Assembly: GCA_003599055.1 (NCBI GenBank)
Contig: QZIM01000002.1
Coordinates: 70,097-134,096 of the forward strand
Origin: Candidatus Woesearchaeota archaeon
GTDB lineage: Archaea > Nanobdellota > Nanobdellia > Woesearchaeales > ARS49
Length of the DNA: 64,000 nucleotides
Reading direction: 5' to 3'
Of this stretch, positions 1 to 64,000 are shown piece after piece. The notes below the pieces were generated by a model. The model was not told the origin of the DNA. It did not search any database and saw nothing but the letters and a program-made list of their open reading frames with translations. Both the position numbers and the translations under genes were made by a program. The number at the start of each line of letters is the position of its first letter. Positions within the stretch are counted from its first letter, which is position 1.

Positions 1-2
1 CG

Positions 3-764
3 ATGGCTGCGCGATTGCCGGACAAGTCAATTAAGGTCGTGCGGAAAAAGCACGTGGGTCTTGCGCAGCGTTACCGCATTTTAGGTCTTCCGTTGATGCG
101 CGGCGTGATTTCGCTTTTTGAGATGATGGTGATTGGTGTTCGCGCGCTTACGTGGAGCGCGAACCAGCAGGGTGAAGAGGAAGAGCTTGGGCCAATTGAA
201 TGGGTGATTACGTTTGGCCTTGCGCTTGCGCTGACAATTGGCCTTTTTGTCCTTCTGCCGTATTATGGTGCAAAATGGTCATTTGGCGAGGAGTCGCTTT
301 GGTTTGGTTTTGCCGAAGGCATCATTCGCCTTCTTATTTTTCTCTTGTACCTCGTGCTTATCGGCCGTATGGCGGATGTGAGGCGGATGTTTGAGTATCA
401 CGGCGCGGAGCATATGGCGGTGCACTGCTATGAGCACAAGCTTCCTTTGACGGTAAAGAACGTGGCAAAGTTTCCGCCGGAGCATCCAAGGTGTGGGACG
501 AACCTCTTGTTTTTGGTCATCGTGGTGAGCATTCTTTTGTTCTCGCTGGTGAAGGTTGACGGCTGGCATTGGAATATTGTTGCAAGAATCCTCTTGATTC
601 CGGTTGTTGCGGGGATTGCGTACGAGATTCTTAAGCTGAGCGCAAGGGTCAAATGGCTGTCTTGGATGGCAATGCCGGGCATTTGGGTGCAAAAGCTCAC
701 GACAAGAAAGCCAAAGGCGGACCAAATTGAGGTCGCGATTGCCGCGGTGGAGAAGGCAAAGTGA
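3..764 (+). CDS. DUF1385 (YqhQ-like) membrane protein, 5'-truncated at window edge
   Basis: Long ORF with several predicted TM helices and a conserved YHGAEH motif typical of the DUF1385 family. The ORF runs to the window start, so the N-terminus is incomplete. Confidence 0.55.
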   Translation: MAARLPDKSIKVVRKKHVGLAQRYRILGLPLMRGVISLFEMMVIGVRALTWSANQQGEEEELGPIEWVITFGLALALTIGLFVLLPYYGAKWSFGEESLWFGFAEGIIRLLIFLLYLVLIGRMADVRRMFEYHGAEHMAVHCYEHKLPLTVKNVAKFPPEHPRCGTNLLFLVIVVSILLFSLVKVDGWHWNIVARILLIPVVAGIAYEILKLSARVKWLSWMAMPGIWVQKLTTRKPKADQIEVAIAAVEKAK

Positions 765-916
765 TAAAGAAAATCGTGAGCGGTGTTGCGGCGGTTGCGT
801 GTTTTGTCTGGCTCACTGCGGCGGCGGCCGGCTTCATCACGTGGGGCTCGTTTTGGATTGGGATGATTTTGTTTGCGGGCCTTGCGTATGTGGTATTGCC
901 GCAGGTCAAAGAATAA
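761..916 (+). CDS. small two-TM membrane protein (51 aa), GTG start overlapping upstream stop
   Basis: GTG at 761 overlaps the TGA of the DUF1385 gene (GTGA). The hydrophobic 51-aa product (VIKKIVSGVAAVACFVWLTAAAAGFITWGSFWIGMILFAGLAYVVLPQVKE) is too short for the ORF table. Confidence 0.3.
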   Translation: MIKKIVSGVAAVACFVWLTAAAAGFITWGSFWIGMILFAGLAYVVLPQVKE

Positions 917-1267
917 TCACTGCACAACTATTTTTCCTTTCATATTCGGGTGGGGGGTGCAGATATAGTCGTACGTTCCGGGGGTGTCAAAGGTGATTTC
1001 TTTGCTTTCTCCGCTGGCAAGGGGTCCGGTGTCAAAGGAGTCGCCGGTCGCGGTATGGGTGACGCGGTCGAGGTTTTTGAACCGTACGCTTTCGCCCGCC
1101 CGAATGGTTACAACAGGAGGATTGAACGCGAATCCTTCAATGGTGACTTCAGTGAGTTGTCCGGTTTGGACGGGTGTTGTTTCTCCGGGTGCGGGCGGGC
1201 TTGGGGGTAATTCTTCTGCGCAGGACGCCAAAAACAAGAGTGCAAGGAGTATCGCTGCTTTTTTCAT
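917..1267 (-). CDS. cupredoxin (plastocyanin/amicyanin-like blue copper) lipoprotein
   Basis: N-terminal signal with lipobox LASC followed by ELPPSPPAPGETT. The C-terminus carries the type-1 copper ligand pattern ...H...YICTPHPNMKG (His, Cys, His, Met). Confidence 0.75.
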   Translation of the reverse strand: MKKAAILLALLFLASCAEELPPSPPAPGETTPVQTGQLTEVTIEGFAFNPPVVTIRAGESVRFKNLDRVTHTATGDSFDTGPLASGESKEITFDTPGTYDYICTPHPNMKGKIVVQ

Positions 1268-1437
1268 TTTCCAATGGCGTGTTTTGCGGGTTTATATGTT
1301 TTTGCTCTCCTGATGACGGGTAACCGAACACTGGCGCCTGATAACTGAGAACCGATAACTGACAACCAACCACCAACTGCCAACCACAAACCGCCAGTTC
1401 CGCAGTCTTTTTATTGTGCGGTCATTTCCAACGCGGT

Positions 1438-2130
1438 ATGAACGTGTCATCGGTTTTGCAATTTGTCGGCCTTCTTGTTGTTATTGGGGCAGGGGTTTTG
1501 CTGGTGCAGTATGCAGAGGAGCAGGGAGTCTCTCCTATTGAGGTTCGTGATTTCGTTGCAGGTTTTGGGGTGTGGTCGGCAATAATTTTTCTTATGTTCA
1601 ACGCGCTTTGCGGCATTTTGTTTGTTCCCGGGCTGGTGACGCTTGCAATCGGCGCGGTTTTGTTTGGCGCAGGAGCGGGATTTATTCTCAACCTTTTCGG
1701 AACAATGCTTGCGGCAATTGCGGGTTTTGCGCTCGCCCGCCTGCTGGGGAAGCGTTTTGTGCAGGATTTGCTCGGACGGCGTTTTGAGCCTTTGCAAACG
1801 CGTATTGCGGGGAATGGGCGACGGGTGATGTTTTGGCTGCGGCTGGTTCCGGTTGTTCCGTTTTTCGGGTTGAATTATGTTGCGGGGGTGAGCAGGATTT
1901 CTTTTATGGACTATGTGGAGGGTTCTTTTCTTGGGATGATTCCGCCGGTTTTTATGTACACGTATTTGTTTGCGGCAATCGGGGAGTCAGTGTTAACGGA
2001 TGGTTTTTCACGTGCATTGCTCGCATCGCCGCACGTTGTTGTGCCGGTTGTTGTATTGGCGCTTTTGGTTGTTCTTCCGGTGGTGTTCAGAAAGAGGCTT
2101 GCGCGATTTGAGCAGAAGTTGGAGCGTTAA
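1438..2130 (+). CDS. DedA / SNARE-associated (TVP38/TMEM64) family membrane protein
   Basis: Polytopic membrane ORF with a characteristic DedA core (LRLVPVVPFFGLNYVAGVSRISFMDYVEGSFLGMIP). Start placed at the internal ATG (MNVSS). Confidence 0.65.
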   Translation: MNVSSVLQFVGLLVVIGAGVLLVQYAEEQGVSPIEVRDFVAGFGVWSAIIFLMFNALCGILFVPGLVTLAIGAVLFGAGAGFILNLFGTMLAAIAGFALARLLGKRFVQDLLGRRFEPLQTRIAGNGRRVMFWLRLVPVVPFFGLNYVAGVSRISFMDYVEGSFLGMIPPVFMYTYLFAAIGESVLTDGFSRALLASPHVVVPVVVLALLVVLPVVFRKRLARFEQKLER

Positions 2131-2534
2131 AGGCGTTCTCTGAGTTCTTGTTTGAGCGCGTAGGTGAATGCGCGAAGGTCCGGGCTGCTTGGGCGGGCGT
2201 ATGGCTGTTCTTTTTGTTCTGAGCGCGGGATGGTGTTGCTGATGGTAAAGTCGCTGATGGTCTCCCGTGCAAGGATTTTGGCAAGGCTGCGCGCTGCGTC
2301 GTGGTAGATGCGCGGGTGTCCTGATGCGTTCTGCGCGGTGATTCGGTAAAGGGTATTTCCGATGGAGTAAAGGACGCGAAGCTCTTTTCCGCCGTCAAGA
2401 ATTCGATCTCCGAGCGCAATGTCTGTTGTGCGGGAGGTTGGCGCAGCGTCAAGGAGCGCGTCAAGGTCATCGCCAACAGTTGGAAGCGCGCTTTGGGTGA
2501 GCGCTTGTGCAACTGCTCTTTCTTCGGGAGTCAT
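2127..2534 (-). CDS. hypothetical protein
   Basis: ORF overlaps the DedA stop by 4 nt (convergent). An AT-rich TATA-like element lies about 27 nt upstream of its ATG, suggesting a leaderless mRNA. No recognisable motif. Confidence 0.4.
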   Translation of the reverse strand: MTPEERAVAQALTQSALPTVGDDLDALLDAAPTSRTTDIALGDRILDGGKELRVLYSIGNTLYRITAQNASGHPRIYHDAARSLAKILARETISDFTISNTIPRSEQKEQPYARPSSPDLRAFTYALKQELRERL

Positions 2535-2554
2535 ACGGCACGCCCTCAGGCAGT

Positions 2555-2590
2555 GATTTATTAAGCTTTGGATTTTATATAAATTATATG
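2555..2590. promoter_or_regulatory. divergent AT-rich promoter region with TATA-like boxes
   Basis: ttaataaat on the minus strand sits about 27 nt upstream of the ATG at 2534, and ttttatataaattatat on the plus strand sits upstream of the 2632 gene. The only AT-rich stretch in a GC-rich neighbourhood. Confidence 0.4.
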
Positions 2591-2631
2591 ATATCGCTCA
2601 TAATAATTATTCACTCTCGAGTGGTTATTTT

Positions 2632-4092
2632 TTGGAAAACTTTATAAATTGCCGTTCCGGGCAGCGTCCTATGGAAGAGAGCAGGCTCGAGGCGCTTATC
2701 AGGAGCGCATTTGAGGAAGGTGCAAGGGTTCTTGAGGCACGGGATGTGCCGTATGAGCTGCCTGCAGTGCAGATTGCAAAAGGGCTCACGAACAAGAACA
2801 TAAAGGCGGATGTTGAATCGCTCGTTCGACTTGAGCAATTGATTGCGGGCGCAGTTCCGTCTTCTGCAACAGGTCCGTTTGCAGGGTTCGCGACCGCGGT
2901 TTTCGCAGGACAGGCAGCGTACAAATTTTGGGACGGCGCAGCGTGTGCGCCATATCACGTGTTTTTGCCGGCGGTTTCTGCCTGTTTTTACGCAGTGCCA
3001 AAGAGGTATCGTTTTGATGAGGTCTTCTTTGGGCTTCTCAGTGCGGGAATTATTCTCACTTCATTAGGCAATCACAACGAGCCTGCGCTGAAGTATGCGC
3101 TGCCGGCAACGTTGGGTCTTGCTGCGCTTTCGGCAATCACGCGTTACGTTAAGGGCGGTTATTCTTCTGAGAGCAGAGCTGCGGTAGGGCAGGCAATCGA
3201 ATCTGCAAAAATGCATTTGCGGGAGCTAAAGCGAGCATCCGCTGAGCAAAGGGATGGGTATGCGCAGACGCTGACCGTTCCTCCTGCAGGCGGGCAGGCC
3301 AAAGGAAGCGGGGAGTGTAATGGGTTGTATTTGGACAGGCGCCAGCGCAGGGCGCAATTCAAGCGGCAAAGTTCTGATGAGCAGCCCGTGGTGGACCATA
3401 TTCCAAAGCACGGGTTTAAAAAGCGAAATGAGGAATCTTCAGTTGATTCTGTTGTGAGTGACTGCAGTGATGTTGAGGAAATTGGAGAGGGTGTGCCTGA
3501 GTATGACCGCTACGTGATGCATTTGAATCGCAAGTATGGTGTTTCACTTGAAACCGCATCAGCGCTTGCGGAAGAATATGGCGTAAAACGGTTCAAGCGC
3601 AATATGCAAAGGCTCAAGCGTGAGTATGATACGCGTGAGATAAAAAGAAAACTGGCGCAAGACCCTTCGCTTCTTGGGAACGGCCCGAAGAAAGAACACG
3701 CGTCCCAAGAAGGAGAGGTGGCGGACCGTGAGCTTGAATTGTACTGGCGCCTGATGCGCGCGCAAAAAATGGACCCGGAAGTTGTGCACGCGGTTCTTGT
3801 GGTCGGCTTTGGCCTTGACGGTGCGGACCCGCGCATTGCTGAGCGCTACATCAACTATGATGATTTTATGAATCGCGTAAACCGGGTCATTCCTGCGAAA
3901 ATGTCTGATGCGCAGGCTTATTTCAGGTCTTTGGTTGCTGCGGGCGTTATTTCGGAAAAGAAGCGCGGTGAAGTGGTGCGGCTTGATGCGCGCTGGCACG
4001 AGCGTGCAGGAGGCATTGAGCGGGAGTATATCAGTTACGCGCTTGAGCGGCGGAATCGGAGCGGACGGCTGCCTCGTCCGAATTCAGTTTAG
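2632..4092 (+). CDS. hypothetical protein with hydrophobic N-terminal half and charged helical C-terminal half
   Basis: Long ORF with several hydrophobic segments in the N-terminal 180 aa and K/R/E-rich helical repeats in the C-terminal part. Alternative start at 2671 (MEESR). Confidence 0.5.
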   Translation: MENFINCRSGQRPMEESRLEALIRSAFEEGARVLEARDVPYELPAVQIAKGLTNKNIKADVESLVRLEQLIAGAVPSSATGPFAGFATAVFAGQAAYKFWDGAACAPYHVFLPAVSACFYAVPKRYRFDEVFFGLLSAGIILTSLGNHNEPALKYALPATLGLAALSAITRYVKGGYSSESRAAVGQAIESAKMHLRELKRASAEQRDGYAQTLTVPPAGGQAKGSGECNGLYLDRRQRRAQFKRQSSDEQPVVDHIPKHGFKKRNEESSVDSVVSDCSDVEEIGEGVPEYDRYVMHLNRKYGVSLETASALAEEYGVKRFKRNMQRLKREYDTREIKRKLAQDPSLLGNGPKKEHASQEGEVADRELELYWRLMRAQKMDPEVVHAVLVVGFGLDGADPRIAERYINYDDFMNRVNRVIPAKMSDAQAYFRSLVAAGVISEKKRGEVVRLDARWHERAGGIEREYISYALERRNRSGRLPRPNSV

Positions 4093-5023
4093 TTGCCTGC
4101 GGTAAAAATCCTCTGATTTCTTCAACGCTTTTCGCCCTGCTCAGTTTGTCCCGCATTTCGGCTCCGCCGCGTATTCCTTTGGTGAAGCTCATCGCGTGGG
4201 TTAAAATGAGGGGGTATTTCAGGTTATATTTCTCTGCAAGTTCCAGAAATTCGAAAAAGTGCGCGATGCGGTCTGTTTCAGGATATTTTCCGTTTTTCAG
4301 ATAATCGTTTATCTGCGTGAACAAGTACGGGTTTCCGATTGCTCCGCGTGCAACAAGTATTGCATCAACGCCGCTTTGGTCAAGCCGTTTTTTAAAATCT
4401 TCAGGGGTGAACACATCGCCGTTTCCGATGACGGGAATGTTGACTTTTTCTTTCACGGTGCGAATAATGTCCCAGTTCGCAATCCCTGAGTAGCCTTGTT
4501 TTTGTGTCCTGCCGTGAATTGCAATCGCGGCAGCTCCCGCATCTTCCGCAAGCCGCGCAATTTCAAGTGCATTAATGTTTTGCTCATCAATTCCGATTCG
4601 TATCTTCAAGGTTACCGGTTTTGAAACAGCGCTTGCAAGTTTGTTGATGAATGTGGCAATGCCTTCAGGTTTTTTGAGCATTTCCGAGCCGGCGCCGGTC
4701 TTGATGACTTTCCACGCAGGGCAGCCGCAGTTAACGTCAATGAGGTCAAAGTCGTTTTCAACCAGCCGTGCTGCAGAGACAACGTCATCAACTGAGCTTC
4801 CGAATAGCTGGACGGCAACAGGAGTTTCAATCGGGTCGGTTTTGAGCATATCGAGCGTGTGCAGGTTGCCGCGAACAATCGCGGTCCCGCTCAAAAATTC
4901 AGTGCAGGTAAGTCCTGCGCCGTATTTCTTGCACAAAGCGCGAAACGCAACGTCCGTGACGCCTGCCATTGGCGAAAGTATTGCGGGCGATGCGAGTTTT
5001 GGGAATGCTGCTTTGTGCTTCAT
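4031..5023 (-). CDS. dus: tRNA-dihydrouridine synthase
   Basis: TIM-barrel flavoenzyme signature: PMAGVTD near the N-terminus, catalytic Cys in DVNCGCP, a FMN-binding K..IRIG block, and GNGD. Length 330 aa is typical of Dus. Confidence 0.85.
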   Translation of the reverse strand: MKHKAAFPKLASPAILSPMAGVTDVAFRALCKKYGAGLTCTEFLSGTAIVRGNLHTLDMLKTDPIETPVAVQLFGSSVDDVVSAARLVENDFDLIDVNCGCPAWKVIKTGAGSEMLKKPEGIATFINKLASAVSKPVTLKIRIGIDEQNINALEIARLAEDAGAAAIAIHGRTQKQGYSGIANWDIIRTVKEKVNIPVIGNGDVFTPEDFKKRLDQSGVDAILVARGAIGNPYLFTQINDYLKNGKYPETDRIAHFFEFLELAEKYNLKYPLILTHAMSFTKGIRGGAEMRDKLSRAKSVEEIRGFLPQATKLNSDEAAVRSDSAAQARN

Positions 5024-5370
5024 TTTTTCGGGCAGAACGGGCAGTCTCCGAATGGCAATGTGATGTGTCCGTTTGGGCAGAAGGGTGATTCTGGCCTGAG
5101 TTTTTGGCGTTCAACGTCTTGTCCGCTTGCGAGTTTTGCAAGGATGCTCGCAAGCCGAAAAAAGTCACTCAGAGGAGTCACGCTTCCTTGCCCCGAATAA
5201 GTGTCAATCACTTGTTTTTGTCCTGCGGTGTAGCCGAATTCAAGGGCTGCCTGGGCAAGCTTGTATGCGTCAGGGGGAAGTTCAGGGTTGTTTCGCAAGA
5301 CCGTGTAAGGAAGAGCACGTTGCGTGTGGTAGGTTTCTTCAAGTTCGCGTTTTACCTGTTCAGGGTCCAT
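5020..5370 (-). CDS. hypothetical protein with C-terminal zinc ribbon
   Basis: ATGA overlap with dus indicates translational coupling. C-terminal CPNGH...CPFCP forms a four-Cys zinc-ribbon pattern. Confidence 0.5.
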   Translation of the reverse strand: MDPEQVKRELEETYHTQRALPYTVLRNNPELPPDAYKLAQAALEFGYTAGQKQVIDTYSGQGSVTPLSDFFRLASILAKLASGQDVERQKLRPESPFCPNGHITLPFGDCPFCPKK

Positions 5371-5460
5371 ATCGTGGATTTTCTTGCAGTCTGTTTATAA
5401 AGAGTTCGGAAGATTTCCGGCAACAGGCAGAAGCATTCCGTGTTCTTCCCGCAAACGCAT

Positions 5461-5632
5461 TTTAAGAGAAAAATGAAAGAAAAAGTGCCAGTCAAAAGCT
5501 GGCAAAGACGGCGGCGCTGGGCGATGCTGGTTCGCCCGCCAAGCTGAGAACTTGGTGTCAGAAATGACCACGGGGTTCAAAAGCTTTGCGGTTTGGGCCG
5601 GGAGCGTGAAACTCCCCGCGCCGTCGTTCTTT
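5461..5632 (+). ncRNA. conserved structured element, copy 1 (candidate small RNA, T-tract end)
   Basis: About 170 nt that are roughly 80% identical to 6160-6330. Both copies begin tttaagagaaaaa, share an identical 53-nt core (cggggttcaaaagctttgcggtttgggccgggagcgtgaaactccccgcgccg), have complementary 5' (acggcggcg) and 3' (cgccgccgt) ends, and finish in a T-run. The shared ORF peptide does not extend beyond the core. Confidence 0.45.
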
Positions 5633-6069
5633 TACTTGTACTTTTCCTGCAGTGCATTCAAAAAGTGCGCAAAGTCCGGCGCGAGCGGATATTCCTGTAA
5701 TCGCGCAATCTGCAAATATTCAAGTTTGCTGAACCGTTCAGGCTCCTGAATTGCGGGTGTCCCGCGCTCAAGTCGCATCAAAAACTTGTACGCGACTGCT
5801 TCTTTTCCGCTTGGTATTTTGAACGGCACTTTTGCAAAGAGTTTAGGCGAAGAAAATGCAACGTCTCCCAGTTCTTCTTTTCCCTCGCGCACGGCTGCGC
5901 GTGCAAAGTCATCAATTGTTGGCGATGACGCGTCCTCGCAATCAGTTTCCTCAACTCTTCCGCCGGGTGTTTCCCAATGCGCGTGTTCCGGCCGGTACAA
6001 GAGCAGAAGCTCTTTTCGCTCGTTCACGATAAGGCAGCTGGCGAGCAGGAGTTTGCCGTTGTGTATCAT
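5632..6069 (-). CDS. NUDIX hydrolase
   Basis: Nudix box GGRVEETDCEDASSPTIDDFARAAVREGKEELG (Gx5Ex7REUxEExGU-like). Confidence 0.8.
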   Translation of the reverse strand: MIHNGKLLLASCLIVNERKELLLLYRPEHAHWETPGGRVEETDCEDASSPTIDDFARAAVREGKEELGDVAFSSPKLFAKVPFKIPSGKEAVAYKFLMRLERGTPAIQEPERFSKLEYLQIARLQEYPLAPDFAHFLNALQEKYK

Positions 6070-6159
6070 ATTGTGAATTTTCTTCCGGTCGGTTTATTAA
6101 TATGCCTGAAAAATTTTCAACAAGGTCTGAAAACTCTCCTTATTTTTAATGCGAACTCA

Positions 6160-6330
6160 CTTTAAGAGAAAAAGAAGAAAGAAAGCCGCCGACGCACGTC
6201 GGCAACGGCGGCGTTGAGCAATCTGGTTGCTCGCCAAGCTGAAACCTTGGTTTCCGAAAGGATATCGGGGTTCAAAAGCTTTGCGGTTTGGGCCGGGAGC
6301 GTGAAACTCCCCGCGCCGCCGTTCTTTTTT
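6160..6330 (+). ncRNA. conserved structured element, copy 2
   Basis: Second copy of the element at 5461-5632. It lies between the NUDIX gene start and the stop of the nucleotidyltransferase gene and ends in ttcttttttt. Confidence 0.45.
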
Positions 6331-8244
6331 TCACATCAGCACTTCATATTCCTTCCCAAACCAGCGTTTCAAACTCTCAAAGAGCGGTTCGCGAAGGCGA
6401 ATGGGCAAAGGAACGAGTTTTGCGAGCGCGTGTTCAAATTCTTCGAGCGTGCAGGCAGAGCTGTTCCCAAGTGAGCCGTCTTGTTCTACCGGTGCTTTTT
6501 CCATTGGTCGGTTTTTGTCGTCAAGGTCAACGACAATGAATGCCGTGTTGCCAAGGATGGTGACTTCGCCGTGTTTGTTGCCGTGTTTTACGCGAAGTTT
6601 TGCGCGGTCGAGTTCTCGTGCGCGCTTGCGGTGCATGTGGTCAACTAAGAACTTGAGCAGTTCGCCGGTTTCTTTGCGTACTTTTTCAAGGTCGTTTTTG
6701 CCAAGTTTTCCCGCATCAAAGAGTCCTTTGCTTTTGACTAAGTCGTGCAGGGTTCGCAAATACTTTGCAGGCACTTTGCCGGTTGCGATGAGTTTCTCTT
6801 CAAAAACAATCGGAAGTTCTGCTTCGCGCGCGGCTTCTACGCCTTCAATTTTTAAGACGTCGCGAAGGACGGTTTGCAACGTGTCATACATTGTGACCAT
6901 GTTTTCGTCGTCTTTTTGTTTCTCAATCTGCGTGAACAGCCGTTTGAGTCGTTTCATATACTTCTCGCAGTCGGCCATCAGCTTGTCCACGTCTTTTCCG
7001 GTGAAGTCCGGGATTTTTCCGTGCTCCATGTCTTTGTAGATGCCGATGACTCTCTCCAGGATTTCGACGTATTCTTCTTCAAGCAGTCCTTCTTTTTTGA
7101 CAAAAATTTCCCGGACAACGCCTGCGGTTTCTTTTGGCGCGGGCGGGGGAACGCCGTACAGCATAAGGGCGGCTTGTGTCGGGCTGTGGATTCCCCAGTA
7201 GAAGTCTTCGGTGGCAATGGTTTTGAGTTTTGCCTTGATGCGGTCAAGCGTTTGCTCTCCGCCTGAGAGGAACATATCGATTGCTTCGGCGGATGGTTTA
7301 ATCTTGCCCATCTTGAGCAGTTGTTTCCAAGGCATAAAGATGCCGCGGTCATACAAGGGCACGCCGTCGCGAAGGAACGTGAAGCAAACAGGGTTTGATT
7401 CGCGCATCATATCCCAGAAGTCAGTCAGGATGTAGACTTGGATGGACAGTTTGTTGCGGATGCCGGTTATTTCGCCTGCTTCAAAGGTCATTTGCTGGAT
7501 GATGCCGCGCAGCTTGTCGCGCAGTTCCGCGCGCGTCATTTTCTTGACGTCAGTATCGTCAATAATGACAACAACGTCAATGTCTGATGTCGGCTTTGCC
7601 TGGCCTTTGACCATTGAGCCTGCCAAGACGTACGCGACAATGTATTTCTCAAATTTCTTAAGGACCATTGAGCGGTGGAGTTCCGCAATGCGAATCGCGC
7701 CGAGCATTCCGGTGTCGTAGACGGGTGCGCTCATGCCGATTAATTGCAACAGGTCGTATTTTGCGTCGTAGCAGTTCTGCCACAGTTCCGAGATGAGGAG
7801 TGTTTGCGGGACGATTGCCGGGTCGATTTCTTTGGCCGTTTGCGCCATTATTGCGGAGAGCTTGTCGCGCAGTTCGAACTTGCTCATTTTGGTCGGCTCG
7901 CTGTCGTCAATCAAAACAAGCGTGTGGTATTTGTCCTTGTCCTGCTCGAATCTTTTTTGTTCTTCGGCGAAAATGTCAGGAGGAAGGTTTGGTGAGGGTG
8001 GGCGCGGTGGGGGCAAAAGTGCCATTCCGACAATGTACTTGTCAAACTTTTCAAGGGTTAATTTTTGGAATTTTTCGAGCTTTTCCTTGATTGCCTTCAT
8101 TTTTTCGGCGACTTCAGGGGGAAGGTTGGGAGGTAATTGCATTCCTTTGGGCGCGTCTTTCGATTCGTCTTTCTTTTCTGTTTTCTTGTCGTACTTTTCA
8201 GTGGGCTGCTCGGTTTTTGTTTCCTTTGTTGTTTTCTTTACCAT
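6331..8244 (-). CDS. tandem nucleotidyltransferase-domain protein (Pol-beta superfamily), Lys/Glu-rich
   Basis: Two repeated modules begin KFDKYIVGMALL... and KFEKYIVAYVLAGSMVKGQAKPTSDIDVVVIIDD. The second keeps the GS-x10-DxD nucleotidyltransferase signature, while the first lacks GS and is probably inactive. The N-terminal 35 aa are low-complexity K/E/T-rich. Confidence 0.6.
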   Translation of the reverse strand: MVKKTTKETKTEQPTEKYDKKTEKKDESKDAPKGMQLPPNLPPEVAEKMKAIKEKLEKFQKLTLEKFDKYIVGMALLPPPRPPSPNLPPDIFAEEQKRFEQDKDKYHTLVLIDDSEPTKMSKFELRDKLSAIMAQTAKEIDPAIVPQTLLISELWQNCYDAKYDLLQLIGMSAPVYDTGMLGAIRIAELHRSMVLKKFEKYIVAYVLAGSMVKGQAKPTSDIDVVVIIDDTDVKKMTRAELRDKLRGIIQQMTFEAGEITGIRNKLSIQVYILTDFWDMMRESNPVCFTFLRDGVPLYDRGIFMPWKQLLKMGKIKPSAEAIDMFLSGGEQTLDRIKAKLKTIATEDFYWGIHSPTQAALMLYGVPPPAPKETAGVVREIFVKKEGLLEEEYVEILERVIGIYKDMEHGKIPDFTGKDVDKLMADCEKYMKRLKRLFTQIEKQKDDENMVTMYDTLQTVLRDVLKIEGVEAAREAELPIVFEEKLIATGKVPAKYLRTLHDLVKSKGLFDAGKLGKNDLEKVRKETGELLKFLVDHMHRKRARELDRAKLRVKHGNKHGEVTILGNTAFIVVDLDDKNRPMEKAPVEQDGSLGNSSACTLEEFEHALAKLVPLPIRLREPLFESLKRWFGKEYEVLM

Positions 8245-9002
8245 GAGGTTCCTCCGTGCGTGATGCTGGTCGCGCCGTTTGCGATTGTTTTGAATATGTC
8301 AAGTGCTGAGTTGCCTGTCCATCGAAGTGTGTTGACGAAGTCAAGTGCGACGTCGTGAAGCCCGTTGCGGGCAGGGTTGAGACGGATGTTTGGCGCAAGT
8401 CCTGCGATGTTTTCGTTTCGTATTGTTTCCATCCACGCAATGCTGAATGCGTGCGCTTTTGCCTCTTCGTCGCGCTTGTCGGGAAGCGTTGGGGACAGGA
8501 CGTGGCCGATTTCGTGCCCAAGAGTTAAGAGCATTGCATCCAGATGGTCTTGCTTGACAACAATAGTGCTCACTCCTTTGCCGAAGTTGTTGATGCTGTA
8601 GCCGACGACTTGTCCGCGCGCGGTGATAGGGTGTCTTTTTTCAAAATCGGCTGCGTTCTGGATGGTGATGGTGATGTGTTCGCGGGGAAATGGTTGTCCC
8701 GTGATTTTTTCAAATGCTTGTTCAAGAACGCTCTGGATTTCTCCAAGTTCGGTAACGATTGGTGTCCACGGTCGGTTGTCTTCAAGGTATGTGTCAACAA
8801 TGCTTTCGTGCGGTCCGCCGTATTGTGCGGGGGGGCGGGCTTGGTATTCGTTTCCCGAGTACGCGTGTTGCTCGCTTCGTGCGGGTGAGCTTCCATAAGC
8901 GCTTCCTGAGGAATAGCTGCTGCTGCTGCCGTATGCAGCGCGCGAATTATTTCCGCCATAGGACGTTCCGCCTCCGTAGCTTGAACCGCTGAAATAACTC
9001 AT
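8238..9002 (-). CDS. putative zinc metallopeptidase (HExxH) with Ser/Gly/Tyr-rich N-terminus
   Basis: HEIGH motif in LTLGHEIGHVLSP. The first 60 aa are a prion-like low-complexity tract (SYGGGTSYGGNNSRAAYGSSSSYSSGSAYGSS). ATGA-type overlaps with both neighbouring genes. Confidence 0.55.
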   Translation of the reverse strand: MSYFSGSSYGGGTSYGGNNSRAAYGSSSSYSSGSAYGSSPARSEQHAYSGNEYQARPPAQYGGPHESIVDTYLEDNRPWTPIVTELGEIQSVLEQAFEKITGQPFPREHITITIQNAADFEKRHPITARGQVVGYSINNFGKGVSTIVVKQDHLDAMLLTLGHEIGHVLSPTLPDKRDEEAKAHAFSIAWMETIRNENIAGLAPNIRLNPARNGLHDVALDFVNTLRWTGNSALDIFKTIANGATSITHGGTSW

Positions 9003-9199
9003 TTCTTGACTGCCTCTTCAAGGTTGGGCGCTTCCTTTTTGGCTTCTGCTTCAAGGTCTACGCCGAGGTCTTTGAGCCCTTTGAGGTGCGCCTGCATCAG
9101 TTGTTCAACAATCTGAACTATGCGCAAAAGTTCCTGTCTTTCCTTTGCAAGCGTGGTGAGCGCTCCTTTGTGGAATCCGATTTGTTCTTCGTTTGCCAT
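8999..9199 (-). CDS. small coiled-coil protein (66 aa), first gene of nucleotidyltransferase-peptidase operon
   Basis: Short charged helical ORF. Its stop overlaps the start of the HExxH gene. Confidence 0.4.
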   Translation of the reverse strand: MANEEQIGFHKGALTTLAKERQELLRIVQIVEQLMQAHLKGLKDLGVDLEAEAKKEAPNLEEAVKK

Positions 9200-9280
9200 T
9201 TTGTGTTCTCCGGCGAATAGTCCTAAGGGACTATTTTGTCATACTGGTGTTTATAAAGACGTTTTGCGATAAAAAGCTAA

Positions 9281-9296
9281 GTGACAAAAAAGTCAC
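9281..9296. promoter_or_regulatory. perfect palindrome gtgac-aaaaaa-gtcac in divergent intergenic region
   Basis: 5-bp arms around an A6 spacer, located between the divergent genes 8999..9199(-) and 9334..9873(+). A second hairpin, tagtcc-taag-ggacta, lies at about 9214-9229. Confidence 0.3.
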
Positions 9297-9333
9297 ATTT
9301 TTTTGAATAAGGTATTTATAGTTTTAATACTAC

Positions 9334-9873
9334 TTGAGTGTGATGAAGTATAAAAGTAGAAAGCAACCTTGCCGCGCGCTTGATTTGCCTGACTGGAACA
9401 AGAAAAAAGAGGCAGATAAAGACATCAGGGCTGAATTGGTGAGTTATTGTGCAGAGACCGGAAGAGCGCGGCCGATTGAACGGTTTGCTGCAGTAACCGG
9501 TTTATCTAAACGTACTGCGTCGATATACGTTGGAGGTATTTTTAGGCATGAGATTGTGAGGGGTAGCTCGACAGATTATAGGCGTGACCTTGCTCGATTT
9601 GCAATTCTGCTCGAATGCCTTGATGTTCCGCCGGAGCACGCACTCATACGGTTAATTCGGGAAAAGTATGATGCGAACTTTCCGTATCCTGTTTCTTCAC
9701 GGGCTGCTCGGTCTCAAGAAACAGTGAGTGCTCATACGAATACAATCGATGGTTTGGTAGAAACAGAAAATGAATATGAGGTTATGCTCAAATTATTGCC
9801 CGCATCCGATCAACAGCTCGTCTACCAACTCATTCAGCGTCTCTACGATGCAAGTCAAAAGAAGTCTGAGTGA
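9334..9873 (+). CDS. hypothetical protein
   Basis: Clean ORF with a helical, possibly HTH-like, N-terminal region. No firm motif. Confidence 0.45.
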   Translation: MSVMKYKSRKQPCRALDLPDWNKKKEADKDIRAELVSYCAETGRARPIERFAAVTGLSKRTASIYVGGIFRHEIVRGSSTDYRRDLARFAILLECLDVPPEHALIRLIREKYDANFPYPVSSRAARSQETVSAHTNTIDGLVETENEYEVMLKLLPASDQQLVYQLIQRLYDASQKKSE

Positions 9874-9884
9874 CTGTTCGTCTT

Positions 9885-10274
9885 TCAAATCCCGTCCTTG
9901 ATGATTTCAACACCGGGCAGTGAGTGGAAGTCAAAGTCACGGGTGATGAGCGTGCTCGATTCTTGTTGCGCGCTTGTATAGATGAGTGCGTCAATCGCTC
10001 CAAGGGAGTAGGTGTGGCCTATCTCTGCGGCATTGTTCGTGAGTGTGTGGTCGACATCAATGAATGTGCTGCGGGCTTTGATGAAATCGATAATCTGTCT
10101 GATTTTGTCATCGTTGATTTTATCACGCAGGAGTTTCCGTCGAATCTCGTAGAGCGAAAGACAGGAGGTCAGGATGATGTGCGGTCCTGTGACGAGCGCG
10201 AGCACGCGTTCGCTCTTCTCGAAGAAGTAGCCAAGCCAGGCAGAGGTGTCAAAGAAGTAACTAGAACCGGTCAT
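9885..10274 (-). CDS. vapC: PIN-domain ribonuclease (VapC toxin)
   Basis: N-terminal FFDTSAW with the first catalytic Asp, about 129 aa, conserved acidic residues later in the sequence. It overlaps the upstream small antitoxin gene. Confidence 0.75.
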   Translation of the reverse strand: MTGSSYFFDTSAWLGYFFEKSERVLALVTGPHIILTSCLSLYEIRRKLLRDKINDDKIRQIIDFIKARSTFIDVDHTLTNNAAEIGHTYSLGAIDALIYTSAQQESSTLITRDFDFHSLPGVEIIKDGI

Positions 10275-10461
10275 CCTTGTCTCGGAGGTCTCTCATAATC
10301 TCTTTCCATGATGCTTTGCCAAGCGCGCCATACATCGACTTCCGTGGCGCAGCGTTTCTCATCAGGTCCAATATCACTTCGTCGTACGATTTTGCACCCT
10401 TGGATTTGCGCATCTGCTGGAGAAGATGCAACGTTCGCTCCTGCACTTGAATCGTCGTCAT
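10261..10461 (-). CDS. vapB: VapB-type antitoxin (COG1753-like)
   Basis: 66-aa ORF (MTTIQVQERTLHLLQQMRKSKGAKSYDEVILDLM) matching the small archaeal antitoxins paired with PIN toxins. It has a 14-nt overlap with vapC. Confidence 0.55.
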   Translation of the reverse strand: MTTIQVQERTLHLLQQMRKSKGAKSYDEVILDLMRNAAPRKSMYGALGKASWKEIMRDLRDKDDRF

Positions 10462-10612
10462 AAACGCTATAGGGCTATAGCGCTATAATAATCTTTCGGA
10501 GATTGCTGCCAACTATCAATTCAGTCCTCACAATTCATCTGACGCCTGACAACCGATAACTAACAACCAACCACCAACAACCTTTAAATACTCCGTTCCG
10601 TTGACATTATAT

Positions 10613-11392
10613 ATGAAAAAGAGTGTGGCGGTAGTTGCAATACTTTTACTTCTGTGTGTTCCCGCATTTGCAAAGCAGGTGAGTTTCGCAAAAGCGCCGG
10701 GTGGCTCGTGGATTACGGGTGCGCAGATTCTTGACCTTCCTCCTCCGCCTCCTGTTCCGGGTTCGGAAACAACGCAGCCGACAACTCCTGCGCCAACGCC
10801 GTCTCAGGACACGCCTCCTCCCCCTCCTGTTCCTCCGTCTACAAGTGAAGCAGAAGATTTGCTTGCGGGGATTCCGGAAAATGTTGAGGCGCTCGATGAG
10901 CGCGTGGTTGCGCTTGAGCAAAAAGTGCAGGTGGTCGAGCTTATTCCGCGTTTTGAGGACCGTCTGAATAAGGCGGAGCAGCAGGCAGCGTCGGCGGCGA
11001 ATGTGGTTGAGCGTCTTGATGCGATGCAAAGCCAGCTTGATGCCGTGCGTGTTGATGTGAATAATGTGCGGGATGTCGCGTCCCGGCCGTATGTGGATTC
11101 GCCGACATTTTTTGCATCCATTGATTCGCTTGAGGGCAATGTGAAGACAAAGGCAATCCTGAGCATTTCTCTTGCGTCGGTTGCACTCATTATGGTCATC
11201 ACGCTTTTGGTGATGGGTATCCTCCAGCACCAGCGTGTGCAGCAGCAAAACCGGTTTATCGTTGTTCAGTTCCTGAAGAATTACCAAAAGCAGGGCTATC
11301 CGCTTGACACGCTGCGAATGCATCTTGCGGCGTGCGGGTGGTCAAAAGAATTCATCGAGTCTGCGGTGAAAGAGGCAGGGCAAGGTTTATAA
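10613..11392 (+). CDS. secreted, membrane-anchored coiled-coil protein with Pro-rich linker
   Basis: Signal peptide (MKKSVAVVAILLLLCVPAFA) and a Pro-rich tract (LDLPPPPPVPGSETT) that resembles the ELPPSPPxPG motif of neighbouring lipoproteins. It also has a coiled-coil heptad region, one C-terminal TM helix and a short cytoplasmic tail. Confidence 0.55.
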   Translation: MKKSVAVVAILLLLCVPAFAKQVSFAKAPGGSWITGAQILDLPPPPPVPGSETTQPTTPAPTPSQDTPPPPPVPPSTSEAEDLLAGIPENVEALDERVVALEQKVQVVELIPRFEDRLNKAEQQAASAANVVERLDAMQSQLDAVRVDVNNVRDVASRPYVDSPTFFASIDSLEGNVKTKAILSISLASVALIMVITLLVMGILQHQRVQQQNRFIVVQFLKNYQKQGYPLDTLRMHLAACGWSKEFIESAVKEAGQGL

Positions 11393-11410
11393 AAGACAAA
11401 AAGGTGTTCA

Positions 11411-12340
11411 ATGCAAAAGAGGTTGATGATGAAACGATTTGCAATTCTTATGCTGTTTGCACTGCTGGTTGCGTGCAGTGATGAGCTTCCTCCGTCTCCG
11501 CCCCCGCCCGGTCAGGTTGGGGTTGGCGCGGCAATTGCCGGCCTTGCGGGTGCAATGCCGTCGTGGGCTGCAGAGGCAAGGAACACGGCAATCACGCCAA
11601 GCCAGGCATACTATAATGATGGCGTCATTCTCTCAATTTCAAACTTTGACTATATTTACTCAAATGGGTATTTTTTCAACGCCAAGTCGCGTGTGTGGGA
11701 GCGTTTTAACCTGCAGGGTGAGATGAATAAGGATTGGGTGAAGGGCCAGGCGGTTGCAAGTATTCCGGTAAGCCCGGACAAGTTTGCCGAAGGGGATAAT
11801 TATCTGGTCGTCTATGGCTGCACAAAAGTGGGCGGGCAGTGGGATTGTAACAATCGCAGATGGATGCTGGTCGCGTTTAAGGTGCTTGGCTTTGCCGGTG
11901 GCCAGATTCCTGAGAGTGCAAACATTGACCAATTTGTGGTGAACCGCGGCATTCCTCCTTTTGCGGTCATAAAGACTGGCGCGGAGTATGATGTGTTTGA
12001 GGAGACCACGGGTTTTGATGAAATTAAGGTTGTTCGCTATGATGCGCAGTACCGTGAGCCAAACGGCTTGGTTGTGCTCGTGCACGTTTTTGATTTTGCC
12101 TCGCGCCAGGATGTTGATGACACGGTTTTTGCGCATTTTGCCGAAATCATCAGGCAGGGCTGGAAGGTGCATCAGGGCCATAATGTCGCATTGTTCCTTG
12201 GTGAGAATGACCATCGCGTGGCAACGTGGACGTCAGGAAAGGAAATCATTTACGTTGAGACGTTTAAGGCGGAAAGTGCAAGCAAGGAAATTATTGATGA
12301 GTACTTGCGCAAATACCCGTCTGACTTGAAGAAGGTTTGA
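11411..12340 (+). CDS. lipoprotein, paralog of 12340..13980 N-terminal domain
   Basis: Lipobox LLVACSDELPPSPPPPGQ. The block NAKSRVWERFNLQ...YLVVYGCTKVGGQWDCNNRRW aligns with NKKSRVWERLTVD...YVLTYWCIDTD...FDCNTNKW in the next gene. Confidence 0.6.
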   Translation: MQKRLMMKRFAILMLFALLVACSDELPPSPPPPGQVGVGAAIAGLAGAMPSWAAEARNTAITPSQAYYNDGVILSISNFDYIYSNGYFFNAKSRVWERFNLQGEMNKDWVKGQAVASIPVSPDKFAEGDNYLVVYGCTKVGGQWDCNNRRWMLVAFKVLGFAGGQIPESANIDQFVVNRGIPPFAVIKTGAEYDVFEETTGFDEIKVVRYDAQYREPNGLVVLVHVFDFASRQDVDDTVFAHFAEIIRQGWKVHQGHNVALFLGENDHRVATWTSGKEIIYVETFKAESASKEIIDEYLRKYPSDLKKV

Positions 12341-13980
12341 TGATGTGGAAGGCAGCGTTACTCCTCGTATTGTTGGTTGCGTGTCAGGGTGAGTTACCTC
12401 AAGCGCCGCCCGCGCCGGGTCCTGTTTCTCCGTATGGGCGGGCAATCGGCGGGCTTCCTATCAGTGAAGCGCAGCGCCCTTCTTGGGCTGCGGAAATTCG
12501 GTATACGGATGTTGAGCCGGTTCAGGTAAAGGACGGCGAGAGTGTTCGGGTGGTTGTGGAAAAGCCGGCAAGTGTCTCGACAAAGTTCTACATTCACGGG
12601 GCAATGTATGTTTTTAACAAGAAATCAAGAGTGTGGGAGCGCCTCACGGTTGACCCGTCGCAAAGCGGGAAGATTGTGCAGGAGTGGGTTGAGGATAAGG
12701 CGACGTTTTCTTTTGCGGCAAACAAGAATCGCTTCGAGCAGGGGCAAAATTATGTGTTGACGTATTGGTGTATTGATACGGATACGAGGGATGCGAACGG
12801 GCGCAAGGTGTTTGACTGTAACACGAACAAGTGGGGCTTGGGCGCGTTTGAGTTTCGTGTGGGGTTTGCGGACATTCTTGTTGAGACCAACCTGCCGACG
12901 TATACGTATGTGCGTTCAAATGAGACGTTGCTTGCGGAAGGGACGGAATATGAGGCAAGCTATCTTGGCCCGTCAGGGACGGTTCCGGTAAAAGTGCTTC
13001 GGTTGTTCAATGCATCTGCGCACAAGCGGCTTTTGGCGCAGAACCTGCAATTGCTTGAGCCGATTTGGAGCAGGCTTTCGGGCGTGTGCGGCTTTGTGCA
13101 GCAGGATAGGGTGCTTGGGACAACGATTACGTGGCTGAGCAATAATTCTCGGGTGACGGTGCAAACAGTGCTTGGCGATGACCCGCGCATCTCTGCGTAC
13201 GCGCAGCGGTATCCGTCTGATTGTCGTCTTATTGATGAATTGCGCAGGCTTGCGGCGGGGCAGACGGGCTTTTGCGGCAACGGCATTATTGAGCAAGGGG
13301 TTGAGCAGTGTGACGGGCAGCTTGATTCTGCCTGTCCTGGTGCGTGCCGTCCTGACTGCAGTTGTACGCAAAAGGGCGACCCGCAAACAGGGATGTGCGG
13401 TGATGGTGCAATCCAGCAGCCGAACCGCAATGGGGTTGTTGAGACGTGCGAGCCGCCGCTCAAGCGCGACATTGTGACGGGCCAGATAATTTCAGGCAGT
13501 TTGTGTTTTGTGCGCAATCCTGTTTCCGGTGCAATGCAGGAGGGCAATTGTAACGGTGAGTGCGTGTGTGTTGCGGGCTCAATTTCCCTGCCGAAGTGCG
13601 GGAACGGCGTGTGCGATGCGGGCGAGTCGCGCGAGACTTGTCCTGCGGACTGTTTCCGTGATGTTTCTGTTCCGAACGTGACCGCGGTTGTTCCGCAGGC
13701 GGGAAGCACGATACAGGCGCGTCCGATGGTGTTCGCAATTGATGCGCGGGATGATTTTGGTGTTTCTGCCTGTACTCTTTCGCTTAATGCAGGTGCGGCA
13801 GAGCCAATGCAAAGGGACGCGACTTCCTGGACGTTGGCAAAGTCTGTTCCGAATGGCGTGCAAAGTGCGGTGTTCCGCTGTGCGGATGGCGCGGGGAATG
13901 AGGCAGGGGTAACGGTTGAATTTACCGTAGATGCGGTTGATGCGGCGAATCAGACGAACGCAACGAACGGTTCGCAGTAA
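12340..13980 (+). CDS. lipoprotein with Myxococcus-type Cys-rich repeats and C-terminal Ig-like domain
   Basis: Lipobox LLVACQGELPQAPPAPG. Three CGNG/CGDG-x-E-x-CD Cys-rich repeats (CGNGIIEQGVEQCDGQ, CGDGAIQQPNRNGVVETCEPP, CGNGVCDAGESRETCPADC). The ATG overlaps the upstream TGA (TGATG). Confidence 0.6.
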   Translation: MMWKAALLLVLLVACQGELPQAPPAPGPVSPYGRAIGGLPISEAQRPSWAAEIRYTDVEPVQVKDGESVRVVVEKPASVSTKFYIHGAMYVFNKKSRVWERLTVDPSQSGKIVQEWVEDKATFSFAANKNRFEQGQNYVLTYWCIDTDTRDANGRKVFDCNTNKWGLGAFEFRVGFADILVETNLPTYTYVRSNETLLAEGTEYEASYLGPSGTVPVKVLRLFNASAHKRLLAQNLQLLEPIWSRLSGVCGFVQQDRVLGTTITWLSNNSRVTVQTVLGDDPRISAYAQRYPSDCRLIDELRRLAAGQTGFCGNGIIEQGVEQCDGQLDSACPGACRPDCSCTQKGDPQTGMCGDGAIQQPNRNGVVETCEPPLKRDIVTGQIISGSLCFVRNPVSGAMQEGNCNGECVCVAGSISLPKCGNGVCDAGESRETCPADCFRDVSVPNVTAVVPQAGSTIQARPMVFAIDARDDFGVSACTLSLNAGAAEPMQRDATSWTLAKSVPNGVQSAVFRCADGAGNEAGVTVEFTVDAVDAANQTNATNGSQ

Positions 13981-14026
13981 GTTTATATATCAGGAAGGCT
14001 CATTATAGTCAGAAAAGAGGTCAGAA

Positions 14027-14395
14027 ATGAAATACGCGTTGCTTACATTGTTTGCAGTCATAGCGGTTTCTTCGCTTGCGCTTGGCATCTTGTTTGTCGA
14101 GCCGACCGGGAACGCAGTGCTGACAGAGTATGGTGCGATGGTGTATGACGGGCAGTATGCTCCTGCACAATATGGCTATTTTACCGTGCCAAAGCGGTGT
14201 ATGTATCAGGTGCCGTGCAGGATGCGTGATGATTCGTGCCCGTCGGGTGATGCGGTTTTTGCGGACGGGTATCGCGTGGGCTGCTCGCTTGGCTTGTCAA
14301 CGCCGCGGTGCGGCCATTACCTGATTGGGTGGAACGGAGGTCAGGACTGCAGTTATTTTGACCCGAATGTGCAAACGCAGTGTGTGTGCCCATGA
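14027..14395 (+). CDS. small secreted Cys-rich protein
   Basis: N-terminal signal or anchor followed by 10 Cys in about 90 aa. Confidence 0.45.
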   Translation: MKYALLTLFAVIAVSSLALGILFVEPTGNAVLTEYGAMVYDGQYAPAQYGYFTVPKRCMYQVPCRMRDDSCPSGDAVFADGYRVGCSLGLSTPRCGHYLIGWNGGQDCSYFDPNVQTQCVCP

Positions 14396-14613
14396 ACAAG
14401 GGAGTGTTGGTTTTTGGTGCCGTGACGGCGGGGCTGGTTGCGGTTCTTGCGCTTTCAGGAAGTTTAGGCGGGATTACGGGGCTTTTGTCTGAGTCTTCGC
14501 AGCCGTTTGATTTTGCGCGCTCGATTCAGGTGGGGGTTGTTTTGCTCGCATCGCTTGGCATTCTTGTTATCACGTTGTTGAATGTAACGCATCAGGAAGA
14601 GGTGAACAAATGA
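14392..14613 (+). CDS. small two-TM membrane protein
   Basis: ATGA overlap with the upstream gene. Two hydrophobic helices. Confidence 0.4.
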   Translation: MNKGVLVFGAVTAGLVAVLALSGSLGGITGLLSESSQPFDFARSIQVGVVLLASLGILVITLLNVTHQEEVNK

Positions 14614-15023
14614 TGGGTGTGATGGTGAATTATTTGGCGGTTCTTGCAGCGGCGGTTGCATCTATTGCGCTGGGTATGGTGTGGTATGGTCCTTTGTTTG
14701 GCAAAGTGTGGATGAGATTGTCCGGCTTTACTCCAAAGTCAATGAAGCAGATGCGCTTAACGGCAGGGCAGGCGATGGGCTTGGGAACGCTGGTGACGCT
14801 GGTGATGGCGTATGTGGTTGCGGTCCTGCTGAATTTGCTTTCTGTTGTCTCTTTTGCCGGCGCGGCAAAGCTTGCCGTCCTCTTGTGGCTTGGCCTTTCG
14901 CTTCCGCTCGTCCTTGGCGGGTTCTTGTGGGAGAACAAGCCGTTTGCCTTGGTCGCGCTCAACGCTGCGTACCGCTTGGTTGAACTGCTCGTGATTGCTG
15001 CCGTGATTGTGGCGATGGGGTAG
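14610..15023 (+). CDS. DUF1761 family membrane protein
   Basis: The WYGPLFGKVW motif and four TM segments are typical of DUF1761. Confidence 0.55.
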   Translation: MMGVMVNYLAVLAAAVASIALGMVWYGPLFGKVWMRLSGFTPKSMKQMRLTAGQAMGLGTLVTLVMAYVVAVLLNLLSVVSFAGAAKLAVLLWLGLSLPLVLGGFLWENKPFALVALNAAYRLVELLVIAAVIVAMG

Positions 15024-15067
15024 TTTTGCCGCAATCTTTATAACTATCCCCTTGGCGCTTCGCGCGT

Positions 15068-15340
15068 ATGGCAGAAGCAGTGTGGGGTGCATTTTTTATT
15101 GTCTTCATAATCGGGCTCTCGCTTGCGGGAGCTTCAACGGTTCTGAAGTACATTGACGCAAACAAGGAGTGTGCGAAAAACACGGATTGCGCGCAGTCAC
15201 AGTATTGCGGGAGCGATTTTAAGTGTCACGAGTACCCGAGTGTCGCGATTACGAACGTGGAGTCTGATTGGACGCGTCCCGCGACAATTCTTGGGCTGTC
15301 AATCGTGCTGGGCGCGTTGATTTTGAGACGGCGCCGTTAG
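15068..15340 (+). CDS. small membrane protein with Cys-rich ectodomain
   Basis: An N-terminal TM helix, a CxxxxCxxxxxCxxxxxxC block, a C-terminal TM helix and an RRRR tail. Confidence 0.4.
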   Translation: MAEAVWGAFFIVFIIGLSLAGASTVLKYIDANKECAKNTDCAQSQYCGSDFKCHEYPSVAITNVESDWTRPATILGLSIVLGALILRRRR

Positions 15341-16596
15341 AACTCGCCAAGTCCTTTCTGTGCGCTTTTCTTCGGCGCAGACTTTGGCAGTATCTGCTTC
15401 GCGTGCGGCGCCCCTTCAAATAATGGAACTCCGTATGCGCCGTCGTAGCCGGGTTTCCATTGGACGTGTGCGGTTTCTGCAATTGCGCGCGCGATGCGCA
15501 AATCAACGTGTTTGGCAACTTCTGCTTCTGGCGCTGACAAGGCTGCAATTTCGTTTCCAAATGCAGCGATGAGTTTCATATATTCTGCCCACACTTTTTT
15601 GCTTGCGACGGGCGAGCCAATCAGGTGTGCGATGATTTCAGACAACGGAATCAGATTTCGGTACGGTTTTGCGTTTGGCCGTTTTGCGCCTTCGGGACGG
15701 TCGGCGAGCGCTTCAACTCTGCTTGCAACGCCGACAGTGACCGGTGTTTTGCAGGATGGGCAAATCTTCTTGAGCGCCAAACTCTCGCGCGGGGACAGGC
15801 AGGTTCCGCACGCGCGGTGCCCGTCAAAGTGGTATTTTCCTTCTTCAGGGTAAAACTCGAGCGTTTCAACAACGTTATTCTCTCGAATTGACCTGATGAG
15901 TTCTTTGTAACTCATATCGTTCATATCAAAAACAGTTGCTTCGCGCCCGATTCTCCACGGCCAGTGCGAGTGCGCATCAGAACTTGAAATCAGGGTGATG
16001 TTATCAAGTTGTGATAATCTCCAGTTCATTCCGGGGTCAGAAGATAATCCGGTTTCGATTGCGTGGATGTGTTTGGTTTGGTCTAAGAATGCTGCCTGAA
16101 GGGAGTCAAATCCGCTCATGCTGCCAAAGACGGAGAACCACGGGGTCCACGCGTGCGCGGGAATGATTTCAATGTCGGGGCTTATTTGCCGGAGGTCTTC
16201 GGTGAGCGCGGCGCAGCTGATGTTGAAGATAGGTCTTCCGTCGTAGTCGAGCCGTCCTTTTTTGCCAAGATACTCCTGGATTTGGTCGGCAACGTCAAAT
16301 GAGGGTGCAAGAATGACGACGTGGACCCGTCTTCCCTTGCCGTCCTGAGAATAAATGAGTGATATTTCGGTCTGGAGGACAAACGGGTATCCTGTTTTGG
16401 TGCGAAGAACGCCCGTTCCGTCATCGGTCAGTTGTGCCTTGAGTTCCGTGAGCCATTTTGGGTGTTGAAAGTCTCCTGTTCCCAAAAGCGAGATTCCTTT
16501 CATCCGCGCGTATTTTTCAAGGTTCGGGATAACGAGGTCTTTGCTGCACGCACGCGAATATTTGGAATGCAGGTGGAGGTCGCAGATGACGTTCAT
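15337..16596 (-). CDS. PHP-domain protein (archaeal TIGR00375-like)
   Basis: N-terminal DLHLHS metal-binding motif of the PHP (polymerase/histidinol-phosphatase) fold, additional His/Asp clusters (SSSDAHSHWPW), and a length of about 420 aa typical of the archaeal family. Confidence 0.7.
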   Translation of the reverse strand: MNVICDLHLHSKYSRACSKDLVIPNLEKYARMKGISLLGTGDFQHPKWLTELKAQLTDDGTGVLRTKTGYPFVLQTEISLIYSQDGKGRRVHVVILAPSFDVADQIQEYLGKKGRLDYDGRPIFNISCAALTEDLRQISPDIEIIPAHAWTPWFSVFGSMSGFDSLQAAFLDQTKHIHAIETGLSSDPGMNWRLSQLDNITLISSSDAHSHWPWRIGREATVFDMNDMSYKELIRSIRENNVVETLEFYPEEGKYHFDGHRACGTCLSPRESLALKKICPSCKTPVTVGVASRVEALADRPEGAKRPNAKPYRNLIPLSEIIAHLIGSPVASKKVWAEYMKLIAAFGNEIAALSAPEAEVAKHVDLRIARAIAETAHVQWKPGYDGAYGVPLFEGAPHAKQILPKSAPKKSAQKGLGEF

Positions 16597-16628
16597 ACGG
16601 CAGGGGTCTGTACTGCCCTATTTATGCA

Positions 16629-17000
16629 TTACGCGCGTGCAACGGAGGGTTCGGGTGTTATCTTGTAGCCGGCATACAGCAGAATCGCGGCAATGCCAAG
16701 GTGCAAAAGGTGGTCGTAAAAGTTTGCGTTCAAAAGTTCTGCCGTGATGCGCGGAAGGACAATGCCGATGACGCCGACAGCAAGGTATACAACACCAAAC
16801 GCTTTGTTGTAGAGTCGTGCGTGGATTCCGTGAAAGAGGAGGGCAGCAAGTATGCCAATGGTGCCGCTCACAAGATGAACGTGGTTGTGCAGCTGGTTTA
16901 CGGTAAACAAAAGGAGCGTGGTGCCGTCAAGGTAGCCAAACACTCCTCCTGCGGTAAGGGCAAGTCCGGTGCCGAGTGCAGTGTATTGTTGCGCGTCCAT
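16629..17000 (-). CDS. DUF4383 family membrane protein
   Basis: NQLHNHVHL motif and four TM helices. Start placed at the internal ATG (MDAQQY). Confidence 0.5.
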   Translation of the reverse strand: MDAQQYTALGTGLALTAGGVFGYLDGTTLLLFTVNQLHNHVHLVSGTIGILAALLFHGIHARLYNKAFGVVYLAVGVIGIVLPRITAELLNANFYDHLLHLGIAAILLYAGYKITPEPSVARA

Positions 17001-17076
17001 ACGTCCTCTTTTGACTGTGTGAAGGCAGGGGTGCTTATTATATTTTTGCACCAGGTTTTTAAAGTGCTGCTGCCTT

Positions 17077-17538
17077 TTGGCAGGTATGGTGAAAGTGCAA
17101 AAGCGGGTGGTGAAGTTTGTGGAGTATCGTGCGGTGGTTTTTGTCGCAAGGCTGCTCTATATTGCGGGGCTTACGGCGCTTATTCCGCTCTTGCCTCTCG
17201 TCTTTGTCCCTGACCGTTTGATTGAGGCAAAGCTTGCGCTTGGCTTTTCGATAGGGCTTATCACGGTCAGCTTTTTCACCATTTTTTGGTTTACGCATTC
17301 AAAGAAAGAGTCGCTCAGGGCGCTTGGGCTTATGACGCTTGTTCCGGGAGGGCTCGCGCTTCTTTTTGCGTATGGCGGTGAGCGTGCGCTGGTGAATATT
17401 ATTGCAAATTTAGGCCCGATTACTCCGCTTGTTGAGGATTGGTTGAGGAATTATGTGCCGAAAAGCTGGCTTTTGGCAGGCGTCTATATTATGCTGGGTT
17501 CTGCGCTGATGTATGTTGGCGAGCGAGTGCGGAAGTGA
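17077..17538 (+). CDS. hypothetical membrane protein
   Basis: ORF with four or five TM segments and no recognised motif. Confidence 0.4.
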   Translation: MAGMVKVQKRVVKFVEYRAVVFVARLLYIAGLTALIPLLPLVFVPDRLIEAKLALGFSIGLITVSFFTIFWFTHSKKESLRALGLMTLVPGGLALLFAYGGERALVNIIANLGPITPLVEDWLRNYVPKSWLLAGVYIMLGSALMYVGERVRK

Positions 17539-18478
17539 TTGCTGCGCGCACCGCATCAATTCCTTTTCCGGTTTTTGCGCTTGCGGCAATTGATTCAGGG
17601 TACGGTTTTGAAAGGTCAGTTTTGTTGCTGACAATGATGACGGGGACGGCAAATTGTTTTTTGATGTCCGCAAGGAGTTTCTCTTGGTCGCCAATCGGGT
17701 AGCCGCAGCTTTCCGTGGGGTCAATAATGAATACGACGAGGTTTGCGACGTGCTTGAGTGCAAGGATTGCCTGGCGTTCGATGGGGTTTCGTTTTGCGAT
17801 GGGGCGGTCAAGGAGTCCTGGCGTGTCAATGTATTGGTTTTCTTCCGCATCGTACCCTAAATTGAGTTTTTGCGTGGTGAACGGGTAGCTTGCAACGTGG
17901 GGTTTTGCGCCGGTGATTGCGGCAAGGAGGGTTGATTTGCCGACGTTGGGCATTCCTGCGATGACGATGGTGGGGACGGATGTTTTGAGCGCGGGGTAGC
18001 TTTTCATTATTTTGCGCGCGCCTTCAAGGAATTCGAGGTTTTTCTTGATTTGTTTCATAACGGAGCTTGCCCTGCCGGAAAATGAGGTGCGGACAACGTT
18101 GAAGTGGTGGAGGCGCTTGTTTCTGCGCAGTTCGATGATGGTTTGGTCAAGGAGGTTTTGGAGCTGTTTTTTTGCCCAGTTAAGCGCGCCAAGGCTTTTT
18201 TTCAGCAGTTCATAATCGATGGTGCAGTGGACAAGTTCATTGTAAAACGGCGGAAGATGGTCGATGCTGGGGAATCGTTTGATGATGCCGTCAAGGTTGC
18301 TGATAAGTGATTTTGCGACGGTCATCACGCGTGCGCTTTCAACTCTGCGGCTTTTGACGATGCGGTCCTGGCTTTTGGTGTCTGAGCGGATGCTTTCCGC
18401 TACTTTCATGCTGTCCTTGAACGCCATATCAAGGTATTGCTCGTAGGTTTCAATTTTGCCAAGCCCTTGGAAGTTCAT
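17489..18478 (-). CDS. NOG1/Obg-family GTPase (nucleolar GTP-binding protein 1 homolog)
   Basis: G1 GMPNVGKST, G3 DTPG and G4 NKTD motifs, preceded by an N-terminal helical NOG1-like domain of about 170 aa. Start placed at the internal ATG (MNFQGLG). Confidence 0.7.
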   Translation of the reverse strand: MNFQGLGKIETYEQYLDMAFKDSMKVAESIRSDTKSQDRIVKSRRVESARVMTVAKSLISNLDGIIKRFPSIDHLPPFYNELVHCTIDYELLKKSLGALNWAKKQLQNLLDQTIIELRRNKRLHHFNVVRTSFSGRASSVMKQIKKNLEFLEGARKIMKSYPALKTSVPTIVIAGMPNVGKSTLLAAITGAKPHVASYPFTTQKLNLGYDAEENQYIDTPGLLDRPIAKRNPIERQAILALKHVANLVVFIIDPTESCGYPIGDQEKLLADIKKQFAVPVIIVSNKTDLSKPYPESIAASAKTGKGIDAVRAAITSALARQHTSAQNPA

Positions 18479-18711
18479 AGCGTGCAAATCAGGCAGTCGC
18501 TTTTTAAATGTATGTGTTGAAGAAGATAAAAAGCGACTTGCCCAAGTCCTGCGTTGCGAGCCATTTTGCAGGATGGGCAAGTCAAAGCGATTGCAGCTTT
18601 ATTGTTTTAGAAGCGTATCGGTCAAAAACCGGGAAGGTTTTCAAGCGAAGCAGCAATAGTTCCCAACTTTTGAACAGCACACTCTTTAATCGCAGATTTC
18701 TTGTGTGTTGG

Positions 18712-18996
18712 ATGGAGTTGGATGAAGTAAAAAACAGGCTCAAGGAAGTCAAGAAATTTATTTTTGGCCCTCACGCGGAAGAGCAGCGGGGTGCTCGGGG
18801 CGGACCGCTCAAAGAAGTCATCCGTCATTTAACTGACCCTTCCTCTCTTCGCGAATGTTCGCTTCAAGTCGGAGCATACGGGGACACGATTTATCGCCTG
18901 GTGTTTGAATTGTCTGATGGGTTATTTATCATTCCAGTAATATTCAGGGGTGAAAAGTTATTTATAGTTACATTCATAAGGAGGTACCGAAAATGA
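18712..18996 (+). CDS. DUF4258 domain protein (toxin-like partner of DUF2283)
   Basis: GPHAEEQRGARGG...EVIRHL resembles the DUF4258 H..R..ERGI core. Its stop overlaps the start of the downstream DUF2283 gene (ATGA). Confidence 0.5.
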   Translation: MELDEVKNRLKEVKKFIFGPHAEEQRGARGGPLKEVIRHLTDPSSLRECSLQVGAYGDTIYRLVFELSDGLFIIPVIFRGEKLFIVTFIRRYRK

Positions 18997-19325
18997 AGCT
19001 ATTGCCGTATAGGGAAGACGTGGATGTTTTTTTTGTCTCAAAGGGGTATCGGAAGGGCGAGCGTTTTCTGACGAATGAACTGTTCGGTGATATCGTCCTT
19101 GATGTGTCAGACCGAAAAGAGGTGCGCGGTGTGGAGATTCTTTGCGCATCGGCGTTTTTCAATCGCGTTGGAATTGAACTTGATTTCTTGCGTCGCGTGC
19201 GTTCTGCTGAATTTGTTTTTACTAATGCGGAAGGTAATTTATCTATTTTGATCCGAATGATTGATTCAGTGGGAGTTCAAAAGTCGTGCGCTTTTCCTTT
19301 GCTTGAATTGGCTGCTTTGGCTTAG
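18993..19325 (+). CDS. DUF2283 domain protein
   Basis: The N-terminus MKLLPYREDVDVFFVS matches the DUF2283 consensus start (MKI.YD.E.D.L.I). A GGAGG RBS lies 6 nt upstream. Confidence 0.55.
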   Translation: MKLLPYREDVDVFFVSKGYRKGERFLTNELFGDIVLDVSDRKEVRGVEILCASAFFNRVGIELDFLRRVRSAEFVFTNAEGNLSILIRMIDSVGVQKSCAFPLLELAALA

Positions 19326-19945
19326 CTCGCCCGCACGGTTCTCACTGCGCCGCGGTTGCTTTGCGCAACTTTGGTATCGCCGACATAGACGATGTAATAG
19401 GCGTAGTAGTCTTTTGCGGCGGTTCCGCCGATGTACTCGTCAAAGACGTATCCTTTGGCAAAGCTGACGTAGCGGTCGCCAAAGTTGAGGGGGACGATTT
19501 CGCAGCTGATTGCGCCAATGCCGCGGCTGAGTTCTGAGCAGAGTTCGACGCGCAAATGGTCCCGTGGGTCGTCAAAGTAGGGGCCAAATGACCCGGCGAA
19601 GGTCTTGATGTCGTCATCCTCGACGCGGATGAACCGTCCTGAGTCGTAGTCTTGGTTGGAGGGGACAAGGATGTTGTTGACCCAGAAGTTGACTTCTTGG
19701 GGGAAGACTTCGCTTGCGGGGATTCCGGGCTGTTTGGGCTCGATTTCGGGCGCGCGCGGTGTTGGCGTTCCTGTCTCAGGTGATACGTCAATGCGAGGGG
19801 ATGGTTGTTCTGTTTGTTGTCCGTCATAGGTTGGCGGGGGTGGAATTGGGATGGTTCGGTATTCTGGCTGCTTTTGCGCGGCTAAGATGACCAGTACAAC
19901 AAGTGCGATTGCGAGCAAAATTCCAACGATTACTTTTTTGACCAT
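19322..19945 (-). CDS. signal-anchored Pro-rich extracellular protein
   Basis: N-terminal TM anchor (MVKKVIVGILLAIALVVLVILAA), a Pro-rich linker (IPIPPPPTYD...PRAPEIEPKQPGIP) and then a globular domain. Confidence 0.5.
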   Translation of the reverse strand: MVKKVIVGILLAIALVVLVILAAQKQPEYRTIPIPPPPTYDGQQTEQPSPRIDVSPETGTPTPRAPEIEPKQPGIPASEVFPQEVNFWVNNILVPSNQDYDSGRFIRVEDDDIKTFAGSFGPYFDDPRDHLRVELCSELSRGIGAISCEIVPLNFGDRYVSFAKGYVFDEYIGGTAAKDYYAYYIVYVGDTKVAQSNRGAVRTVRAS

Positions 19946-20724
19946 GGGACGATGAGGTTGATTCGGGCAAAATGCAGGAGGGGCACGCTGATGGCTGCGT
20001 AGACGGCAAGCGCAATTGGCGGCCGGAGCATCCAGTTGAGGGGCAAGGTGAGCGCGACAAAGGTGATGAGTGCGCTCACAAGCCACGCGGGACCTGCTTT
20101 TTTTGCCTGTTTGAATGCAAAGAGAAACGTGTTTTTAAACGTTTGGTCGTGCGAAAGAAGTGCGTAGCTTGTTTGGGCAAGATAGGCAATGATGGCTGTT
20201 GCGATGATGAAGAGCGCGCTTGCCGTTCCTGAGCTGACAACAGGGAGGATGGTGGTCGTGCTGCCTTCAAGGATGCTGTACGCAATCAGGGTTGCGAGAA
20301 GGAAGGCGAACCAAAGAAGTGTGAGCCCGATGAATTTGAGCCAAGTGCGCTTCAGTGATACGGGGTGTACGAGCGAGTGGCTAAGGTACCATATCGGCCC
20401 GCGCACAAGGAGCGTGATGCCAAGGATACCAAGGAAGAAGTAGGCAATGTTTTCCAAAAGGCGCAAATACGCGGTCATAAACGCGTCGTTTTCCGAGAGG
20501 GTTTGGTCAAGCGTGTACAGTTCCGCATCGGTTTTCTGCTGGATTTCTTCCTGCATCACTTCGCCTGCGCGAAGCGCGGCGTCTGCCGACGGGATAAAGA
20601 AGTGGTAATGCAGGTACAGGACAGAAATAAAGAAGATTGCTTCAAGCAGCAAAATGACGGGAAGCATCTTCTTGTTTTTCCAAAAGACATTCCACGATTT
20701 TGGCAGGGTTTGGGAGAGGGTCAT
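19930..20724 (-). CDS. polytopic membrane protein, hypothetical
   Basis: Six predicted TM helices. Its first 100 nt are duplicated at 21443-21543. Confidence 0.5.
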   Translation of the reverse strand: MTLSQTLPKSWNVFWKNKKMLPVILLLEAIFFISVLYLHYHFFIPSADAALRAGEVMQEEIQQKTDAELYTLDQTLSENDAFMTAYLRLLENIAYFFLGILGITLLVRGPIWYLSHSLVHPVSLKRTWLKFIGLTLLWFAFLLATLIAYSILEGSTTTILPVVSSGTASALFIIATAIIAYLAQTSYALLSHDQTFKNTFLFAFKQAKKAGPAWLVSALITFVALTLPLNWMLRPPIALAVYAAISVPLLHFARINLIVPWSKK

Positions 20725-20726
20725 GG
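20626..20726. repeat. 101-bp direct repeat, copy 1 (spans start codon of 19930..20724)
   Basis: 99 of 101 nt are identical to 21443-21543, which contains the ATG of the membrane gene overlapping the TGA of the PIN gene. Confidence 0.7.
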
Positions 20727-21119
20727 GGTAATGCGCGTTATGTTCTTGATTTGGTCAAAGTCATCATCGTAGCTTGCAATGGTGGTGATGCCATTTACTC
20801 GCATGGTTGCGAGGTGGATTGCGTCGCGGGGATTGAGATTATCATGAGTGTAAGCGTGGAGTGCTTCTTCGATGATTTGTTGTGTCGTATCAAGGAAGGC
20901 AAGGTTGCGGATATCGAGGAGGTTTCTCGCCACGTTTGCTGCGAAGGGCTTGCCTTTTTCCCGTTGCAGGGCCCACAGTGCTTCGTCGATAGTGAGAACG
21001 GACGTGGCTGCTTCTTGGTTTCCCTTGATGATGTGCATAAGGAGGCGTCTGCTCTTTTTTCCGGGTTCAGCATCATTTGCTGCTGAATTGATGAGGATAT
21101 TTGAGTCGATGTAAATCAT
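20721..21119 (-). CDS. vapC: PIN-domain ribonuclease (VapC toxin)
   Basis: MIYIDSNILIN with the first Asp, about 133 aa, acidic residues later. Start placed at the internal ATG so that it overlaps the antitoxin stop (ATGA). Confidence 0.7.
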   Translation of the reverse strand: MIYIDSNILINSAANDAEPGKKSRRLLMHIIKGNQEAATSVLTIDEALWALQREKGKPFAANVARNLLDIRNLAFLDTTQQIIEEALHAYTHDNLNPRDAIHLATMRVNGITTIASYDDDFDQIKNITRITP

Positions 21120-21358
21120 TGTTTTGCCAGGTGTTCTTCGTATTCTTTGGAAGTGTATGCTTTTTTTTGTCCGATTTCTTTTGCGCATCGTTCAAGAAAC
21201 GCAATCGGGTCCTCTGTGCGTGGCCTTGTGATGAGGATACCGTCAGGTGTTTCTTTAATGACGACGTCCTTTCCAGGGTAGAACTTGTACTCGTCTCGCA
21301 GTAGTTTTGGAATGAGCACTTGCCCTTTCGGCCCAAGTTTTACCGTGAGTTGTACCAT
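21116..21358 (-). CDS. vapB: AbrB/SpoVT-type antitoxin (VapB/MazE-like)
   Basis: LTVKLGPKGQVLIPKLLRDEY is a swapped-hairpin AbrB motif in an 80-aa protein, translationally coupled to the PIN gene. Confidence 0.65.
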   Translation of the reverse strand: MVQLTVKLGPKGQVLIPKLLRDEYKFYPGKDVVIKETPDGILITRPRTEDPIAFLERCAKEIGQKKAYTSKEYEEHLAKQ

Positions 21359-21442
21359 TTCTTACCTTGAGTTCTACTTTGTGTATTTAAATGTTTCTGT
21401 CTCCCGGGACAAAAAAGCAGAACAGGACAGGACGAGCACGGC

Positions 21443-21543
21443 AATAAAGAAGATTGCTTCAAGCAGCAAAATGACGGGAAGCATCTTCTTGTTTTTCCAA
21501 AAGACATTCCCCGATTTTGGCAGGGTTTGGGAGAGGGTTATGG
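21443..21543. repeat. 101-bp direct repeat, copy 2 (carries stop codon of giant gene)
   Basis: Second copy of 20626-20726. Here ATGA has become ATAA, which supplies the TAA stop of the 2419-aa gene. Confidence 0.7.
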
Positions 21544-24500
21544 TTGGCTCGCTTGTGCGCGCAGGTTTGTTATTGCTTCGTCAATTTCCCTGATTCTGTT
21601 TGTGATTACTATCGAAACGTGTGAAAAGACTGATCTTAGTTGTTGTTCCGTTTGCGCATCGCGTAATTGTTGGGCGACATCAGCGGTGTTTCCTGCGAAC
21701 GGTCGACTTTGTGATATGACAAGGCCTATTGTTGTTCTGAAGTTTGGTTCGGTCTGTCCGCTTGCAACAGGAGTAGTGCTGATTTCATCCAGTTGATTAA
21801 TGTGTGTGGTAAAAGTAGCCCCAACGCTGTTTATCTGCTGAATTGCTTCTGTTCGTGCAGGGTCTGCGGCGTACGCGAGTATGTTGGGGTAGGAGGGGTC
21901 TCGCCGTTGTTCGAAGTATGTTTTTTGGGCAGTAAGTTGTTGTTTGTAGTTGTCAAGTATGGTGATTGCTCTTTGTATTTTCTCAAGGCGAGATATGGTT
22001 TGAATTGATGGAGGAGGGGTGGGAGGTCTGCCGGCAGCGGCAAGTTCAAGAGATGCTTTTGCATGAGTGAGGTCTTCCATCACGAAATTCGTTGCGATGT
22101 TGTAAGATCCGACTGATTCTCGGATAATATCAATCGTTCCTGCTGTTGAGAACTCATTCTTTCGTTGGGGAAGGTTGCCTGGGTTCAACCAAACAGTAAT
22201 GGTGTCGCGTATTATGCGTGTACGTCTTGTGCTCTCGGCAACACTCGGCGCGGTCTGGTTTAATGCTTCAAGTCGGGATATGTGCTGTTCGATTACGGAC
22301 TTTTGGCGTTGGAGGACAGAAATGTATTCATCCATCTGGGTGATGGTTGTTGAGAGCAAGGGTGGACGGGTATATGCGAGAAGTTCGGTGTCACTTTTGC
22401 TCATAATCTCACTAAATCTTGCTCTGTGTATTTGTTGTTCTGCATTGAATTGGTCAATAGTGCTGATTACTCCGCTCAGTGTCTGAAGGGAGGTCGTTTG
22501 TGGTATCTGCGGCGCACTTGTCACCGGTGCTCTCTGTGCAGGACCAAGGATGCTGGTGATGAATTGTTGTGTTTTTGCTTGGAGGTCGGTTGCGAATGCT
22601 GCGGCATCAGGTGGTGCAGGGGTTATTTCGGTTCCGTTGTTTGCGCGCAAGATGACCCCGAATAGCTGGTTATTACGGTAGATGATGACTGCGTTGCGGT
22701 TAAACTCAAGGAGGGCGACGCGGTATTCGTTGTTTTCAGGGGTGCTTGCATAGATTCCTCTGCCGGCGTCGTACCTGAATTCAGTAATTTGTCCGGTGAA
22801 GTCGCGCAGGGTGATGGTGTTTGTTTGTCCGTTGTATTGCCACGCATTTGTTCCGTAAATTTGGTACACTTGTCCTGCCCGTTGTACTTGTCCTCCGAGT
22901 TGTTCGATTTGCCGTGCAGTATCAATCGTGTTGATGAGGGTTACTAATTCGCCGGTCTTTTCGCTGACTTCATCTGCGGTCGGCGCTTCGCTAAGTCCCG
23001 CTATTTGTGTGCGGATGGTGGTAAGTCTTGTTTTTGCCGTGTTTAATCGCGTTTTGTAATTGGTGAGTGTGGTGTTTGTTGTAAGCGCATTTGTCTTGTC
23101 ATTCGCATTCTGAATGTTTGGAATTGCGGTGCTGAATGCAGTGTGTGCTGTTTCAAACGGTTGTGTTTGTAATTGGTATGTTTCAAGCAGGTCATCAACA
23201 GTGCGTAGGAGCCGCAGTCGTATTTGCCTGCGTGCCGCGTCGTCTGCGGTGTCTGCGCGTGCGGCAGTGCCAAGTTCAGTGAAGGTCGTGCGCGCCTCTG
23301 CTTCTTTGCTGGCGATTGGCTGCAGGGTGTCAATGATGCGGCGAATCAGTTCGGCAACATTAGATGTTTGTGATGATTGGACTTGGCTTTGGATGCGGGG
23401 GTCTTGTTTGGTTGTGCAAATCGCGTTAAACGTGATGCTTTTGGTTACGGGTTCGTCAGTAATGGGGTCTATGCTGGTTTGTTCGGTTCTGATGCCGAAG
23501 CGGTCGGAATCTTTTGCGGTGTATGTGATGGTGAACGGTTGCGGCTGTAATTGTGCGGTTGGGTTCTCGCACGGGTTAAGGTCAGGGGTGAGTCCCCAGG
23601 AGATGAGGTATTGGCGTGTTTCTCCGGGTGCAAGGCCGATGGGTGCTTGGGGGAATTCAAGGACGATGCGGGGGATACCGACGCGTTGGTCTGTGGTTCC
23701 GGATATGGTTCCTGCGCCTGCGTACGTTATTTGTCTTTGCATAATTCCTTCGCTTGCGCCGGGGAGTTTTTGCCGTTTGCCGTTAAAGCCGTTTTCACCA
23801 ACGCCGCGCTCAGGGCTTGCATCGTAGAGTACGTAGGTTTCCCTGCGGTCGCTGTCTGCTTTGACTTCGATGATGAAGTTGAATGGTTCAGTGTGTTGTG
23901 TTCCGTCAGGTTTGAGAATGTTAACAAGGGCGATTGCGGACGCGGCGGGTTGTGCGGTTTGCGGGTTGTTCACTGAACTCCACTGGTTGATTTCTCGGTT
24001 TTGTGTTCTTCCGCTGCCGAACCAGTTTTGTGCAACGATTGGCCGCGCGCCGAAGTCTTCAAAGGACATGGTGTAATCGCCGTTTTTGAGGGTGCGAACT
24101 TCGTCTGATGAGCGCGCAACTTCCCTTCCTTGGCTGTTTTTGATGCTGTAGGAGAGGTATTTTGCTTCGGAGGGTTCTGTTTCGCTGAAGATGGTTTGGC
24201 GGACGCGTAACGTGGCAGCGACTGGTTCGTTGAGGGTGAAAACGGGTGTTGGGATATTCACGGTTGGCTGGACGGTTGCGTCAAGGAATTGGATGTTTCC
24301 TGTTTCGTCGCCAAGGACGCAGCGGAACGCAAGCGATAAGGGGTCAAAACGGCACATTGAGGGCGCGCTGCCGGGGCCGTCTGTGCTGATGGTGCACTCG
24401 TCGGTTTTTGACGTGCGGGTTTGCTTGCCGTCGTTCCACGACCAGCGAAGGTATGCCTTGTCGTAGCGGATTTGCCTATCACCGGGGGTTCCGTCCATTG

Positions 24501-27500
24501 TGATGAAGAGTTCTTTGTTTTCGATTTGCCCGTTTGCAACGTTTGTTGACAGTCCTTCCGGGTTCACCACGAGTTCTTTTGGCGTGTCGCAGTCGCATTT
24601 GCCGCGGGCAAACCCGTCGCTTTCGCGGCACTTAAAGCCGCCGCTGCATTTGAGGACGAGTTCGACGTTTTCAAGGGCTGCGCCTGCGGCGATTCCTGCG
24701 CCGAATTGGTATTGCCAGGTGACCAGGCCTGATGGTCGTGTTGCGGGGTTAAAGCCGATGAACCTGCGCGAGCAGGGGAAGAGAAGGCCGTAGCTTTCGG
24801 TGGGTACTTCTTGGATTGCAGCATCGAATGCTGCGTCAAGGTCAAGGTTCCACGTGCCGGTGAATGCGAAAAGGCAGATGGAGTGGACGAGTTTTTTCTC
24901 AACGAAGACTTGTTTGTACATACTGGTTTCGCCGTAGCGTGATTGGACTGAGCGTGAGAGTTCCGCGCCGGTTGAGGTAAGGGCGCCCATAACGTTGCCA
25001 ACGCCGCTGTATTCGAGGCGTTTGCCGCTTGGTGAGCTGAATTTTTGGGTAAAGCACGCGATTGCGTCATAGAGTAAGTCGCAGGCGTGTTGTGATACGA
25101 CTGCTTGGCAAACGCCTGATGAGCCGTCGCCCGTAAGGAGGATGGTGTTCATACAGTCTCTCACTGCGCCTAAGATGTTGCGCCAGCGTTGGAGGAATGC
25201 GATGAGTGTGGGGATGCAAATGCAGCGAAGGGAGTTGACAAGGCCGTCGCCCGGGCGGATGATGTATTCTTGGTCGGGTGTTCCGATGATTGCCATTGCC
25301 TGGTCGTAGATGTCTTGCCCGACGACCGGGCAGGTTTGGTCTGTGCCGTATCCTGCGGCGACGCAAAGGGCGTTGCGGAATCCCTGCATATCGGTGATGG
25401 TCTGTTTTTGGTAGTATTCCTCGATTTTTTCCTGGGTGAAGTAGGGTTGGATGCTGGTGCTGTCAACTTCGATTGCGTTAAGGTTTGCGTTGATGCGGTG
25501 CTGGTTGCTTGCAGGGGTGGTTCCTGCTTGGGGTGAGCGGTCGAATTCGATGGTTTCGGCGACGTAGCCCAAACGGATGTTGTATTCGCCGGTGGTCGCG
25601 GTTCCTCCTTGCGCGCTTTGCGGAATGAGGAGGAGGTAGAGTTGCTGTTCTTTTGGTGCTGCAAGGCCTGCAAGGACGCCGGTGGCTCCGCTGCCGGTAT
25701 CGCAGCACGCTTTGGCAACAGGGATGGTGTGCGGGGTTTCTTTGCCGTCGTTGTCGCAGAACCCGCCGACGGAGTTAAGGATGTTGCCGCATTCAACGCT
25801 GCCTTTGTTGGGGCCAAGGCTGATGCCTCCGGGCACGTTTGCTTTCTCTGCAGACAAACACGTGCTTTCTTCGATTTCGTTGAACGTGTCAAGTCCGAAT
25901 GCGGAAACGCCGCACGCAGAGCTCCATTCTTTCATATAGGCAAACCCGCAGCATTCAGGTGCGGCGGGGTGGAGGTCGTCGCAGTTGACTTTGCCTGAGG
26001 ATTGTGCGGAGCTTTCAAAGGGGTATGGTGCGCTGTCTGTTTGGTGGTCGCGCCATTTGAGGTAGATGTCTCGTACTTGGTTGTAGGTGAAGAAGAGTCT
26101 TGGCGGCTGTCGCAGGCGTGTTTGCTGCTGTTGTGCTGCTTGTGTTTGTCCTGCTTTTTTGATGAGTGCTGCGCAGTCAGAGCCTATCATCACTGACTCT
26201 CCTTCCTTGTAATACGTATCGCCGGTGTATTTTGCTTTTGCCGCATCGCTTGTGAGCGTGACCGGCGTGAGTCTTTGCGGTGCGTGTTGTCTCAGATAGT
26301 ATTGCAGTGATGGCGCGGAGGGGCACATGACGCGGTCGCATACCTGTCGATAGGTTTGGTCAACGAATGCGCGCCTGCGTTTTGCATCGGAACATTCATT
26401 GCAGTTTCCTTTTGCTTCGTCTTGGTCTGTTCCGCTGTATTCTTCGTTGCACGCGCCGATTGCGGCAACGTTCGGGTCGAATTTGCCTTCATCGTCAAGC
26501 GATGAGAGTACGGAATCAAACTCGCACTGGTATTTTTCGATAAAGATGGGGATGAGCGAGACTCCTTGTCCTGCAAGGCAGGTGTAGAACAAATACTTCC
26601 CGATGGTTTGGATGGGCTTAAGGACAGTGTCGATTCCTTCGATGATGCTGGTGAGAAGTTCAGAGGTGGTTTGAAGCAGTCCTTTTGGGATGTAGCGGGG
26701 AGGTATTGGGATGTCGATAGGCAGTTCAATGGAAACACACGTTCGTTGGAACTGTGTTGTTGTCTGTTCTGTTTCCTGTGTGCGGCGAACGAGCGGGTCG
26801 GTGCTGAGCGGTCCGACGGTTTCTTGGAACGGTATTTCAAGTTCGAAGAAGAGTTTCATGCAGCCAAAGCCGGGGACAAGGCAGTCTTTGAGGCGGTGTT
26901 TTGCGATTACTTCGCGCTTGGCGAACGTGGTGGCGTTGCTTGGCTCTTTTTCTTCCGCAAGTTCGGGCAGTTGTTGCCAGGGGTTGTCAATTGGCCTGAA
27001 GGTGAATTGCAGATAGCCGGTTCCTTCAGGGGTGCTTCCCCGTCCTGTTGACCGGACGCCGAGCGGGCGTTGGTTGTATGCGACAAGAGTATTATCATAA
27101 TCCTTTCGCGCTTCAGGGCCAAGTTCAAGCGGCAGTATTTTGATTTGGTTGCGGTTGATGGTCGCGCTTTGCCCGCCTTGGTATTTGTAGGTGAACGAGA
27201 GTCCGACTTGTTGGGCGCCTTGAATGAGTAATTGCGGGTTGAGGATTTCAGGGGTTGGCTTGCTGAGTTCGACCGCGATTTTTGTGCCGCTGCCGCAGAG
27301 CTGGTAGTCTATTTCTTCTTCCGAAGTTTGCGTGGTGAATCCGACGGCGTCGCTTGCGTCAAGGCGGATTTTGTTGCCCCAAACGATTTGTCCGACTGCG
27401 CGGGTTGCGTTCTTTTGGAGGGAGGTGCTGCGTTCAAGTTTGATGGGAATGCTGAACGTTCCGTCGTCTGCGGTAAGGACGGTCTTTTGCGGTTTTCCGT

Positions 27501-28797
27501 TCACGATTGCGGTGACGCTTCCTTTTTCGCTGAGTTTGCCGCGGGCAACAACGTCTGATTGGTAGGTGGGGCCGAGGTTGCGCAGGTTGGTTTCAACAAA
27601 GCGCGGCGCGCCCGTGTCGTGAATGACGCGAGATTCGACGAGCGTGACGTATCCTGCCTTGTCAACTGCCTTTACTTCGACAAGGTTTTCGCCTTGTTGG
27701 AGGGGTACGGGGACGCTGCTGCGCCCGGTCGTGAGGGTGAGGTGTTGCGGTTCTTGGCCGCAGCTGAGGCGCGCGGAAGTGACGTTGTCATTGCGCGCAG
27801 TGCCTGCAGGTATGGTGGCGGTTTCAACGTCGCTGCGGTCTCCTTCAATGCAGCCCAAGCTGACCGCGCTGACTTGGTATTGGTATGACTTTCCGGGGCT
27901 GATTGAAGTGTCAACGTACTCGTTTTTGCCGGGGACTGCGATGCGAACGCCGTCGCGATAGACGGCGTATTCAAGGATGCCGGTTATCTCGTTCCACGTG
28001 AGCGTGACTTGGCCGGTTTCGATTTTGGTTGCCTGCAGGTTGCCCGGGCGAAGAGGGGGTTCTCCTTGGGGTCGTGACGTGATGGTGATGTTGACGGGTT
28101 CGCTGACCGTGATGTTTGCAATGACGGGTTGTTGTGTTGCGGTTGGCGGGATGCTGACGTTCATGCTTGCGGGAGCAGTATCAACTTCGATTACTTGCGT
28201 TTGTGTTGCGGTTTCGTTGCCAAGGGTTGCGATGAGCGTGACGTTTTGCGGCTGCGCGCGCAGTTCTATTTCGCGAAAGAGGAAGTCTCCGCGGTCGCTC
28301 ACGGTTCTGCGCAGTTCATTGCCGTTAAGGAGCAGTTGGACGGTGGCGCCGGGCCGTGTTTTGCCGCTAACTTCAAGCCGTGGTGTTTTGCTGTAGCGAG
28401 GGAGGTTCGCGCTAACGAAGAGTTTTCCTGCGTAGAACTGTTGGGTTGGGCTGTTTTTGCAGTTTCCTGATTCATCGCAGGACGTGATGCGGTAATAATA
28501 CGGTGTTCCCTGTACGGTGGGGATGGTGATGTTGTGCGCGGTGACAAGGGCGTTGTCTGTTGTGGTGTTGTCAAGCGCGAGTGTTCGCCCAAAGGCAACT
28601 CCTCCGGTTGCGGGAATGTTGGTGGTCCACGTGATGGTGGTGCTCTCTTGGTTGAAGGTAAGGGTGATGTCGCGCAGCTCAGGGGGTGTTGCAGTGCTTG
28701 TTGTTGTCGCATTGCTTGCGTTTACGTCTTGTGCGAAGGCAAAGGGGAAACTACAGAGGAGCCAAATGAGTGCGATTGTGAGGGGTTGTTTTCTCAT
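21538..28797 (-). CDS. giant secreted surface protein (2419 aa) with fibronectin type III and beta-rich repeats
   Basis: Signal peptide MRKQPLTIALIWLLCSFPFAFAQ and an uninterrupted 7.3-kb ORF. An FN3-like segment is present (LQATKIETGQVTLTWNEITGILEYAVYRDGVRIA...YQYQVSAVSLG). The C-terminal 600 aa are Q/T/A-rich and helical. Confidence 0.8.
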   Translation of the reverse strand: MRKQPLTIALIWLLCSFPFAFAQDVNASNATTTSTATPPELRDITLTFNQESTTITWTTNIPATGGVAFGRTLALDNTTTDNALVTAHNITIPTVQGTPYYYRITSCDESGNCKNSPTQQFYAGKLFVSANLPRYSKTPRLEVSGKTRPGATVQLLLNGNELRRTVSDRGDFLFREIELRAQPQNVTLIATLGNETATQTQVIEVDTAPASMNVSIPPTATQQPVIANITVSEPVNITITSRPQGEPPLRPGNLQATKIETGQVTLTWNEITGILEYAVYRDGVRIAVPGKNEYVDTSISPGKSYQYQVSAVSLGCIEGDRSDVETATIPAGTARNDNVTSARLSCGQEPQHLTLTTGRSSVPVPLQQGENLVEVKAVDKAGYVTLVESRVIHDTGAPRFVETNLRNLGPTYQSDVVARGKLSEKGSVTAIVNGKPQKTVLTADDGTFSIPIKLERSTSLQKNATRAVGQIVWGNKIRLDASDAVGFTTQTSEEEIDYQLCGSGTKIAVELSKPTPEILNPQLLIQGAQQVGLSFTYKYQGGQSATINRNQIKILPLELGPEARKDYDNTLVAYNQRPLGVRSTGRGSTPEGTGYLQFTFRPIDNPWQQLPELAEEKEPSNATTFAKREVIAKHRLKDCLVPGFGCMKLFFELEIPFQETVGPLSTDPLVRRTQETEQTTTQFQRTCVSIELPIDIPIPPRYIPKGLLQTTSELLTSIIEGIDTVLKPIQTIGKYLFYTCLAGQGVSLIPIFIEKYQCEFDSVLSSLDDEGKFDPNVAAIGACNEEYSGTDQDEAKGNCNECSDAKRRRAFVDQTYRQVCDRVMCPSAPSLQYYLRQHAPQRLTPVTLTSDAAKAKYTGDTYYKEGESVMIGSDCAALIKKAGQTQAAQQQQTRLRQPPRLFFTYNQVRDIYLKWRDHQTDSAPYPFESSAQSSGKVNCDDLHPAAPECCGFAYMKEWSSACGVSAFGLDTFNEIEESTCLSAEKANVPGGISLGPNKGSVECGNILNSVGGFCDNDGKETPHTIPVAKACCDTGSGATGVLAGLAAPKEQQLYLLLIPQSAQGGTATTGEYNIRLGYVAETIEFDRSPQAGTTPASNQHRINANLNAIEVDSTSIQPYFTQEKIEEYYQKQTITDMQGFRNALCVAAGYGTDQTCPVVGQDIYDQAMAIIGTPDQEYIIRPGDGLVNSLRCICIPTLIAFLQRWRNILGAVRDCMNTILLTGDGSSGVCQAVVSQHACDLLYDAIACFTQKFSSPSGKRLEYSGVGNVMGALTSTGAELSRSVQSRYGETSMYKQVFVEKKLVHSICLFAFTGTWNLDLDAAFDAAIQEVPTESYGLLFPCSRRFIGFNPATRPSGLVTWQYQFGAGIAAGAALENVELVLKCSGGFKCRESDGFARGKCDCDTPKELVVNPEGLSTNVANGQIENKELFITMDGTPGDRQIRYDKAYLRWSWNDGKQTRTSKTDECTISTDGPGSAPSMCRFDPLSLAFRCVLGDETGNIQFLDATVQPTVNIPTPVFTLNEPVAATLRVRQTIFSETEPSEAKYLSYSIKNSQGREVARSSDEVRTLKNGDYTMSFEDFGARPIVAQNWFGSGRTQNREINQWSSVNNPQTAQPAASAIALVNILKPDGTQHTEPFNFIIEVKADSDRRETYVLYDASPERGVGENGFNGKRQKLPGASEGIMQRQITYAGAGTISGTTDQRVGIPRIVLEFPQAPIGLAPGETRQYLISWGLTPDLNPCENPTAQLQPQPFTITYTAKDSDRFGIRTEQTSIDPITDEPVTKSITFNAICTTKQDPRIQSQVQSSQTSNVAELIRRIIDTLQPIASKEAEARTTFTELGTAARADTADDAARRQIRLRLLRTVDDLLETYQLQTQPFETAHTAFSTAIPNIQNANDKTNALTTNTTLTNYKTRLNTAKTRLTTIRTQIAGLSEAPTADEVSEKTGELVTLINTIDTARQIEQLGGQVQRAGQVYQIYGTNAWQYNGQTNTITLRDFTGQITEFRYDAGRGIYASTPENNEYRVALLEFNRNAVIIYRNNQLFGVILRANNGTEITPAPPDAAAFATDLQAKTQQFITSILGPAQRAPVTSAPQIPQTTSLQTLSGVISTIDQFNAEQQIHRARFSEIMSKSDTELLAYTRPPLLSTTITQMDEYISVLQRQKSVIEQHISRLEALNQTAPSVAESTRRTRIIRDTITVWLNPGNLPQRKNEFSTAGTIDIIRESVGSYNIATNFVMEDLTHAKASLELAAAGRPPTPPPSIQTISRLEKIQRAITILDNYKQQLTAQKTYFEQRRDPSYPNILAYAADPARTEAIQQINSVGATFTTHINQLDEISTTPVASGQTEPNFRTTIGLVISQSRPFAGNTADVAQQLRDAQTEQQLRSVFSHVSIVITNRIREIDEAITNLRAQASQP

Positions 28798-30878
28798 ATG
28801 AATGTGGGCCTCAGTGCGGTTGCGTAGGGTGTTCCTTCATATTGTCCGCGTTCGTGGAGGAACAGGAAGAGTCCTGCCTGCTGGTGGGGTTTTTCGGGGA
28901 GCGGCCGGTATTCCATAACGTGAAAGACGATGTTGTCTGCGGTTGCCAAGTCTTCGTATTTGAGCGTGATGTTTTCCGCGTGGTAGCCGCCGACGGGAGT
29001 GTCGCCTTTGAAGAGGAGGATGTCAAGGTCGTATTGCGCGTCGTCGTGGACGAGCCAAAGTTCGTTGCGTGCAATGCCTTCTGCTTCGGAAACAAGCCCG
29101 CTTTCTTCTGAGCTGAACTGGGTGAGGTTTGCGGGGTAGAGGAGGTATTGGTCGAATTCCTTGCCGCGAAGGGAAAGCGAGACGGTTGCGTGCATGGTTT
29201 TGGGAAGTCTTGTGTATATTTGTGAGTCGAGCCAGCGTTGTGCGCGGGCGTTCATGGGGTCGGTTGTGCTGACTTCTTCGTAGTAGGGGTGCACTTGGAT
29301 GGAATAGTTGAGTTTTTTGAGCTTGGTGAGGGAGAGGTCAACGCGGTTCTCGGTTGCCTGCTGTTCGGATGAGAGGTATCCTTCTTTTTGCCCGATGATG
29401 AGGGGGGCGTTGCATCCTTCGGGCAGGTAGCTAAAGAGGCGAATGGCGCCTGACCCGTCGCTGTACGTTTGGCCAAGGAGGCATTCTTGGTTAAGGCAGC
29501 GGTAGGTGACATTGACTCCGTCAAGTTCTTCTGCGATGGGGCTTCCTTCAACGAATCCGCGTGCGCGAACGTCAATCGTGCGGTCTCCGAAGCTTGTGCA
29601 GAATTCGGTTGTGAGCGGCGGCGCGCGGAACTCGCGCAGTCCAAAGAATATGCGGCTCGGTTCGTTGTCTTTGATGATAACGGGGAATGCGTAGTTGAAC
29701 ACGTATCCTTCGCCGTTGAATGCGTCATCGTCGCGAATGGAGACTTTGATGGGGTAGATGAGGTCATAGGTGAAATGCCATTGGTTGAGGCAGACAAAGC
29801 GCAGGTATTTGCGCGGGCCTTTCATATTTTCTGTGGAGAGGATGCCGCCGCGTGCGGGGTCTGCGTTAAGGAAGAGTTGGCCGTTGAGGGGATAGGTGAA
29901 TGCTGCTTTAAGGGTGGTGTCGCGAACGCCGGCATCAAGGGTCATGCGGTTGATTTCGTAGACGTCATCAGGGACATTGCGCGGCCAGTTGGGCGTTGCT
30001 CCCGCTTCGAGTTGTGCGCGAATCGTTTCCGCTTGGTCTTTGAGCCGTTCATAGGTGCGCTCGCTTGCGATGGGTTCGGTGTTTTGCGTGTTTGCAACGC
30101 GAACCGTGGGCAGGTTATACGCAAGGAGGTTGCGCAGTTCGTTTCGGACTTCGGGAAGGTACCATTTTTTGGTTCCGCAACTGAACTCCATTCCGCTCAA
30201 GGGTATGCGGCTGTTTGCGCTCATAAGGTCAAGGGTGAGATTTTCAAACCATTCCTGCTCGTTTTCTGCTTTCATAATTGCAGAGGCAAGTTCGTGGATG
30301 GGCTTGAGGCGCACGGTGTGGCTGGTGACAAAGTCAGTCATTTGTGTCCTGCGTTCGGTTGTTTGAATGTCAAGGGGCCAGTTGACGTTGACAATGACGC
30401 GGTCATCGGTGATGCTGATGACGGGGAGGATATTTCCGGTTGGGGTGACTTCAAAGACAGGGGCAAACGCGCGAAACTCATCAACGCATTCAGCGAGGTT
30501 GTTTTTGATGTGATGTTGAAGTTCGCGCGTGATGGTTTCAAGCGATGGCGTGCGGTCTTCTCCTTCAAAGTACCAGTACGGGGTTTTGAGGGTGCCGAAT
30601 TCGTCAAGCGCGACATAGCTTGAGGGGGTTCGCGCGATGATTTGGGGAATTTCAATGTATCCGCTTTGTTGCCCTAAGATTTCAAGGCCTTCGCGGGTAA
30701 GGTCGCGCGTGCACGTGACGACGGCATCGTAGATTTGCTGCACGTCTTCGGGGACGGTGATTGCGCGCTCAAGCGGTGCGCGCGCTTCGCGGGAGGTAAA
30801 ATAGATGACAAGTCCGATAGAGAGGAGAATGATAAGTCCTAATATGATAAATATGGTGAGCTGTGCTCGATTATTCAT
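28794..30878 (-). CDS. large type-IV-pilin-like protein (class III signal peptide), 694 aa
   Basis: The N-terminus MNNRAQLTIFIILGLIILLSIGLVIYFTSRE is a basic residue plus Gln followed by a single hydrophobic helix. It is a paralog of 31504..32409 and 43594..45735, sharing the post-TM block V..C.....G...G.QGGY. ATGA overlap with the giant gene downstream. Confidence 0.65.
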   Translation of the reverse strand: MNNRAQLTIFIILGLIILLSIGLVIYFTSREARAPLERAITVPEDVQQIYDAVVTCTRDLTREGLEILGQQSGYIEIPQIIARTPSSYVALDEFGTLKTPYWYFEGEDRTPSLETITRELQHHIKNNLAECVDEFRAFAPVFEVTPTGNILPVISITDDRVIVNVNWPLDIQTTERRTQMTDFVTSHTVRLKPIHELASAIMKAENEQEWFENLTLDLMSANSRIPLSGMEFSCGTKKWYLPEVRNELRNLLAYNLPTVRVANTQNTEPIASERTYERLKDQAETIRAQLEAGATPNWPRNVPDDVYEINRMTLDAGVRDTTLKAAFTYPLNGQLFLNADPARGGILSTENMKGPRKYLRFVCLNQWHFTYDLIYPIKVSIRDDDAFNGEGYVFNYAFPVIIKDNEPSRIFFGLREFRAPPLTTEFCTSFGDRTIDVRARGFVEGSPIAEELDGVNVTYRCLNQECLLGQTYSDGSGAIRLFSYLPEGCNAPLIIGQKEGYLSSEQQATENRVDLSLTKLKKLNYSIQVHPYYEEVSTTDPMNARAQRWLDSQIYTRLPKTMHATVSLSLRGKEFDQYLLYPANLTQFSSEESGLVSEAEGIARNELWLVHDDAQYDLDILLFKGDTPVGGYHAENITLKYEDLATADNIVFHVMEYRPLPEKPHQQAGLFLFLHERGQYEGTPYATALRPTFI

Positions 30879-30976
30879 TGTACCCCTTTTTTTAACCCTG
30901 TTTGACCGATTGGTCTTGTTGTATTTAAAGGTTTATATTTGAGAACGGGCTGCAGAAATGGAAAAAATCGTTGTGT

Positions 30977-31366
30977 TTAGCGGCACACGCACTGCCAGCG
31001 GTTCGGGCCAAAGGGGTCGCAGGGCTTAAGCGCAAGGGTTTTTCCGCAGTAGGGGATTTTTTGTGATGCTGCCTTGTACGCATCGATGCACTGGCCGGGC
31101 TGTCCGTTCACCATAAGTTGGTCAACGTTAAAGCCGCAGGCACTCCATTTTCGGCACTGGCCGCTGCATTGTGTTTGCGTCCATTGTTGCGGTGTTGCAG
31201 GAGTGTAGGTGCGCGGAACTGTTACCGTGCGGGTTGGGACTTGGGTTCGTTGTTGGACAATCAGTTCTCCACTTGTCGCGGACGGGCTTTCGGTGTAAAC
31301 AAGGCCGAACGCGGCGGTGAGGGCGACGATGGCAATAAGCGCGATGAGTGGAGTCTTTTCGTTCAT
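30977..31366 (-). CDS. small signal-anchored Cys-rich protein
   Basis: TM anchor (MNEKTPLIALIAIVALTAAFGLVY) and a C-terminal domain with 8 Cys. Confidence 0.45.
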   Translation of the reverse strand: MNEKTPLIALIAIVALTAAFGLVYTESPSATSGELIVQQRTQVPTRTVTVPRTYTPATPQQWTQTQCSGQCRKWSACGFNVDQLMVNGQPGQCIDAYKAASQKIPYCGKTLALKPCDPFGPNRWQCVCR

Positions 31367-31472
31367 TTTTCCTCTTTTTTCGTTCACAGAATCACTGATT
31401 ATTTTTAATTGTTGCGGGTTTTTCGCGTTTCCAAGTTGTCGTACATTTTTCTCTTTGGTCGTACAATTATCT

Positions 31473-31480
31473 TTATAAAC
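31473..31480 (+). promoter_or_regulatory. TATA-like box about 27 nt upstream of ATG (probable leaderless transcript)
   Basis: The tttataaa box is centred about 28 nt upstream of the 31504 ATG and lies in an AT-rich spacer. Confidence 0.35.
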
Positions 31481-31503
31481 AAAAACAACTGCGTCACGCA
31501 CAG

Positions 31504-32409
31504 ATGAAAAGAGGTCAGGTTACTGTTTTTATCATATTGGGTATTTTGCTTCTTGCAGGGGTTGGTTTCTATCTTTACTTGTCCGGTCGTGAGGCAGAGG
31601 TTCCGCTTGAGGCGGGCGTGATGAAGCCGACAACAGACCCGCGGGTTTTTCAGGAGTTTGTTGAGGCGTGTCTTGCGGAGACCGTGACGCAGGGAGTTTA
31701 TACGATTGCGGCGCAAGGCGGCTATTCTGCGCCAAAGGGTGATTGGTCGCTTGGCGATTCCGGAGACGGTCTTCCGATTCACTATTATGTGCCTGAGGGG
31801 GTCGTGCCGTTTGTTTTGAACAGGAACGATTCGGCAGTGCGTCCTCTTGCTGATGTTGAGCTGGTTCTTGCGCGGTATGTTGCGGCGAATTTTGATGAGT
31901 GTTTGGACTTTTCTGATTTGGAAGCAAGAGGGTACGAGGTAAAAAAGCCAACTGTTGACTTTGAGGCGATAAACTGGGATTTTGCAAGGGCAAAAGTTGA
32001 GTTTGCGCAGGAGACCGTGCGAATAGATGCAGAGCTTCGGCCTGAGGGCGATATTTTTGTTCGCGCAAGATACCCGATTGCGGTAAGCGGCCTTGATGCG
32101 TCGTTTACGATTCCGGAAACTGCAGTGGTTGTGCCGCTTCGGCTGGCGTTGCTCCATAAGATTGCCGTGCGTCTTGCTGACCAGATAGGGAAGGCGGCAA
32201 GGCAGGGAAGTGCCTATAAGGTTGATGAGCATTGTCAGGAATATGCTCCGGCGGATATGCAGGTAAATGTGTATGCGTTCAAGAGCGGCGCCGTGCGTGA
32301 GGCGCTCATCACCGTAGTTGACGCAAGCCCGCGTCGTCTTGGCTTAGCCCCGCTTCGGTTCAATATTGCCGTGCGAAATGCGGATGCAGAAGGAGTGTGT
32401 CTTGGATGA
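31504..32409 (+). CDS. type-IV-pilin-like protein (class III signal peptide), 301 aa
   Basis: MKRGQVTVFIILGILLLAGVGFYLYLSGRE is a classic KRGQ prepilin-like start. Its conserved block (EFVEACLAETVTQGVYTIAAQGGY) is shared with the 694- and 713-aa paralogs. The 13-nt overlap with the downstream giant gene indicates co-transcription. Confidence 0.7.
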   Translation: MKRGQVTVFIILGILLLAGVGFYLYLSGREAEVPLEAGVMKPTTDPRVFQEFVEACLAETVTQGVYTIAAQGGYSAPKGDWSLGDSGDGLPIHYYVPEGVVPFVLNRNDSAVRPLADVELVLARYVAANFDECLDFSDLEARGYEVKKPTVDFEAINWDFARAKVEFAQETVRIDAELRPEGDIFVRARYPIAVSGLDASFTIPETAVVVPLRLALLHKIAVRLADQIGKAARQGSAYKVDEHCQEYAPADMQVNVYAFKSGAVREALITVVDASPRRLGLAPLRFNIAVRNADAEGVCLG

Positions 32410-35400
32410 AATCATTTGCGTTGTTTGCAATTATGTTGTTCTTGCTCTATCCGGTGGATGTTTCTGCGCAGCTTGACGGTGCGGACGGGGGTGAGGGTTT
32501 TGACTCATTTATTCCGGTGTTGGGAAATGTAACGGTGTCCATTGATGTCGCTTCTGTTGTCATTCCCGCATCTTTTAGTGGCGAGGATGTTTCTGCGCAA
32601 GTGAGTGTGCGGTTGGATGGGCCAAACCGGCAGGTAGGGGTTTTGGGAATCAAGATGACGCTCAAGAATTACACGGGCGGCGAGGCAGTTCTGTCAGGTG
32701 ACCAGTCGTTGACTGTTTCGCTGCAGCCGGATGCAGTGTCGAATGCGGTTGTTCTTGAAAATCTGAACTGGCGCATCTTTAGCTATTATGGGCAGTTGCA
32801 GCAGGGGCAAACCGGCTTTGGTCGCGAATTATTTTTTGATGTTCTGAAGGGCGGGAAGAATTATGGCCGTTTGGCGCTGAGTTTTGAATTGATTGACCCG
32901 CTTGCGGATGAGAGCGAGGTGACGATTTCAAAGGACGGCAGTAAGGTTGGTTCGGGTACGGTGTTTTCTGATGATGAGCCGCTTATCGACCAGTTCACGC
33001 AGGTGACGAATTTGTTTGCGGGTTTTGTGACGACGAGAAACGGCAATCCGGTGCAGACAGGGGAGATTCGGGCAGCAGTGGGAGGAGGGGTAATTGGCGG
33101 AGGGGCATTTGTTTCGGAAATCTCTGCGGTTGGCGAGCGCGGGGGGTATGGGTTCCACGGGCGCCCGATGGTTGTTTCAGGAGTGGTCGGCACTCCGGTT
33201 GATTTTTATTTTGGGGATTACAAATTGGAGACGGCGTATTTGACAAGTGAGGGGCAGGTGCGCAGGCTTGATTTCCAGCTTCCTATTGTGACGAGCGCAG
33301 TGAACTTCCCTGATTGGGATTTGGATGGGGTTCCTGATACGGAAGATGTCTGTCCGAGTTCTGATTCAAATTTGGTTGATGCGAACGGTTGCACCTGCGC
33401 GCAGCTGGTGGCGCTCAAGGGCGGAAGTTGCGTATATGTTCCCGGAAAAGGGCCGAAGTGGAGTCCTCCTGCGCCTCCGCCTCCGCAGTGTAAGACGCCA
33501 AATAAGTGCATAAGCGGCCAAGGCCCGAAGTTTTGCACGGAGAACTCAACAATTATCAATAATTGCGAAGAGTGCGGCTGTACGCCCGGGTTCACGTGTA
33601 ATCCCTGCCCTGAAGGGATGGAGTGCATTACGGATGGGAATTGTTACAAGGTAATTGAGCGGGTTGGGCTTAAGTGTTTGACAAATAAGTACGTGAACGG
33701 GCCCGGGCTGAATTGCTCGACATTGGGCAACACGTGGGTTGACGTTTTTGCAGAAGACCCGCTGAAGCGTGACTTGAGCAATTTCATTACGGTTGAGGTG
33801 GAGACGGGAACATTTGGGGGGAAGCGCAGGGATATTCGCCAGCAGATGGTGAACAATTTGAAGATGCAGAAGGTGTGCATTGATTCGGTTGACATTGGTT
33901 GTGTTCCGGAAGGGACAAAGTGTGCGGGTGAAGTGCTTTTGCAGCGGGACTTTGGTGAAGTGACCTCGGTACTTTCACAGTTCGTTCGGACAAAGACAAC
34001 GCGTGACCTTGCGGGAGCGCTTGCTTCGCCGCTGAATATCGGATTGTCGACAGGAGGCGCGCTTGCGGGTGCGCTGATTGGCGCGTCAATGGCAGGGCCG
34101 CTTCTTGCCGCAGGGCCGCTTGCCATTATCGGCTTGCTTGTCGGCGCAGTGATTGGCTTGCTTGGCGCGTTCTTTGCAAAGGTGCGCATTAAGTTTGGCC
34201 TGAACGTCCAGGCAATCAAGGATAGTTCTACAAAGGTGGCGTACGTTTGTGACCCTCTGTTGGTTCTTGGCAATATGACGTGTTCGCCGTTGATGCAAAA
34301 CACGGATTCTGATGGCGGAATTGATATTTTGTTTATGGCTGATGGGTATTCTGATGATGAGTTCCAAGCACTTGTTGAACAGCTTATCGACCGCAATAGT
34401 ACTGCGTCGGGTACGCGCAGGGAAGGTTTGTTCTCAAGAGAGCCGTTCCGCGGAAACAAGGGGCTGTTTAACGTGTGGATTATGACGGCAAACCAGTCGA
34501 TTGGCCACGTTGCGGATGAGTTCAGGCCATCGCTGGGAAGGCGTCCGAACATTACGGATGTTCGTCAGATTGCGGCGTACTGTCCGCAGCAGGACTTCAC
34601 GTTTGTTGTGACAAAGGGTGAGCGGTATTTCAGTGATTGCAGCTTTGAGGGAACGCAGCCGTGTTATTTGAGTATGGAAGATGAGGGTGTGCCGGGGCGG
34701 CAGGTGCTCCGTATGATGGGGAAGGCCTTGGGCGGTCTTGCAGATGAGTGGACTTTTGAGCGGGATGCGGTTCCAAGCAAGTATCGCGTGATGGGTCTTG
34801 AGTTTGTCGCAAGCGACAATCGTCCGAACTGTCAGACTGATGTGAATGAGGCGCGTGCGAAGTGGGGTGATAAGATTGCGGAGGCAGGGGTCGGCATTTT
34901 TGATGGGTGCGGCGGTGAATGTACGAATTGTGCGCGGTTCCAGCGCCCAACGTATAACAGCGCGATGCGGAATTGGACGCAACGGTGCACATCTGAAGGC
35001 AACTGTCGTGACGGCCCGCCGTACGACCCGTTCTATATTGTGAATGAGGAGGCGCTCATTGATGCAATGCAAAAATGGGGTGATGCAGAGGCAAGTGAGG
35101 AGGCGCCAAGCGCGCCGGTGTCGATGGAAGATGAGCAGGGTGGTAAAGAGGAGGTTTCAGAGGGGGAAGGGACGACCGAGTCTGATGTGAGTCAGGTTGA
35201 CATTAGCGTGTTTTCATTCAATCCGGGTTCAATTACGATTGCACGCGGAGAAAAAGTCCGATGGACAAACAAGGACGCAACCGAACACACGGTGACGGGA
35301 ACCGGGTTTGATTCGCGCCTCGCGCCGCAGCAGAGTTTTACAAGGACGTTTGACACTGCGGGGACGTTCACATACCAGTGCAGTATTCACCCGGAAATGC

Positions 35401-35423
35401 AGGGTGTTGTGATTGTCGAGTAG
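32397..35423 (+). CDS. giant mosaic surface protein (1008 aa): TSP3-like repeat, Cys-rich module, internal Gly-zipper TM, degenerate M64-peptidase-like domain, C-terminal cupredoxin
   Basis: Signal peptide MSWMKSFALFAIMLFLLYPVDVSAQ. DWDLDGVPDTEDVCP is a thrombospondin-3-type Ca-binding repeat. A Gly-zipper TM helix lies mid-protein (GALAGALIGASMAGPLLAAGPLAIIGLLVGAVIGLL). IDILFMADGYSDDEF...GGLADEW resembles the IgA-peptidase M64 fold but has no HExxH. The C-terminal cupredoxin carries H...CSIHPEMQG. Confidence 0.75.
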   Translation: MSWMKSFALFAIMLFLLYPVDVSAQLDGADGGEGFDSFIPVLGNVTVSIDVASVVIPASFSGEDVSAQVSVRLDGPNRQVGVLGIKMTLKNYTGGEAVLSGDQSLTVSLQPDAVSNAVVLENLNWRIFSYYGQLQQGQTGFGRELFFDVLKGGKNYGRLALSFELIDPLADESEVTISKDGSKVGSGTVFSDDEPLIDQFTQVTNLFAGFVTTRNGNPVQTGEIRAAVGGGVIGGGAFVSEISAVGERGGYGFHGRPMVVSGVVGTPVDFYFGDYKLETAYLTSEGQVRRLDFQLPIVTSAVNFPDWDLDGVPDTEDVCPSSDSNLVDANGCTCAQLVALKGGSCVYVPGKGPKWSPPAPPPPQCKTPNKCISGQGPKFCTENSTIINNCEECGCTPGFTCNPCPEGMECITDGNCYKVIERVGLKCLTNKYVNGPGLNCSTLGNTWVDVFAEDPLKRDLSNFITVEVETGTFGGKRRDIRQQMVNNLKMQKVCIDSVDIGCVPEGTKCAGEVLLQRDFGEVTSVLSQFVRTKTTRDLAGALASPLNIGLSTGGALAGALIGASMAGPLLAAGPLAIIGLLVGAVIGLLGAFFAKVRIKFGLNVQAIKDSSTKVAYVCDPLLVLGNMTCSPLMQNTDSDGGIDILFMADGYSDDEFQALVEQLIDRNSTASGTRREGLFSREPFRGNKGLFNVWIMTANQSIGHVADEFRPSLGRRPNITDVRQIAAYCPQQDFTFVVTKGERYFSDCSFEGTQPCYLSMEDEGVPGRQVLRMMGKALGGLADEWTFERDAVPSKYRVMGLEFVASDNRPNCQTDVNEARAKWGDKIAEAGVGIFDGCGGECTNCARFQRPTYNSAMRNWTQRCTSEGNCRDGPPYDPFYIVNEEALIDAMQKWGDAEASEEAPSAPVSMEDEQGGKEEVSEGEGTTESDVSQVDISVFSFNPGSITIARGEKVRWTNKDATEHTVTGTGFDSRLAPQQSFTRTFDTAGTFTYQCSIHPEMQGVVIVE

Positions 35424-35553
35424 GTTTTTTACGGAACTGAATTCCAACATTCATCTTCTTTATTGAGCCAGTCCTTTTTAAGAACTTGTTCTGATGCGAG
35501 CATAGTGCTGGCTGATTCTTGACTCATCTCTTGGTTTTCTATTTTCTTATCAT

Positions 35554-36471
35554 TCATTCTTCTGAAACATCCCTTACTATCGGCCCCAAATACAATCGCA
35601 GCCAGCTCAGGAACAGTATCACAAAAAGAATGTTGATTGCGGAGCCGAATTGTCCGGGTATAAGTCGAAATACGTTTTCTGCAATGACTGAGATGAGGAG
35701 GGCAAGGCTTGCGGGAACAAGGAGGAGGTAAAATTTGGAAAGCCCGTTTGCGATGCCGAGCGTGATGCTTTTTCCGATTTTTTGTTTTTCAATGAAAATG
35801 ACGTGGACCCAAAGGGAAAAGTACATTGCAACAACGCCAAGGGCGATGATGCTGAAGGTGAGGACTTCCGGGTTTTTTGAGAGTGCGGCGGCAAGGATGC
35901 CAAAGGGGATGAGCCAAAGGGCCCACCAGGCGAGGGTAAGTTTGAGGAAGGAGCGCGCAAATTTTTTGTTGTATGTTTTGCGGAAAATGACGGGCCAAAT
36001 GTATCCGCGGCTGATGCCGTTTGCGGTAACGCAAATGAGCCAGAATGCGAGAAGCCCGCCTCCGATGGACCAAAGGAGGGTTTGTGCGCCGGCAAGGTTT
36101 TGCGCGGCAAGCTCGGGGCTGAGCATTGCCTGCTGGGTGATGCTTGTTCCTGCGATGACGTTTTGTGAGACTTTGTTGAGTGCGAAAAGAATGCCGTATC
36201 CGCTGATGAGAAATGCTGCCCAGTAGGCAGCGTCTGCAAGTGCGGTGATGATGAGGTCTTTTCCGCGTGATGCGGCGTGAATTGCAGAGTCAAGTGTGCG
36301 TTTTCCGTATGCGCTTGGCGCGGATAGGAGGAGAATGCCTGCGGCAAGGAGGAGTTTTGATTCTGCTCCTGCAATGATGGAGAGTATTGCAATAACGAGC
36401 GTAACTGCTCCAATACCGCGCGTTGCAGTGAGATGCTGCTGCCAACCCCTCTTTTTCATGGAGTGTAACAC
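35554..36471 (-). CDS. polytopic membrane protein, hypothetical
   Basis: Eight or nine TM segments and no recognisable motif. Confidence 0.5.
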   Translation of the reverse strand: MLHSMKKRGWQQHLTATRGIGAVTLVIAILSIIAGAESKLLLAAGILLLSAPSAYGKRTLDSAIHAASRGKDLIITALADAAYWAAFLISGYGILFALNKVSQNVIAGTSITQQAMLSPELAAQNLAGAQTLLWSIGGGLLAFWLICVTANGISRGYIWPVIFRKTYNKKFARSFLKLTLAWWALWLIPFGILAAALSKNPEVLTFSIIALGVVAMYFSLWVHVIFIEKQKIGKSITLGIANGLSKFYLLLVPASLALLISVIAENVFRLIPGQFGSAINILFVILFLSWLRLYLGPIVRDVSEE

Positions 36472-36502
36472 TCAGAGGAGGTATAAGAAGGTTGCGCTAT
36501 GT

Positions 36503-36808
36503 TCAGTGTGCGGGAATTATTTTGAGCCCGTCTTTTTCTTCGATGAGGATGATTTCACTTTCTTTGGTGAGGCGGTATTTTGCCGCAAGAGCCTTTGGAA
36601 TGCGAAGGCCAAGGCTCGCGCCCCAAGATGACAATTTAACGTGATATTTCTTGAGCACGCGATATTTTTCTGCAAGCGCGTGGAGTTGGGTCATATTCAG
36701 GATTTCATTGCGGCAATTCTTGCAGCGGTAGTACGTATAGGGTATGCCGTCGGGCATAGTTCCTTCGGCAGGAGTCATTTCCTCTCCGCATTCCGTGCAT
36801 TTTTTCAT
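36503..36808 (-). CDS. zinc-ribbon plus AbrB/SpoVT-domain protein (antitoxin-like)
   Basis: N-terminal CTECGEEM...CKNC zinc ribbon fused to a swapped-hairpin AbrB segment (KLSSWGASLGLRIPKALAAKYRL...IILIEEKDGLKIIP). It lies 4 nt downstream of the DUF4258 gene. Confidence 0.55.
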   Translation of the reverse strand: MKKCTECGEEMTPAEGTMPDGIPYTYYRCKNCRNEILNMTQLHALAEKYRVLKKYHVKLSSWGASLGLRIPKALAAKYRLTKESEIILIEEKDGLKIIPAH

Positions 36809-36811
36809 CGT

Positions 36812-37042
36812 TTAGTTTTCTTCTTCGATTGTTACAATCGTGAGCGTTTCTCCTTTGATTCTGCCGACGCAAATTATTGTTCTTTTTGAGCCCTTCGCAA
36901 TGAATCTAACCACTTCTTTCCCTTGATGTTCAATGCGTCCTTTGTGGATGGTTTGTTCAATGAGGTCAGGGTCTATTCCGCGCGCAAATGCCTGCAGGAT
37001 GGCGTGCCGCGTTATCTCAATTTGATATCTTTTAATATTCAT
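36812..37042 (-). CDS. DUF4258 domain protein (toxin-like)
   Basis: MNIKRYQIEITRHAILQAFARGI fits the DUF4258 N-terminal consensus. It is paired with a small DNA-binding-type partner. Confidence 0.5.
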   Translation of the reverse strand: MNIKRYQIEITRHAILQAFARGIDPDLIEQTIHKGRIEHQGKEVVRFIAKGSKRTIICVGRIKGETLTIVTIEEEN

Positions 37043-37264
37043 ACATATCACGGAGTATATAATGATTTGCTTTTATTCGCTTTAAGAACTTGTCGTCGGA
37101 GAATCGGGAATTTTTCTGGTTTTTGTTGCTGAAGTATGTGTTCTGATTAATTAATAATTTCCATATTACAAATATATAATTTATACATTTTATAAGTTAT
37201 TTTCTTTACTCTCCCGTGGTGAAAATCATAACACTTATATAGTCCAAACTACATATAACGGGGT

Positions 37265-37591
37265 ATGAGCTTAGCAGACCTTATCAAAAAGACAATGCTC
37301 GCAGCAGGACTTGTTGCAGCAATGAGCGGGTGCTACTCTGCAGCAGACCATCAAAGAAGGTTAGATGAAATGAACGCCGCTCGAAGAAACGGCTACACGC
37401 TCAGCTCTGGCCGTGCCGCAGGCACTTCAACTTCTTACGCTGATGCAAACACGACTGGTGCTCAGACGCGCCAGAATGGCTTGCACTTTACCGGTTCTCA
37501 GGGCTATATGCCGCGTGAGGATGAGGATTTTTCTGAGCAGATGTCGACGACGGATTATCGCCGGTATGGCGGTCATCGTTTGGAAAAGTAG
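37265..37591 (+). CDS. small lipoprotein
   Basis: The signal peptide ends in the lipobox LVAAMSGC, and the mature part is polar and T/S/G-rich. Confidence 0.5.
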   Translation: MSLADLIKKTMLAAGLVAAMSGCYSAADHQRRLDEMNAARRNGYTLSSGRAAGTSTSYADANTTGAQTRQNGLHFTGSQGYMPREDEDFSEQMSTTDYRRYGGHRLEK

Positions 37592-37667
37592 TTTTTTCCT
37601 CTGAATTTCTTCACTGAGAACCACGAACTACAAAATACTAATTACTAACTACCAAAAACCAACCCGT

Positions 37668-40379
37668 TTATCCTGTTTGGTTTTGTGGTATGACGAGTGT
37701 TGTTGGCCCGCCGGTGTAGTCTGAGAATGGCACGCAGAGTTCTCGAACGGTCCCTGAATAGAACGCGTCTCCTGAGGGGAGTCCCGGATTAAACGTTAGG
37801 CAGGCAGTATCATATTCGTTGGTGCTTTGGTTGTAGAAGTGGTTGAAGTCCGTGTCTCCTGGGTCTAACAGTCTGTCTTGCGGGTACAGCCGTACGCTTG
37901 AAAGGGCGGGAAGCCCGTTGACGCGGGTGCGTACGGGCCGAACGTAGCGTCCGATTGCAGTGCTTTGGTTGAGGTCTTCGAGTGTTAACGGTCCAAGGGA
38001 TGTTCTGTTCATTTGCGCTTGGACGCTTGCTGCGGTTGCCGCCGCAAGCGCAAGTTGGGCGCTCGCGGAGGTTCTGCGTAGTTCAACGTTGAATCTCAGC
38101 TTGTCTGACTCTAAATTGTTCGTAATGCTGTACTGCACGTGGTACAATCGGAGCGTGAGCGGTCCGAGTATTGTAGGGTCGAATGTCGGGTCGGTTAAGT
38201 CTACTCTTCGTCCGCCGACAACGCTTTGGTTTCCGAGGATGTCAATGAGTTGTTGTGCGCTGAGTCCTGCAAGAAGGATTGGTTCTGACCGTTCTGCGTT
38301 GATAACTGCGCTGTTTTTGTATTCTGCTCTGCCGGTCCTGCCGATAAGCACGTTGTCTGCTTCAAATTTGTGGATTTGTCCGCAAATGGCAGAGACAAGG
38401 CAGTTGTCTATGCCGGCAAACCCGCAGAAGCTTTGCGCAAGCCGCGCCCTGTTTTCTTCAATGAAGTCTCCGATGAATAGTGAACTGAGTTGTGCAAACC
38501 CGCTGAACTGGTCGTAGTTTCGGAAGAAGTCCCCAACGAGCCGGTCCCAGCTTGCAAGGTCGTAGTATCCTCCCCAGCTCGCACGGCGGGTGTTCAGTTG
38601 GGTTGCGTCTGCTTGTTCTTTCAAGAGCGCGGCTTCCTCTTCGCTGATTCCCTGTCGCCGAAGGTATGCTTCTGCTTCAGCATCGCCGCCTACGATTACT
38701 TTCTCTCCATCCTCATTCACTCTAAAATAATCTCCGGCCTCATCAACACCCAAAACTATTTCTCCATTTCTCCTAATCTCCGTCGTTCTTGCCAGTTCGG
38801 TATACGTTGCGGGTTTGTTTTCAAGCGCTTTGATTTCGTCTTCTTTTTCTTTGATTGCTTCTCGGTCGGGAGGTCTTGCATTTCTGAGTCGGGTTAATTC
38901 TCCTTGTTCTCGTTCAACGACTTCATTGCGGGTGACGTGGTCGACGCTGATTTCTCCGATTGCGCGGGATTGGCCGGAGGGCAATTGCCTGCCTTGTGAA
39001 TCAGTGTCCGTGAAAATCGTGGTGCTTTCCCGCCGTGGGATTTGAACCGTGACTGCATTTGTACCTGTGCCTATTCTGCGCTCTTCATTGTAGGTGGTTC
39101 TTTCCTGATAAATGGTTTCTCCGCCGGGTCCTCCTTCTTCTATAACTGTGCGCTCCCTTCGTGCATAGACGTAGCCTGCATCGGACAAGATATCATCTGG
39201 AACCACGGGATAATCTATTGTTTTTTTAACGGTGTCGGTGAAGAAAAATCCTTTCTGCTGTCTTGTAAATTCTATACGGTAATGTTCATCGCCAACTTTA
39301 GAAAATCTTGCACCGTCAGGATCTGCTGCGAGGGCTGTTGCAAGGTCGTTCATAAATGAACGGGGCAGAGCATCTCCGATAAGGTCGCCTTTTTCAACAG
39401 ATTCGGAGGTTCCGTGGAAGTCAGTTATCTCTAAATCAGCAGTCTTATCAATGTGCAGGTTTCCCTCGTCGTCCACCCACGCAGTGAGGTCTTTTAGTTC
39501 TGTATCTCTTAGCAGAGTCTGTTCTGCTTCAGTGAGTGTGCGGCCAGGGGTACGTGCTTCTGTTGAAGAGGCAGCGCCTGATCCAGAATCTGCTTCAGGT
39601 CGGCCGGTCGCCACTTCGGATGGTGTTGCGGCGGGTTCAATTTCACCTCGAAGTGCTGTGCGTATATCTTCCTGATTGGCACTGCTATCTTGGCGTCTCT
39701 GTCCTCCAACATCTCTCCACGCGGTGATTATTCGGTTATTGCTGTCTATTCTGTACTCAGTAACGGTCCCGTCATCTTCAATATACAAGACGTTTCGATT
39801 TCCACTTGAGTCAGGAGGAGTCATAAAGACTTGTTTGTCTGCAAAAGACGATTGCTGATAGGTCGAGCCTTGATAGGTGACTCTGTCGTTTTGCGCAGTC
39901 GCTCCAGGTATTCGCTCACGGTATGTTCCGGCAATATCTCGTGAAGGAGGAGAGGGGTTTACGTTTGCAGGTATGTTTGTTGTTCCTATGCTGCTGATTC
40001 CTCCTGGGCTGAGCGTGTATGGTACTGTCACTGCTATGGACGGTCCAATTCTGCTTACTTTTTGAACAATATTAATTCCTTCTGGTGGGATTTGCTGTCC
40101 AACAAAAACTCCATTTGGGTCATAAACTCTTCCGTTGGACGCTACCCGGTAATCGGTCGTTGTTCCGTATCGGATTTCGGGATTGGCTGAGGAGGATATA
40201 AATAAGATTCTGTTGCGCTCAGCGATGTGCGTATTTTGATTGTAATTGTCAATTGCCTCTCGAGAGTGTATCAGTTGGTCTCCCTCCAGTCGCAAATCTA
40301 TTTGTTGGCCTGATACTCCTAGAATACAAATGCACAGTGAAAGAATGATTGCGCTCGTGCGTGATGTTTTCAAGGTCAT
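37668..40379 (-). CDS. giant secreted protein (903 aa)
   Basis: Start placed at the internal ATG (MTLKTSRTSAIILSLCICILGVSGQQ, a signal peptide), which overlaps the stop of the upstream 1073-aa gene (ATGA). Beta-rich with no catalytic motifs. Confidence 0.65.
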   Translation of the reverse strand: MTLKTSRTSAIILSLCICILGVSGQQIDLRLEGDQLIHSREAIDNYNQNTHIAERNRILFISSSANPEIRYGTTTDYRVASNGRVYDPNGVFVGQQIPPEGINIVQKVSRIGPSIAVTVPYTLSPGGISSIGTTNIPANVNPSPPSRDIAGTYRERIPGATAQNDRVTYQGSTYQQSSFADKQVFMTPPDSSGNRNVLYIEDDGTVTEYRIDSNNRIITAWRDVGGQRRQDSSANQEDIRTALRGEIEPAATPSEVATGRPEADSGSGAASSTEARTPGRTLTEAEQTLLRDTELKDLTAWVDDEGNLHIDKTADLEITDFHGTSESVEKGDLIGDALPRSFMNDLATALAADPDGARFSKVGDEHYRIEFTRQQKGFFFTDTVKKTIDYPVVPDDILSDAGYVYARRERTVIEEGGPGGETIYQERTTYNEERRIGTGTNAVTVQIPRRESTTIFTDTDSQGRQLPSGQSRAIGEISVDHVTRNEVVEREQGELTRLRNARPPDREAIKEKEDEIKALENKPATYTELARTTEIRRNGEIVLGVDEAGDYFRVNEDGEKVIVGGDAEAEAYLRRQGISEEEAALLKEQADATQLNTRRASWGGYYDLASWDRLVGDFFRNYDQFSGFAQLSSLFIGDFIEENRARLAQSFCGFAGIDNCLVSAICGQIHKFEADNVLIGRTGRAEYKNSAVINAERSEPILLAGLSAQQLIDILGNQSVVGGRRVDLTDPTFDPTILGPLTLRLYHVQYSITNNLESDKLRFNVELRRTSASAQLALAAATAASVQAQMNRTSLGPLTLEDLNQSTAIGRYVRPVRTRVNGLPALSSVRLYPQDRLLDPGDTDFNHFYNQSTNEYDTACLTFNPGLPSGDAFYSGTVRELCVPFSDYTGGPTTLVIPQNQTG

Positions 40380-43300
40380 CCTCCCTCTCCTCCTTCTGCC
40401 GCTTTTCGTTCTTTTTCTTGTTCTTCCATATCTTCTTGGATGTCTTCCATTCGTTTGCAGTATTGTCCGGGGACGGACTTGAATAAATTCTTGGTTCTTG
40501 CCATGCTGACGGTGCTGGTGACTGCTTCGGCAACAAGGGAGATTGTCCTGAAGACTGCGCAGGCGGTGAATGCAGGGCTGGTCTCGTAGATGCTGCACAT
40601 GGGCATGCAAAGGAGGGTGAGCCCGACTGTTACGACGGCGACGGGGTTTGACAATAGTTCAGTGAGCATTCCTGCAACTCTGTTTGCGAATTGTGCAAAG
40701 GGTATTGCGGCAAAGACTTGTCCGATGACGTATTGGCAGAGGTTGTATTGGTACATTTCTTGGCAATAACTGATGGGGTATCCGCGTTCTTTAACTTCGT
40801 CGTGCAGGCAGACTGCCTTAAAGCAGTTCACCTGGCGTAATTTTTCAACGTTATACACAATGCCGGGCAGGCACAGGCAGAACACGCTCCAAACGAGTGA
40901 GTCTTTGATGCTGGGCATTCCAAGGCCGAGGACTTCTGATGCTTTGGAGCAAAGGGGGTTTATTCCTCCGCTAAAGTAGGAGGTGAATGCTTGTCCGGAG
41001 GTTTGTTCTTGTTTTCCTGTTTCCGGGTCTATTTTGGCAACTTCTTGAGGGGTCGTGATGGGCTTTCCGTCATCACCAACTTTTCCGGTCGGGGTTTGCT
41101 GTTCTTCTGTAACACTTCCTTTAACCTCTCCTCCGCAGTTGATGAAGAAGCAGAAGAGTGAGAGTGCTTCTCCGATGGATTGGAATGTTCCTTGGGTTGC
41201 GGTGTTGGTTCCGCACAGTGCTGCGTTGACGCCTGCGACGCCTGCGGCGGCGGGGGCGCCGATGCCGGTGTTGAGAAGCCCGTCGCGCATCGTGCCAAGG
41301 GCGGCGTTAATGACGGTGAGGACATTGATGAGTGAGCTGACAATGCTTTTTACCCTGCACAGCAATTCAAAATAGTACAGTGCTTTGCGCAGTGTTCCGA
41401 GCCAGTCCGCGTTGGCAAGGGCGTCGCCCATTGCGCGCTCGATTTGCTTGTCAACTTCCGCGTACATATCTTCTTGGGGTTGGTTGTAGAATTCGGCAAG
41501 GTAGGGGACTTTGATGACTTGGGGTTGTGGTGAGATGACCCCGCCGCCGGGTATTGCCCGTTTGGTGAGGATGGTCATTGGGCAGGTGACATTTACGGAG
41601 TTGAGATAGTAGTTTTTGGCCTCAAGCTTGAAAACAACAAGCGGATTGCGGCTTCCTTCCTGCACGTTCGAGGTGTAGACGTCGCTCACAACGTTTTCAA
41701 GGTCGCCGATGCATTCGGATGGGTTTTCCGGCCCGCGGATGCGGTAGGGTTCGACGTCTCTGCGTGTGCTGGTTAATTCAACTGAGCAGCTCGCGTATGG
41801 CGGAATGAGGCTTGCGGTTGCGCGGTTAATGAGTTTGGGCGTGCACGTGACGCGCGGTATCCAGTATTGCCCGCGTGTTTCGTTGTCAAGCCCAAAGACT
41901 TCAAGCGCGGCTGAAGTGTTGGCGACATTGCCTGCATCATCAGTAAACACGAATGGTATTGTTGCAAGGTAGGGTCCTGACAGTTCGATTTTGCTTTCAA
42001 ACGTGCACTCAATTGCGGAAGTGTCATTCTCAGGGACGCCGCAAATGCCGGGGACGGTTTTGCCGCCGATTTCGCTAAAGTTCGCGTACGCGTCGGTGAA
42101 GTTTGCGCTCGAGACAACGTATTGTGCGAAGTTTCCGCGAACAGCTCCGGTAATGTTTGGGTTATCTTCGCCTTTGATAATGCGTGAGCTGATGATTCGC
42201 GGAGGCGCAGGCGGCGAGTCATCGTAAACAATCGGAACTGCAGTTTCTTTTCCTGCAGTGTTGTCAAGGTCGTCTGCGGAGCCGGAAAGGACGGTGACAG
42301 TGTACCCTCCTTCAGGGGTTCCTTTGGGCGGATTAAGGGTCCACGTGCAGCGCCAAATGCTTCCTTCAGAGGGCGCGCAGTATCCTGCCTGTACAAAGTT
42401 TGGAAGGCCAAGTTCGCTTAAGTCAAGTGCGGCAAGCCTGCGGTTGATGCCGATTCCTGCGCCGCCTGAATTATCTTTTTCGTCAAACTCAAGGGTCAGC
42501 GCGGTTCCTCTGCCAAGGAGCGGTATGTTGCTGCGGAACCGTTCGGAAACAACGCGGACAAACTGCGGGCCGACGTTGTCGCTTTTGACAGAACACGAGT
42601 AGTCTTTTGCCGCGGCATTCCCAAGCTTGTCTTTTGCCGTGACGGTGATTTTGCAGATGCTTGGCTCGACAACGGGGACGTTTTGCCAGATGGCAATGTT
42701 TCCTGCAACCCGGTCGGGTGTTCGAAGCCCGCTAAGGGACGGGGCAATGGAGGACAGGTCTGCTTTTATCTCTTTGGAATCAACGCCGATTTCATCGATA
42801 ATTTCAACGGTGACGGTGGCAATGGTATCCTGTCCTTTGCGGATGTGGGTGAGCCGAACGCCCTTGCTATCAACAATGCTTGGCTCGCGGATGTCAGGAG
42901 GGGTGGAATCAATGATGATTTGTTGGCAGGAGGGCAAGCTTTCCTGGTTGACAAAGTCAGTGGCGTATGCGCAAAGGCCGCCGCTTTCCGTGAGGCGTAC
43001 GGGAATTTGGCGGTCTTTTGAGCAGATGCCGGGCTGTCCTGTTTCTTCAAGGACGGGTTTTCCATTGAGGGTGAGCGTGATTTTTTTGATTCCGCTGCAG
43101 TCTTGGGGTTGCCCGTGTGTTAAGCCGTAATCGTGTGCGGAGAGGCGGACCGCAACTTCGCCCGTGCTGTGGATGGGTGTGACATTGTAGGCGACGATTT
43201 GCGGGGGCAGCCCGTCGATGCGCAGGTTTTTGGTTTCGGACTTGACGATTTTGTCATCGTCGTTTCGCAGTTCGAGGCGGAACGTGAGCGGCTCGTACGC

Positions 43301-43597
43301 TTCAAAGCTGTCATCGGTAAATGTGCAGCGGTAATTGTTGGCATCGCCCGCCATTCGCGTGCAGTTGTCAAAGAAGGCAAAGGCGTCGCCGTAGTAAATG
43401 CGCACTTGTTCGGGTGAGATGATTGTTTCGCCGGGGATTGCGGCGATTCCTTCGGCGATGAGGGTGTCTTTGACGCGCGCGTTGCCTGATGAGCGGTCGC
43501 GTCCGGAAACGGTAATGCTGAGTTCCTGTGCAAAGGCAACCGGCATTGTCATAAGGAGGGCTGCCAAAAACACTGCGACGAATTGCAATTTTTTCAT
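40376..43597 (-). CDS. giant surface protein (1073 aa) with C-terminal Cys-rich membrane-embedded domain and acidic tail
   Basis: Signal peptide MKKLQFVAVFLAALLMTMPVAFAQE. The C-terminal 330 aa have several hydrophobic segments and more than 20 Cys, then a cytoplasmic EDMEEQEKERK tail. The start overlaps the stop of the upstream pilin-like gene. Confidence 0.75.
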   Translation of the reverse strand: MKKLQFVAVFLAALLMTMPVAFAQELSITVSGRDRSSGNARVKDTLIAEGIAAIPGETIISPEQVRIYYGDAFAFFDNCTRMAGDANNYRCTFTDDSFEAYEPLTFRLELRNDDDKIVKSETKNLRIDGLPPQIVAYNVTPIHSTGEVAVRLSAHDYGLTHGQPQDCSGIKKITLTLNGKPVLEETGQPGICSKDRQIPVRLTESGGLCAYATDFVNQESLPSCQQIIIDSTPPDIREPSIVDSKGVRLTHIRKGQDTIATVTVEIIDEIGVDSKEIKADLSSIAPSLSGLRTPDRVAGNIAIWQNVPVVEPSICKITVTAKDKLGNAAAKDYSCSVKSDNVGPQFVRVVSERFRSNIPLLGRGTALTLEFDEKDNSGGAGIGINRRLAALDLSELGLPNFVQAGYCAPSEGSIWRCTWTLNPPKGTPEGGYTVTVLSGSADDLDNTAGKETAVPIVYDDSPPAPPRIISSRIIKGEDNPNITGAVRGNFAQYVVSSANFTDAYANFSEIGGKTVPGICGVPENDTSAIECTFESKIELSGPYLATIPFVFTDDAGNVANTSAALEVFGLDNETRGQYWIPRVTCTPKLINRATASLIPPYASCSVELTSTRRDVEPYRIRGPENPSECIGDLENVVSDVYTSNVQEGSRNPLVVFKLEAKNYYLNSVNVTCPMTILTKRAIPGGGVISPQPQVIKVPYLAEFYNQPQEDMYAEVDKQIERAMGDALANADWLGTLRKALYYFELLCRVKSIVSSLINVLTVINAALGTMRDGLLNTGIGAPAAAGVAGVNAALCGTNTATQGTFQSIGEALSLFCFFINCGGEVKGSVTEEQQTPTGKVGDDGKPITTPQEVAKIDPETGKQEQTSGQAFTSYFSGGINPLCSKASEVLGLGMPSIKDSLVWSVFCLCLPGIVYNVEKLRQVNCFKAVCLHDEVKERGYPISYCQEMYQYNLCQYVIGQVFAAIPFAQFANRVAGMLTELLSNPVAVVTVGLTLLCMPMCSIYETSPAFTACAVFRTISLVAEAVTSTVSMARTKNLFKSVPGQYCKRMEDIQEDMEEQEKERKAAEGGEGG

Positions 43598-45735
43598 TTG
43601 CGTATCACCGGCCAGATGAGTGCGGGGTTGCTTTCCACGTAAAGCTGCGGCACTTTGAGCTGTTCTAAATCTTCAATGACGCGTTCTTTTTCTTCTACTT
43701 TGTCAATTGCGATGGTGAATTGCCGAAACTCTATTCCCTGTGCGCCGTGGAGTGATTCTGGGCTGAACGTGTATTCATACGTGGTTGTCCCGTAGGGGAA
43801 GGGTGTTGATTCGTTAAAGACGAGCGGTTCTTCGGGAACCTTGAAGCATTTTTCCTTGCTGCTGACCAGTTTTTTGACGGTAAAGCAGCGCTCGTCAGGG
43901 GGGATGGTGATGTCGTCGCGAAGGAGGCTCGTGATTTGGACTTCGTATCTGCCGGGAACGAGCTTGATTTCTGCGGGCTTTCCGCCCAGGATTTCTGCGA
44001 CGGCGACAAAGGGTTCTGCGCCGGGCTCTTCCTTGCGCTTGAGGAGGATGACGGTTTGTTGTTTGCTGTGAGGTCTTGAAAGGCCTGCGGCAGCTTCGTA
44101 TTTCCACGGGCTGCGCTTGTCGATTTTGGTTATTTGGTAGTTGCGGACGCTGACGTTGACCCATCGTTCGGGTTCCAGAAGTGCCTGCAGGCGCAGCGGC
44201 TCTTCACGGTGGGTGTCAAGCGCGCGGGTGGTGCTGCTGAAGTCTTTTCTTGAAAGGAGCAGTGTTCCGCCAACGCAGCGCGGGAATCGGGAGAGGAACG
44301 TGCCGTCGCGTGTTTTTCCGAGGTTGCAGACTTGGTCGCCGCAAAGGTAGGTGACGGATACGTCATCAAGCGGCCGGCGGTTTTCGCCGTTAAGGACGGT
44401 TAGCGTGATTTCGCCGGAGGTTCGTTGGTCGATGTTGCAGAAGATGCTCGGAGGGGTGTTTGCGGGTGGGGGCAGGGTGATGTTGGTGTCTGATGCGAAT
44501 CGTTTTGAGCTGCGCATATTGTGCTCGAGCATAATGTTAAAGGTGTACCCTTCGCCGCCAAGGGCGTCGGGGTCGCGGATTTCAAAGAGGACAGGGTAGC
44601 TCAAGTCGTATGCGAACTCGTAGCGGTTGAGCGTCATGGGGAGCATCGTGAAGCTCGTTGCGCTGTCTGCCGTGCACAGTTGTCCTTTGCAGTTGAGGTC
44701 AAAGTAGGGTTCCCACCAGTCAAGGTAGGCAAAGCGTGCTTCAAGGAATCTGCGGCTGTTGTTTGTCGGTATCAAAAATTGCCGGTTATACACGAGTTCG
44801 TACAGTTCAGGGTCGCGAACGTCGGGTGATTCGATGTATTCGTAATTTTTGGTGCCGAACACCTGGATGAGGGGAATATACGATGTGAGCAGTCCTTTTA
44901 ATTGTTGGAGGACTTCGTATTCGACCCAGAACACGCCTGCGTCGGGTCCGCCGAATTTGAGCCCGCGTGAGGGCGGCAAGAGGTCTTCTTCGATGCCGCT
45001 GAACGTTCCGATGACGGTGTTGGTTGCCTGTTCGAGAATTCCTGTTTGGCTTTGGTGCGTGGTGATTTCGCTTGCGAGCTCGTACATTTCGCGAAGCGGT
45101 ACAATGGTTTCGATGGCATAATCGTTCACGGAGAAGGTTTGGTCTTCGCACTGGAGTTGTAATGGGTAATTGGCGGTGGTGATGACGCTGATGTCGGCAA
45201 CACTGACGCTTGCCTCCGGCTCGTCGATTGCGCGAAGCGTGCATCCTTGGATTTCTGATGTTCCGATGAGGCATTCGCTGAGTTGTTCTTGGACGTATCG
45301 TTCGAGTTGTTCTTCAATGCTGTTTCTGCCGTCTGCTTTGCGAAGCGGGGGGCGTTTGCTTGCAAATTCACAGTCCGCAGTGCACGCATTTGGCGATTTC
45401 ATATGCCACCAGTAGGCCACGTTCGGTCCTGCGTCGGGTGCCAGTTGGACCGCGTCGCCTTCTGTTGTATAGAACGGATTGGCGCTGAGCTGGTTTTGGT
45501 CAATATAGCCGCCGGATGCGCCGAGTCTGCGAAGCCCGTCTTCTGTCGCATCAAGAAGGCAGCTGTGGATGAGGTCGCGAACGGGCTGTGCGCGCTCGGG
45601 AACTTCTGAGAGTGAGATTTGGGCAAGCTCAAGCGCCTGTTCTTGTGTCCTGCCGGTGAGGTAGAGTGCTGCGCCGATAATGAAGAGAAGACTGATTCCT
45701 ATTATTATGAAGACGGTTATCTGCCCCTTTTTCAT
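43594..45735 (-). CDS. large type-IV-pilin-like protein (class III signal peptide), 713 aa
   Basis: MKKGQITVFIIIGISLLFIIGAALYLTGRT with the conserved DLIHSCLLDATEDGLRRLGASGGY block. Paralog of the 694- and 301-aa proteins and first gene of a three-gene minus-strand operon. Confidence 0.7.
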   Translation of the reverse strand: MKKGQITVFIIIGISLLFIIGAALYLTGRTQEQALELAQISLSEVPERAQPVRDLIHSCLLDATEDGLRRLGASGGYIDQNQLSANPFYTTEGDAVQLAPDAGPNVAYWWHMKSPNACTADCEFASKRPPLRKADGRNSIEEQLERYVQEQLSECLIGTSEIQGCTLRAIDEPEASVSVADISVITTANYPLQLQCEDQTFSVNDYAIETIVPLREMYELASEITTHQSQTGILEQATNTVIGTFSGIEEDLLPPSRGLKFGGPDAGVFWVEYEVLQQLKGLLTSYIPLIQVFGTKNYEYIESPDVRDPELYELVYNRQFLIPTNNSRRFLEARFAYLDWWEPYFDLNCKGQLCTADSATSFTMLPMTLNRYEFAYDLSYPVLFEIRDPDALGGEGYTFNIMLEHNMRSSKRFASDTNITLPPPANTPPSIFCNIDQRTSGEITLTVLNGENRRPLDDVSVTYLCGDQVCNLGKTRDGTFLSRFPRCVGGTLLLSRKDFSSTTRALDTHREEPLRLQALLEPERWVNVSVRNYQITKIDKRSPWKYEAAAGLSRPHSKQQTVILLKRKEEPGAEPFVAVAEILGGKPAEIKLVPGRYEVQITSLLRDDITIPPDERCFTVKKLVSSKEKCFKVPEEPLVFNESTPFPYGTTTYEYTFSPESLHGAQGIEFRQFTIAIDKVEEKERVIEDLEQLKVPQLYVESNPALIWPVIRK

Positions 45736-45785
45736 GGATGAACCCTTTTTGAGGAATGCTGATTCGATGATTTATAAATATTGTG

Positions 45786-46679
45786 CTATGCGACATCGAC
45801 GCTTACGGAGACGCGTGTGACGTCTTCAAGGTCGCTTGCAACAAAGACGATGCTTTTGGTTCCTGCGGTCTTGCCGGTGAGCGTTACAACGGAATTGCGC
45901 ACATCAACGTCAAGGCCTTCGGCGGCTGAGCTCGCAAAAGTAAGTGCGTCATTTTCCGCGTCGGTGAAATAGTCCGAGAGGTCGATGGTGAGCGGTTTTC
46001 CGAGCGGTGCCTTGAATGTTCTGCTGCTGCCTTTCCACGCAGGGGCAGTATTTGGTTTTCGTTCTGTTTTGTACGTGAGGGCGTCAAGGGTGAGGCTGCT
46101 GTTTGGCGCAATGTCAATGAACAGCTCAATACTGTTTGATTCTGCGATGATGCTGCACGTTTCCTGGCAAAAGTCAGTGAACGTGCCGCCTGTTGCGTTG
46201 TCTGAACTCATAATGAGGCGGAGCTGGTTTCCCTGTTTGAGGAAAATTTTTGCCCTGCCCTCGTATGTTCCGCTTGCGGCAAGGGAGAGGGGCCTGTCTG
46301 CGAGGGTGAACGTGCGAAGGCCGCTTTCGGTGAAGGTCTGGTTGATGGGAAGGACAAGCGTGTTTTCAAGGCTTGCAAGGCCGACAATGCTTGGGTTAAA
46401 GACGACAAGGATGCTGAATGCGATGATGAGGACTGCTGCTGCGATGAGGTTGTACGGCACGTTGAGGCGTTCTTTGGCGGAATTGAGGTCTTTGAAGAGC
46501 GATGTGACGTGGTCGTGGGCGATTTGCTTGTGGAGGGGGTCAAGGTTGCCGTGCTCAATAGATTGGTATGCGGACAGGACGTCAAGGTATTTTTTCTTCG
46601 CATCGCTGATTTGTTCTGACGCAATGAGCGCTCTTGTTTGGTCGTGCAATTCAACGAAGCGTTTAATCAGGTCATCCAT
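45786..46679 (-). CDS. bitopic membrane protein with cytoplasmic coiled coil and extracellular beta domain
   Basis: N-terminal helical region, one TM helix (LIAAAVLIIAFSILVVF), and a C-terminal T/S-rich beta domain. Confidence 0.5.
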   Translation of the reverse strand: MDDLIKRFVELHDQTRALIASEQISDAKKKYLDVLSAYQSIEHGNLDPLHKQIAHDHVTSLFKDLNSAKERLNVPYNLIAAAVLIIAFSILVVFNPSIVGLASLENTLVLPINQTFTESGLRTFTLADRPLSLAASGTYEGRAKIFLKQGNQLRLIMSSDNATGGTFTDFCQETCSIIAESNSIELFIDIAPNSSLTLDALTYKTERKPNTAPAWKGSSRTFKAPLGKPLTIDLSDYFTDAENDALTFASSAAEGLDVDVRNSVVTLTGKTAGTKSIVFVASDLEDVTRVSVSVDVA

Positions 46680-46765
46680 CTTTTTTCAGGGTTTCTCTTC
46701 GGGGAATTTATATATAATGGTTTCTGCCGAAGGCTTTTTAAAGGGATTCATTACTTTTCAATGGT

Positions 46766-47221
46766 ATGGGTGAAGAATCAGGGCTGCATAATCTGGTGGA
46801 GTCCCTTGCAGGTCTTGTGATGAAATATGGCGAGCGGACCGGCGGGGAGAATGAAACGGGAAGTGAGAACGGGATATCACGGTCCCGGTCCTGGGAGTCG
46901 TATGTTCTTGAGTGCGAGGGATTTGTTCTTTCCTATACTGAGCGAAAGCGCAGCGGGATGAAGGCGGATGAGCTTAAGTTGTATCGTGTGGTGCGGCGGG
47001 AATTGGATTGTGTGCGTGACGAGTCGCAGGTTATTGCTCTTTTTGAAACCGCGGAGGGCAATTGGTATCCGAATCCTGATATTCAGGAAGACTCGCTCTC
47101 ATCGTTTGGGCGCGTGAAATTCGGAACGTCGCCGCAGTGGACGATTGGGGAAGAGGACAATCCTGCAATTCTTGCGCAAGCGCACGGCGAGCTGCAAAAG
47201 AAGTACGGCCCGTTGCAGTGA
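46766..47221 (+). CDS. hypothetical protein
   Basis: Clean ORF with acceptable codon usage and no motif. Confidence 0.4.
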   Translation: MGEESGLHNLVESLAGLVMKYGERTGGENETGSENGISRSRSWESYVLECEGFVLSYTERKRSGMKADELKLYRVVRRELDCVRDESQVIALFETAEGNWYPNPDIQEDSLSSFGRVKFGTSPQWTIGEEDNPAILAQAHGELQKKYGPLQ

Positions 47222-47251
47222 CTTTTTATACTGAATGAGAAAAGATGGATT

Positions 47252-48397
47252 ATGAAACTCCGCCAAATTCCCGATGATTTCATTGTTGAGGAGGTTCCGG
47301 ATAAGGAGTGGAAGCCGGAAGGAAAATTTGCCGTCTATAAGGTGGCAAAGGTGGGGCTCACGACGTTTGCTGCGGAAAAGATTCTGGCAAGGAATTTAGG
47401 CGTTAAGTTTAACAAAATCGGGTTTGCCGGGCTCAAGGACGCGCACGCAAGAACAGTGCAATACTTCTCGGCGGAGACAGGCGAGCCGCAAAAGGGCGTC
47501 TTTCGGGAAAAGAACGTCACTTCAGAGCTCGTCGGATTCGCGGATGAGCAAATTCGGACCGGTGACCTTGTCGGAAACAAGTTCATTATTACGGTGCGGG
47601 AGCTTGAAAAAGAGCAAATTGAGACGGCAAAGAGGAATGTTGAGTCGGTGAATCAGGGCATCCCGAATTATTTTGACAGCCAGCGTTTCGGAAGCCTGAA
47701 AGGAACAACGGGGTTTATTGCAAAGGATGTCTTGCGGGGTGATGTTGAGTCTGCGCTCAAAAAAGTGCTGACGGCAACGACCAAGCATCAAAAGGGGGTT
47801 GTGCGCAAGGCGCGAAAGATGATTGCGCGGGAGTGGGGCAGGTGGGCTGAATTGCTTGTTGAAGTGGAGAAAATGGGGCTTGAGCGTGCATCAGAAGCGG
47901 CAATGCTTCGTCATTTGGTGCAAAACCCTATCGACTTTAAGGGTGCATTTCAAAAAACGTTTGCGGGTGTGCGCCAGTTGTTCTTCTCGGCGTACCAGTC
48001 GTATATTTGGAATGAATGCGTGAAGCGTCTTGTCAGGAAGACAAGTAAAGAGGTCTTCTCAGTTCCGTATGAGGCGGGAAAACTGGTGTTTCCAAGAGGG
48101 TGGAGCTTGGCGGACCGAACGTTTCCGCTGGTTGCGGGAGATATGAATGTTCAGGGAGATGATAGGGCAATCGTGCAGGAGGTTTTAAAGCAGGAAGGGA
48201 TGCAGCTGATTGACTTTTTCAGCGATGCGCATATGTTTATTGCGCGCGAGCGGCACGTGAAGCTGTATCCGTCAGGACTTGCGCTTGAGGATGCGGATGA
48301 TGAGCGCTGTCCCGGGAAAAAGAAGCTGACGCTGACATTTGCGCTTCCGAAAGGAAGCTATGCGACGATTGTGACAAAGGCGCTCTTTGAGCAATAG
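47252..48397 (+). CDS. truD: tRNA pseudouridine(13) synthase TruD
   Basis: Catalytic motif FAGLKDAHARTVQY (GxKD with the catalytic Asp), a second conserved NYFDSQRFG block, and a length of about 380 aa typical of archaeal TruD. Confidence 0.8.
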   Translation: MKLRQIPDDFIVEEVPDKEWKPEGKFAVYKVAKVGLTTFAAEKILARNLGVKFNKIGFAGLKDAHARTVQYFSAETGEPQKGVFREKNVTSELVGFADEQIRTGDLVGNKFIITVRELEKEQIETAKRNVESVNQGIPNYFDSQRFGSLKGTTGFIAKDVLRGDVESALKKVLTATTKHQKGVVRKARKMIAREWGRWAELLVEVEKMGLERASEAAMLRHLVQNPIDFKGAFQKTFAGVRQLFFSAYQSYIWNECVKRLVRKTSKEVFSVPYEAGKLVFPRGWSLADRTFPLVAGDMNVQGDDRAIVQEVLKQEGMQLIDFFSDAHMFIARERHVKLYPSGLALEDADDERCPGKKKLTLTFALPKGSYATIVTKALFEQ

Positions 48398-48427
48398 GTT
48401 TTTAAGTGCCCGTACAAGCCTGAATGT

Positions 48428-48820
48428 ATGCGCGCGCGTCGTTCCCGGTATGCCTATTGGTGGCAGTATGCGGTAGTAATCATATTGGCGTTCTTGTGGA
48501 TGTACGCGCACGACCGCGCATTTGATGCAGTCTCATTCGCTGCGGGAGTTTTCTCGTTGTGCGGAATCGTCATTTTGGAAGTGCTTATTCGAAGAAATGC
48601 AGTGGTGCTCGTAAAAGGCGGGCTTGATATTCATATCGTTCCCGCAAAATTCATCCCGTTTGGCGAAATTCGTGCAGTGCACGTGCACCAGCGCGGGCTT
48701 GCAAAATGGCTTCGCTTTGGAAGTCTTGAGGTTGTGACAGGGAACGGTGCGCTTTTCTTTCCCTTTGTGCACGAGCCTGCCTCGTTTGCCAAAGAGGTCC
48801 GAAAGTATGTTCGTGCGTGA
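48428..48820 (+). CDS. membrane-anchored bacterial-PH-like (DUF304/YdbS-type) domain protein
   Basis: Two N-terminal TM helices followed by about 70 aa with the bPH_2 pattern (VVLVKGGLDIHIV...FGEIRAVHV...GSLEVVTG). Confidence 0.5.
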   Translation: MRARRSRYAYWWQYAVVIILAFLWMYAHDRAFDAVSFAAGVFSLCGIVILEVLIRRNAVVLVKGGLDIHIVPAKFIPFGEIRAVHVHQRGLAKWLRFGSLEVVTGNGALFFPFVHEPASFAKEVRKYVRA

Positions 48821-49109
48821 AAAGTTCGGCCCAAAGGCGCACGTTTTTGTGTGCGTAAATGTGCGTGATGACCGAACGCGCAGCTGTTGCCTGCGTGTTG
48901 GCGGCGAAGAAGTCGCATCTGCGCTCAAGGAGTGGGTTATTGCTGAGAATTTGCGGGATAAGGTTTGGGTTTCCCGGTCAAAATGTCTTGGGTTTTGTAA
49001 TTCTGTCGGTGCAACAGTGGTCGTGTACCCGCAGCAAAAGTGGTTTTTGCAGGTGACGCGGGAAAGCGTGCCTGTGCTAAAAGAGCAGATAGTTGCGCTG
49101 ATTCGGTAG
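48807..49109 (+). CDS. thioredoxin-like [2Fe-2S] ferredoxin family protein
   Basis: HVFVCVNVRDDRTRSCC...KCLGFCN Cys spacing on a thioredoxin-like fold. Start placed at the internal ATG (MFVREKF). Confidence 0.45.
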   Translation: MFVREKFGPKAHVFVCVNVRDDRTRSCCLRVGGEEVASALKEWVIAENLRDKVWVSRSKCLGFCNSVGATVVVYPQQKWFLQVTRESVPVLKEQIVALIR

Positions 49110-49284
49110 GTTTTTATTAGGGTTGAACAAGGGAGGAAGGAATGCATCATCGGGGAAAAAAGCAGGTGTTGGTTGTTGCGGGGGTTCCGGTGCACGTTGT
49201 GGGTTCTGATGAGGCGGTATCTGCGGCACTTCTTGAGAAGTTGGTGCGTGAAACAAAGCGCAAACTGCAGTCCTATAAGGCGGG

Positions 49285-50229
49285 TTAGCCAAACAAGCTA
49301 AGGCGGATTCCAAGATAAGCAACGTAGAGCGAAATGAGTCCTATGCTTGCGGTTTTTGACAGCGTTTTTTGGTATTTGCAGAGAAGAAGAACTGTGAGGG
49401 TGATAACGGTCAGTGCGGGCAGGTCGTAAATGAGCAGGTTGCGCGGGACGGAAAATCCTGCAATCGCAGTGCCAAGACCGAGTGCGAGGAGAAGGTCGCA
49501 AAGGTTGCTTCCGATAAGGTTGGAGAGGGATAAGTCGTGCTGTCTTTTGCGCAGGGCGACAAGGGATACGGCAACTTCCGGAAGGCCTGTTCCAAGGCCG
49601 ACAACAAAGATGCCGACGAATGTTTGGGTGACGCCCCAGGCAGCAGCAAGCATAATGCCGTTTTGTACAACAAGTTCAGAGGTGAATCCGATGAGCATAA
49701 GGCCGCCGATGAGGTTCACGAGGTCTTTTCCGAGGTGTAACTGGGGTTTGCGTCCGGTGAACTTTTCGTGCAGGTTTTCTTCCCTGCTGAGTTGGGCAAG
49801 GTAGAGCGTGTAGAGGATGATGAGAGTGTATCCTTCAAATACGGTGAGCCGTCCGTCAAAGAACATAACGGCGAGCACAAGAAGTGCCCCGATGAGCGTG
49901 ACTGCTTCCCGCGCAAAATTTTTGCGCTTGAGCTGAAGGGTTCCGAAAAGCCCGACGAGTCCAAGGAGGATGGTGAAGAGGTTTGCGGCAGAGCCGATGA
50001 CGTTTCCGACAACGATGCCGCTCGTTTCAAGTCCTGCTGCGCGGTCAATTCCTCCTGTGACGGCAAGGGCGATTTCCGGAATTGATGTTCCGATGCTGAG
50101 AATGGTAAGGCCGATGAATGTTTGGCTGATGCGAAAGTGTGCGGCAATGTTTTTTGCGCCGCGAATGCCCAAGTCTGCTCCGAGCCAAAGGCCGACCAAT
50201 CCGAACAGGAGGAAAAACAGTTCTTTCAT
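49285..50229 (-). CDS. Na+/Ca2+ exchanger (CaCA family, YrbG-like)
   Basis: Two internal alpha-repeats (GNVIGSAANLF and GIFVVGLGTGLPE) in a membrane protein of about 10 TM helices. Confidence 0.8.
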   Translation of the reverse strand: MKELFFLLFGLVGLWLGADLGIRGAKNIAAHFRISQTFIGLTILSIGTSIPEIALAVTGGIDRAAGLETSGIVVGNVIGSAANLFTILLGLVGLFGTLQLKRKNFAREAVTLIGALLVLAVMFFDGRLTVFEGYTLIILYTLYLAQLSREENLHEKFTGRKPQLHLGKDLVNLIGGLMLIGFTSELVVQNGIMLAAAWGVTQTFVGIFVVGLGTGLPEVAVSLVALRKRQHDLSLSNLIGSNLCDLLLALGLGTAIAGFSVPRNLLIYDLPALTVITLTVLLLCKYQKTLSKTASIGLISLYVAYLGIRLSLFG

Positions 50230-50296
50230 TCTGCCTCTTTTTGTTTGGGAAATGCAACAATCTTTATAAAGGGTTGTTTTAGAAAGAAGGTATCCC

Positions 50297-50367
50297 GGGG
50301 CTATGATCTAGGGGTATGATGCGAGGTTTGGGACCTCGTCGCCGCGGTTCAATTCCGCGTAGCCCCA
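50297..50367 (+). tRNA. tRNA-Pro (anticodon UGG), no encoded CCA
   Basis: Hand-folded cloverleaf: acceptor GGGGCTA/TAGCCCC, U8, anticodon stem CGAGG/CCTCG, loop TTTGGGA (U33, anticodon TGG, G37), 4-nt variable loop, T-stem CGCGG/CCGCG with loop TTCAATT, discriminator A. The D-stem has one mismatch. Confidence 0.7.
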
Positions 50368-50770
50368 TAGAGTTTCAAACGCGTAGCGTATTTACATTTC
50401 TATACTGGGCGCGGATTGAACTTCCGAAACGAGCGCCAAGCGAAGTGTCGAGAGTTCAATTCCGCGTAGCCCCATAGAGTTGGAAACACGAAGTGTTGTT
50501 ATGTTCTATAGTCAGCAAGGAATTGAACTCCAGACGACGCAGTCGTTTTGAGTTAAATTCCGCGTAGCCCCATAGAGTTGGTAGCGCGAAGCGCAATTGT
50601 GTTGATAGCATAGCAAGGAATTGAACTCCGGCCGTGAAACGGATTGAGTTCAATTCCGCGTAGCCCCATAAAACTGCTTCTGCGAAGAATAGTGTTCGAG
50701 TTGTTTGTCACGCGTAATTGAACTTCGCCAAGCCCGAAGGGTTGGAGTGAGTTCATCTTCGAAGTCGAAG
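50347..50770 (+). repeat. tandem array of tRNA-Pro 3'-end copies (28 nt) within about 100-bp hairpin-containing units
   Basis: GTTCAATTCCGCGTAGCCCCATAGAGTT occurs at 50347, 50454, 50552 and 50648. The intervening about 75-nt segments are themselves homologous (gcgaag...atag...ggaattgaactcc-[small hairpin]-gagttcaattcc), forming 12-bp inverted repeats. A degenerate fifth unit lies near 50690-50770. Confidence 0.7.
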
Positions 50771-50851
50771 ACGAGAAGAACTCGGCAGCGCGCCTGTTAT
50801 TCTGTTTTTGCGCGGTGCCGTGTATTCCGGTAGCAATATAACTTGCCTGTT

Positions 50852-51271
50852 TCAAAACGGCCGTGCAGTCCGTCCCGTTGGCGTGGGGTCAACAAATGAG
50901 GAGCGGGGGAGCCTGCGGGTGACTGGGCGTTGTGAATTTCGTATCGCGCCCAAGTATTCATCGTACACTTTTTTGACGCTTGGGTCTTCAAGAAGGGCTG
51001 AAAGTGCATCGAGCTCTTCAGTGTATCCTCCTTTGTGTGCGTGGTTCAGCGCGGAACTGAGCGGCCAGTTGCTGGTGCTTTCTGCTTGTGATTGGAGGAA
51101 GAATATCAGTTGGGAGAGGTATGCGTGCCCGTTTTGGGCGCTTCCGATTGCTGCGCGGTAGTGCTTTGCGGCAATGTCTTGTTCGTGGTTTGCGTGTGCG
51201 CGGACTGCTTCAGTGAGGCTCATTTTGAATGTGTGGCGGCGATACGTTCCGCTGTCAGTGGTATAGGTCAT
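50852..51271 (-). CDS. hypothetical helical protein
   Basis: ORF of 139 aa with no motif. It lies immediately downstream of the tRNA-associated repeat array. Confidence 0.35.
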   Translation of the reverse strand: MTYTTDSGTYRRHTFKMSLTEAVRAHANHEQDIAAKHYRAAIGSAQNGHAYLSQLIFFLQSQAESTSNWPLSSALNHAHKGGYTEELDALSALLEDPSVKKVYDEYLGAIRNSQRPVTRRLPRSSFVDPTPTGRTARPF

Positions 51272-51341
51272 ATGCTTCGCTCGCGGGCGGTCCTATAAAA
51301 GAATTTCTATAATTTATAAGTTTCCATTTATAAATGGCTGC

Positions 51342-52094
51342 TCAGATGCCGTGTATGCTGCGGGCGAGTGCGTGCGCGCCTGCAATGATTCGGGGTCCCG
51401 GGCGGTTAAGGAGGGTATCGTCAAGAACGAAAACCTGTCTGTTCTTGACTGCGCGAAGGTTGCGAAATCCGGTGCGTTCCGTGATTTTTTGAAGGGGAAC
51501 CCGCGTGCCAAATCCGCACCAGCTCACAACAATTGCATCAGGGTCAAATGCGGCAACGTCTTGCGGCGTGACGCGAAAGCTGAGCTGTCCGCTTTTTCCG
51601 ATGCCGGTTGCGCCCGCGATTTCAAGAAGGTCAGGAACCCAATTTCCGCTAACAGTGAGCGGCCATTCTTCAACATACAATTTCTTTTTCGGAAGGTGTT
51701 CAGTCTTTTTGCGCAGGTTGTCCGCATCATCGCAAATCTCTCTGACTAATTCTTCTGCACGGTGTGTTCTCCCAACCGCGTTCCCTGTCTGAAGGATGCT
51801 TTCAAGAATTTCAGGCAGTGACCGGGGGTCTGTATGCAAGACTTCAAGCCCGAGTTCTCGCGCGCGTTCTGCAACGTTCTGCTGGACAATGGTGCTGGTG
51901 AAGACCAAATCCGGTTTTTGTGCAAGTACTCGTGAAAAATCAATGTCCATCCAGCCGCCCATTTTCGGGATGAGTTCTGCAGCCAAAGGATAGTCGCAAT
52001 ATTTCGTGACGCCGACAATTTCGGAGCGCAATCCCAGTGTGAAGAGTATTTCGGTGCAGCTTGGGGCAAGGGAAACAATGCGCATAATGGTCAA
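51342..52094 (-). CDS. BtuF/FecB-like binding protein (Peripla_BP_2 family, cobalamin/siderophore-type)
   Basis: N-terminal RIVSLAPSCTEILFTLGL...VGVTKYCDYP, characteristic of class III substrate-binding proteins. No obvious signal peptide. Confidence 0.6.
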   Translation of the reverse strand: MTIMRIVSLAPSCTEILFTLGLRSEIVGVTKYCDYPLAAELIPKMGGWMDIDFSRVLAQKPDLVFTSTIVQQNVAERARELGLEVLHTDPRSLPEILESILQTGNAVGRTHRAEELVREICDDADNLRKKTEHLPKKKLYVEEWPLTVSGNWVPDLLEIAGATGIGKSGQLSFRVTPQDVAAFDPDAIVVSWCGFGTRVPLQKITERTGFRNLRAVKNRQVFVLDDTLLNRPGPRIIAGAHALARSIHGI

Positions 52095-52136
52095 AAGGGG
52101 GCAAACAATTTAAAGGGTTTTCGTCATAATTCGTGT

Positions 52137-52859
52137 ATGATTGAGCTTGCGCCCGGTGTTTTTGCCTTTGGCCTTTGCACGTATCTTCCTGAGGTGAAAA
52201 CGCTCATCGTGTGCGACTTGCACCTTGGCTTTGAGGAATCGCTTTCAAAAAAAGGCGTTCTTGTCCCACGGTTTCAGTTTCGTGATATTGTTGCGCGGCT
52301 TGAGCTCATTCTCAGCCAAGTTCCGGTAAGGCGTGTGATACTCAACGGCGATGTGAAGCACGAGTTTGGCACGGTGTCGCGGCAGGAATGGCGCGAGGTA
52401 AGGCGGCTTGTGGATTTTTTTGGGAAAAAAGGAATAGGGGTTGTTGCGGTAAAGGGCAATCACGACACTATTTTCGGTCCGCTGGCAAAGGAGCTTGCTA
52501 TTCGCGAAGTTCCTGAATTTCGCCACAAGGATGTCTTGATTGTGCACGGGGATGAGATTCCAACGCGCTTGGCAAAAGTAATCGTTATGGGGCACGAGCA
52601 TCCTGCGGTGGTGATACGGGAGGGTGCAAAGAAGGAAAAGTTCAAGTGTTTTGTGAGGACAAAATTCAGGTCCGCGACGGTCATTGTGCAGCCTGCGTTC
52701 AACCCGTTAACGTACGGGACTGATATTGCGCAGGGTGAGCTCCTGAGCCCGCTTTTGGTGAATCTTCGGAATGCAGATGTGTTTGTGGTCGATGAGGAGT
52801 CCCTAAGGGTGCTTCCGTTTGGGAAATTAAGCTTGCTTGTTGAAGGGGCGGGCAGGTGA
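52137..52859 (+). CDS. calcineurin-like metallophosphoesterase (archaeal SbcD/Mre11-related, TIGR00024-like)
   Basis: Motifs CDLHLG, GDVKHE, GNHD and GHEH in the canonical order, within about 240 aa. Confidence 0.7.
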   Translation: MIELAPGVFAFGLCTYLPEVKTLIVCDLHLGFEESLSKKGVLVPRFQFRDIVARLELILSQVPVRRVILNGDVKHEFGTVSRQEWREVRRLVDFFGKKGIGVVAVKGNHDTIFGPLAKELAIREVPEFRHKDVLIVHGDEIPTRLAKVIVMGHEHPAVVIREGAKKEKFKCFVRTKFRSATVIVQPAFNPLTYGTDIAQGELLSPLLVNLRNADVFVVDEESLRVLPFGKLSLLVEGAGR

Positions 52860-52884
52860 ACGGGTGGTAAGGACGAGCCGGATA

Positions 52885-53544
52885 ATGTATGGGGTTGAGG
52901 TAGTGAGCGCGCTTCTTTTTTGGCCGATGGTGGGGTATCTTGCGTGGGGTGTTTCAGGGGTTTCGACGGGTACATTTTTTCTCGCACTTCTCATCGGGCT
53001 TGTCTTTGCTGACTTTGCATCGGGTTTTGTGCACTGGGCGGCAGACACGTGGGGGTCTCAGGATTGGCCGGTTGTCGGGCAATCGCTTCTCAAGAGTTTT
53101 CGTGACCATCATCGTGACCCGATGGGAATCACGCGGCACGATTATTTTGAGACGAACGGTGATTCATTTTTGGTGAGTTTGCCGGTGCTTTTCCCGTCGG
53201 TTTTGTACCTTTTCGGATTTTGGCGTCTTGTTGCGGTTGTTTTCTTTGTCGGAATTGCGTTTACGAATCAGTTTCACAAGTGGGCGCACGAGGTGCGTCC
53301 GGCAGGGTTTGTGCGGGTGCTGCAAAAGTCAGGGCTGATTTTGTCAAAGAAGGGCCACCGTGGCCATCATCGCAGGCCGTTCAGCAGGAATTATTGCATT
53401 ACGACGGGCTGGCTGAATCCGCTCTTGAATAAGGTTTGTTTTTGGAGAATTCTTGAAAAAGTCATTACAAAAATGACCGGTGCGGTTCCGCGAAAAGAAG
53501 AACAAGGCCCGGCGATCCGGAGGAACCGCCGGGCTTTGTCGTGA
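52885..53544 (+). CDS. CarF/TMEM189-like membrane lipid desaturase-domain protein
   Basis: Four His clusters in TM context (FVHWAAD, FRDHHRDP, FHKWAHE, KGHRGHHRRP) give the 8-His di-iron pattern of the Kua/TMEM189 family. Start placed at the internal ATG (MYGVEVV). Confidence 0.45.
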   Translation: MYGVEVVSALLFWPMVGYLAWGVSGVSTGTFFLALLIGLVFADFASGFVHWAADTWGSQDWPVVGQSLLKSFRDHHRDPMGITRHDYFETNGDSFLVSLPVLFPSVLYLFGFWRLVAVVFFVGIAFTNQFHKWAHEVRPAGFVRVLQKSGLILSKKGHRGHHRRPFSRNYCITTGWLNPLLNKVCFWRILEKVITKMTGAVPRKEEQGPAIRRNRRALS

Positions 53545-53555
53545 GTGAAGACAAT

Positions 53556-53729
53556 TACAGGTCTTCGAGGTCGTCGTCCCAAGGGTCTAAGTCAAATTCC
53601 GCGTTTGCCGCCTCAGCGCCTATCTCAAATGCGCGTTCCCAGTCGTGCTTTGCATCCCAGCCGTCAACTTCTTCTTCCTCTTCCTCAAGGAGGAGGTCAT
53701 TGCTCCACATTCTCGCTTCGTCCCGCATG
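53556..53729 (-). CDS. small highly acidic protein (57 aa), not in ORF table
   Basis: The minus-strand ORF encodes MRDEARMWSNDLLLEEEEEEVDGWDAKHDWERAFEIGAEAANAEFDLDPWDDDLEDL. It is below the ORF-table cutoff and its coding potential is uncertain. Confidence 0.25.
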
Positions 53730-53865
53730 GTTTTTCACCCCCAAGTGAACTTCTGATGGTGGCAATTGTGCATTTTTGATATATATTTTCCCCTAAAAAA
53801 TTATAAGACCTATAAAGTTATCAGGCATATTAATAACTTTTACACTTTTATGAATTTGCAAAAGA

Positions 53866-53875
53866 TTTATATATT
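53866..53875 (+). promoter_or_regulatory. TATA box (tttatatatt) with upstream purine-rich BRE-like aaag
   Basis: Lies in a 150-bp AT-rich island about 30 nt upstream of an inferred TSS. A ggaggg RBS sits 5 nt before the 53906 ATG. Confidence 0.45.
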
Positions 53876-53905
53876 TTAAGTCGTTTTGGTGCCCCGGAGG
53901 GTGTT

Positions 53906-54865
53906 ATGAAACGAAAAGTCATTCAAATCGCTGATTCAACGCAATTGATTTCTCTGCCGCGCAAGTGGTGCTTGGCAAATAATGTCAAGAAGGGGGACGA
54001 GCTGAATGTGGAAACTGAAGGGCAGCTCATTACGGTAAGCTGCAAGCAGGAAATGCGCATAGAACGGGCGGAATTGCGGATGAAGGATTACGGCCCGCTC
54101 GCTCCGCGTGTTATTTATTCACTGTATCGCAAGGGAATTGATGAGTTGAAAGTGTATTACGATGACCCTGAGGAAGTTCAGGCGATTCAGAAAAATCTGC
54201 GGGATGCAACCGGGTATGAGATTGTGGAGCAGGACAGCAAGAGCATTCTTATCAAGAACATCAGCAGCAATATTATGGGGTTTGACTCGATGCTGCGAAG
54301 GACGTTTCTTCTCCTCATCAGCCAGGCAGAGGAGTGCGCAAAGGCGTTTTCGGAAAAAAACGTTTCCGCGCTTAAGAATCTGGTCAGTCTCGAGGAGAGC
54401 AACAATCATTTTACGACGGTTTGCAGAAGATACCTGAACAAGTATGAGGCGCCAAAGAGTATGAAAACAGGCCCCTTGTATTCGATTGTTCAGGAAATTG
54501 AAAAGATTGCGGACGAGTACAAGTATTTGGTTCAGGCAATCGAGCAGCACCGGTCTGATTTCGCAAAGACTGCGGGCAGTCTTGCAGGATTGTATAAGGG
54601 TGTATCAGCAATGATGCGGGAAGTGTATGAGGTGTTCTATAAGTTTGACCCGCACAAGTTTTCCGCAATTGCCGAGGCAAGGCAGAAAATTGTGGAGCAG
54701 GCAACGGAGAAAATGAAGGCGGCAAAAAGCCCGATTGAGTTTTTGATGGTGCATCATCTGATAGTCATAACGCAAAAAGCATTCAATATGCTCGGCTCAA
54801 TGATTATTCTGACTGCTCCAGTTGCTGAATCACTTGCTTCAGTGAGTAAACATCAGGACATCTGA
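53906..54865 (+). CDS. PhoU-like regulator with N-terminal AbrB/SpoVT DNA-binding domain
   Basis: The N-terminal VIQIADSTQLISLPRKW swapped-hairpin motif and about 250 aa of paired helical PhoU-like repeats match the common archaeal phosphate-uptake-regulator architecture. Confidence 0.65.
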   Translation: MKRKVIQIADSTQLISLPRKWCLANNVKKGDELNVETEGQLITVSCKQEMRIERAELRMKDYGPLAPRVIYSLYRKGIDELKVYYDDPEEVQAIQKNLRDATGYEIVEQDSKSILIKNISSNIMGFDSMLRRTFLLLISQAEECAKAFSEKNVSALKNLVSLEESNNHFTTVCRRYLNKYEAPKSMKTGPLYSIVQEIEKIADEYKYLVQAIEQHRSDFAKTAGSLAGLYKGVSAMMREVYEVFYKFDPHKFSAIAEARQKIVEQATEKMKAAKSPIEFLMVHHLIVITQKAFNMLGSMIILTAPVAESLASVSKHQDI

Positions 54866-55559
54866 AGTGCCGGCAGGGGCGGGTGCAGGGAATTTCTTCC
54901 ACGTGGTTAAGCCGTGTTCCGTTCCGTGAATATTTTTGCCAGACAAGCGCGGTGCTCATTCCTGCCCGTCTTGCAGGGCGGGTGTCCATATCGGGGCGGT
55001 CGCCGACGTAGATGATTTTGTGTGCGTCTTCCCGTGCAATCCCGCTCAGCTTAATCATCATTGCGTGCTCGAGTTTTCCCTCGTATGCGCGTCCTTGCTC
55101 GCCGTGCATGCGAAACGTGAATTGGAAGGGCGGGTTTCGGTCAAGCCCGAGGCGGTCAAGGGTGTGGCGGGTCTCGTTGGAGAGGCTGCTCGTGTAATAG
55201 GAGAAGGGGATTGTTCTGTCTCTAAGGAAGAGGAACAGCTCGAAAAGTTTCGGGTCGGGCGCAAGTGTTTCTGCAATGTTTGCCCGTCTTTGCGCTTCGC
55301 GTGCAAGGTCAGGGTCAAGCCCGTACGCGTTTTGAAAGATGAGCTTGTGTGAGCGCTTGTTCACGCGGTCTTCAAGGTGTTCTTGGTATTCCCGTTGAAG
55401 CTCTCTGCGCCAAAGCCCTCCTTTTTTTCTTCGTTCCTGCCAGTATGGTGAGTGGTCTGCGATTGCCTCGTACATCTGGGTAAGGAGGCGTTCGGTGCGG
55501 TCTTCGGTCATCTCATAGAGTGAGCCGTTCACGTCAAACCAGGCGTGTTCAATTTTCAT
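54804..55559 (-). CDS. HAD-superfamily hydrolase-like protein
   Basis: An N-terminal FDVNGSL motif-I-like segment and a YVGDRPDMD motif-IV-like segment. The second motif-I Asp is replaced by Asn, so it is a variant. Confidence 0.5.
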   Translation of the reverse strand: MKIEHAWFDVNGSLYEMTEDRTERLLTQMYEAIADHSPYWQERRKKGGLWRRELQREYQEHLEDRVNKRSHKLIFQNAYGLDPDLAREAQRRANIAETLAPDPKLFELFLFLRDRTIPFSYYTSSLSNETRHTLDRLGLDRNPPFQFTFRMHGEQGRAYEGKLEHAMMIKLSGIAREDAHKIIYVGDRPDMDTRPARRAGMSTALVWQKYSRNGTRLNHVEEIPCTRPCRHFRCPDVYSLKQVIQQLEQSE

Positions 55560-57646
55560 GAGTGTGATGGGCAGTATTTGAGGGGTTCTTTTTCTTGGTC
55601 AAAGTGATGGGCGATGCGGCGGACCATTGAGCGAAGCGCGGACACGCGGGCAATGTTTTGTATGGGTTCGGGAAGTGCAGGGTCATTCATAATTGCAAGG
55701 TATCGTGAGCTGAGCTGTTCGCCCTCTTGGGAGGTTTGGGCTTGTTTTGCGGAGAGCCGCTGGATTTCTTCAAGGACGGGGCGTACTGCCGCAGCGTCTT
55801 CTGCGCTTGCTGCCTTCAGGTAGTCCTTGCGTTCAAACCGCGCAACTTCTGTGCAGATTATGGGTGCAAAAAAGCAGTAGTGCTTGATGTTTCTGGTGAA
55901 TCGTTCCCGCCGGTCTTCGTATTCTGTTTTTGAGATTTGCTGGGCGCCGTACTGGTCGCAGGTTCTTTGCCAGTATCCGGTAAACAGGTTAAGGTCGCGA
56001 AGGGTTCGGAAGAGCAGCATGGATGAGAGGGTGAGCTTGTCATCAACAAGGTCCTCTTGTCCGATTGCGCGAACATACGCGTGTGCGAGGTCGTAGACTC
56101 TTTGGCGGGCGGCTTTTGCGCGGATGGTGCTTTTTGGCTTGTTTGCATCCGATGTGTCGTAGAGAAGGAAGTTGGTCCCGTACTGGACGACGAGGCGGGC
56201 GACGTCTTCAAGTGAGTGTGCCCACCGGCATTCTTTGAGGTCAATGTTGTGGAGGTGTGTCCGGACTTTCTCCGGGTCAATATGCGCGCCGGTTTCATCG
56301 CTGAACTGGCTGAGCAGTTGGGTGACGGTCGGCTTTTCATTTGGGCCGATAAGGATGTTTCCGTGTGAGAGGTCGCGGTTGCGCACGACGTGGGAATCCT
56401 CGGTCCTGATTCGGTAGACAAATCTGGTGGCCTCCTGCCAAAGCGTGGCGCTTTGCGGGTCAAGGAAGTTTAATCCTGCACGGCGTTCAAAGTTTTCCGG
56501 GGTTCCTTTCAGTTTCCGGTAATAGTAGTCCTGCACTTGTTTGGGGGATGGTTTGGCATTTGCAATTGCAGGGACGAGGGGGCGTTTGTTGTGAACCCAT
56601 ACGCGTCCCATTGCGAGTGCCTGATGGATAAGCGTGTTTCGAAGCTCATCAACGAGTTCTTTGCGCACGCTTCGGGAGTGCGCAGAATTGAGTTCGTCAA
56701 GGACGCGCCAAAGGGGTTCGCCTTCAATATATTCCATAAGGACAAATGCTTTTTCTCCGTTGTATTTTTTTGGGACAAAGGGTGCGGTGATGTATGCGGT
56801 GGAAAAGCCAAGTTGGGGGTGGGTGCTGAAGAAGGCAGCGTCAAGATGCCGTTGTTCTGCGAGTTGTTCTGCGGTAAATCCTGCGCGGGGTTCAACAATG
56901 CGGAAAATCCAGTTTTTGCCGCGCGGCGTTCCTTCGACTTTTCCGACCGTGGCTTCGCCGCTTTCCCCTTCTCCGAGGACGCGGACCATATAGTTAAGGC
57001 TGGCATTGCCGTATGTTTCCATCAGTGTTTCAATGTGAGGGTCAAGTGTTCGGGCGATTTCCTCGCGTTTTGCAGGGTCTTTTTCTTGGTCGTATTTGAG
57101 CATTCCGGGGACGATGATGTCGTGGTACAGCCTGCGGTAGTCTTCTTCGATGTTTGTTCGTACTCTGCGTGAGAGTGCGACAAATTCTTCTGCGATGACA
57201 AGTGCTTTCCTGAATTTTGGCGGGTCTTGCCGGCTGAGTATTTCTTTTCCGCGGGGGTGTTGTTCAAGGTAGGAGCGGATGATTGCGCGGGCGCTGAGCG
57301 CGTCAAGGAGCGCCTGGTCTATTTCGTCTTCGTCTGCCACTTTGAACAGGTTGTACGTGCTGACAAGGTCGTGTGCATCTGCTGAGCTGATGGGTTTCTC
57401 GTGTGCAAAAAGGACAGGGACGCAGACGTTTGACTGGTTGGTTGTGCAGAATTCTTCAAGCTTGCTTTGCCCTTCGATAATGATTGCCTCATAACGGGGG
57501 AGGATGTCAAGTGCGGGAGGGCAATGTCCGGTGTCAACCTCGATGTGGCGGGGAACGTCGCAAAGCTCTGCAGCGTGCCGATTGGGCTTATCTGTAAGGA
57601 GAAATATTCTTTTCTCAAGTGATATGGATTCCCCCATTGTAACCAC
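55556..57646 (-). CDS. protein-kinase-like domain protein (696 aa)
   Basis: Gly-rich loop GEGESGEATVGK and a catalytic-loop-like VVRNRDLSHGNILIG (HRDxxxxN analogue). Large flanking helical regions. Confidence 0.5.
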   Translation of the reverse strand: MVTMGESISLEKRIFLLTDKPNRHAAELCDVPRHIEVDTGHCPPALDILPRYEAIIIEGQSKLEEFCTTNQSNVCVPVLFAHEKPISSADAHDLVSTYNLFKVADEDEIDQALLDALSARAIIRSYLEQHPRGKEILSRQDPPKFRKALVIAEEFVALSRRVRTNIEEDYRRLYHDIIVPGMLKYDQEKDPAKREEIARTLDPHIETLMETYGNASLNYMVRVLGEGESGEATVGKVEGTPRGKNWIFRIVEPRAGFTAEQLAEQRHLDAAFFSTHPQLGFSTAYITAPFVPKKYNGEKAFVLMEYIEGEPLWRVLDELNSAHSRSVRKELVDELRNTLIHQALAMGRVWVHNKRPLVPAIANAKPSPKQVQDYYYRKLKGTPENFERRAGLNFLDPQSATLWQEATRFVYRIRTEDSHVVRNRDLSHGNILIGPNEKPTVTQLLSQFSDETGAHIDPEKVRTHLHNIDLKECRWAHSLEDVARLVVQYGTNFLLYDTSDANKPKSTIRAKAARQRVYDLAHAYVRAIGQEDLVDDKLTLSSMLLFRTLRDLNLFTGYWQRTCDQYGAQQISKTEYEDRRERFTRNIKHYCFFAPIICTEVARFERKDYLKAASAEDAAAVRPVLEEIQRLSAKQAQTSQEGEQLSSRYLAIMNDPALPEPIQNIARVSALRSMVRRIAHHFDQEKEPLKYCPSHS

Positions 57647-57805
57647 ACAGTAATGGTTTCAAGTCCATTTATAAAGCTTTCGCTGAATGATGCACGATAA
57701 TTACGGATATGCGTTACTGATGAGTCAAAAATAAATCGTTATTTTTATATAGTCTGAACTTTATATGTTGCCAAGGCAAGACCTGACCAGGTGACAGTAT
57801 AAACA

Positions 57806-58222
57806 ATGGAAACAGCAAATGCAAACGGAAACGGTTTGAACGGGACAAATCTTTATGCAAATCCTCTTTTACCGATGTTAGGGACCCCTGACTTTAAGCG
57901 GCTTGTGCGCGTGTGCAGGCGCGAGTTTCAAAGCAACTATGAGCAAATGCTTGCGGCATATGTTGCCCGCCTTCCGACTGAGCCGAATGCGCCAAAGCCG
58001 GAAACGCTTGCAACGGAGATTCGGATGCTGTATATGCTTGCATACGTCGATAGTGAGGTAAAGGCAGGCCATTGTGTTCGTCCTGATGGCTCATCCGTAT
58101 CCTCGGTGGATGAGTTGTGCAGGGAGTTTCCGTCGGTTGACTTAGAGACTGTGCAGGGAGATACGCCGTCAAACGGGAATCCGTTGGCGAGGTTCTTCTA
58201 TGGAAAATCAAAGAGCGCATAG
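57806..58222 (+). CDS. hypothetical protein
   Basis: ORF preceded by an AT-rich promoter island. No motif. Confidence 0.4.
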   Translation: METANANGNGLNGTNLYANPLLPMLGTPDFKRLVRVCRREFQSNYEQMLAAYVARLPTEPNAPKPETLATEIRMLYMLAYVDSEVKAGHCVRPDGSSVSSVDELCREFPSVDLETVQGDTPSNGNPLARFFYGKSKSA

Positions 58223-59045
58223 TCCTGTGCCTTCCCGGTTTCTTGATGTTGCGCTGGATGCTGCGGTTCTTGCGGGAAAAGAAATCCTTGGCCTGCACGG
58301 TGATTCTGCTGCGGAAAAAAAGCCGGACGAGAGTCTTATCACGTGGGCGGATATGGCAAGCGATGAGGTGATAAGTGAGAGGATTAAAAGGAGTTTTCCT
58401 GAGCACGCGCTGGTAAGTGAAGAGCGGTATGAGGATTCGCGCAGGTTTTGTGCTGAATACACCTGGATTGTTGACCCGCTTGACGGGACAAGGGATTTTG
58501 TAAAACAAACAGGGCAATTCGCCGTGCATATTGGGCTGGTGTGCGGAACAGAGCCGGTTTTGGGTGTGGTGTATGTGCCGATGACTGATTCTCTGTATCA
58601 CGCGGCGCCCGGCCTGTTTGCGGGAGCGCGCAAGATTTGTCAGGGAAAATCAAGCGAGATTCACGTCAATGATTGCGCGCTTGAGGATGCGGTTCTCATC
58701 CTCAGTTCCAACAAGTTTTCGAAGGAAGATGCAGACCGTGCGGCGCAAAATTTTGGAATGCGGCGGGCGTGGCGAAGCGGCGGCCTTGGGTGCAAGATGA
58801 TGGCAGTAGCAGAGGGCACTGCGGATGTGTACATTTATGAGCGGCAAAAGGCCCACGAGTGGGATACGCTTGCGCCGGATGTGATTTTGCGGGCTGCGTG
58901 CGGGAGATTGACTGACTACTTTGGAAATTCATTGGCGTATAATGTTCCGCGAACAGGAGTATTTACACGAGGGCTGGTGTGTGCGCCCGAGCAGCTGCAC
59001 GGGGAAGTTCTGAAAAAGGTGCAGTCGGTGATTCCGTTAAAATGA
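58200..59045 (+). CDS. inositol monophosphatase / FBPase / CysQ family phosphatase
   Basis: WIVDPLDGT metal-binding motif and a downstream WDTLA block. Confidence 0.75.
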   Translation: MENQRAHSPVPSRFLDVALDAAVLAGKEILGLHGDSAAEKKPDESLITWADMASDEVISERIKRSFPEHALVSEERYEDSRRFCAEYTWIVDPLDGTRDFVKQTGQFAVHIGLVCGTEPVLGVVYVPMTDSLYHAAPGLFAGARKICQGKSSEIHVNDCALEDAVLILSSNKFSKEDADRAAQNFGMRRAWRSGGLGCKMMAVAEGTADVYIYERQKAHEWDTLAPDVILRAACGRLTDYFGNSLAYNVPRTGVFTRGLVCAPEQLHGEVLKKVQSVIPLK

Positions 59046-59632
59046 GTGCAGAAAAGCGCGTGTATCTTCTTCGTCACGGGGAAACGTGGGACAATGTGAA
59101 CGGGATTCATCAGGGCTGGTCTCCTTCTGCATTGACGCAGAAGGGAGTTGAGCAGGCGTATGCCGCAGGCGTCCTGCTAAGGGATGCGGGAATTGAGCGG
59201 ATTTTTTGCAGTGATTTGGTTCGGGCAAAAGAAACTGCAGAGGAGGTTCGAAAGCAGGTTTCCGCACCGATAGTCTATGCGTCCTGGTTGCGTGAGCTTG
59301 GCAAGGGAGTTTTTGAGGGGTTGCCTTCTGGCACGTTGAAGAGGCACATCCGGAGCAACAATCTTGACTCGTACACATACGCTCCAAAAGGAGGAGAGTC
59401 TTTGCAGGGCTTTGAGGAGCGTGTCATTTCCGGGTTTAATGAGTGTATTGCGTGCGCGCCAAACGTCTCATTATTCATCACGCACGGAGGGGTCATCGCA
59501 GCGCTCAGATATTATGTGGAAGGGAAGAGGGTTGGAAAGCTCTTTGCATATGCGCCAAACAACGGTGAAATTATGGTGTTGGAGAACAGGGAGTCGCTAA
59601 GGATTCGCCCGTTCGCCCCCCACAACCTTTAA
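59042..59632 (+). CDS. histidine phosphatase (phosphoglycerate-mutase-like) family protein
   Basis: YLLRHGETWDN catalytic RHG motif and a C-terminal ITHGG. ATGA overlap with the upstream gene. Start placed at the internal ATG. Confidence 0.7.
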   Translation: MSAEKRVYLLRHGETWDNVNGIHQGWSPSALTQKGVEQAYAAGVLLRDAGIERIFCSDLVRAKETAEEVRKQVSAPIVYASWLRELGKGVFEGLPSGTLKRHIRSNNLDSYTYAPKGGESLQGFEERVISGFNECIACAPNVSLFITHGGVIAALRYYVEGKRVGKLFAYAPNNGEIMVLENRESLRIRPFAPHNL

Positions 59633-59657
59633 AAACTCACTTCTGCTTTTTTGTCGT

Positions 59658-61130
59658 ATGCCGACTGAAGAGGAATTAATTGCAGAGCGCAAAAGAAAGC
59701 GTGATGATTTTTTGAAGGCGGGAATCAACCCGTATCCGTATTCGTACGACCCGTCGCATAAGAGTGTTGAATTGCAGAAAAAGTATGAAAAGCTCGCGCT
59801 CGAGGAGCGAACGAATGATTCGGTGAAGGTTGCGGGCAGAATCGTCGGTTTGCGGCGAATGGGAAAAGCAACGTTCCTGCATTTGCTTGATGGCGCAGGA
59901 AAGGTTCAGTGTTATTTCAAGTTTGATGACTTGCCGGAAACATACGACCTACTCAAGCTTGCGGACGTGGGTGACTGGCTGGGGGTTGAAGGGACGATTT
60001 TCAAGACGAAAACCGGTGAAGTCACCGTGTGGGCAAAGAATTTCACGATGCTATGCAAGAGCCTGCGTCCGCTTCCGGAAAAATGGCACGGCTTGCAGGA
60101 TATCGAGCAGCGGTATCGCAAGAGGTATGTTGACCTGATTGTGAACCCCAACGTTCGTGAGACGTTTGTGCAGCGCTCAAAGATTATCAATGCAGTGCGG
60201 GGCGAACTGGACAGGCGCGGCTATCTTGAGGTTGACACGCCGATTATTCACTCGATTTACGGCGGGGCGAATGCAAAGCCGTTTAAGACGCATCTTAATT
60301 CGCTCAAGATGGACTGTTATTTGCGCGTTGCAACCGAGCTGCACCTCAAGCGCCTTTTGGTCGGTGGGTTTGAGAAAGTGTATGAGGTTGGCCGCCTGTT
60401 TCGAAATGAGGATATTGACCGGACGCATAATCCTGAATTCACGAGCGTTGAGGCGTATTCGGCGTACGGCGACTATATGACGATGAAAGAGCTCATTGAG
60501 GACATTTATGTTGCCGCGGCAAAGGCAATTCACGGCTCAACCAAATTTGAATATCAGGGCCACGAGATTGACGTGAAAAAGCCGTGGGCGAGTTATACGA
60601 TGGTTGAGGTATTGCAAAAGTTTGCGGGAATCGATGCGGAAAAAATTAGTGTTGATGATATGAAAAAGCTCTGTGCGCAGCACAGGATTCAGGTTGAAGA
60701 AAATTTGACCAGAGGTCAACTGATTCAGGCACTCTTTGAGGACTTGGTTGAGCCAAAGCTCATTCAGCCGACGTTCATCACGCATCACCCGCTTGAGTCA
60801 ACGCCGCTGTGCAAGCAGTGCCGTGAGCCGCACTTAAATGAGCATTTCATTGAGCGCTTTGAGCCGTATATTGCGGGGATGGAAATTGCGAACGCGTATT
60901 CTGAGCTCAACGACCCGGTAATTCAGCGAAAGCTGCTTGAGGAGCAGGCGGCGCAATTGCGCGCAGGAGCAGAAGAGGCGCACCCGATGGATGAGGACTT
61001 TGTTGAGGCAATCGAGTTTGGAATGCCTCCTGCGGGCGGGATTGGTTTTGGGATTGACCGGATGATTATGCTTTTGACAAACAACGCAAGTATTCGGGAC
61101 GTCTTGCTGTTCCCGTTCATGAAGCAATGA
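59658..61130 (+). CDS. lysS: lysyl-tRNA synthetase, class II
   Basis: N-terminal OB anticodon-binding domain, then class II motifs 1-3, including FRNEDIDRTHNPEFTSVEAY and GIGFGIDRMIMLLT. Confidence 0.9.
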   Translation: MPTEEELIAERKRKRDDFLKAGINPYPYSYDPSHKSVELQKKYEKLALEERTNDSVKVAGRIVGLRRMGKATFLHLLDGAGKVQCYFKFDDLPETYDLLKLADVGDWLGVEGTIFKTKTGEVTVWAKNFTMLCKSLRPLPEKWHGLQDIEQRYRKRYVDLIVNPNVRETFVQRSKIINAVRGELDRRGYLEVDTPIIHSIYGGANAKPFKTHLNSLKMDCYLRVATELHLKRLLVGGFEKVYEVGRLFRNEDIDRTHNPEFTSVEAYSAYGDYMTMKELIEDIYVAAAKAIHGSTKFEYQGHEIDVKKPWASYTMVEVLQKFAGIDAEKISVDDMKKLCAQHRIQVEENLTRGQLIQALFEDLVEPKLIQPTFITHHPLESTPLCKQCREPHLNEHFIERFEPYIAGMEIANAYSELNDPVIQRKLLEEQAAQLRAGAEEAHPMDEDFVEAIEFGMPPAGGIGFGIDRMIMLLTNNASIRDVLLFPFMKQ

Positions 61131-61474
61131 AAGACCGAATTACAATTGGGCTCACTGCGCGCGTGGTCGTATTCGGAAAATCAGGAAAAAAGGAAGTGAT
61201 GGCGCGGGTTGATACAGGGGCGACCAAGAGCAGTATTGATGAGCGGCTTGCGGCGGAATTGGGTTTGGGAAAGGAGCTTCGCCGGGTTCTTATCAAGTCC
61301 GCGCACGGGAGCAAGCATCGGGGTGTGGTGATGGCGGATGTGAGTATTTCCGGTGAATTGTGCTCGGCAGAGTTCACGCTCGCGGACCGTTCGCATATGA
61401 AGTATCGCGTGCTTATCGGCCAGAACATTTTAAAAAAAGGGTTCTTGATTGACCCCTTAAAGGGTGGTTTATGA
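61127..61474 (+). CDS. RimK-associated retropepsin-like aspartic protease (PF05618-type, 'ATP-dependent zinc protease')
   Basis: The ARVDTGATKSSID D-T-G-A motif in about 115 aa. ATGA overlaps with both lysS upstream and rimK downstream. Confidence 0.55.
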   Translation: MKDRITIGLTARVVVFGKSGKKEVMARVDTGATKSSIDERLAAELGLGKELRRVLIKSAHGSKHRGVVMADVSISGELCSAEFTLADRSHMKYRVLIGQNILKKGFLIDPLKGGL

Positions 61475-62544
61475 AAGCAGCATTGATATCGCTTGGAAGC
61501 ATTTCATCGAAATGGCTTATTGAGGCGCTTGGGAAGCAGTTTGATTCTGTTGACCATATTGATGTTGCGGAGTTGGAAGTATCGCTTGGCGGAAAGGAGG
61601 GCAGGGTGTTATATCAGGGAAACCCGCTCCCAAAGTATGACTGCATTTATGCGCGCGGGAGTTTTCGGTACGCAGTGTTGCTTCGTGCGGTAACAACGCT
61701 GCTTCAGGAAAACACGTATATGCCGCTTCGTGCGGCGAGCTTTACGATTGGCCACGATAAGTTGCTCACGCATTTGAAATTCCAGGAAAACGGCGTTCCG
61801 CAGCCGACGACGTATCTTGCGGCAACTGCTGCAGCGGGAAAGAAAATTCTGCAAAAGGTCAAGTTTCCGGTGGTGTTTAAGCTTCCTGCGGGAACGCACG
61901 GCAAGGGCGTGATGATTGCGGACAGTCAGGAGAGCGCAAGTTCAATGGTTGATGCGCTCGCGCTCCTCAAGCAACCGTTTTTGATTCAGGAGTTTGTCGA
62001 GACGGGAGGGACTGATTATCGCTGTATCGTGGTGGGTGATGAGGTTGTTGCGGCAATGAAGCGTGTTGCGGGAAAGGGTGAGAGCAGGGCAAATATTCAC
62101 GCAGGAGGGCAGGGAATTCCAATTGATGTTGATGCAAGGACAAGGCAGGCAGCGCTGCTTGCTGCAAAGAGTTGCGGGCTTGAGGTGTGCGCGGTTGACA
62201 TTTTGCCAAGTGCAAAAGGCCCGCTTGTCCTTGAGGTGAACTTAAGCCCCGGCCTTCAGGGGATTACAAAGGTTACCGGTCTTAATATTGCGGAAAAGAT
62301 TGCAAAATTCCTGCGGGCAAAAACAGAAGAGCGCCAAAACGTGCGCAAAAAGGCGGTGTTGCAGGAGGTCGAGCCTGAGCAGGAGGTTCACGGCGAGCTC
62401 GATTTTCGCGGAGACCGTATTTTGCTCCCTGAGGTGGTGACGATGGCGTCAAAAATTAAGCAGGGGGACGAGGTTGTCATTCGGGCAAAGAAGGGGCAGG
62501 TCTATATTGTGAAACAGAAGGGAAAGGAAAAGAGTAAAGAATAA
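61471..62544 (+). CDS. RimK-family alpha-L-glutamate ligase (ATP-grasp)
   Basis: ATP-grasp blocks (VVFKLPAGTHGKGV, FLIQEFVE...DYRCIVVGDEV, VDILPS...LEVN) with a K/E-rich C-terminal extension of about 60 aa. Confidence 0.8.
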   Translation: MKAALISLGSISSKWLIEALGKQFDSVDHIDVAELEVSLGGKEGRVLYQGNPLPKYDCIYARGSFRYAVLLRAVTTLLQENTYMPLRAASFTIGHDKLLTHLKFQENGVPQPTTYLAATAAAGKKILQKVKFPVVFKLPAGTHGKGVMIADSQESASSMVDALALLKQPFLIQEFVETGGTDYRCIVVGDEVVAAMKRVAGKGESRANIHAGGQGIPIDVDARTRQAALLAAKSCGLEVCAVDILPSAKGPLVLEVNLSPGLQGITKVTGLNIAEKIAKFLRAKTEERQNVRKKAVLQEVEPEQEVHGELDFRGDRILLPEVVTMASKIKQGDEVVIRAKKGQVYIVKQKGKEKSKE

Positions 62545-62806
62545 TTTAGCACGGCTCAACCCGATAAGGTATGTCATCTTTTGAGCCAAAAAAGAGTTCA
62601 CAGTCATAGCAAATCATAAGTTCGTTCTCTGCTGTTTGTTTTGGTTCATTGGACACGCGATGCTATCCTTGGCGGGCGCATTGCGCCCGGTCTTGTTCAA
62701 TGAGCGTTGTCTTATCTTCAAGAGAGTCATAAACGCGTTTTTGCGCGTCTGATGATTTCTTTGAGTGTGTCTTCGGGAGAGGTCATTGTATGCGCGAATT
62801 GCAACA

Positions 62807-63175
62807 TTAGCGGCACGGGCCTGCTTGTTCCTGAACGATTCTTCCGCCGCAGTTGTCTGCGCAGACTTTTTCTGCGATTGCGCGGTCAATGGAGGTGATG
62901 CCGGATGAGATGCAGCTGCACGTGTAGCAGTTTTGAATGTCTGTTTCAATTGCGCGGCCGCCCGGGAATGCTCTGCTTCCTTCGATGGCGACGCCGCGAA
63001 TCGCTCCGCCGTATTCTCTTGGTGCGGGAACGGTGAATCCGCCGGATACGCTGGGCGGGGGGAGAAGGCTAGTCTGTTGGGAGGAGGGCTGCGGCTGGCT
63101 CAGCACCAGCGCTATTGACAGTAGTGCTACGGTCAGAACAATAAGGAGTGTTGCCGTTGTTTGTCCTCTTTTCAC
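62807..63175 (-). CDS. small type IV pilin-like protein (class III signal peptide)
   Basis: MKRGQTTATLLIVLTVALLSIALVL is a prepilin-like start. The 122-aa size is typical of archaeal pilins, and there are 6 Cys at the C-terminus. Confidence 0.55.
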   Translation of the reverse strand: MKRGQTTATLLIVLTVALLSIALVLSQPQPSSQQTSLLPPPSVSGGFTVPAPREYGGAIRGVAIEGSRAFPGGRAIETDIQNCYTCSCISSGITSIDRAIAEKVCADNCGGRIVQEQAGPCR

Positions 63176-63716
63176 GTTTTCCTCCGGTGGCTTTGCCCTT
63201 TTTAATTCTTTCTTCCTTTTTGGGGTCAGTTTGGAGTGCGTGTGCTTTGAGAAGTGAGTACGTGCTGTTCGGTTTTTGGGCGGTCAGTGTGCAGACGTAT
63301 TGGTCGTAACAGCGCCGCGTGACTTTTCCGTCGCCGCCGATGCGCACTGCTGCGGTGGTATCCTGAGTTCTGGTGAATCCTTTGCGAATGATGGCTCTTT
63401 TGAGGGGAGATTGCGGGAGGAGTCGGTCAAGGGCGTTCTTGTTTCTTCCTGCGGCAATGTCTGCAAGGTCGGCATCGTTAAATTCGGTCAGGAGGCAGTC
63501 TGAGGTGATGGTGTAGGTAATGTCGCAAAGGGAGGGGATGTCGTTGTTTGCGCGAACGTCAATGGTGCACGTTTCGCTGTCAAGGCGCAGTCCGTCAATC
63601 GTTCGTTCAAGGGTTGCTTTGCCGTCGAAGTAGTGGCGTTCTTTGCGGGTCGTTCCGGGGCAGTTTTTGGTAAGTTTGGAGTACAAGTCATCAAGTTGCG
63701 CTCTTCCGGAATACAT
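63069..63716 (-). CDS. hypothetical protein; 3' end overlaps pilin gene in another frame
   Basis: ORF of 215 aa whose last about 35 codons overlap the first about 35 codons of the pilin ORF. Possibly a frameshifted or degraded gene, or a real overlap. Confidence 0.3.
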   Translation of the reverse strand: MYSGRAQLDDLYSKLTKNCPGTTRKERHYFDGKATLERTIDGLRLDSETCTIDVRANNDIPSLCDITYTITSDCLLTEFNDADLADIAAGRNKNALDRLLPQSPLKRAIIRKGFTRTQDTTAAVRIGGDGKVTRRCYDQYVCTLTAQKPNSTYSLLKAHALQTDPKKEERIKKGKATGGKREKRTNNGNTPYCSDRSTTVNSAGAEPAAALLPTD

Positions 63717-63779
63717 GCGGGAGGGTGGCTCGGGAATAATTTAAAAAGCTATTGGCAAAAATCACTTCTTGGAAGTCAT

Positions 63780-64000
63780 ATGATGAAGCTCGGAATCCTT
63801 TTTTCAGGAGGAAAGGACAGCACGCTTGCCCTGCATCGGGCAGCGGAAAGCCACGAAATTGCCTGTTTGATTACGGTAGTTTCCGAAAACCCCGCAAGTT
63901 TTATGTTTCATACGCCAAATATTGACTTGACGGGGTTGCAGGCAGAGGCGCTTGGCGTGCCGCTTGTGCGCGTGACAACCAAGGGCGAGAAGGAAACTGA
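63780..64000 (+). CDS. Dph6-like PP-loop ATPase (diphthine-ammonia ligase / MJ0570 family), 3'-truncated at window edge
   Basis: MMKLGILFSGGKDSTLALH is the PP-loop SGGKDS motif at the N-terminus. The ORF continues past the window end. Confidence 0.6.
   Translation, partial: MMKLGILFSGGKDSTLALHRAAESHEIACLITVVSENPASFMFHTPNIDLTGLQAEALGVPLVRVTTKGEKET

Follow-up and report, generated by a model that had tools for sequence, protein, structure and literature searches.

Introns outside the anticodon loop are known from tRNA genes of the Thermoproteales, the Nanoarchaeota and other Archaea, in which a bulge–helix–bulge (BHB) motif interrupts the gene at positions such as 53/54, 56/57 and 59/60 (PMC4090602, PMC4033280); position 59/60 is among the non-canonical sites recorded for archaeal introns (PMC4090602). 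Splicing of these transcripts restores the canonical T-loop, and standard tRNA finders overlook the genes. DPANN lineages have been described as carrying endonucleases of broad substrate specificity that are linked to disrupted tRNA genes, and the tRNA sets of these lineages are reported as incompletely predicted (PMC5829648). A different departure from the textbook tRNA is seen in the nev-tRNAs of nematodes (PMC3333845) and the allo-tRNAs of bacteria (PMC5389517), which combine a long variable arm with an anticodon that is neither that of leucine nor that of serine, and in which the body rather than the anticodon decides charging (PMC3333845, PMC5389517). The two genes described here, from a 64-kb stretch of DNA of a Candidatus Woesearchaeota (DPANN) archaeon (the window, by which we mean the whole stretch analysed), resemble both groups. 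They are ordinary in kind, as archaeal tRNA genes, and unusual in that a body with a long variable arm carries a phenylalanine (GAA) or a leucine (GAG) anticodon.

The elements lie on the plus strand at approximately 5461–5633 (copy 1) and 6161–6330 (copy 2), and no third copy occurs in the 64-kb window. As the sequence-only reading had proposed, they share a core of 53 nt that is 100% identical (5571–5623 and 6266–6318). Column identity is 85% when 5440–5660 is aligned with 6140–6355, and the repeat finder returned a 100-nt pair (5534–5633 and 6229–6328) with 90% identity. Only two occurrences of a core 28-mer are present in the 64 kb, where none would be expected. Both copies begin with the box TTTAAGAGAAAAA, at 5461 and 6161, the sole exact matches in the window, and both terminate in a T-run (5627–5633 and 6322–6330). 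The copies are real, but the extent of about 170 nt previously given to them is too short; the duplicated module spans approximately 5371–5633 and 6070–6330. The spacers that precede the copies (5371–5460, assigned to repeat family D2, and its paralogue 6070–6160) are 65% identical, compared with 49 ± 3% for random 90-mers. The leaders of the two copies are 69% identical and tRNA positions 1–48 are 77% identical; across the T-arm, the intron and the acceptor 3′ strand the identity is 98%. Each copy adjoins the 3′ end of a convergent minus-strand gene, again as first described. Copy 1 ends 5 nt from the stop codon of a NUDIX hydrolase gene (5632–6069; Pfam PF00293, E = 1.2e-11) that lies between the two tRNA genes, and copy 2 ends 9 nt from the stop codon of a gene for a 637-amino-acid nucleotidyltransferase (6331–8244).

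We are confident that both elements are paralogous archaeal tRNA genes, hereafter W1 (copy 1) and W2 (copy 2), each with a 31-nt BHB intron in the T-loop between positions 59 and 60. ARAGORN made no tRNA call on the raw copies; after excision of the 31 nt it reported a tRNA-Leu(GAG) in copy 1 and a ‘tRNA-Phe(GAA)’ with a long variable arm in copy 2. A scan of both strands of the window covered 21,239 excisions compatible with a BHB; only two yielded a tRNA that spanned the junction, and these were W1 and W2. Against the assignment, the Rfam tRNA model gave no match on the genomic copies, either at the gathering score or at E ≤ 10, and no truncated match on the isolated 5′ exons of W1 and W2. 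A scan of the region against Rfam found no matching family and returned noise only (Clostridiales-1, E = 0.61, together with snoRNA and miRNA models). The T-loop intron in each gene hides the tRNA from standard finders.

W1 occupies 5510–5626 on the plus strand. Its 5′ exon (5510–5581, tRNA positions 1–59, supported by the ARAGORN call after intron removal and by covariation) contains the 5′ acceptor strand, the D-arm, the anticodon arm with GAG at 5546–5548, a long variable arm (GUCA-GAAA-UGAC), the 5′ strand of the T-stem and the T-loop bases UUCAAA. The intron, AGCUUUGCGGUUUGGGCCGGGAGCGUGAAAC, follows at 5582–5612, and the 3′ exon (5613–5626) supplies U60, CCCCG, the acceptor strand CGCCGUC and G73, without an encoded CCA end. 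W2 lies at 6207–6321, also on the plus strand. Its 5′ exon (6207–6276, positions 1–59, supported by the ARAGORN call after intron removal) has U8, A14, G18G19, the anticodon GAA at 6241–6243 and the variable arm UUCC-GAAA-GGAU; the intron at 6277–6307 is again 31 nt and has the same sequence as that of W1; and the 3′ exon (6308–6321) consists of U60, CCCCG, CGCCGCC and G73.

The genes belong to a family. Seven homologous loci on Woesearchaeota and Nanoarchaeia contigs (L012, L014, L018, L019, L025, L027 and L030) have the same architecture and share the position of the intron with the window copies, so that further copies of the element, absent from the window itself, do exist on other contigs. 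On sequence, W2, with its GAA anticodon, is a member of this family, and its nearest homologues are those on L030 (81%) and L014 (80%). ARAGORN called eight of the nine family sequences after intron removal and none before it; the homologue on L027 remained uncalled even after splicing.

RNAalifold on the two window copies gave a structure of 43 pairs, three with double changes and none broken, which bears out the compensatory changes noted at the outset. The terminal helix, ACGGCGGCG/CGCCGYCGU, is real and represents the acceptor stem plus two base pairs between leader and trailer; the three small hairpins that covary inside it are the D, anticodon and variable arms. The invariant 53-nt core corresponds to the T-arm and intron together with the acceptor 3′ strand. 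Of the two alternative hairpins that had been proposed, CGGGG/CCCCG exists and is the T-stem, whereas GGGAG/CUCCC can be drawn but is absent from the minimum-free-energy fold. In our own reading, no more than about half of the homologues could form an equivalent of the latter pairing, and the homologues do not support the proposed switch between the two. The four-arm cloverleaf has a 7-bp acceptor stem and 5-bp anticodon and T stems. Across the nine sequences (W1, W2 and the seven homologues), 96.6% of its cells are paired, compared with 39–46% when the partners are slid; changes on both sides occur in 16 of the 27 cloverleaf pairs, and none of 500 shuffles reached the observed score. These values come from an alignment made by hand to fit the cloverleaf, and therefore lean towards it.

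The signatures of a tRNA recur throughout the family. Splicing restores the T-loop UUCAAAU, which conforms to the consensus UUCRANY, in 9/9 sequences, with G53–C61 present, and the D-loop has G18G19 in all except the homologue on L014. The anticodon loop has 7 nt with U33 and A37 (CUGAGAA in W1, CUGAAAC or CUGAAAA in the others) except on L030, where it has 9 nt. Some members depart from the core consensus: U8 is present in only 3/9 sequences (the others have A or C), W1 has C8 and lacks A14, and the acceptor stem on L012 has two mismatches. W1 is a diverged duplicate in which compensatory changes have maintained every stem. The 49:65 pair alternates between C–G and G–C across the family, and position 8 is unable to pair with position 65 in three of the nine sequences; together these observations indicate a 7/5 configuration of the acceptor and T stems. 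The 8/4, 9/3 and 9/4 configurations, as in allo-tRNAs or tRNA-Sec, were rejected on these grounds.

In the window copies, the BHB motif is the minimum-free-energy fold of the segment that comprises the T-arm and intron, and it is also present in the alifold structure. It consists of an outer helix (GGGG/CCCC), a 3-nt 3′ bulge (ACU), a central helix of 4 bp (UUCA/UGAA), a 3-nt 5′ bulge (AAA) and an inner helix (GCUUU../..GGAGC). If each bulge is cut 3′ of its second base, GGGG-UUCAAA|...|U-CCCC becomes GGGG-UUCAAAU-CCCC, a canonical T-arm. The geometry of a 3-nt bulge, a 4-bp helix and a 3-nt bulge is found in all eight distinct introns, and the T-stem forms the outer helix in every intron examined. 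In the homologues the 5′ bulge is AA plus a variable third base and the 3′ bulge is two variable bases plus U; the four bases before the last two of the intron, which complement U54–A57, are UGAA or UGGA in 7/7 (UGGA on L012 and L019). The inner helix is present in the window introns and in those of L030, L014, L018, L027 and L012; L025 has it in an offset position, and L019, with a relaxed form, lacks it. Three compensatory pairs distinguish the inner helix of the window from that of L030 (G–C to A–U, C–G to U–A and U–A to C–G). The position of the intron is thus constant while its sequence drifts. In its position, its 3–4–3 geometry, its T-stem outer helix and its location outside the anticodon loop, the intron matches the non-canonical introns already described; the difference is that here it is fixed in one tRNA family, in 9/9 members and several DPANN lineages, with a length in the homologues that ranges from 25 to 99 nt. 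No intron-less orthologue, which would establish where the exons end, was found in genome, metagenome or viral scans with a pattern that would match intron-less genes.

The elements are, as had been concluded earlier, non-coding, independently terminated plus-strand genes for a structured RNA; what that RNA is has other conceivable answers. The sequence-only reading favoured a novel small RNA or riboregulator, or a mobile structured repeat. A trans-acting regulator some 170 nt long, alternating between two internal hairpins, would explain the stable, covarying structure, the T-run that each copy has of its own, the lack of an Rfam family and the GGGAG/CUCCC pairing that can be drawn in the window copies. 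However, each part of the structure has its place in a tRNA cloverleaf with a BHB intron, the homologues conserve the signatures of the anticodon, T- and D-loops but not the alternative hairpin, the minimum-free-energy fold is the BHB, and there is no target or regulated gene to name; we regard such a regulator as very unlikely. Among known RNAs, 5S rRNA is similar in length and has a terminal helix, but its defining motifs are absent on reading the sequence; SRP RNA, RNase P RNA and H/ACA or C/D sRNAs were likewise rejected, as the K-loop, the ACA box and comparable motifs are lacking, and none of these candidates had an Rfam match. Reading the opposite strand fares worst of all. Terminator-like hairpins with T-runs just beyond each copy (6206–6185 and 5504–5486) would suit a unit in which the copies are the 3′-untranslated regions or terminators of the nucleotidyltransferase and NUDIX mRNAs, transcribed antisense through them. 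The G–U pairs of the conserved helices arise only on the plus strand and become A–C mismatches on the minus strand, which also rules out a minus-strand riboswitch or 5′-untranslated region, and it is the plus strand that yields a complete tRNA. Minus-strand termination may be an added feature of the leader hairpins, but it leaves the element itself unexplained, and as a full account we consider it close to negligible.

Somewhat more can be said for a relic of a mobile element, in which the 53-nt segments are att-like repeats, the NUDIX gene was brought in with them and at least one copy is a non-functional tRNA pseudogene. The identical segment runs from the T-arm through the acceptor 3′ strand, where integrases usually act, and its two occurrences flank a cargo of 0.7 kb. 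The rise in identity from 65% through 77% to 98% points to recombination or gene conversion in the 3′ part. The closest relatives (L028 and L029) lack the whole block of tRNA, NUDIX, tRNA and ORF116 between their nucleotidyltransferase and Dus genes, and L030 has a single tRNA at this locus. Against this, both copies are full-length with 5′ halves that are complete and different, their stems are held by compensatory changes with no broken pair in the two-copy alifold, both keep the upstream box and the terminator, and the neighbouring ORFs scanned contain no recognized integrase or recombinase domain. The upstream promoter spacer is duplicated as well, a pattern that resembles tandem duplication more than it does an att repeat. 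No second 3′ tRNA copy, the signature of integration, was seen in the flanking DNA examined for L012 versus L019. Scans of viral sequences with a core 18-mer gave one chance match (L001), and those with a tRNA-body pattern gave none. We prefer the pair of intron-containing tRNA genes and think a mobile-element relic improbable. L030 is the only contig with both a homologue of the 637-amino-acid nucleotidyltransferase and the element, which is missing from the other contigs with such a homologue (L002–L005, L028, L029, L031 and L032). Absence of the tRNA from the locus in L028 and L029 is easier to reconcile with an accessory gene than with a tRNA-Phe gene that is essential and the only one.

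Which amino acid these tRNAs would carry is less clear-cut, as the family does not fully fit the published identity rules for phenylalanine, leucine or serine (PMC9976931), which we applied here. All nine members are class II, with a long variable arm (a stem of 3–6 bp plus a loop, covarying in 6/6 pairs), G73 and A37. The D-arm has a 4-bp stem and a loop of 8–9 nt, a combination that is more typical of class I tRNAs. The long variable arm and the 7/5 configuration are shared with class II tRNAs, but the anticodon is not: it is GAA in eight of the nine members and GAG in W1 only. With canonical archaeal tRNA-Phe, the W2 family has in common a GAA anticodon after U33, and UUY codons are used at conserved phenylalanine positions in the source genome. 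Canonical tRNA-Phe differs, however, in being class I with A73, a conserved phenylalanine determinant, and, in Aeropyrum pernix, G20 (PMC9976931), in place of the class II body, G73 and U20 seen here; its G37 is the site of wyosine (PMC5113207), whereas the family has A37. Archaeal tRNA-Leu identity calls for A73 and the variable arm, of which the arm is present but position 73 is G in 9/9; a bona fide tRNA-Leu(UAA) on L025 has G37 and A73. The variable arm and G73 form the classical serine identity set (PMC9976931, PMC5389517) and SerRS ignores the anticodon (PMC9976931), although the anticodon here is not one for serine.

Our working view is that W2 decodes UUY, with PheRS as the most likely charging enzyme by way of the GAA anticodon, and that W1 would decode CUY. 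Charging by SerRS or LeuRS, given G73 and the variable arm, is a live alternative. The nev-tRNAs and allo-tRNAs are a close parallel, with the differences that those are eukaryotic or bacterial, whereas this family is archaeal, and that allo-tRNAs have 8/4 or 9/3 acceptor and T branches rather than 7/5. More speculatively, and as a possibility that we would not yet bet on, this conserved class II family with G73, A37, an obligatory T-loop intron and a phenylalanine anticodon may represent either the first class II tRNA-Phe or an archaeal counterpart of the nev-tRNAs and allo-tRNAs, with W1 shifted to GAG. As far as could be found, a class II family with GAA, G73 and A37 is undescribed, and the literature held nothing specific on a class II tRNA-Phe or a variable-arm tRNA of this kind in DPANN archaea. 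If the tRNAs are charged with phenylalanine, PheRS would tolerate a class II body and G73. If they are the counterpart of nev-tRNAs and allo-tRNAs, serine or leucine would be placed at phenylalanine codons, which would amount to ambiguous decoding in an archaeon. On either reading, the structurally intact W1, with its anticodon now GAG for the leucine codons CUY, would have undergone an alloacceptor shift in nature with the body retained, and W2 and its GAG paralogue form a natural pair in which the anticodon can be set against the body as the identity determinant.

For annotation, ARAGORN and the Rfam tRNA model both overlook the two window genes, and a further seven go undetected in related contigs. 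T-loop introns of this kind are one concrete reason for the apparent incompleteness of DPANN tRNA sets (PMC5829648), and claims of missing tRNAs or host dependence in such small genomes need BHB-aware searches.

Processing of the transcripts can be predicted from the genes. In the precursor, the central 4-bp helix would be formed by U54–A57 of the T-loop and the UGAA that stands close to the 3′ end of the intron, with the T-stem as the outer helix of the BHB and the intron hairpin as the inner one. The archaeal splicing endonuclease would cut both 3-nt bulges, behind A5581 and C5612 in W1 and behind A6276 and C6307 in W2, and an RNA ligase would join the exons, giving the predicted junction ...GGGGUUCAAA|UCCCCG.... 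The mature class II tRNAs would have 86 nt (W1) and 84 nt (W2) before CCA addition, presumably post-transcriptional, with a 7-bp acceptor stem, a 5-bp T-stem, the T-loop UUCAAAU, the long variable arm and G73.

Each gene apparently has its own upstream A/T-rich promoter box and oligo-T terminator. The TTTAAGAGAAAAA box of copy 1 (5461–5473) lies 49 to 37 nt upstream of W1 position 1 and is a candidate archaeal TATA/BRE; it has an exact match in copy 2 (6161–6173). In the syntenic homologue L030, GTTAAGGG is found at equal distance upstream, and a tRNA-Pro gene used as a control has TTTATAA 33 nt upstream. The T-run UUCUUUU (5627–5633) is the likely archaeal terminator of W1 and overlaps the opposite-strand NUDIX stop codon; that of W2 (6322–6330) abuts the nucleotidyltransferase stop codon. 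The spacers also serve the divergent genes: the first contains, on reading the sequence, a TATA-like box TTTATAAA (approximately 5394–5401) for an apparently leaderless minus-strand ORF of 116 amino acids (5020–5370), and the second a TATA-like box (approximately 6093–6103) for the NUDIX gene. Between box and tRNA, the terminator scan identified a leader hairpin in copy 1 (GCCAG/CUGGC, 5486–5504) that, read on the minus strand, is terminator-like and followed by a T-run. It is kept with a different sequence in copy 2 (GCCGAC/GUCGGC, 6185–6206), where it is also terminator-like on the minus strand, and L030 has a leader hairpin too.

The two plus-strand elements flanking the NUDIX gene (5632–6069, minus strand) are class II tRNA genes with an interrupted T-loop: W1 at 5510–5626, with anticodon GAG, and W2 at 6207–6321, with GAA. 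Read as RNA, each copy comprises a 9-bp terminal helix, a hairpin with CUGG in its loop, a 5-bp stem closing a 7-nt loop that reads C-U-GAG-A-A in W1 and C-U-GAA-A-C in W2, a short GAAA-capped hairpin and then CGGGG-UUCAAA, 31 nt and U-CCCCG. The interruption, between tRNA positions 59 and 60, sits in a bulge–helix–bulge (BHB), which is also the minimum-free-energy fold; inward from the outer helix (GGGG/CCCC, the T-stem) follow a 3-nt bulge (ACU), a 4-bp helix (UUCA/UGAA), a second 3-nt bulge (AAA) and an inner helix. In standard BHB geometry, each bulge is cut after its second base. Such cuts would join UUCAAA to U and yield the canonical T-loop UUCAAAU. Published work is consistent with these cleavage positions and documents 59/60 as a non-canonical archaeal intron site (PMC4090602).

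ARAGORN found no tRNA in the raw copies. With 5582–5612 and 6277–6307 removed, it called a tRNA-Leu(GAG) and a ‘tRNA-Phe(GAA)’, respectively, each with a long variable arm. As a control, we generated all excisions in the window, on both strands, whose central helix is 4 bp and whose outer helix is 3 bp or longer, and ran ARAGORN on every spliced product; among the 21,239 candidates, only these two sites gave junction-spanning tRNA calls.

The sequence-only reading had correctly recognized two structured plus-strand copies. Regions 5440–5660 and 6140–6355 align at 85% column identity, a repeat finder pairs 5534–5633 with 6229–6328 (90% identity), and a 53-nt block is free of any difference (5571–5623 and 6266–6318). 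A 28-mer from that block has two sites in 64 kb, both in the copies, with 0 expected by chance. As described, both copies open with TTTAAGAGAAAAA, which has no further exact match within the window, and close with a T-run. RNAalifold on the two copies recovers the terminal helix and three small hairpins, with three compensated pairs and none broken; several pairs are G–U and possible on the plus strand only. The size of about 170 nt proved too small, as homology reaches upstream to approximately 5371–5633 versus 6070–6330.

The proposal of a novel small-RNA family, for which an Rfam scan gave no credible match on the copies, is rejected, because intron-containing tRNA genes explain the same features. 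The terminal helix exists but represents the 7-bp acceptor stem plus two leader/trailer base pairs, the CGGGG...CCCCG pairing is the T-stem, and the invariant core runs from the T-arm through the intron to the 3′ acceptor strand. A switch between alternative hairpins finds no support: GGGAG/CUCCC pairs the intron with the 3′ strand of the T-stem, and by inspection only about half of the homologues have an equivalent. A pair of intron-containing tRNA genes is a known kind of feature; DPANN genomes are reported to encode endonucleases associated with tRNA gene disruption and to have incompletely predicted tRNA sets (PMC5829648). Genes of this sort are systematically missed by standard tools.

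Further copies do exist elsewhere. Our search returned six archaeal relatives (contigs L012, L014, L018, L019, L025 and L027), plus chance matches in bacteria; a seventh, on L030, is syntenic: it sits 3′ of the nucleotidyltransferase gene, in the opposite orientation, and immediately precedes Dus. All seven have an intron at the identical tRNA position (25–99 nt, divergent in sequence), and in all seven UGAA or UGGA immediately precedes the final two bases of the intron, as needed for pairing with U54–A57. Comparison of the window intron with that of L030 reveals three double compensatory changes in its inner helix. In a structural, hand-made alignment of nine spliced sequences, fitted to the cloverleaf and so favouring it, standard pairs fill 96.6% of cells (39–46% with partners slid), 16 of 27 pairs change on both sides and none of 500 shuffles reached the observed covariation score. 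Despite that fitting, the cloverleaf is supported by a large margin. ARAGORN calls eight of the nine.

Individual relatives have peculiarities. The L014 copy (reverse strand, about 4654–4840 in reverse-complement coordinates) combines a T-loop intron of 99 nt with a D-loop that lacks G18G19; this 6.9-kb contig, binned as Methanosarcinales, is probably a mis-binned DPANN contig. The anticodon loop of the L030 tRNA (2462–2637, reverse strand) can be read as 9 nt, AUUGAAACC, or equivalently as 7 nt with a closing A–C mismatch. The Woesearchaeota contigs L012 and L019 align at 82–85% up to the tRNA end; the L012 tRNA differs in its intron and carries two mismatches on the 3′ side of the acceptor stem, so this copy may be decaying or recombined.

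What remains of interest is the conserved class II body with GAA or GAG and G73, for which amino-acid identity is the question. All nine members are class II, with G73 and A37; the variable arm covaries in six of six pairs, the covarying 49:65 pair indicates a 7/5 configuration, and A15:U48 occurs in every member but W1. The anticodon is GAA (Phe) in eight members and GAG in W1 only. By published rules, identity is set by A73 and the variable arm for archaeal Leu, the variable arm and G73 for Ser, and G34-A35-A36 and A73 for Phe (PMC9976931). L025 offers a same-genome contrast: a bona fide tRNA-Leu(UAA) at 2423–2508, with A73, G37 and no intron, is followed 1.4 kb downstream by the class II tRNA(GAA) at 3963–4082. 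Given this difference and the A73 rule, the family is not an ordinary tRNA-Leu. The UUY code of this genome appears to be standard: Phe residues of the window LysRS fall opposite conserved Phe positions of solved LysRS structures. The closest analogues for a tRNA combining a variable arm with a ‘wrong’ anticodon come from nematodes (nev-tRNAs; PMC3333845) and bacteria (allo-tRNAs; PMC5389517), although the latter have an 8/4 or 9/3 shape rather than 7/5. In the part of the literature covered by our search, we found no description of class II tRNAs with GAA or GAG and G73 in DPANN archaea.

W2 is closer to the homologues (80–81% identity) than W1 (72–73%), which makes W1 the derived duplicate; compensatory changes have preserved all of its stems, an argument for a functional gene. 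In the closest relatives, L028 and L029, Dus directly follows the nucleotidyltransferase gene; the intervening space holds one tRNA in L030, and a tRNA, NUDIX, a second tRNA and a 116-aa ORF (5020–5370, minus strand) in the window. This interval (window 5023–6331) is variable; in L002 and L003 it contains different small genes. The spacers 5371–5460 and 6070–6160 (repeat D2), which carry the promoters of the 116-aa ORF and NUDIX and the start of their transcribed regions, are paralogous at 65% identity (random 90-mers, 49 ± 3%), so that these unrelated genes share a duplicated divergent promoter module. These layouts mean that a module of tRNA and divergent promoter was duplicated at a variable intergenic site. 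The pair could have an att-like origin, through an integrating element, but this is not favoured: both tRNA genes are complete, the duplication takes in the promoter spacer, and no integrase domain was recognized in the neighbouring ORFs scanned. Within the duplicated module, identity rises to 98% in the 3′ part of the tRNAs versus 77% for positions 1–48, which points to gene conversion or recombination there.

Hairpins just 5′ of W1 (5486–5504) and W2 (6185–6206) covary between the copies and also occur in L030. Read on the minus strand, these hairpins precede T-runs and are scored as terminators; they may end the NUDIX and nucleotidyltransferase (6331–8244) transcripts, which would then extend antisense across the tRNA genes before terminating.

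The 637-aa nucleotidyltransferase matches a Candidatus Woesearchaeota archaeon protein at 100% identity and has thousands of homologues, those named being from Woesearchaeota or Nanoarchaeota. Its neighbours include a DusB-like dihydrouridine synthase and the NUDIX hydrolase and, farther off, TruD and LysRS. The only window tRNA found by ARAGORN and Rfam, a tRNA-Pro at 50297, lies 33 nt downstream of a TTTATAA box, and its CCA is not encoded; TATA-like boxes also lie about 30 nt ahead of the ATG of the minus-strand NUDIX gene and 116-aa ORF. These features indicate archaeal gene organization. Elsewhere, a 2,419-aa ORF occupies 21538–28797 (minus strand). In a Pfam scan of five ORFs of about 700–1,070 aa (regions including 28794–30878 and 37668–45735), four had no match, and a 1,008-aa ORF (32397–35423) had only a C-terminal cupredoxin domain. 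Composition is strongly strand-asymmetric: throughout 1–64000, the plus strand is enriched in G and T (GC skew, +0.02 to +0.29; AT skew below zero in every 2-kb bin except one), even though both strands carry genes.

Follow-up and report, generated by a model that had tools for sequence, protein, structure and literature searches.

Three genes on the minus strand of a Candidatus Woesearchaeota MAG encode a small protein of 66 aa, a putative HExxH peptidase and a 637-aa nucleotidyltransferase (NTase). They lie in a 64,000-nucleotide stretch of DNA that was analysed as a whole and that we call the window. We find that the NTase consists of a degenerate MNT domain, an active MNT domain, a predicted HEPN-type domain, a further helical region and a beta-rich C-terminus. 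The reading that we favour, which we regard as plausible but short of probable, is that the trio would be fixed in the chromosome of Woesearchaeota and regulated together as a cellular module built on a domesticated MNT-HEPN enzyme, and would not be a mobile element.

An overlapping gene trio and its relatives

The unit begins with the gene of the small protein (8999-9199) and continues with those of the peptidase (8238-9002, 254 aa) and the NTase (6331-8244, 637 aa), all on the minus strand. A sequence-only reading of the window had described these as three minus-strand genes overlapping by ATGA. The three open reading frames stand and the junction between the small-protein and peptidase genes is indeed an ATGA overlap (8999-9002), but the peptidase/NTase junction is a 7-nt overlap with the sequence ATGgTAA (8238-8244). 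SD-like sequences (GGAG, GGAGG or GAGG) are found 7-13 nt ahead of all three starts. The open reading frames are not chance occurrences because each of the three proteins has hundreds to thousands of homologues: more than 3557 for the NTase, 3184 family members for the small protein and at least 409 for the peptidase (counted as representatives at 50% identity).

Members of each of the three families occur widely among Woesearchaeota/Nanoarchaeota. The trio is adjacent and on the same strand in the related loci L001, L005-10, L012, L022, L046, L089 and L093-95, with gaps of -4 to +2 nt between the small-protein and peptidase genes and of -7 to +12 nt between the peptidase and NTase genes (+86 in L089). 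In an NJ tree of 87 NTases, the order of the trio is fixed in one clade, where it holds in 15 of 15 testable loci. The proposal that the three genes form an operon-like unit is supported.

Over the families as a whole the genes are mostly found apart: neither partner lies within 6 kb in about 65 of 80 species-level NTase loci, about three quarters of the peptidase loci have no NTase nearby, and the NTase has commoner neighbours, namely a CBS protein (31 loci) and a paralogue array (24 loci). These counts speak for an alternative without any functional link, in which three unrelated core genes were packed together in one lineage by genome compaction and the overlaps are incidental. DPANN genomes are compact and contain many overlapping genes, which points the same way. 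We nevertheless consider this alternative quite improbable. The gene order is invariant within the NTase clade, and there are several independent pairwise arrangements: small-protein and NTase genes without the peptidase in L071, small-protein and peptidase genes without the NTase in L113 and L137, and, in L087, L112, L154 and L171, a peptidase gene beside a 270-290-aa MNT+HEPN-like relative of NTase residues 187-432. A directional promoter motif, described below, also stands upstream of all three families, even where they are unlinked; with the 15 loci of the clade, it bears out the conserved link between NTase and peptidase on which the sequence-only reading had staked its proposal.

The NTase locus is inherited vertically and its synteny is conserved. 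Members of the family share 48-80% identity and occur as a single locus per contig examined. Housekeeping genes (Dus, CBS, tRNA synthetases) neighbour the trio and NTase loci, and in the closest relatives the gene of tRNA dihydrouridine synthase (Dus) lies 3' of the NTase gene. The flanks of the trio in the window had been listed in the earlier reading as a duplicated element, a NUDIX gene, an HTH-like open reading frame and a vapBC pair. The NUDIX gene (E 1e-11), the PIN/VapC gene (E 7e-16) and the duplication, a 100-nt element at 90% identity, are genuine. VapB is matched only weakly (0.015), and no family matches the HTH-like open reading frame. None of the NUDIX, HTH-like and vapBC genes is conserved with the trio in related loci. 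A tBLASTn search of 95 related loci found no counterpart of the NUDIX gene, the HTH-like open reading frame, ORF116 or a 486-aa open reading frame, and only Dus is syntenic. The 100-nt repeat has no match in Rfam, at the gathering score or at a relaxed E-value, and was not found in any related locus. Two genes of L003 were considered and rejected as parts of the module: the Janus/Ocnus-like gene that follows the NTase occurs in no other locus, and the divergent 248-aa gene ahead of the NTase is not homologous to the peptidase.

A tandem nucleotidyltransferase with a predicted HEPN-type domain

The NTase opens with a Lys/Glu/Thr-rich tail that is disordered by composition and by a pLDDT below 50 for residues 1-37 (aa 1-42, 8119-8244). 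It is followed by domain 1 (aa 43-177, 7714-8118), a degenerate MNT-like fold without GS...DxD, and by domain 2 (aa 180-299, 7348-7707), an MNT/Pol-beta domain with intact catalytic residues. Next come a predicted HEPN-type helical domain (aa about 319-470, 6835-7290), with the motif [R/Y]403-K-D-M-E-H408-G, and, as judged from secondary structure, a C-terminal helical region (aa 471-547) and a beta-rich domain (aa 549-637), which together span 6334-6834. All these features are on the minus strand. Residues 471-637 gave no Pfam or PDB match.

The suggestion that the protein holds tandem Pol-beta NTase repeats, of which only the second keeps GS...DxD, as a pseudo-dimer, is well borne out. The two halves align to each other (BLASTP E=3e-6, 26% over 69 aa), and the AlphaFold model has two alpha/beta domains, at aa 43-177 and 180-299, with the same order of elements. 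Pfam NTP_transf_2/Polbeta profiles match residues 197-248 only (PF01909 at 32.2 bits against a cut-off of 21, PF18765 at 29.7 against 26.9), and both PF01909 and PF18765 match all 59 aligned members of the family. In the motif LAGS(209-210)...SDIDV, residues G209, S210, D221 and D223 are invariant among 87 homologues, and position 275 is Asp in 84 of them and Glu in the other three; from its position, D275 would be the third catalytic carboxylate. Domain 1 has an invariant PPP insertion where GS...DxD is expected. The protein has the three features by which the Pol-beta/MNT superfamily is recognised, namely the motif hG[GS]-x9-13-Dh[DE]h, a profile score above cut-off and the alpha/beta fold with a putative third carboxylate on a later strand.

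Single-sequence searches of the PDB returned no match. With Foldseek, the best matches overall are ANT/KNTase enzymes (probability 1.0, E 3e-4 to 7e-3), and the fold matches include ANT(9), AadA, ANT(4'), LinB, KNTase, MntA, the Sso structure 2rff and Hailong HalB. In the ANT/KNTase enzymes (ANT(9), AadA, ANT(4'), LinB), an NTase domain is followed by a helical substrate-binding domain of the HEPN clan, as predicted here. However, these are antibiotic-modifying proteins of about 250 aa, the NTase scores far below their family cut-offs (NCBIfam matches to ANT(9) and AadA are weak, 26 bits against 340), and there is no indication that the enzyme of a DPANN archaeon would act on aminoglycosides. 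The NCBIfam match to MntA is likewise weak and far below cut-off. The earlier reading had proposed comparing the protein with CD-NTase/cGAS, MNT and CCA-adding families; fold and profile searches place it with the MNT type and not with the other two. No CCA-adding enzyme, poly(A) polymerase or cGAS/CD-NTase is among the top 50 PDB fold matches, and the class I CCA-adding profile tRNA_NucTransf2 (PF09249) matches neither the NTase nor any of the 59 members, which speaks against a class I CCA-adding enzyme with its head-neck-body-tail architecture. Two further domain assignments were discarded: matches to a SAP domain in 34 of 59 members span about 16 residues of the DVKKMTRAEL helix and are spurious, and matches of domain 1 to DUF7935 stay below cut-off. 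Our literature search found no paper on a Woesearchaeota nucleotidyltransferase with a HEPN domain.

The HEPN assignment rests on more distant matches. Pfam HEPN profiles match 3 of 59 members (best E 1e-3), the region aligns over 90 residues to the UPF0332 protein AF0298 (2hsb) at E 0.22 with the motif in register, and the JGI name of the NTase family is 'UPF0332 family'. In the family consensus, R403-K-D-I-E-H408, Arg is present in 84 of 87 homologues and K404, E407 and H408 are invariant. In the NTase of the window, in its nearest relative (L006) and, independently, in L071, Arg403 is replaced by Tyr with the rest conserved, and the Rx4-6H catalytic motif of the window protein is accordingly incomplete (Y403).

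Now we consider whether the enzyme acts on RNA, the sequence-only reading having named an RNA-modifying complex as its alternative. Here, the NTase would add nucleotides to RNA 3' ends, the HEPN domain would cleave RNA, or both, with the peptidase and the small protein as accessories or simply under the same control. Retention of Rx4H in 84 of 87 homologues is just as compatible with an RNase or RNA role; HEPN domains fused to MNT as a rule lose the motif (PMC3710099), so keeping it is out of the ordinary. The Lys-rich N-terminal tail, weak matches to an MTPAP-like palm in all 59 members and the Dus gene 3' of the NTase in the closest relatives also lean this way. But the MTPAP matches span only the generic GS...DxD segment, and the top 50 fold matches hold no structure of a CCA-adding enzyme or poly(A) polymerase. 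Furthermore, because Arg is exchanged for Tyr in two independent cases with all else conserved, an Arg-dependent RNase activity cannot be essential. We judge an RNA-directed role to be rather unlikely, if worth serious weight.

The combination of MNT and HEPN is also the hallmark of HepT/MntA modules, and several of the best fold matches to the NTase are structures of MntA (8xeo, with TM 0.70 on superposition; 7ae9, 7bxo and 6m6w); Hailong HalB is matched too. A fused 276-aa MNT-HEPN form, FhepTA, has been described (PMC13000451) and has the size of the 270-290-aa relatives beside some peptidase genes. The trio could then be a conflict system, either a fused type VII toxin-antitoxin, with MNT neutralising a HEPN RNase, or a defence system of a new kind with a protease effector. 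Toxin-antitoxin genes do lie nearby (vapBC in the window, ParE in L093, MazE in L003), and PADLOC gives weak matches of the NTase to the candidate families PDC-S09 and PDC-M05A. We find this reading highly unlikely. The neighbouring toxin-antitoxin genes vary from locus to locus, and the PADLOC matches span only about 50 residues of generic NTase motif. With its 637 aa, the NTase differs from HepT/MntA and FhepTA in a second, dead MNT copy and some 170 further C-terminal residues. Those systems are patchy and borne on mobile elements, whereas the NTase family is well conserved and vertical across an archaeal order. The Tyr adjoining the Rx4H motif, which is oligoAMPylated in HepT and FhepTA (PMC13000451), has no counterpart here, where H408 is followed by G, [V/T/K], K and K with no conserved Tyr, and the window protein has lost the Arg as well. 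A search of 2.9 million viral contigs (IMG/VR) found no relatives of either the NTase or the peptidase.

The sequence-only reading had drawn an analogy with nucleotide-signalling defence, where nucleotidyltransferases and peptidases recur together. CBASS indeed sets a CD-NTase beside a metallopeptidase, Cap3, as the trio sets an NTase beside a peptidase. The likeness goes no further: the NTase resembles MNT/ANT/KNTase enzymes with HEPN, not cGAS/CD-NTase, the trio peptidase is a predicted HExxH zincin and not a JAB/MPN or other known defence protease, and there is no effector gene. PADLOC matched no defence-system model to the trio, CBASS included, and returned only the generic NTase-motif matches and peptidase_U41 at E 0.02. 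With vertical inheritance and no viral relatives, the analogy is not supported.

A candidate zincin, a small protein and a common promoter motif

The peptidase has two parts, a low-complexity N-terminal tail (aa 1-65, 8808-9002, minus strand) and a catalytic domain (aa 66-254, 8238-8807, minus strand), as the sequence-only reading had noted in describing a HEIGH peptidase with an SYG-rich, prion-like N-terminus. S, G and Y make up 58% of the tail, with Tyr at positions 3, 9, 15, 24, 30, 36, 48, 53 and 61; its pLDDT in the AlphaFold model is below 60 and its S/G/Y character is kept in 76 homologues. FUS-like prion-like domains have the same S/G/Y richness, regularly spaced tyrosines and few charged residues, but the similarity is compositional only (the match to the FUS LC domain is weak, E=6) and the host is an archaeon.

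The HEIGH motif (aa 163-167, 8502-8516) has H163, E164 and H167 invariant in 76 sequences, as are E179-E180, K182, A183, F186, W190 and P210-A-x-N-G-x-H216. The invariant EE lies 12 residues past HEIGH, inside the helix DEEAKAxAFS, and in the model, which is confident (pLDDT above 90 over aa 68-250), helices 154-168 and 176-196 carry the two motifs. The peptidase has the HExxH on a helix and the downstream Glu by which zincins/gluzincins are recognised, and E179/E180 would provide that Glu as a zinc ligand. We did not find a Pfam match for the window peptidase, and among curated peptidase families, searched with 76 members, the best are M48 (E 0.036, 7 of 76), M78 (0.099, 1 of 76) and SprT (0.11), none above the gathering score. 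Gluzincins, including M48 and M78/ImmA-IrrE, have the same arrangement of HExxH and downstream Glu, and gluzincins (ACE, oligoendopeptidase F, LTA4 hydrolase, M32) are the sole fold matches, all weak with probability at most 0.3. The peptidase is, by these predictions, an HExxH...EE zincin outside the curated families.

The small protein, presumably helical and described as a coiled coil in the sequence-only reading, is the most conserved of the trio, at 69-86% identity where the peptidase is at 37-58%, with 24 invariant positions. Domain-profile searches gave only sub-threshold matches, to HTH_11 and LinB-like_C, and no significant DNA-binding domain; hhalign found no relationship with the NTase profile.

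About 84 nt upstream of the small-protein gene we find an operator-like perfect palindrome, GTGAC-N6-GTCAC (box 1, 9281-9296, minus strand), which forms the block conserved among seven aligned trio promoters and is the sole exact TGAC-N6-GTCnCA site in the 64-kb window. A second operator-like box, TATGACAAAATAGTC (box 2, 9229-9243, minus strand), lies about 30 nt upstream of the start codon; its motif has one match in the window against 0.14 expected, and in relatives a second box recurs 54-55 nt from box 1. Between the two is a TATA-like element, TTTATAAA (9250-9257, minus strand), whose placement relative to the conserved boxes in the promoter alignment suggests that it acts as an archaeal promoter.

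In 1.40 Mb of sequence there are 110 TGAC-N6-GTCnCA sites, where 5.8±3.3 are expected. Their density is 31-fold higher in upstream zones, and only 11 strict sites fall outside these. The motif occurs within 400 nt upstream of 19 of 30 units led by the small protein, 23 of 53 led by the peptidase and 23 of 64 led by the NTase, and is nearly always in forward orientation ahead of the peptidase-led and NTase-led units. It precedes lead genes of all three families, also where the genes are unlinked, and is lacking in roughly half of the lead genes. Since it is common to unlinked units, this directional motif argues for the small-protein, peptidase and NTase families forming one regulon.

What the module may do

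In the reading that we favour, the 637-aa protein would be a domesticated MNT-HEPN fusion in which the dead MNT copy scaffolds the active one. With an NTP as donor, the active domain would nucleotidylylate a hydroxyl of a macromolecule that the HEPN and C-terminal domains hold in place. MntA, GlnE, DrrA and the ANT enzymes all nucleotidylylate hydroxyl groups, and GlnE and GlnD, which are tandem or NTase-plus-helical enzymes, adenylylate or uridylylate tyrosines of proteins. GlnE and GlnD combine duplicated NTase modules with helical HEPN-clan domains and are 'domesticated' protein-modifying MNT-HEPN systems, in which the HEPN domains are substrate-binding parts (PMC3710099). The concept is the same as in the NTase, but the resemblance is one of logic only, as neither gave a sequence or fold match. 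We favour a protein as the putative target: the enzyme might modify its own HEPN domain or a partner, for instance the co-encoded peptidase on its Tyr-rich tail. In that case the module would act in protein or RNA quality control. Counting against a protein target, the top fold matches of the NTase are small-molecule (antibiotic) NTases. The small protein may be the factor that binds the common palindromic operator, or an adaptor subunit.

A fuller version, to which we give little credence, is a regulon across Woesearchaeota in which the tandem MNT-HEPN enzyme nucleotidylylates tyrosines of the peptidase tail, switching its assembly or activity, and the 66-aa product is the TGAC-N6-GTCnCA repressor. 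If true, ultra-small archaea would control proteostasis through a circuit of protein AMPylation.

Existing annotations call the three families hypothetical or give them generic domain names only. DPANN genomes are tiny, so genes kept at 50-80% identity throughout an order are probably important. It is unusual for an archaeal peptidase family to conserve a Tyr-rich, FUS-like low-complexity tail. No selfish toxin-antitoxin module is normally commoner than the MNT-HEPN pair, which here seems to have been fixed as a large enzyme, passed on vertically and carrying a dead copy of one domain. The common operator-like motif would offer a way of studying how genes are regulated in an uncultivated lineage and may link three orphan families into one pathway.

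The three genes, their linkage and their surroundings

We find all three open reading frames where the sequence-only reading had placed them, on the minus strand of the window: a small gene (8999..9199, 66 aa), a peptidase gene (8238..9002, 254 aa) and a nucleotidyltransferase (NTase) gene (6331..8244, 637 aa). Identical sequences in public data place the window in a Candidatus Woesearchaeota MAG, where the trio carries locus tags C4580_00495, C4580_00500 and C4580_00505. Each start has an SD-like GGAG, GAGG or GGAGG ahead of it. That reading also had both junctions overlapping by ATGA; this holds for the small and peptidase genes, where the ATGA is genuine, and fails for the peptidase and NTase genes, which share a 7-nt overlap (ATGgTAA).

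A survey centered on the NTase, with one genome per species, gave 80 loci, all from Woesearchaeota or Nanoarchaeota by protein content. At only 10 of these do the small and peptidase genes lie directly upstream of the NTase gene on the same strand, an arrangement also present in the related loci L001, L089 and L093-95. All trio loci fall within one clade of a neighbour-joining tree, and the trio occurs in 15/15 clade members having upstream sequence; therefore, the arrangement is stable and passed on vertically within one lineage. Outside this clade the NTase is a lone gene preceded by a promoter gap, and it often has after it a CBS and zinc-ribbon gene (31 loci) or 170-200-aa paralogues in tandem array (24 loci). 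Both lie 3' of the NTase and share its strand, the former, with a CBS pair, in L003, L007, L008, L011-L016, L020, L022-L024 and others, the latter as two to four copies of one unassigned family (HIRFKGVWDMQDLYE...) in L011, L015, L017, L020, L021, L026 and others; neither occurs anywhere in the 64-kb window. The records of many Woesearchaeota-type NTase contigs (L005, L007-L009, L014 and others) are titled 'uncultured Methanosarcinales archaeon', which looks like mislabelled taxonomy on these NTase-bearing MAG sets.

Of 80 metagenome loci examined from the peptidase side, 18 have the small gene upstream and 13-14 have the long NTase downstream. Partial sets exist, with small gene and peptidase lacking the NTase (L113, L137) or small gene and NTase lacking the peptidase (L071). 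At four loci the gene downstream of the peptidase lies on the opposite strand (minus; L087:4062-4886, L112:2684-3529, L154:1878-2720 and L171) and encodes an MNT+HEPN-like protein of 270-290 aa, homologous to NTase residues 187-432; these short proteins have no RxxxxH motif and adjoin divergent peptidase homologues in DPANN-like contigs. Other peptidase neighbours are DUF483 (15/80 loci), following peptidases that have neither NTase nor small partner (L090, L092, L143 and 12 further loci), and a gene of the PAC2 (proteasome-assembly-chaperone) family (9/80 loci), convergent and tail-to-tail with a partnerless peptidase (L126 and 8 further loci). Certain lineages have a fourth gene of about 112-137 aa, with no family, ahead of the small gene, and there the operator motif lies upstream of this fourth gene (L089:4078-4416, L101:4293-4580, L103:439-675, and L135, after a motif at 3605).

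The NUDIX gene, HTH-like ORF and vapBC pair, earlier counted as flanking elements of the system, have no counterparts beside the trio in the other genomes compared; they are local accessories and not trio members. In the closest relatives (L005, L006) ~20-80 nt separate the NTase from a tRNA dihydrouridine synthase gene downstream of it; the distance in the window is 1.3 kb, a stretch absent from relatives and occupied by a 100-nt element in two copies, the NUDIX gene and a 116-aa ORF. The copies are direct repeats, 90% identical (5534-5633 and 6229-6328), which bracket the NUDIX gene, each starting immediately past a stop codon, one that of the NUDIX gene and the other that of the NTase gene. 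On the plus strand each is predicted to form a long hairpin, followed by a hairpin and U-run, with compensatory differences between copies at the apical GAAA loop; the element matches nothing in Rfam, and related loci contain no copy of it. Toxin-antitoxin pairs near the module differ in type between genomes, namely VapBC (window 9885-10461), ParE+DUF2683 (L093:5361-5860) and MazE+DUF4258 (L003:10883-11427), and thus look like a reflection of general toxin-antitoxin abundance, not a linked component. All 2-kb bins over window positions 1-64000 have positive GC skew (0.02 to 0.29) and all but one have negative AT skew, so the plus strand is G- and T-rich throughout, with no skew switch point.

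Domain architecture of the three proteins

Pfam detects a Pol-beta/MNT nucleotidyltransferase at NTase residues 197-248 only, and the region N-terminal to this segment aligns to it (BLASTP E=3e-6). The AlphaFold model (59 input homologues, mean pLDDT 79) has two alpha/beta domains with equal order of elements (residues 43-177 and 180-299), then long helices (319-547) and a beta-rich C-terminus. Domain 2 residues G209, S210, D221 and D223 do not vary among 87 homologues, and position 275 is always D or E, while in domain 1 an invariant PPP insertion replaces the catalytic motif; the proposed pseudo-dimer with a single live site is confirmed on these grounds. The top PDB fold matches (Foldseek) are ANT(9), AadA, ANT(4')/KNTase, MntA antitoxins, a Sulfolobus minimal NTase and Hailong HalB, with no cGAS/CD-NTase and no CCA-adding enzyme in the top 50.

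Sequence comparison points to the helical region as a HEPN domain. JGI labels the family 'nucleotidyltransferase/UPF0332', three members match Pfam HEPN, and a 90-residue alignment joins the family profile to the UPF0332 protein AF0298, with R403-K-D-I-E-H408-G falling on the R-x4-Y-G of AF0298. The Rx4H motif is present in 84/87 sequences; Tyr takes the place of its Arg in the window NTase and the nearest relative of that protein, and independently so in L071.

No profile library searched assigns the peptidase to a family. An alignment of 76 homologues has invariant G-H-E-I/L-G-H, next D-E-E-A-K-A-x-A-F-S-x-x-W and after that P-A-x-N-G-x-H, and the model, confident over residues 68-250, has weak fold matches to gluzincins only (ACE, oligoendopeptidase F, LTA4 hydrolase, M32). 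The S/G/Y tract noticed at its N-terminus is real, these residues making up 58% of positions 1-65, with tyrosines at first spaced every six residues; the family medians are a tail of 65 residues, 41% S+G+Y and 12% Tyr, and the profile brushes the FUS low-complexity domain. An exhaustive HMM search recovers 409 cluster representatives, 296 of them below 1e-30, far more than the 92 from a word-indexed search.

The small protein is the best conserved of the trio (identity 69-86%, versus 55-80% for the NTase and 37-58% for the peptidase), belonging to a family of 3184 members with 24 invariant positions. HTH_11 and LinB-like_C matches are sub-threshold with nothing stronger, and comparison with all parts of the NTase gave no relationship.

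A motif upstream of all three families

An alignment of seven trio promoters contains two conserved boxes in otherwise unalignable DNA. In the window, box 1 is GTGAC-N6-GTCAC (9281-9296) and box 2 is TATGACAAAATAGTC (9229-9243), with a TATA-like TTTATAAA between them (9250-9257), assigned by eye as a putative archaeal promoter. The pattern TGAC-N6-GTCnCA has 110 sites in 1.40 Mb of fetched loci, against 5.8±3.3 expected from Markov-1 simulations. In the 400 nt upstream it is present at 19/30 small-led units, at 23/53 peptidase genes with no small gene ahead (26 sites forward, 1 reverse) and at 23/64 NTase genes without either partner (all forward), the last clustering 85-162 nt ahead of the first aligned residue. 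A looser pattern is 31-fold denser in the upstream zones of the three families than elsewhere; only 11 strict sites fall outside these zones, most resembling chance, and the single exact site in the window is at the trio operon. Because the motif is enriched upstream of small-, peptidase- and NTase-led units, it is a specific cis-element common to the three families, adjacent or not, and is evidence, independent of linkage, for a common regulon.

The shorter palindrome TGAC-N6-GTCA occurs five times in the window (0.65 expected). The four sites off the operon promoter (7566-7579, 43243-43256, 44352-44365 and 62438-62451), one within the NTase gene, have GC-rich spacers; those of the operator boxes are A/T-rich. 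A perfect 7-bp palindrome, ATAGTCC-CTTA-GGACTAT (9217-9234), also lies between box 2 and the small-gene SD; L005 and L006 have differing hairpin-like sequences there, and other relatives lack the segment.

Relation to known systems and a favoured explanation

The sequence-only reading had proposed a conflict or stress system or, alternatively, an RNA-modifying complex. Defence is unsupported, since PADLOC gives no model match past a generic NTase motif, 2.9 million viral contigs hold no NTase or peptidase relatives, the genes are inherited vertically and have housekeeping neighbours. The nearest parallel in known biology is the MNT-HEPN pair found in type VII toxin-antitoxin systems, together with the fused FhepTA (PMC7641770, PMC13000451). 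However, those have a defining Tyr beside Rx4H that the NTase family lacks, and the distribution found here is the opposite of that of a mobile module. It has been argued that HEPN domains fused to MNT were domesticated to bind substrate in protein-modifying enzymes, GlnE and KNTase among them (Anantharaman et al., PMC3710099). The NTase fits this scenario, with a dead duplicate of the MNT domain in addition and, unusually, with Rx4H kept in most members.

Because of this fit, and because the defence reading is unsupported, we favour a predicted active nucleotidyltransferase that would modify a macromolecular partner inside a co-regulated module. Past domain identity and the conservation of catalytic residues, the mechanistic steps are ones that we infer. 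The small protein may serve as an operator-binding regulator or as an adaptor. We consider protein a somewhat likelier target than RNA, with the Tyr-rich tail of the peptidase as an attractive putative candidate.

Follow-up and report, generated by a model that had tools for sequence, protein, structure and literature searches.

The closest described category for the locus reported here is 'insertion with long target duplication' (Nobusato et al. 2000, Gene 259:99; Furuta, Abe & Kobayashi 2010, NAR 38:2428, PMC2853133), whose known cargo is bacterial restriction–modification (R-M) genes. In such events an addiction-type module, with no other mobile element, lies between direct repeats of more than 30 bp; both repeats align to a target that is single-copy in an empty-site genome, and the repeats vary in length between events and often overlap the ends of genes. 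The 2010 screen asked for an empty-site genome, a single-copy target, a duplication of more than 30 bp, an insert of less than 20 kb without a mobility gene in it or beside it, a repeat that is not multi-copy in the genome, and restriction and modification genes as cargo; no archaeal case survived it (PMC2853133). The same work suggested, as the common property, that the R-M enzymes make double-strand breaks in DNA (PMC2853133), and a later paper extended the mode from R-M systems to 'other DNAs' as well.

Type II VapBC modules have been described as horizontally mobile 'selfish' cassettes, and an MNT-HEPN module has been noted inside the lysine operon of Thermus (Makarova, Wolf & Koonin 2009, PMC2701414). 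The present locus resembles these in pairing a PIN protein with a DNA-binding antitoxin, in its patchy presence between near-identical strains and in its position inside an operon. That mobility was documented without an insertion footprint or flanking repeats, whereas the present locus gives the footprint at base resolution. The movement of chromosomal toxin–antitoxin (TA) cassettes is in general poorly documented, reviews stating mobility without a footprint. Integrative elements that duplicate the 3′ ends of tRNA genes offer another likeness, as their direct repeats also rebuild a gene and they also accrete serially (compare locus L103 below), but they carry their own integrase and a fixed att copy, whereas the insert described here has no recombinase and its repeat is target-derived and locus-specific. 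The features by which site-specific elements, integron cassettes and IS or MITE elements are recognized (a recombinase, an att core, an attC hairpin, terminal inverted repeats) are all lacking from it. Repeats flanking TA loci may have been discussed by Pandey and Gerdes in 2005. Among the papers searched we found none that connects TA cassettes, or archaea, with long target duplication.

Here we describe a vapBC cassette in a genome of the Woesearchaeota, within a window (the whole 64-kb stretch of DNA that was analysed) in which the traces of its arrival can be read. It is very probable that a horizontally acquired vapBC cassette inserted at the junction of a giant gene and a membrane-protein gene, in a conserved Woesearchaeota operon, and duplicated 100 nt of its target in doing so. 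We regard the anatomy of the locus, the empty site in a close relative and the recurrence of the arrangement at other loci as established.

Organization of the Locus

The minus strand carries all relevant genes. Read in the direction of transcription they are a giant ORF, repeat copy 2, a TATA-like box, an antitoxin, a PIN toxin and a membrane-protein gene. The giant gene (28797..21538) encodes 2419 aa with only weak fn3-like matches in Pfam, and its TAA stop (21540..21538) falls inside the upstream repeat copy, copy 2 (21444..21543), which holds a remnant of the membrane-gene start. The intact start lies in the downstream copy, copy 1 (20627..20726), which consists of the 2 nt preceding the ATG and the first 98 nt of the membrane gene, that is, from the ATG on, the first 32 full codons and 2 nt of codon 33. 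The membrane gene itself (20724..19930; 264 aa) belongs to no Pfam family. Between the two copies lies the inserted DNA proper (20727..21443), 717 nt with the promoter region, vapB and vapC; its size is the 817-nt spacing of the repeats less the 100-nt repeat.

An earlier note on this DNA had reported a 101-bp direct repeat, 98% identical between its copies. The repeat is real and its stated length is not: the core is 100 nt (20627–20726 and 21444–21543) with two mismatches, and in a 101-nt version the first base is mismatched. What the same note read at the ends of the copies agrees with the gene and ORF coordinates. In copy 1 the ATG of the membrane gene is overlapped by the TGA of the PIN gene, the two sharing ATGA, and in copy 2 the corresponding tetranucleotide is ATAA and supplies the TAA stop of the giant gene. 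This ATG to ATA change (21541..21539) is one of the two changes in copy 2, the other being TGG to GGG. The repeat-finder alignment reaches 116 nt at 93%, the added 15 nt matching at 9/15. On local alignment a weak similarity extends beyond the inner edge of the repeat, about 35 nt into the insert past copy 2 (p~0.006), and beyond the outer edge no further similarity is found (p~0.16). With the inner extension marginal and the outer absent, we did not adopt a longer duplication, or microhomology beyond the repeat edges.

In the DNA compared, the repeat is confined to this site. A 45-nt stretch of the core has exactly two matches in the 64-kb window against none expected from shuffles, and a 25-nt stretch, searched in 166 fetched loci, occurs once in the related locus L001 and twice in L012 only. 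A dispersed repeat family, which the earlier note had named as one thing that would overturn its reading, is set aside as unlikely on these counts, there being two copies in the window, one in L001 and none in about 160 other loci. L012 is a separate 2167-nt JGI contig (sample 3300007354) that is 100% identical to the window across both copies and the cassette; since this independent contig has the whole structure unchanged, mis-assembly is unlikely.

Turning to the cassette, the sequence TTTAAATA (21391..21384), about 25 nt 5′ of the vapB ATG, reads as a TATA-like box and is a putative archaeal promoter carried by the cassette. The antitoxin gene vapB (21358..21116) encodes 80 aa of the AbrB/MazE/SpoVT type (PF04014, E=7.3e-6), and its stop overlaps the start of the PIN gene by 4 nt, ATGA. 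The toxin gene vapC (21119..20721) encodes 132 aa whose match to the PIN family PF01850 (E=1.1e-18) covers profile positions 1–118 of 120, and residues D5, E46, D99 and D118 are invariant against the homologue in L007. By their domains and order, the two genes form a predicted type II VapBC toxin–antitoxin pair. The last codon of the PIN gene (CCA) and its TGA stop come from repeat copy 1, that is, from target sequence. Eight residues follow the D..F..I motif in the PIN tail, which is the commonest length among 107 members of the family. The toxin is thus complete, with the right-hand joint inside its last one or two codons. In just 3 of 129 relatives in the family is the stop of the PIN gene overlapped or abutted by the start of a downstream ORF. 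This operon-embedded and translationally coupled arrangement is therefore unusual, and it has probably been selected here, since every relative of the locus has the membrane gene coupled to the gene before it.

The insert contains vapB and vapC and no other gene. Neither the insert nor the neighboring genes gave a Pfam match to an integrase or a transposase, and no inverted repeats were detected in 19000–23000, insert included. A donor was likewise not found: a protein search for the cassette returned a self-match only, scans of GTDB genomes and JGI metagenomes gave relatives of at most 48% identity, and viral contigs and plasmids gave no matches. Another strain-specific vapBC in the window (9304–10578) lacks a long flanking repeat, so that flanking duplication is not universal. 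A NUDIX gene bracketed by a repeat of about 100 nt was considered as a further case and set aside, as relatives offer no single-copy empty site for it.

The Empty Site and Its Relatives

The membrane protein has six clusters of homologues, all from Woesearchaeota, and in every relative its gene is the next one after the giant gene. The two belong to a conserved block made up of a gene of ~690 aa, the giant gene, the membrane gene and a gene of ~205 aa, with a NOG1-type GTPase farther on. The locus L001 is syntenic with the window at 93%–96% DNA identity over ~18 kb. Its junction has no cassette; the TGA of the giant gene overlaps the ATG of the membrane gene as CCATGACC (L001 9933–9940), and the wider junction reads AGCCAACCATGACCCTC. 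L001 aligns to the window on both sides of the insert, at 93%–96%, without the 817 bp. The same 4-nt overlap of giant and membrane genes is found in L002/L003, L009/L010 and L011, and in L007/L008 the two genes abut; the junction is cassette-free in all of these four more distant lineages as well as in L001.

The flanks of the insert can be compared with this single-copy state. The upstream flank AGCCAA is common to copy 2 and L001, and the downstream continuation of copy 1 is also common to L001; both are ancestral. As judged from this alignment, the arrangement has the topology of a target duplication around a 717-nt insert. The empty site and the flank topology thus bear out the earlier proposal that a vapBC module landed between the giant and membrane genes and duplicated about 100 bp of its target. 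The predicted ancestral TGA/ATG overlap is indeed present in a relative without the cassette, and the duplication without a TA cassette, which would have spoken against the proposal, is seen in no relative compared.

That last observation also bears on a two-step history, in which a tandem duplication came first and foreign DNA was captured later, since its intermediate, a duplication without an insert, is just what no relative displays. A variant of this account has the whole structure imported, perhaps along with a divergent C-terminus of the giant gene, through homologous recombination with DNA of a relative in which it was already present. Import has been proposed for similar patterns (PMC3457768). 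Residues 1–2096 of the giant protein are 91% identical to the L001 orthologue and the remainder has no match, so that ~1 kb of giant-gene sequence beside copy 2 is unalignable to L001 and could conceivably mark the end of a recombination tract. This C-terminal portion of ~320 aa is, however, a hypervariable module, variable in all homologues, and identity falls gradually toward it, not in a step; nor do mismatches across the membrane gene reveal a clear tract boundary. With no clear recombination tract, co-import of the cassette with the divergent C-terminus was rejected. Import would, moreover, merely shift the original insertion to another genome. We consider the two-step and import histories, taken together, unlikely.

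A Second Cassette at the Same Junction

In one further lineage the junction is occupied. In L004/L005 (GCA_016203305), whose membrane protein is 48% identical to that of the window, genes for a 65-aa PF02697-type VapB and a 120-aa PIN protein separate the giant-like gene from the membrane gene. The antitoxins of the two cassettes are unrelated and the PIN proteins are 25% identical, and the L004 cassette was accordingly rejected as an orthologue descended from a shared ancestral insertion. Directly 3′ of the giant-gene stop in L004 stands TAACCATCTCCCAAACTCTTCCCAAAATCG, which aligns over ~50 nt with the membrane-gene start of every orthologue and reads as a decayed copy of it, and here too the PIN stop coincides with the beginning of the downstream copy. 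On these alignments, two unrelated cassettes have entered one junction independently, each duplicating a gene start.

Direction and Age of the Event

The differences among the three versions of the 100-nt core bear on the order of events. The single-copy segment of L001 matches copy 1 at 92/100 and copy 2 at 90/100 (8 and 10 differences), and 2 positions distinguish copy 1 from copy 2. Copies 1 and 2 share 8 lineage-specific differences from L001, and both later changes are private to copy 2. As the copies differ so little, and in copy 2 alone, the duplication is therefore younger than the split from L001, barring gene conversion. The identity of the repeats, together with the five cassette-free lineages, makes insertion far more parsimonious than loss. 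Parsimony and repeat identity, on our reading of the alignments, show both the direction of the event (insertion, not loss) and its recent age.

Two processes could, however, mislead such comparisons. Gene conversion between the copies might give an old duplication the appearance of youth, and deletion through the repeats would produce an 'empty site' that bears no scar.

The opposite history would make the cassette and its duplication ancestral, the relatives having shed the cassette when the direct repeats recombined, with a scarless ATGA restored. Such a deletion would be precise and undetectable, and L004/L005 also bear a cassette at the junction; the weak ~35-nt similarity past copy 2 could, further, be what is left of an older, longer and decayed duplicate. 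Against this, several independent losses would be needed to account for the five other lineages, and the module present in L004 is not related to that of the window. The low divergence of the copies (2/100, against 8–10/100 from L001), with all 8 lineage changes shared between them, would call for ad hoc gene conversion as well. We accordingly regard ancestral presence followed by loss as very unlikely and retain a recent insertion as the preferred reading.

Under that reading, one of the two substitutions that have accumulated in copy 2 may have been functional. The G to A change turns ATG into ATA, which abolishes the leftover start, and turns TGA into TAA, which preserves the giant-gene stop. 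Only two single-base changes could remove an ATG/GTG/TTG start yet keep the stop: the observed G to A, or replacement of the first A by C. Assuming uniform mutation, by our own arithmetic the chance of exactly the observed change among two substitutions in 100 nt is <1%. This suggests, although two substitutions are no proof, that selection acted against expression of the remnant, a 55-codon signal-anchor fragment.

Direct Repeats around Other Members of the PIN Family

We fetched 152 loci with relatives of the window's PIN protein from GTDB genomes and JGI metagenomes, and at each compared what lies 5′ of the antitoxin with what lies at and beyond the PIN stop, at a threshold of at least 40 bits. 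Bracketing direct repeats were found at 11 of 105 non-redundant testable loci (about 10%). Controls gave about 1%: the inverted orientation yielded 1 of 105, and virtual cassettes shifted by 1.7 kb yielded 2 of 142. The enrichment of direct repeats is significant (Fisher p=0.0025) and stays so (9/103, p=0.0096) when L155, with its tandem paralogues, and L126, a duplicate locus, are left out. The repeats are unrelated in sequence from locus to locus and range from 22 to 338 nt.

Several of these loci recall the window in their anatomy. For instance, in L051 (Altiarchaeales) a 124-nt repeat comprises the promoter and first 14 nt of a Nop10 gene, and a truncated remnant start lies upstream. The 89-nt repeat of L039 (Acidobacteria) is intergenic and lies 5′ of an ABC-F gene, and that of L044 (ANME-2c) is made up of the 3′ end of a cohesin/dockerin gene and sequence beyond it. 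In L136/L126 an intact rfbB-like gene is followed by the cassette and then by a decayed, partial second copy, the 3′ part of the gene having been duplicated. L103 has one gene end in three copies, with a HicB-like plus MazE-PIN module and a Fic/Doc module lying between them. From their anatomy, read without empty-site comparators, these loci may represent target duplications, and the survey hints that the repeat footprint is common around this PIN family. An enrichment of this order (about 10% versus about 1%) makes the question of insertion testable at scale.

The same survey weighs on whether the cassette could be mobilized by a site-specific recombinase or a transposase acting in trans, the repeats then being attL/attR, attC-type or MITE-type ends. 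Direct repeats do flank many integrated elements, the junction studied here has been used twice (in the window and in L004), and the serial insertions in L103 resemble those at a preferred attachment site. Yet neither an integrase or transposase (in the insert or adjacent genes) nor inverted repeats (in 19000–23000) accompany the cassette. What is repeated is target sequence, present once in the empty site, and across loci the repeats are unrelated, 22–338 nt long and without conserved ends. Site-specific or transposase-driven mobility is for these reasons extremely unlikely, and a target duplication made during insertion remains the reading followed below.

Discussion

Set against the features of the 2010 screen, the window locus has an empty-site genome, a single-copy target, a duplication well beyond 30 bp and an insert of 717 nt (under 20 kb) without a mobility gene. 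Its cargo is a type II vapBC in a DPANN archaeon and not R-M genes, so the insertion mode is shared and the cargo class is different. As to the copy number of the repeat, the comparison covered the 64-kb window, with two copies, and unrelated loci, with none. On the strength of sequence comparison, the locus belongs to the long-target-duplication category of insertion.

The course of the event can be reconstructed. Foreign DNA with a vapBC and its putative promoter was joined into the chromosome, and the 100 nt duplicated begin 2 nt ahead of the ATGA overlap and reach codon 33 of the membrane gene. The giant gene now ends in the upstream copy and the membrane gene starts in the downstream copy, its ATG overlapping the toxin stop. 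Because the duplicated segment holds both the upstream stop and the downstream start, neither gene was broken, and as the membrane-gene ATG overlaps the toxin stop, translational coupling is kept. Host break repair or template switching was probably the route, and the right-hand joint would lie at the stop codon that is shared; a transposase or integrase would have had no part in it. Selection may have retained an event that spared both neighbors and their stop/start coupling. The leftover upstream start would later have been silenced by the G to A change. An insert flanked by such repeats would persist because its deletion by recombination between them would release the stable toxin.

The locus thus provides a before-and-after pair at base resolution, in which a vapBC cassette enters the middle of an operon and leaves both neighbors undamaged by duplicating their stop/start junction. 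With it, long target duplication reaches beyond bacterial R-M genes, to a TA module and a DPANN archaeon. As DNA cannot be cut by a PIN RNase, the case argues that cleavage encoded by the cargo is unnecessary for insertion of this kind, and it weakens the published idea of such cleavage as the driver.

More tentatively, small addiction modules, both TA and R-M, could quite generally enter archaeal and bacterial chromosomes through long-target-duplication insertion, without a recombinase. Such modules would be joined by host break repair or template switching, with duplications of 20–340 nt often at gene boundaries, and would be retained by post-segregational toxicity upon deletion. We regard this generalization as possible but doubtful. 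If it is true, the common denominator of these insertions would not be a cargo nuclease, and junctions hit repeatedly, such as that shared by the window and L004 or the one present in triplicate in L103, would point to fragile or tolerated sites where TA islands build.

Strain-Specific Segments of the Window

Comparison with L001, a near-identical syntenic strain, reveals further regions particular to the window. A segment of ~1.27 kb (9304-10578) that is missing from L001 carries a second vapBC pair, made up of a 66-aa antitoxin (10461..10261) that resembles the VapB of L004, a locus from another Woesearchaeota lineage, and a PIN toxin (10274..9885; PF01850), together with a 179-aa ORF on the opposite strand to the pair. 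The insertion site is a divergent intergenic region, and no long duplication is found at the flanks of the segment. At 18480-19321 the window has a strain-specific replacement, the place being occupied in L001 by ~1 kb of unrelated sequence. Two overlapping plus-strand ORFs of 162 aa and 110 aa lie within it, neither with a match in Pfam, and they are possibly another small two-gene module.

The giant gene itself also diverges. Residues 1-2096 of its product are 91% identical to the L001 orthologue, and the last ~320 of the 2,419 aa (window 21550-22510) have no match to it. This C-terminal region is different in every homologue and is therefore a hypervariable module, one that directly adjoins the cassette insertion site.

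Other Repeats in the Window

A NUDIX hydrolase gene (5632..6069, minus strand; PF00293) is enclosed by a direct repeat of ~100 nt, the copies of which (5534-5633 and 6229-6328) are 90% identical and 695 bp apart, with a fainter likeness continuing to ~5461 and ~6161. Both copies lie directly 3' of a gene stop and are hairpin-rich in appearance; a search of Rfam with the repeat gave no match. The gene and its repeats are located between a nucleotidyltransferase gene and Dus, in an interval that is variable among relatives. The locus may represent a further case of insertion with target duplication, here with a non-TA cargo, or else a duplicated structured element.

A tandem arrangement is seen at 50297-50699, where a tRNA-Pro(TGG) gene (50297-50367) is followed by three further copies of the tRNA 3' end (GAGTTCAATTCCGCGTAGCCCCA) in units of ~100 nt. 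ARAGORN and Rfam call a tRNA for the first copy only. The additional 3' ends could have been left behind by successive integrations into the tRNA gene, or they could form a tandem repeat of an unusual kind.

Related PIN Cassettes in Other Genomes

A MazE-PIN cassette homologous to that of the window (PIN 46% and antitoxin 39% identical) occurs at 578-1254 of L007, from the Woesearchaeota MAG GCA_038868995. It sits in the same conserved operon neighborhood at a different junction, upstream of a 676-aa gene, with no obvious repeat at its flanks. In L058, from an Archaeoglobaceae MAG, a PIN cassette lies between perfect 105-nt inverted repeats (2449-2553 and 3409-3513), a transposon-like arrangement that recalls the R-M units between long inverted repeats of Furuta et al. 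2010. L103, another locus encoding a relative of the window PIN, holds a TA island (1397-4800) comprising a MazE-PIN pair, a HicB-like gene with a second MazE-PIN pair, and a Fic/Doc gene. Among its TA genes the 3' end of one membrane-protein gene recurs three times, and this interleaving suggests serial insertions at one single site.
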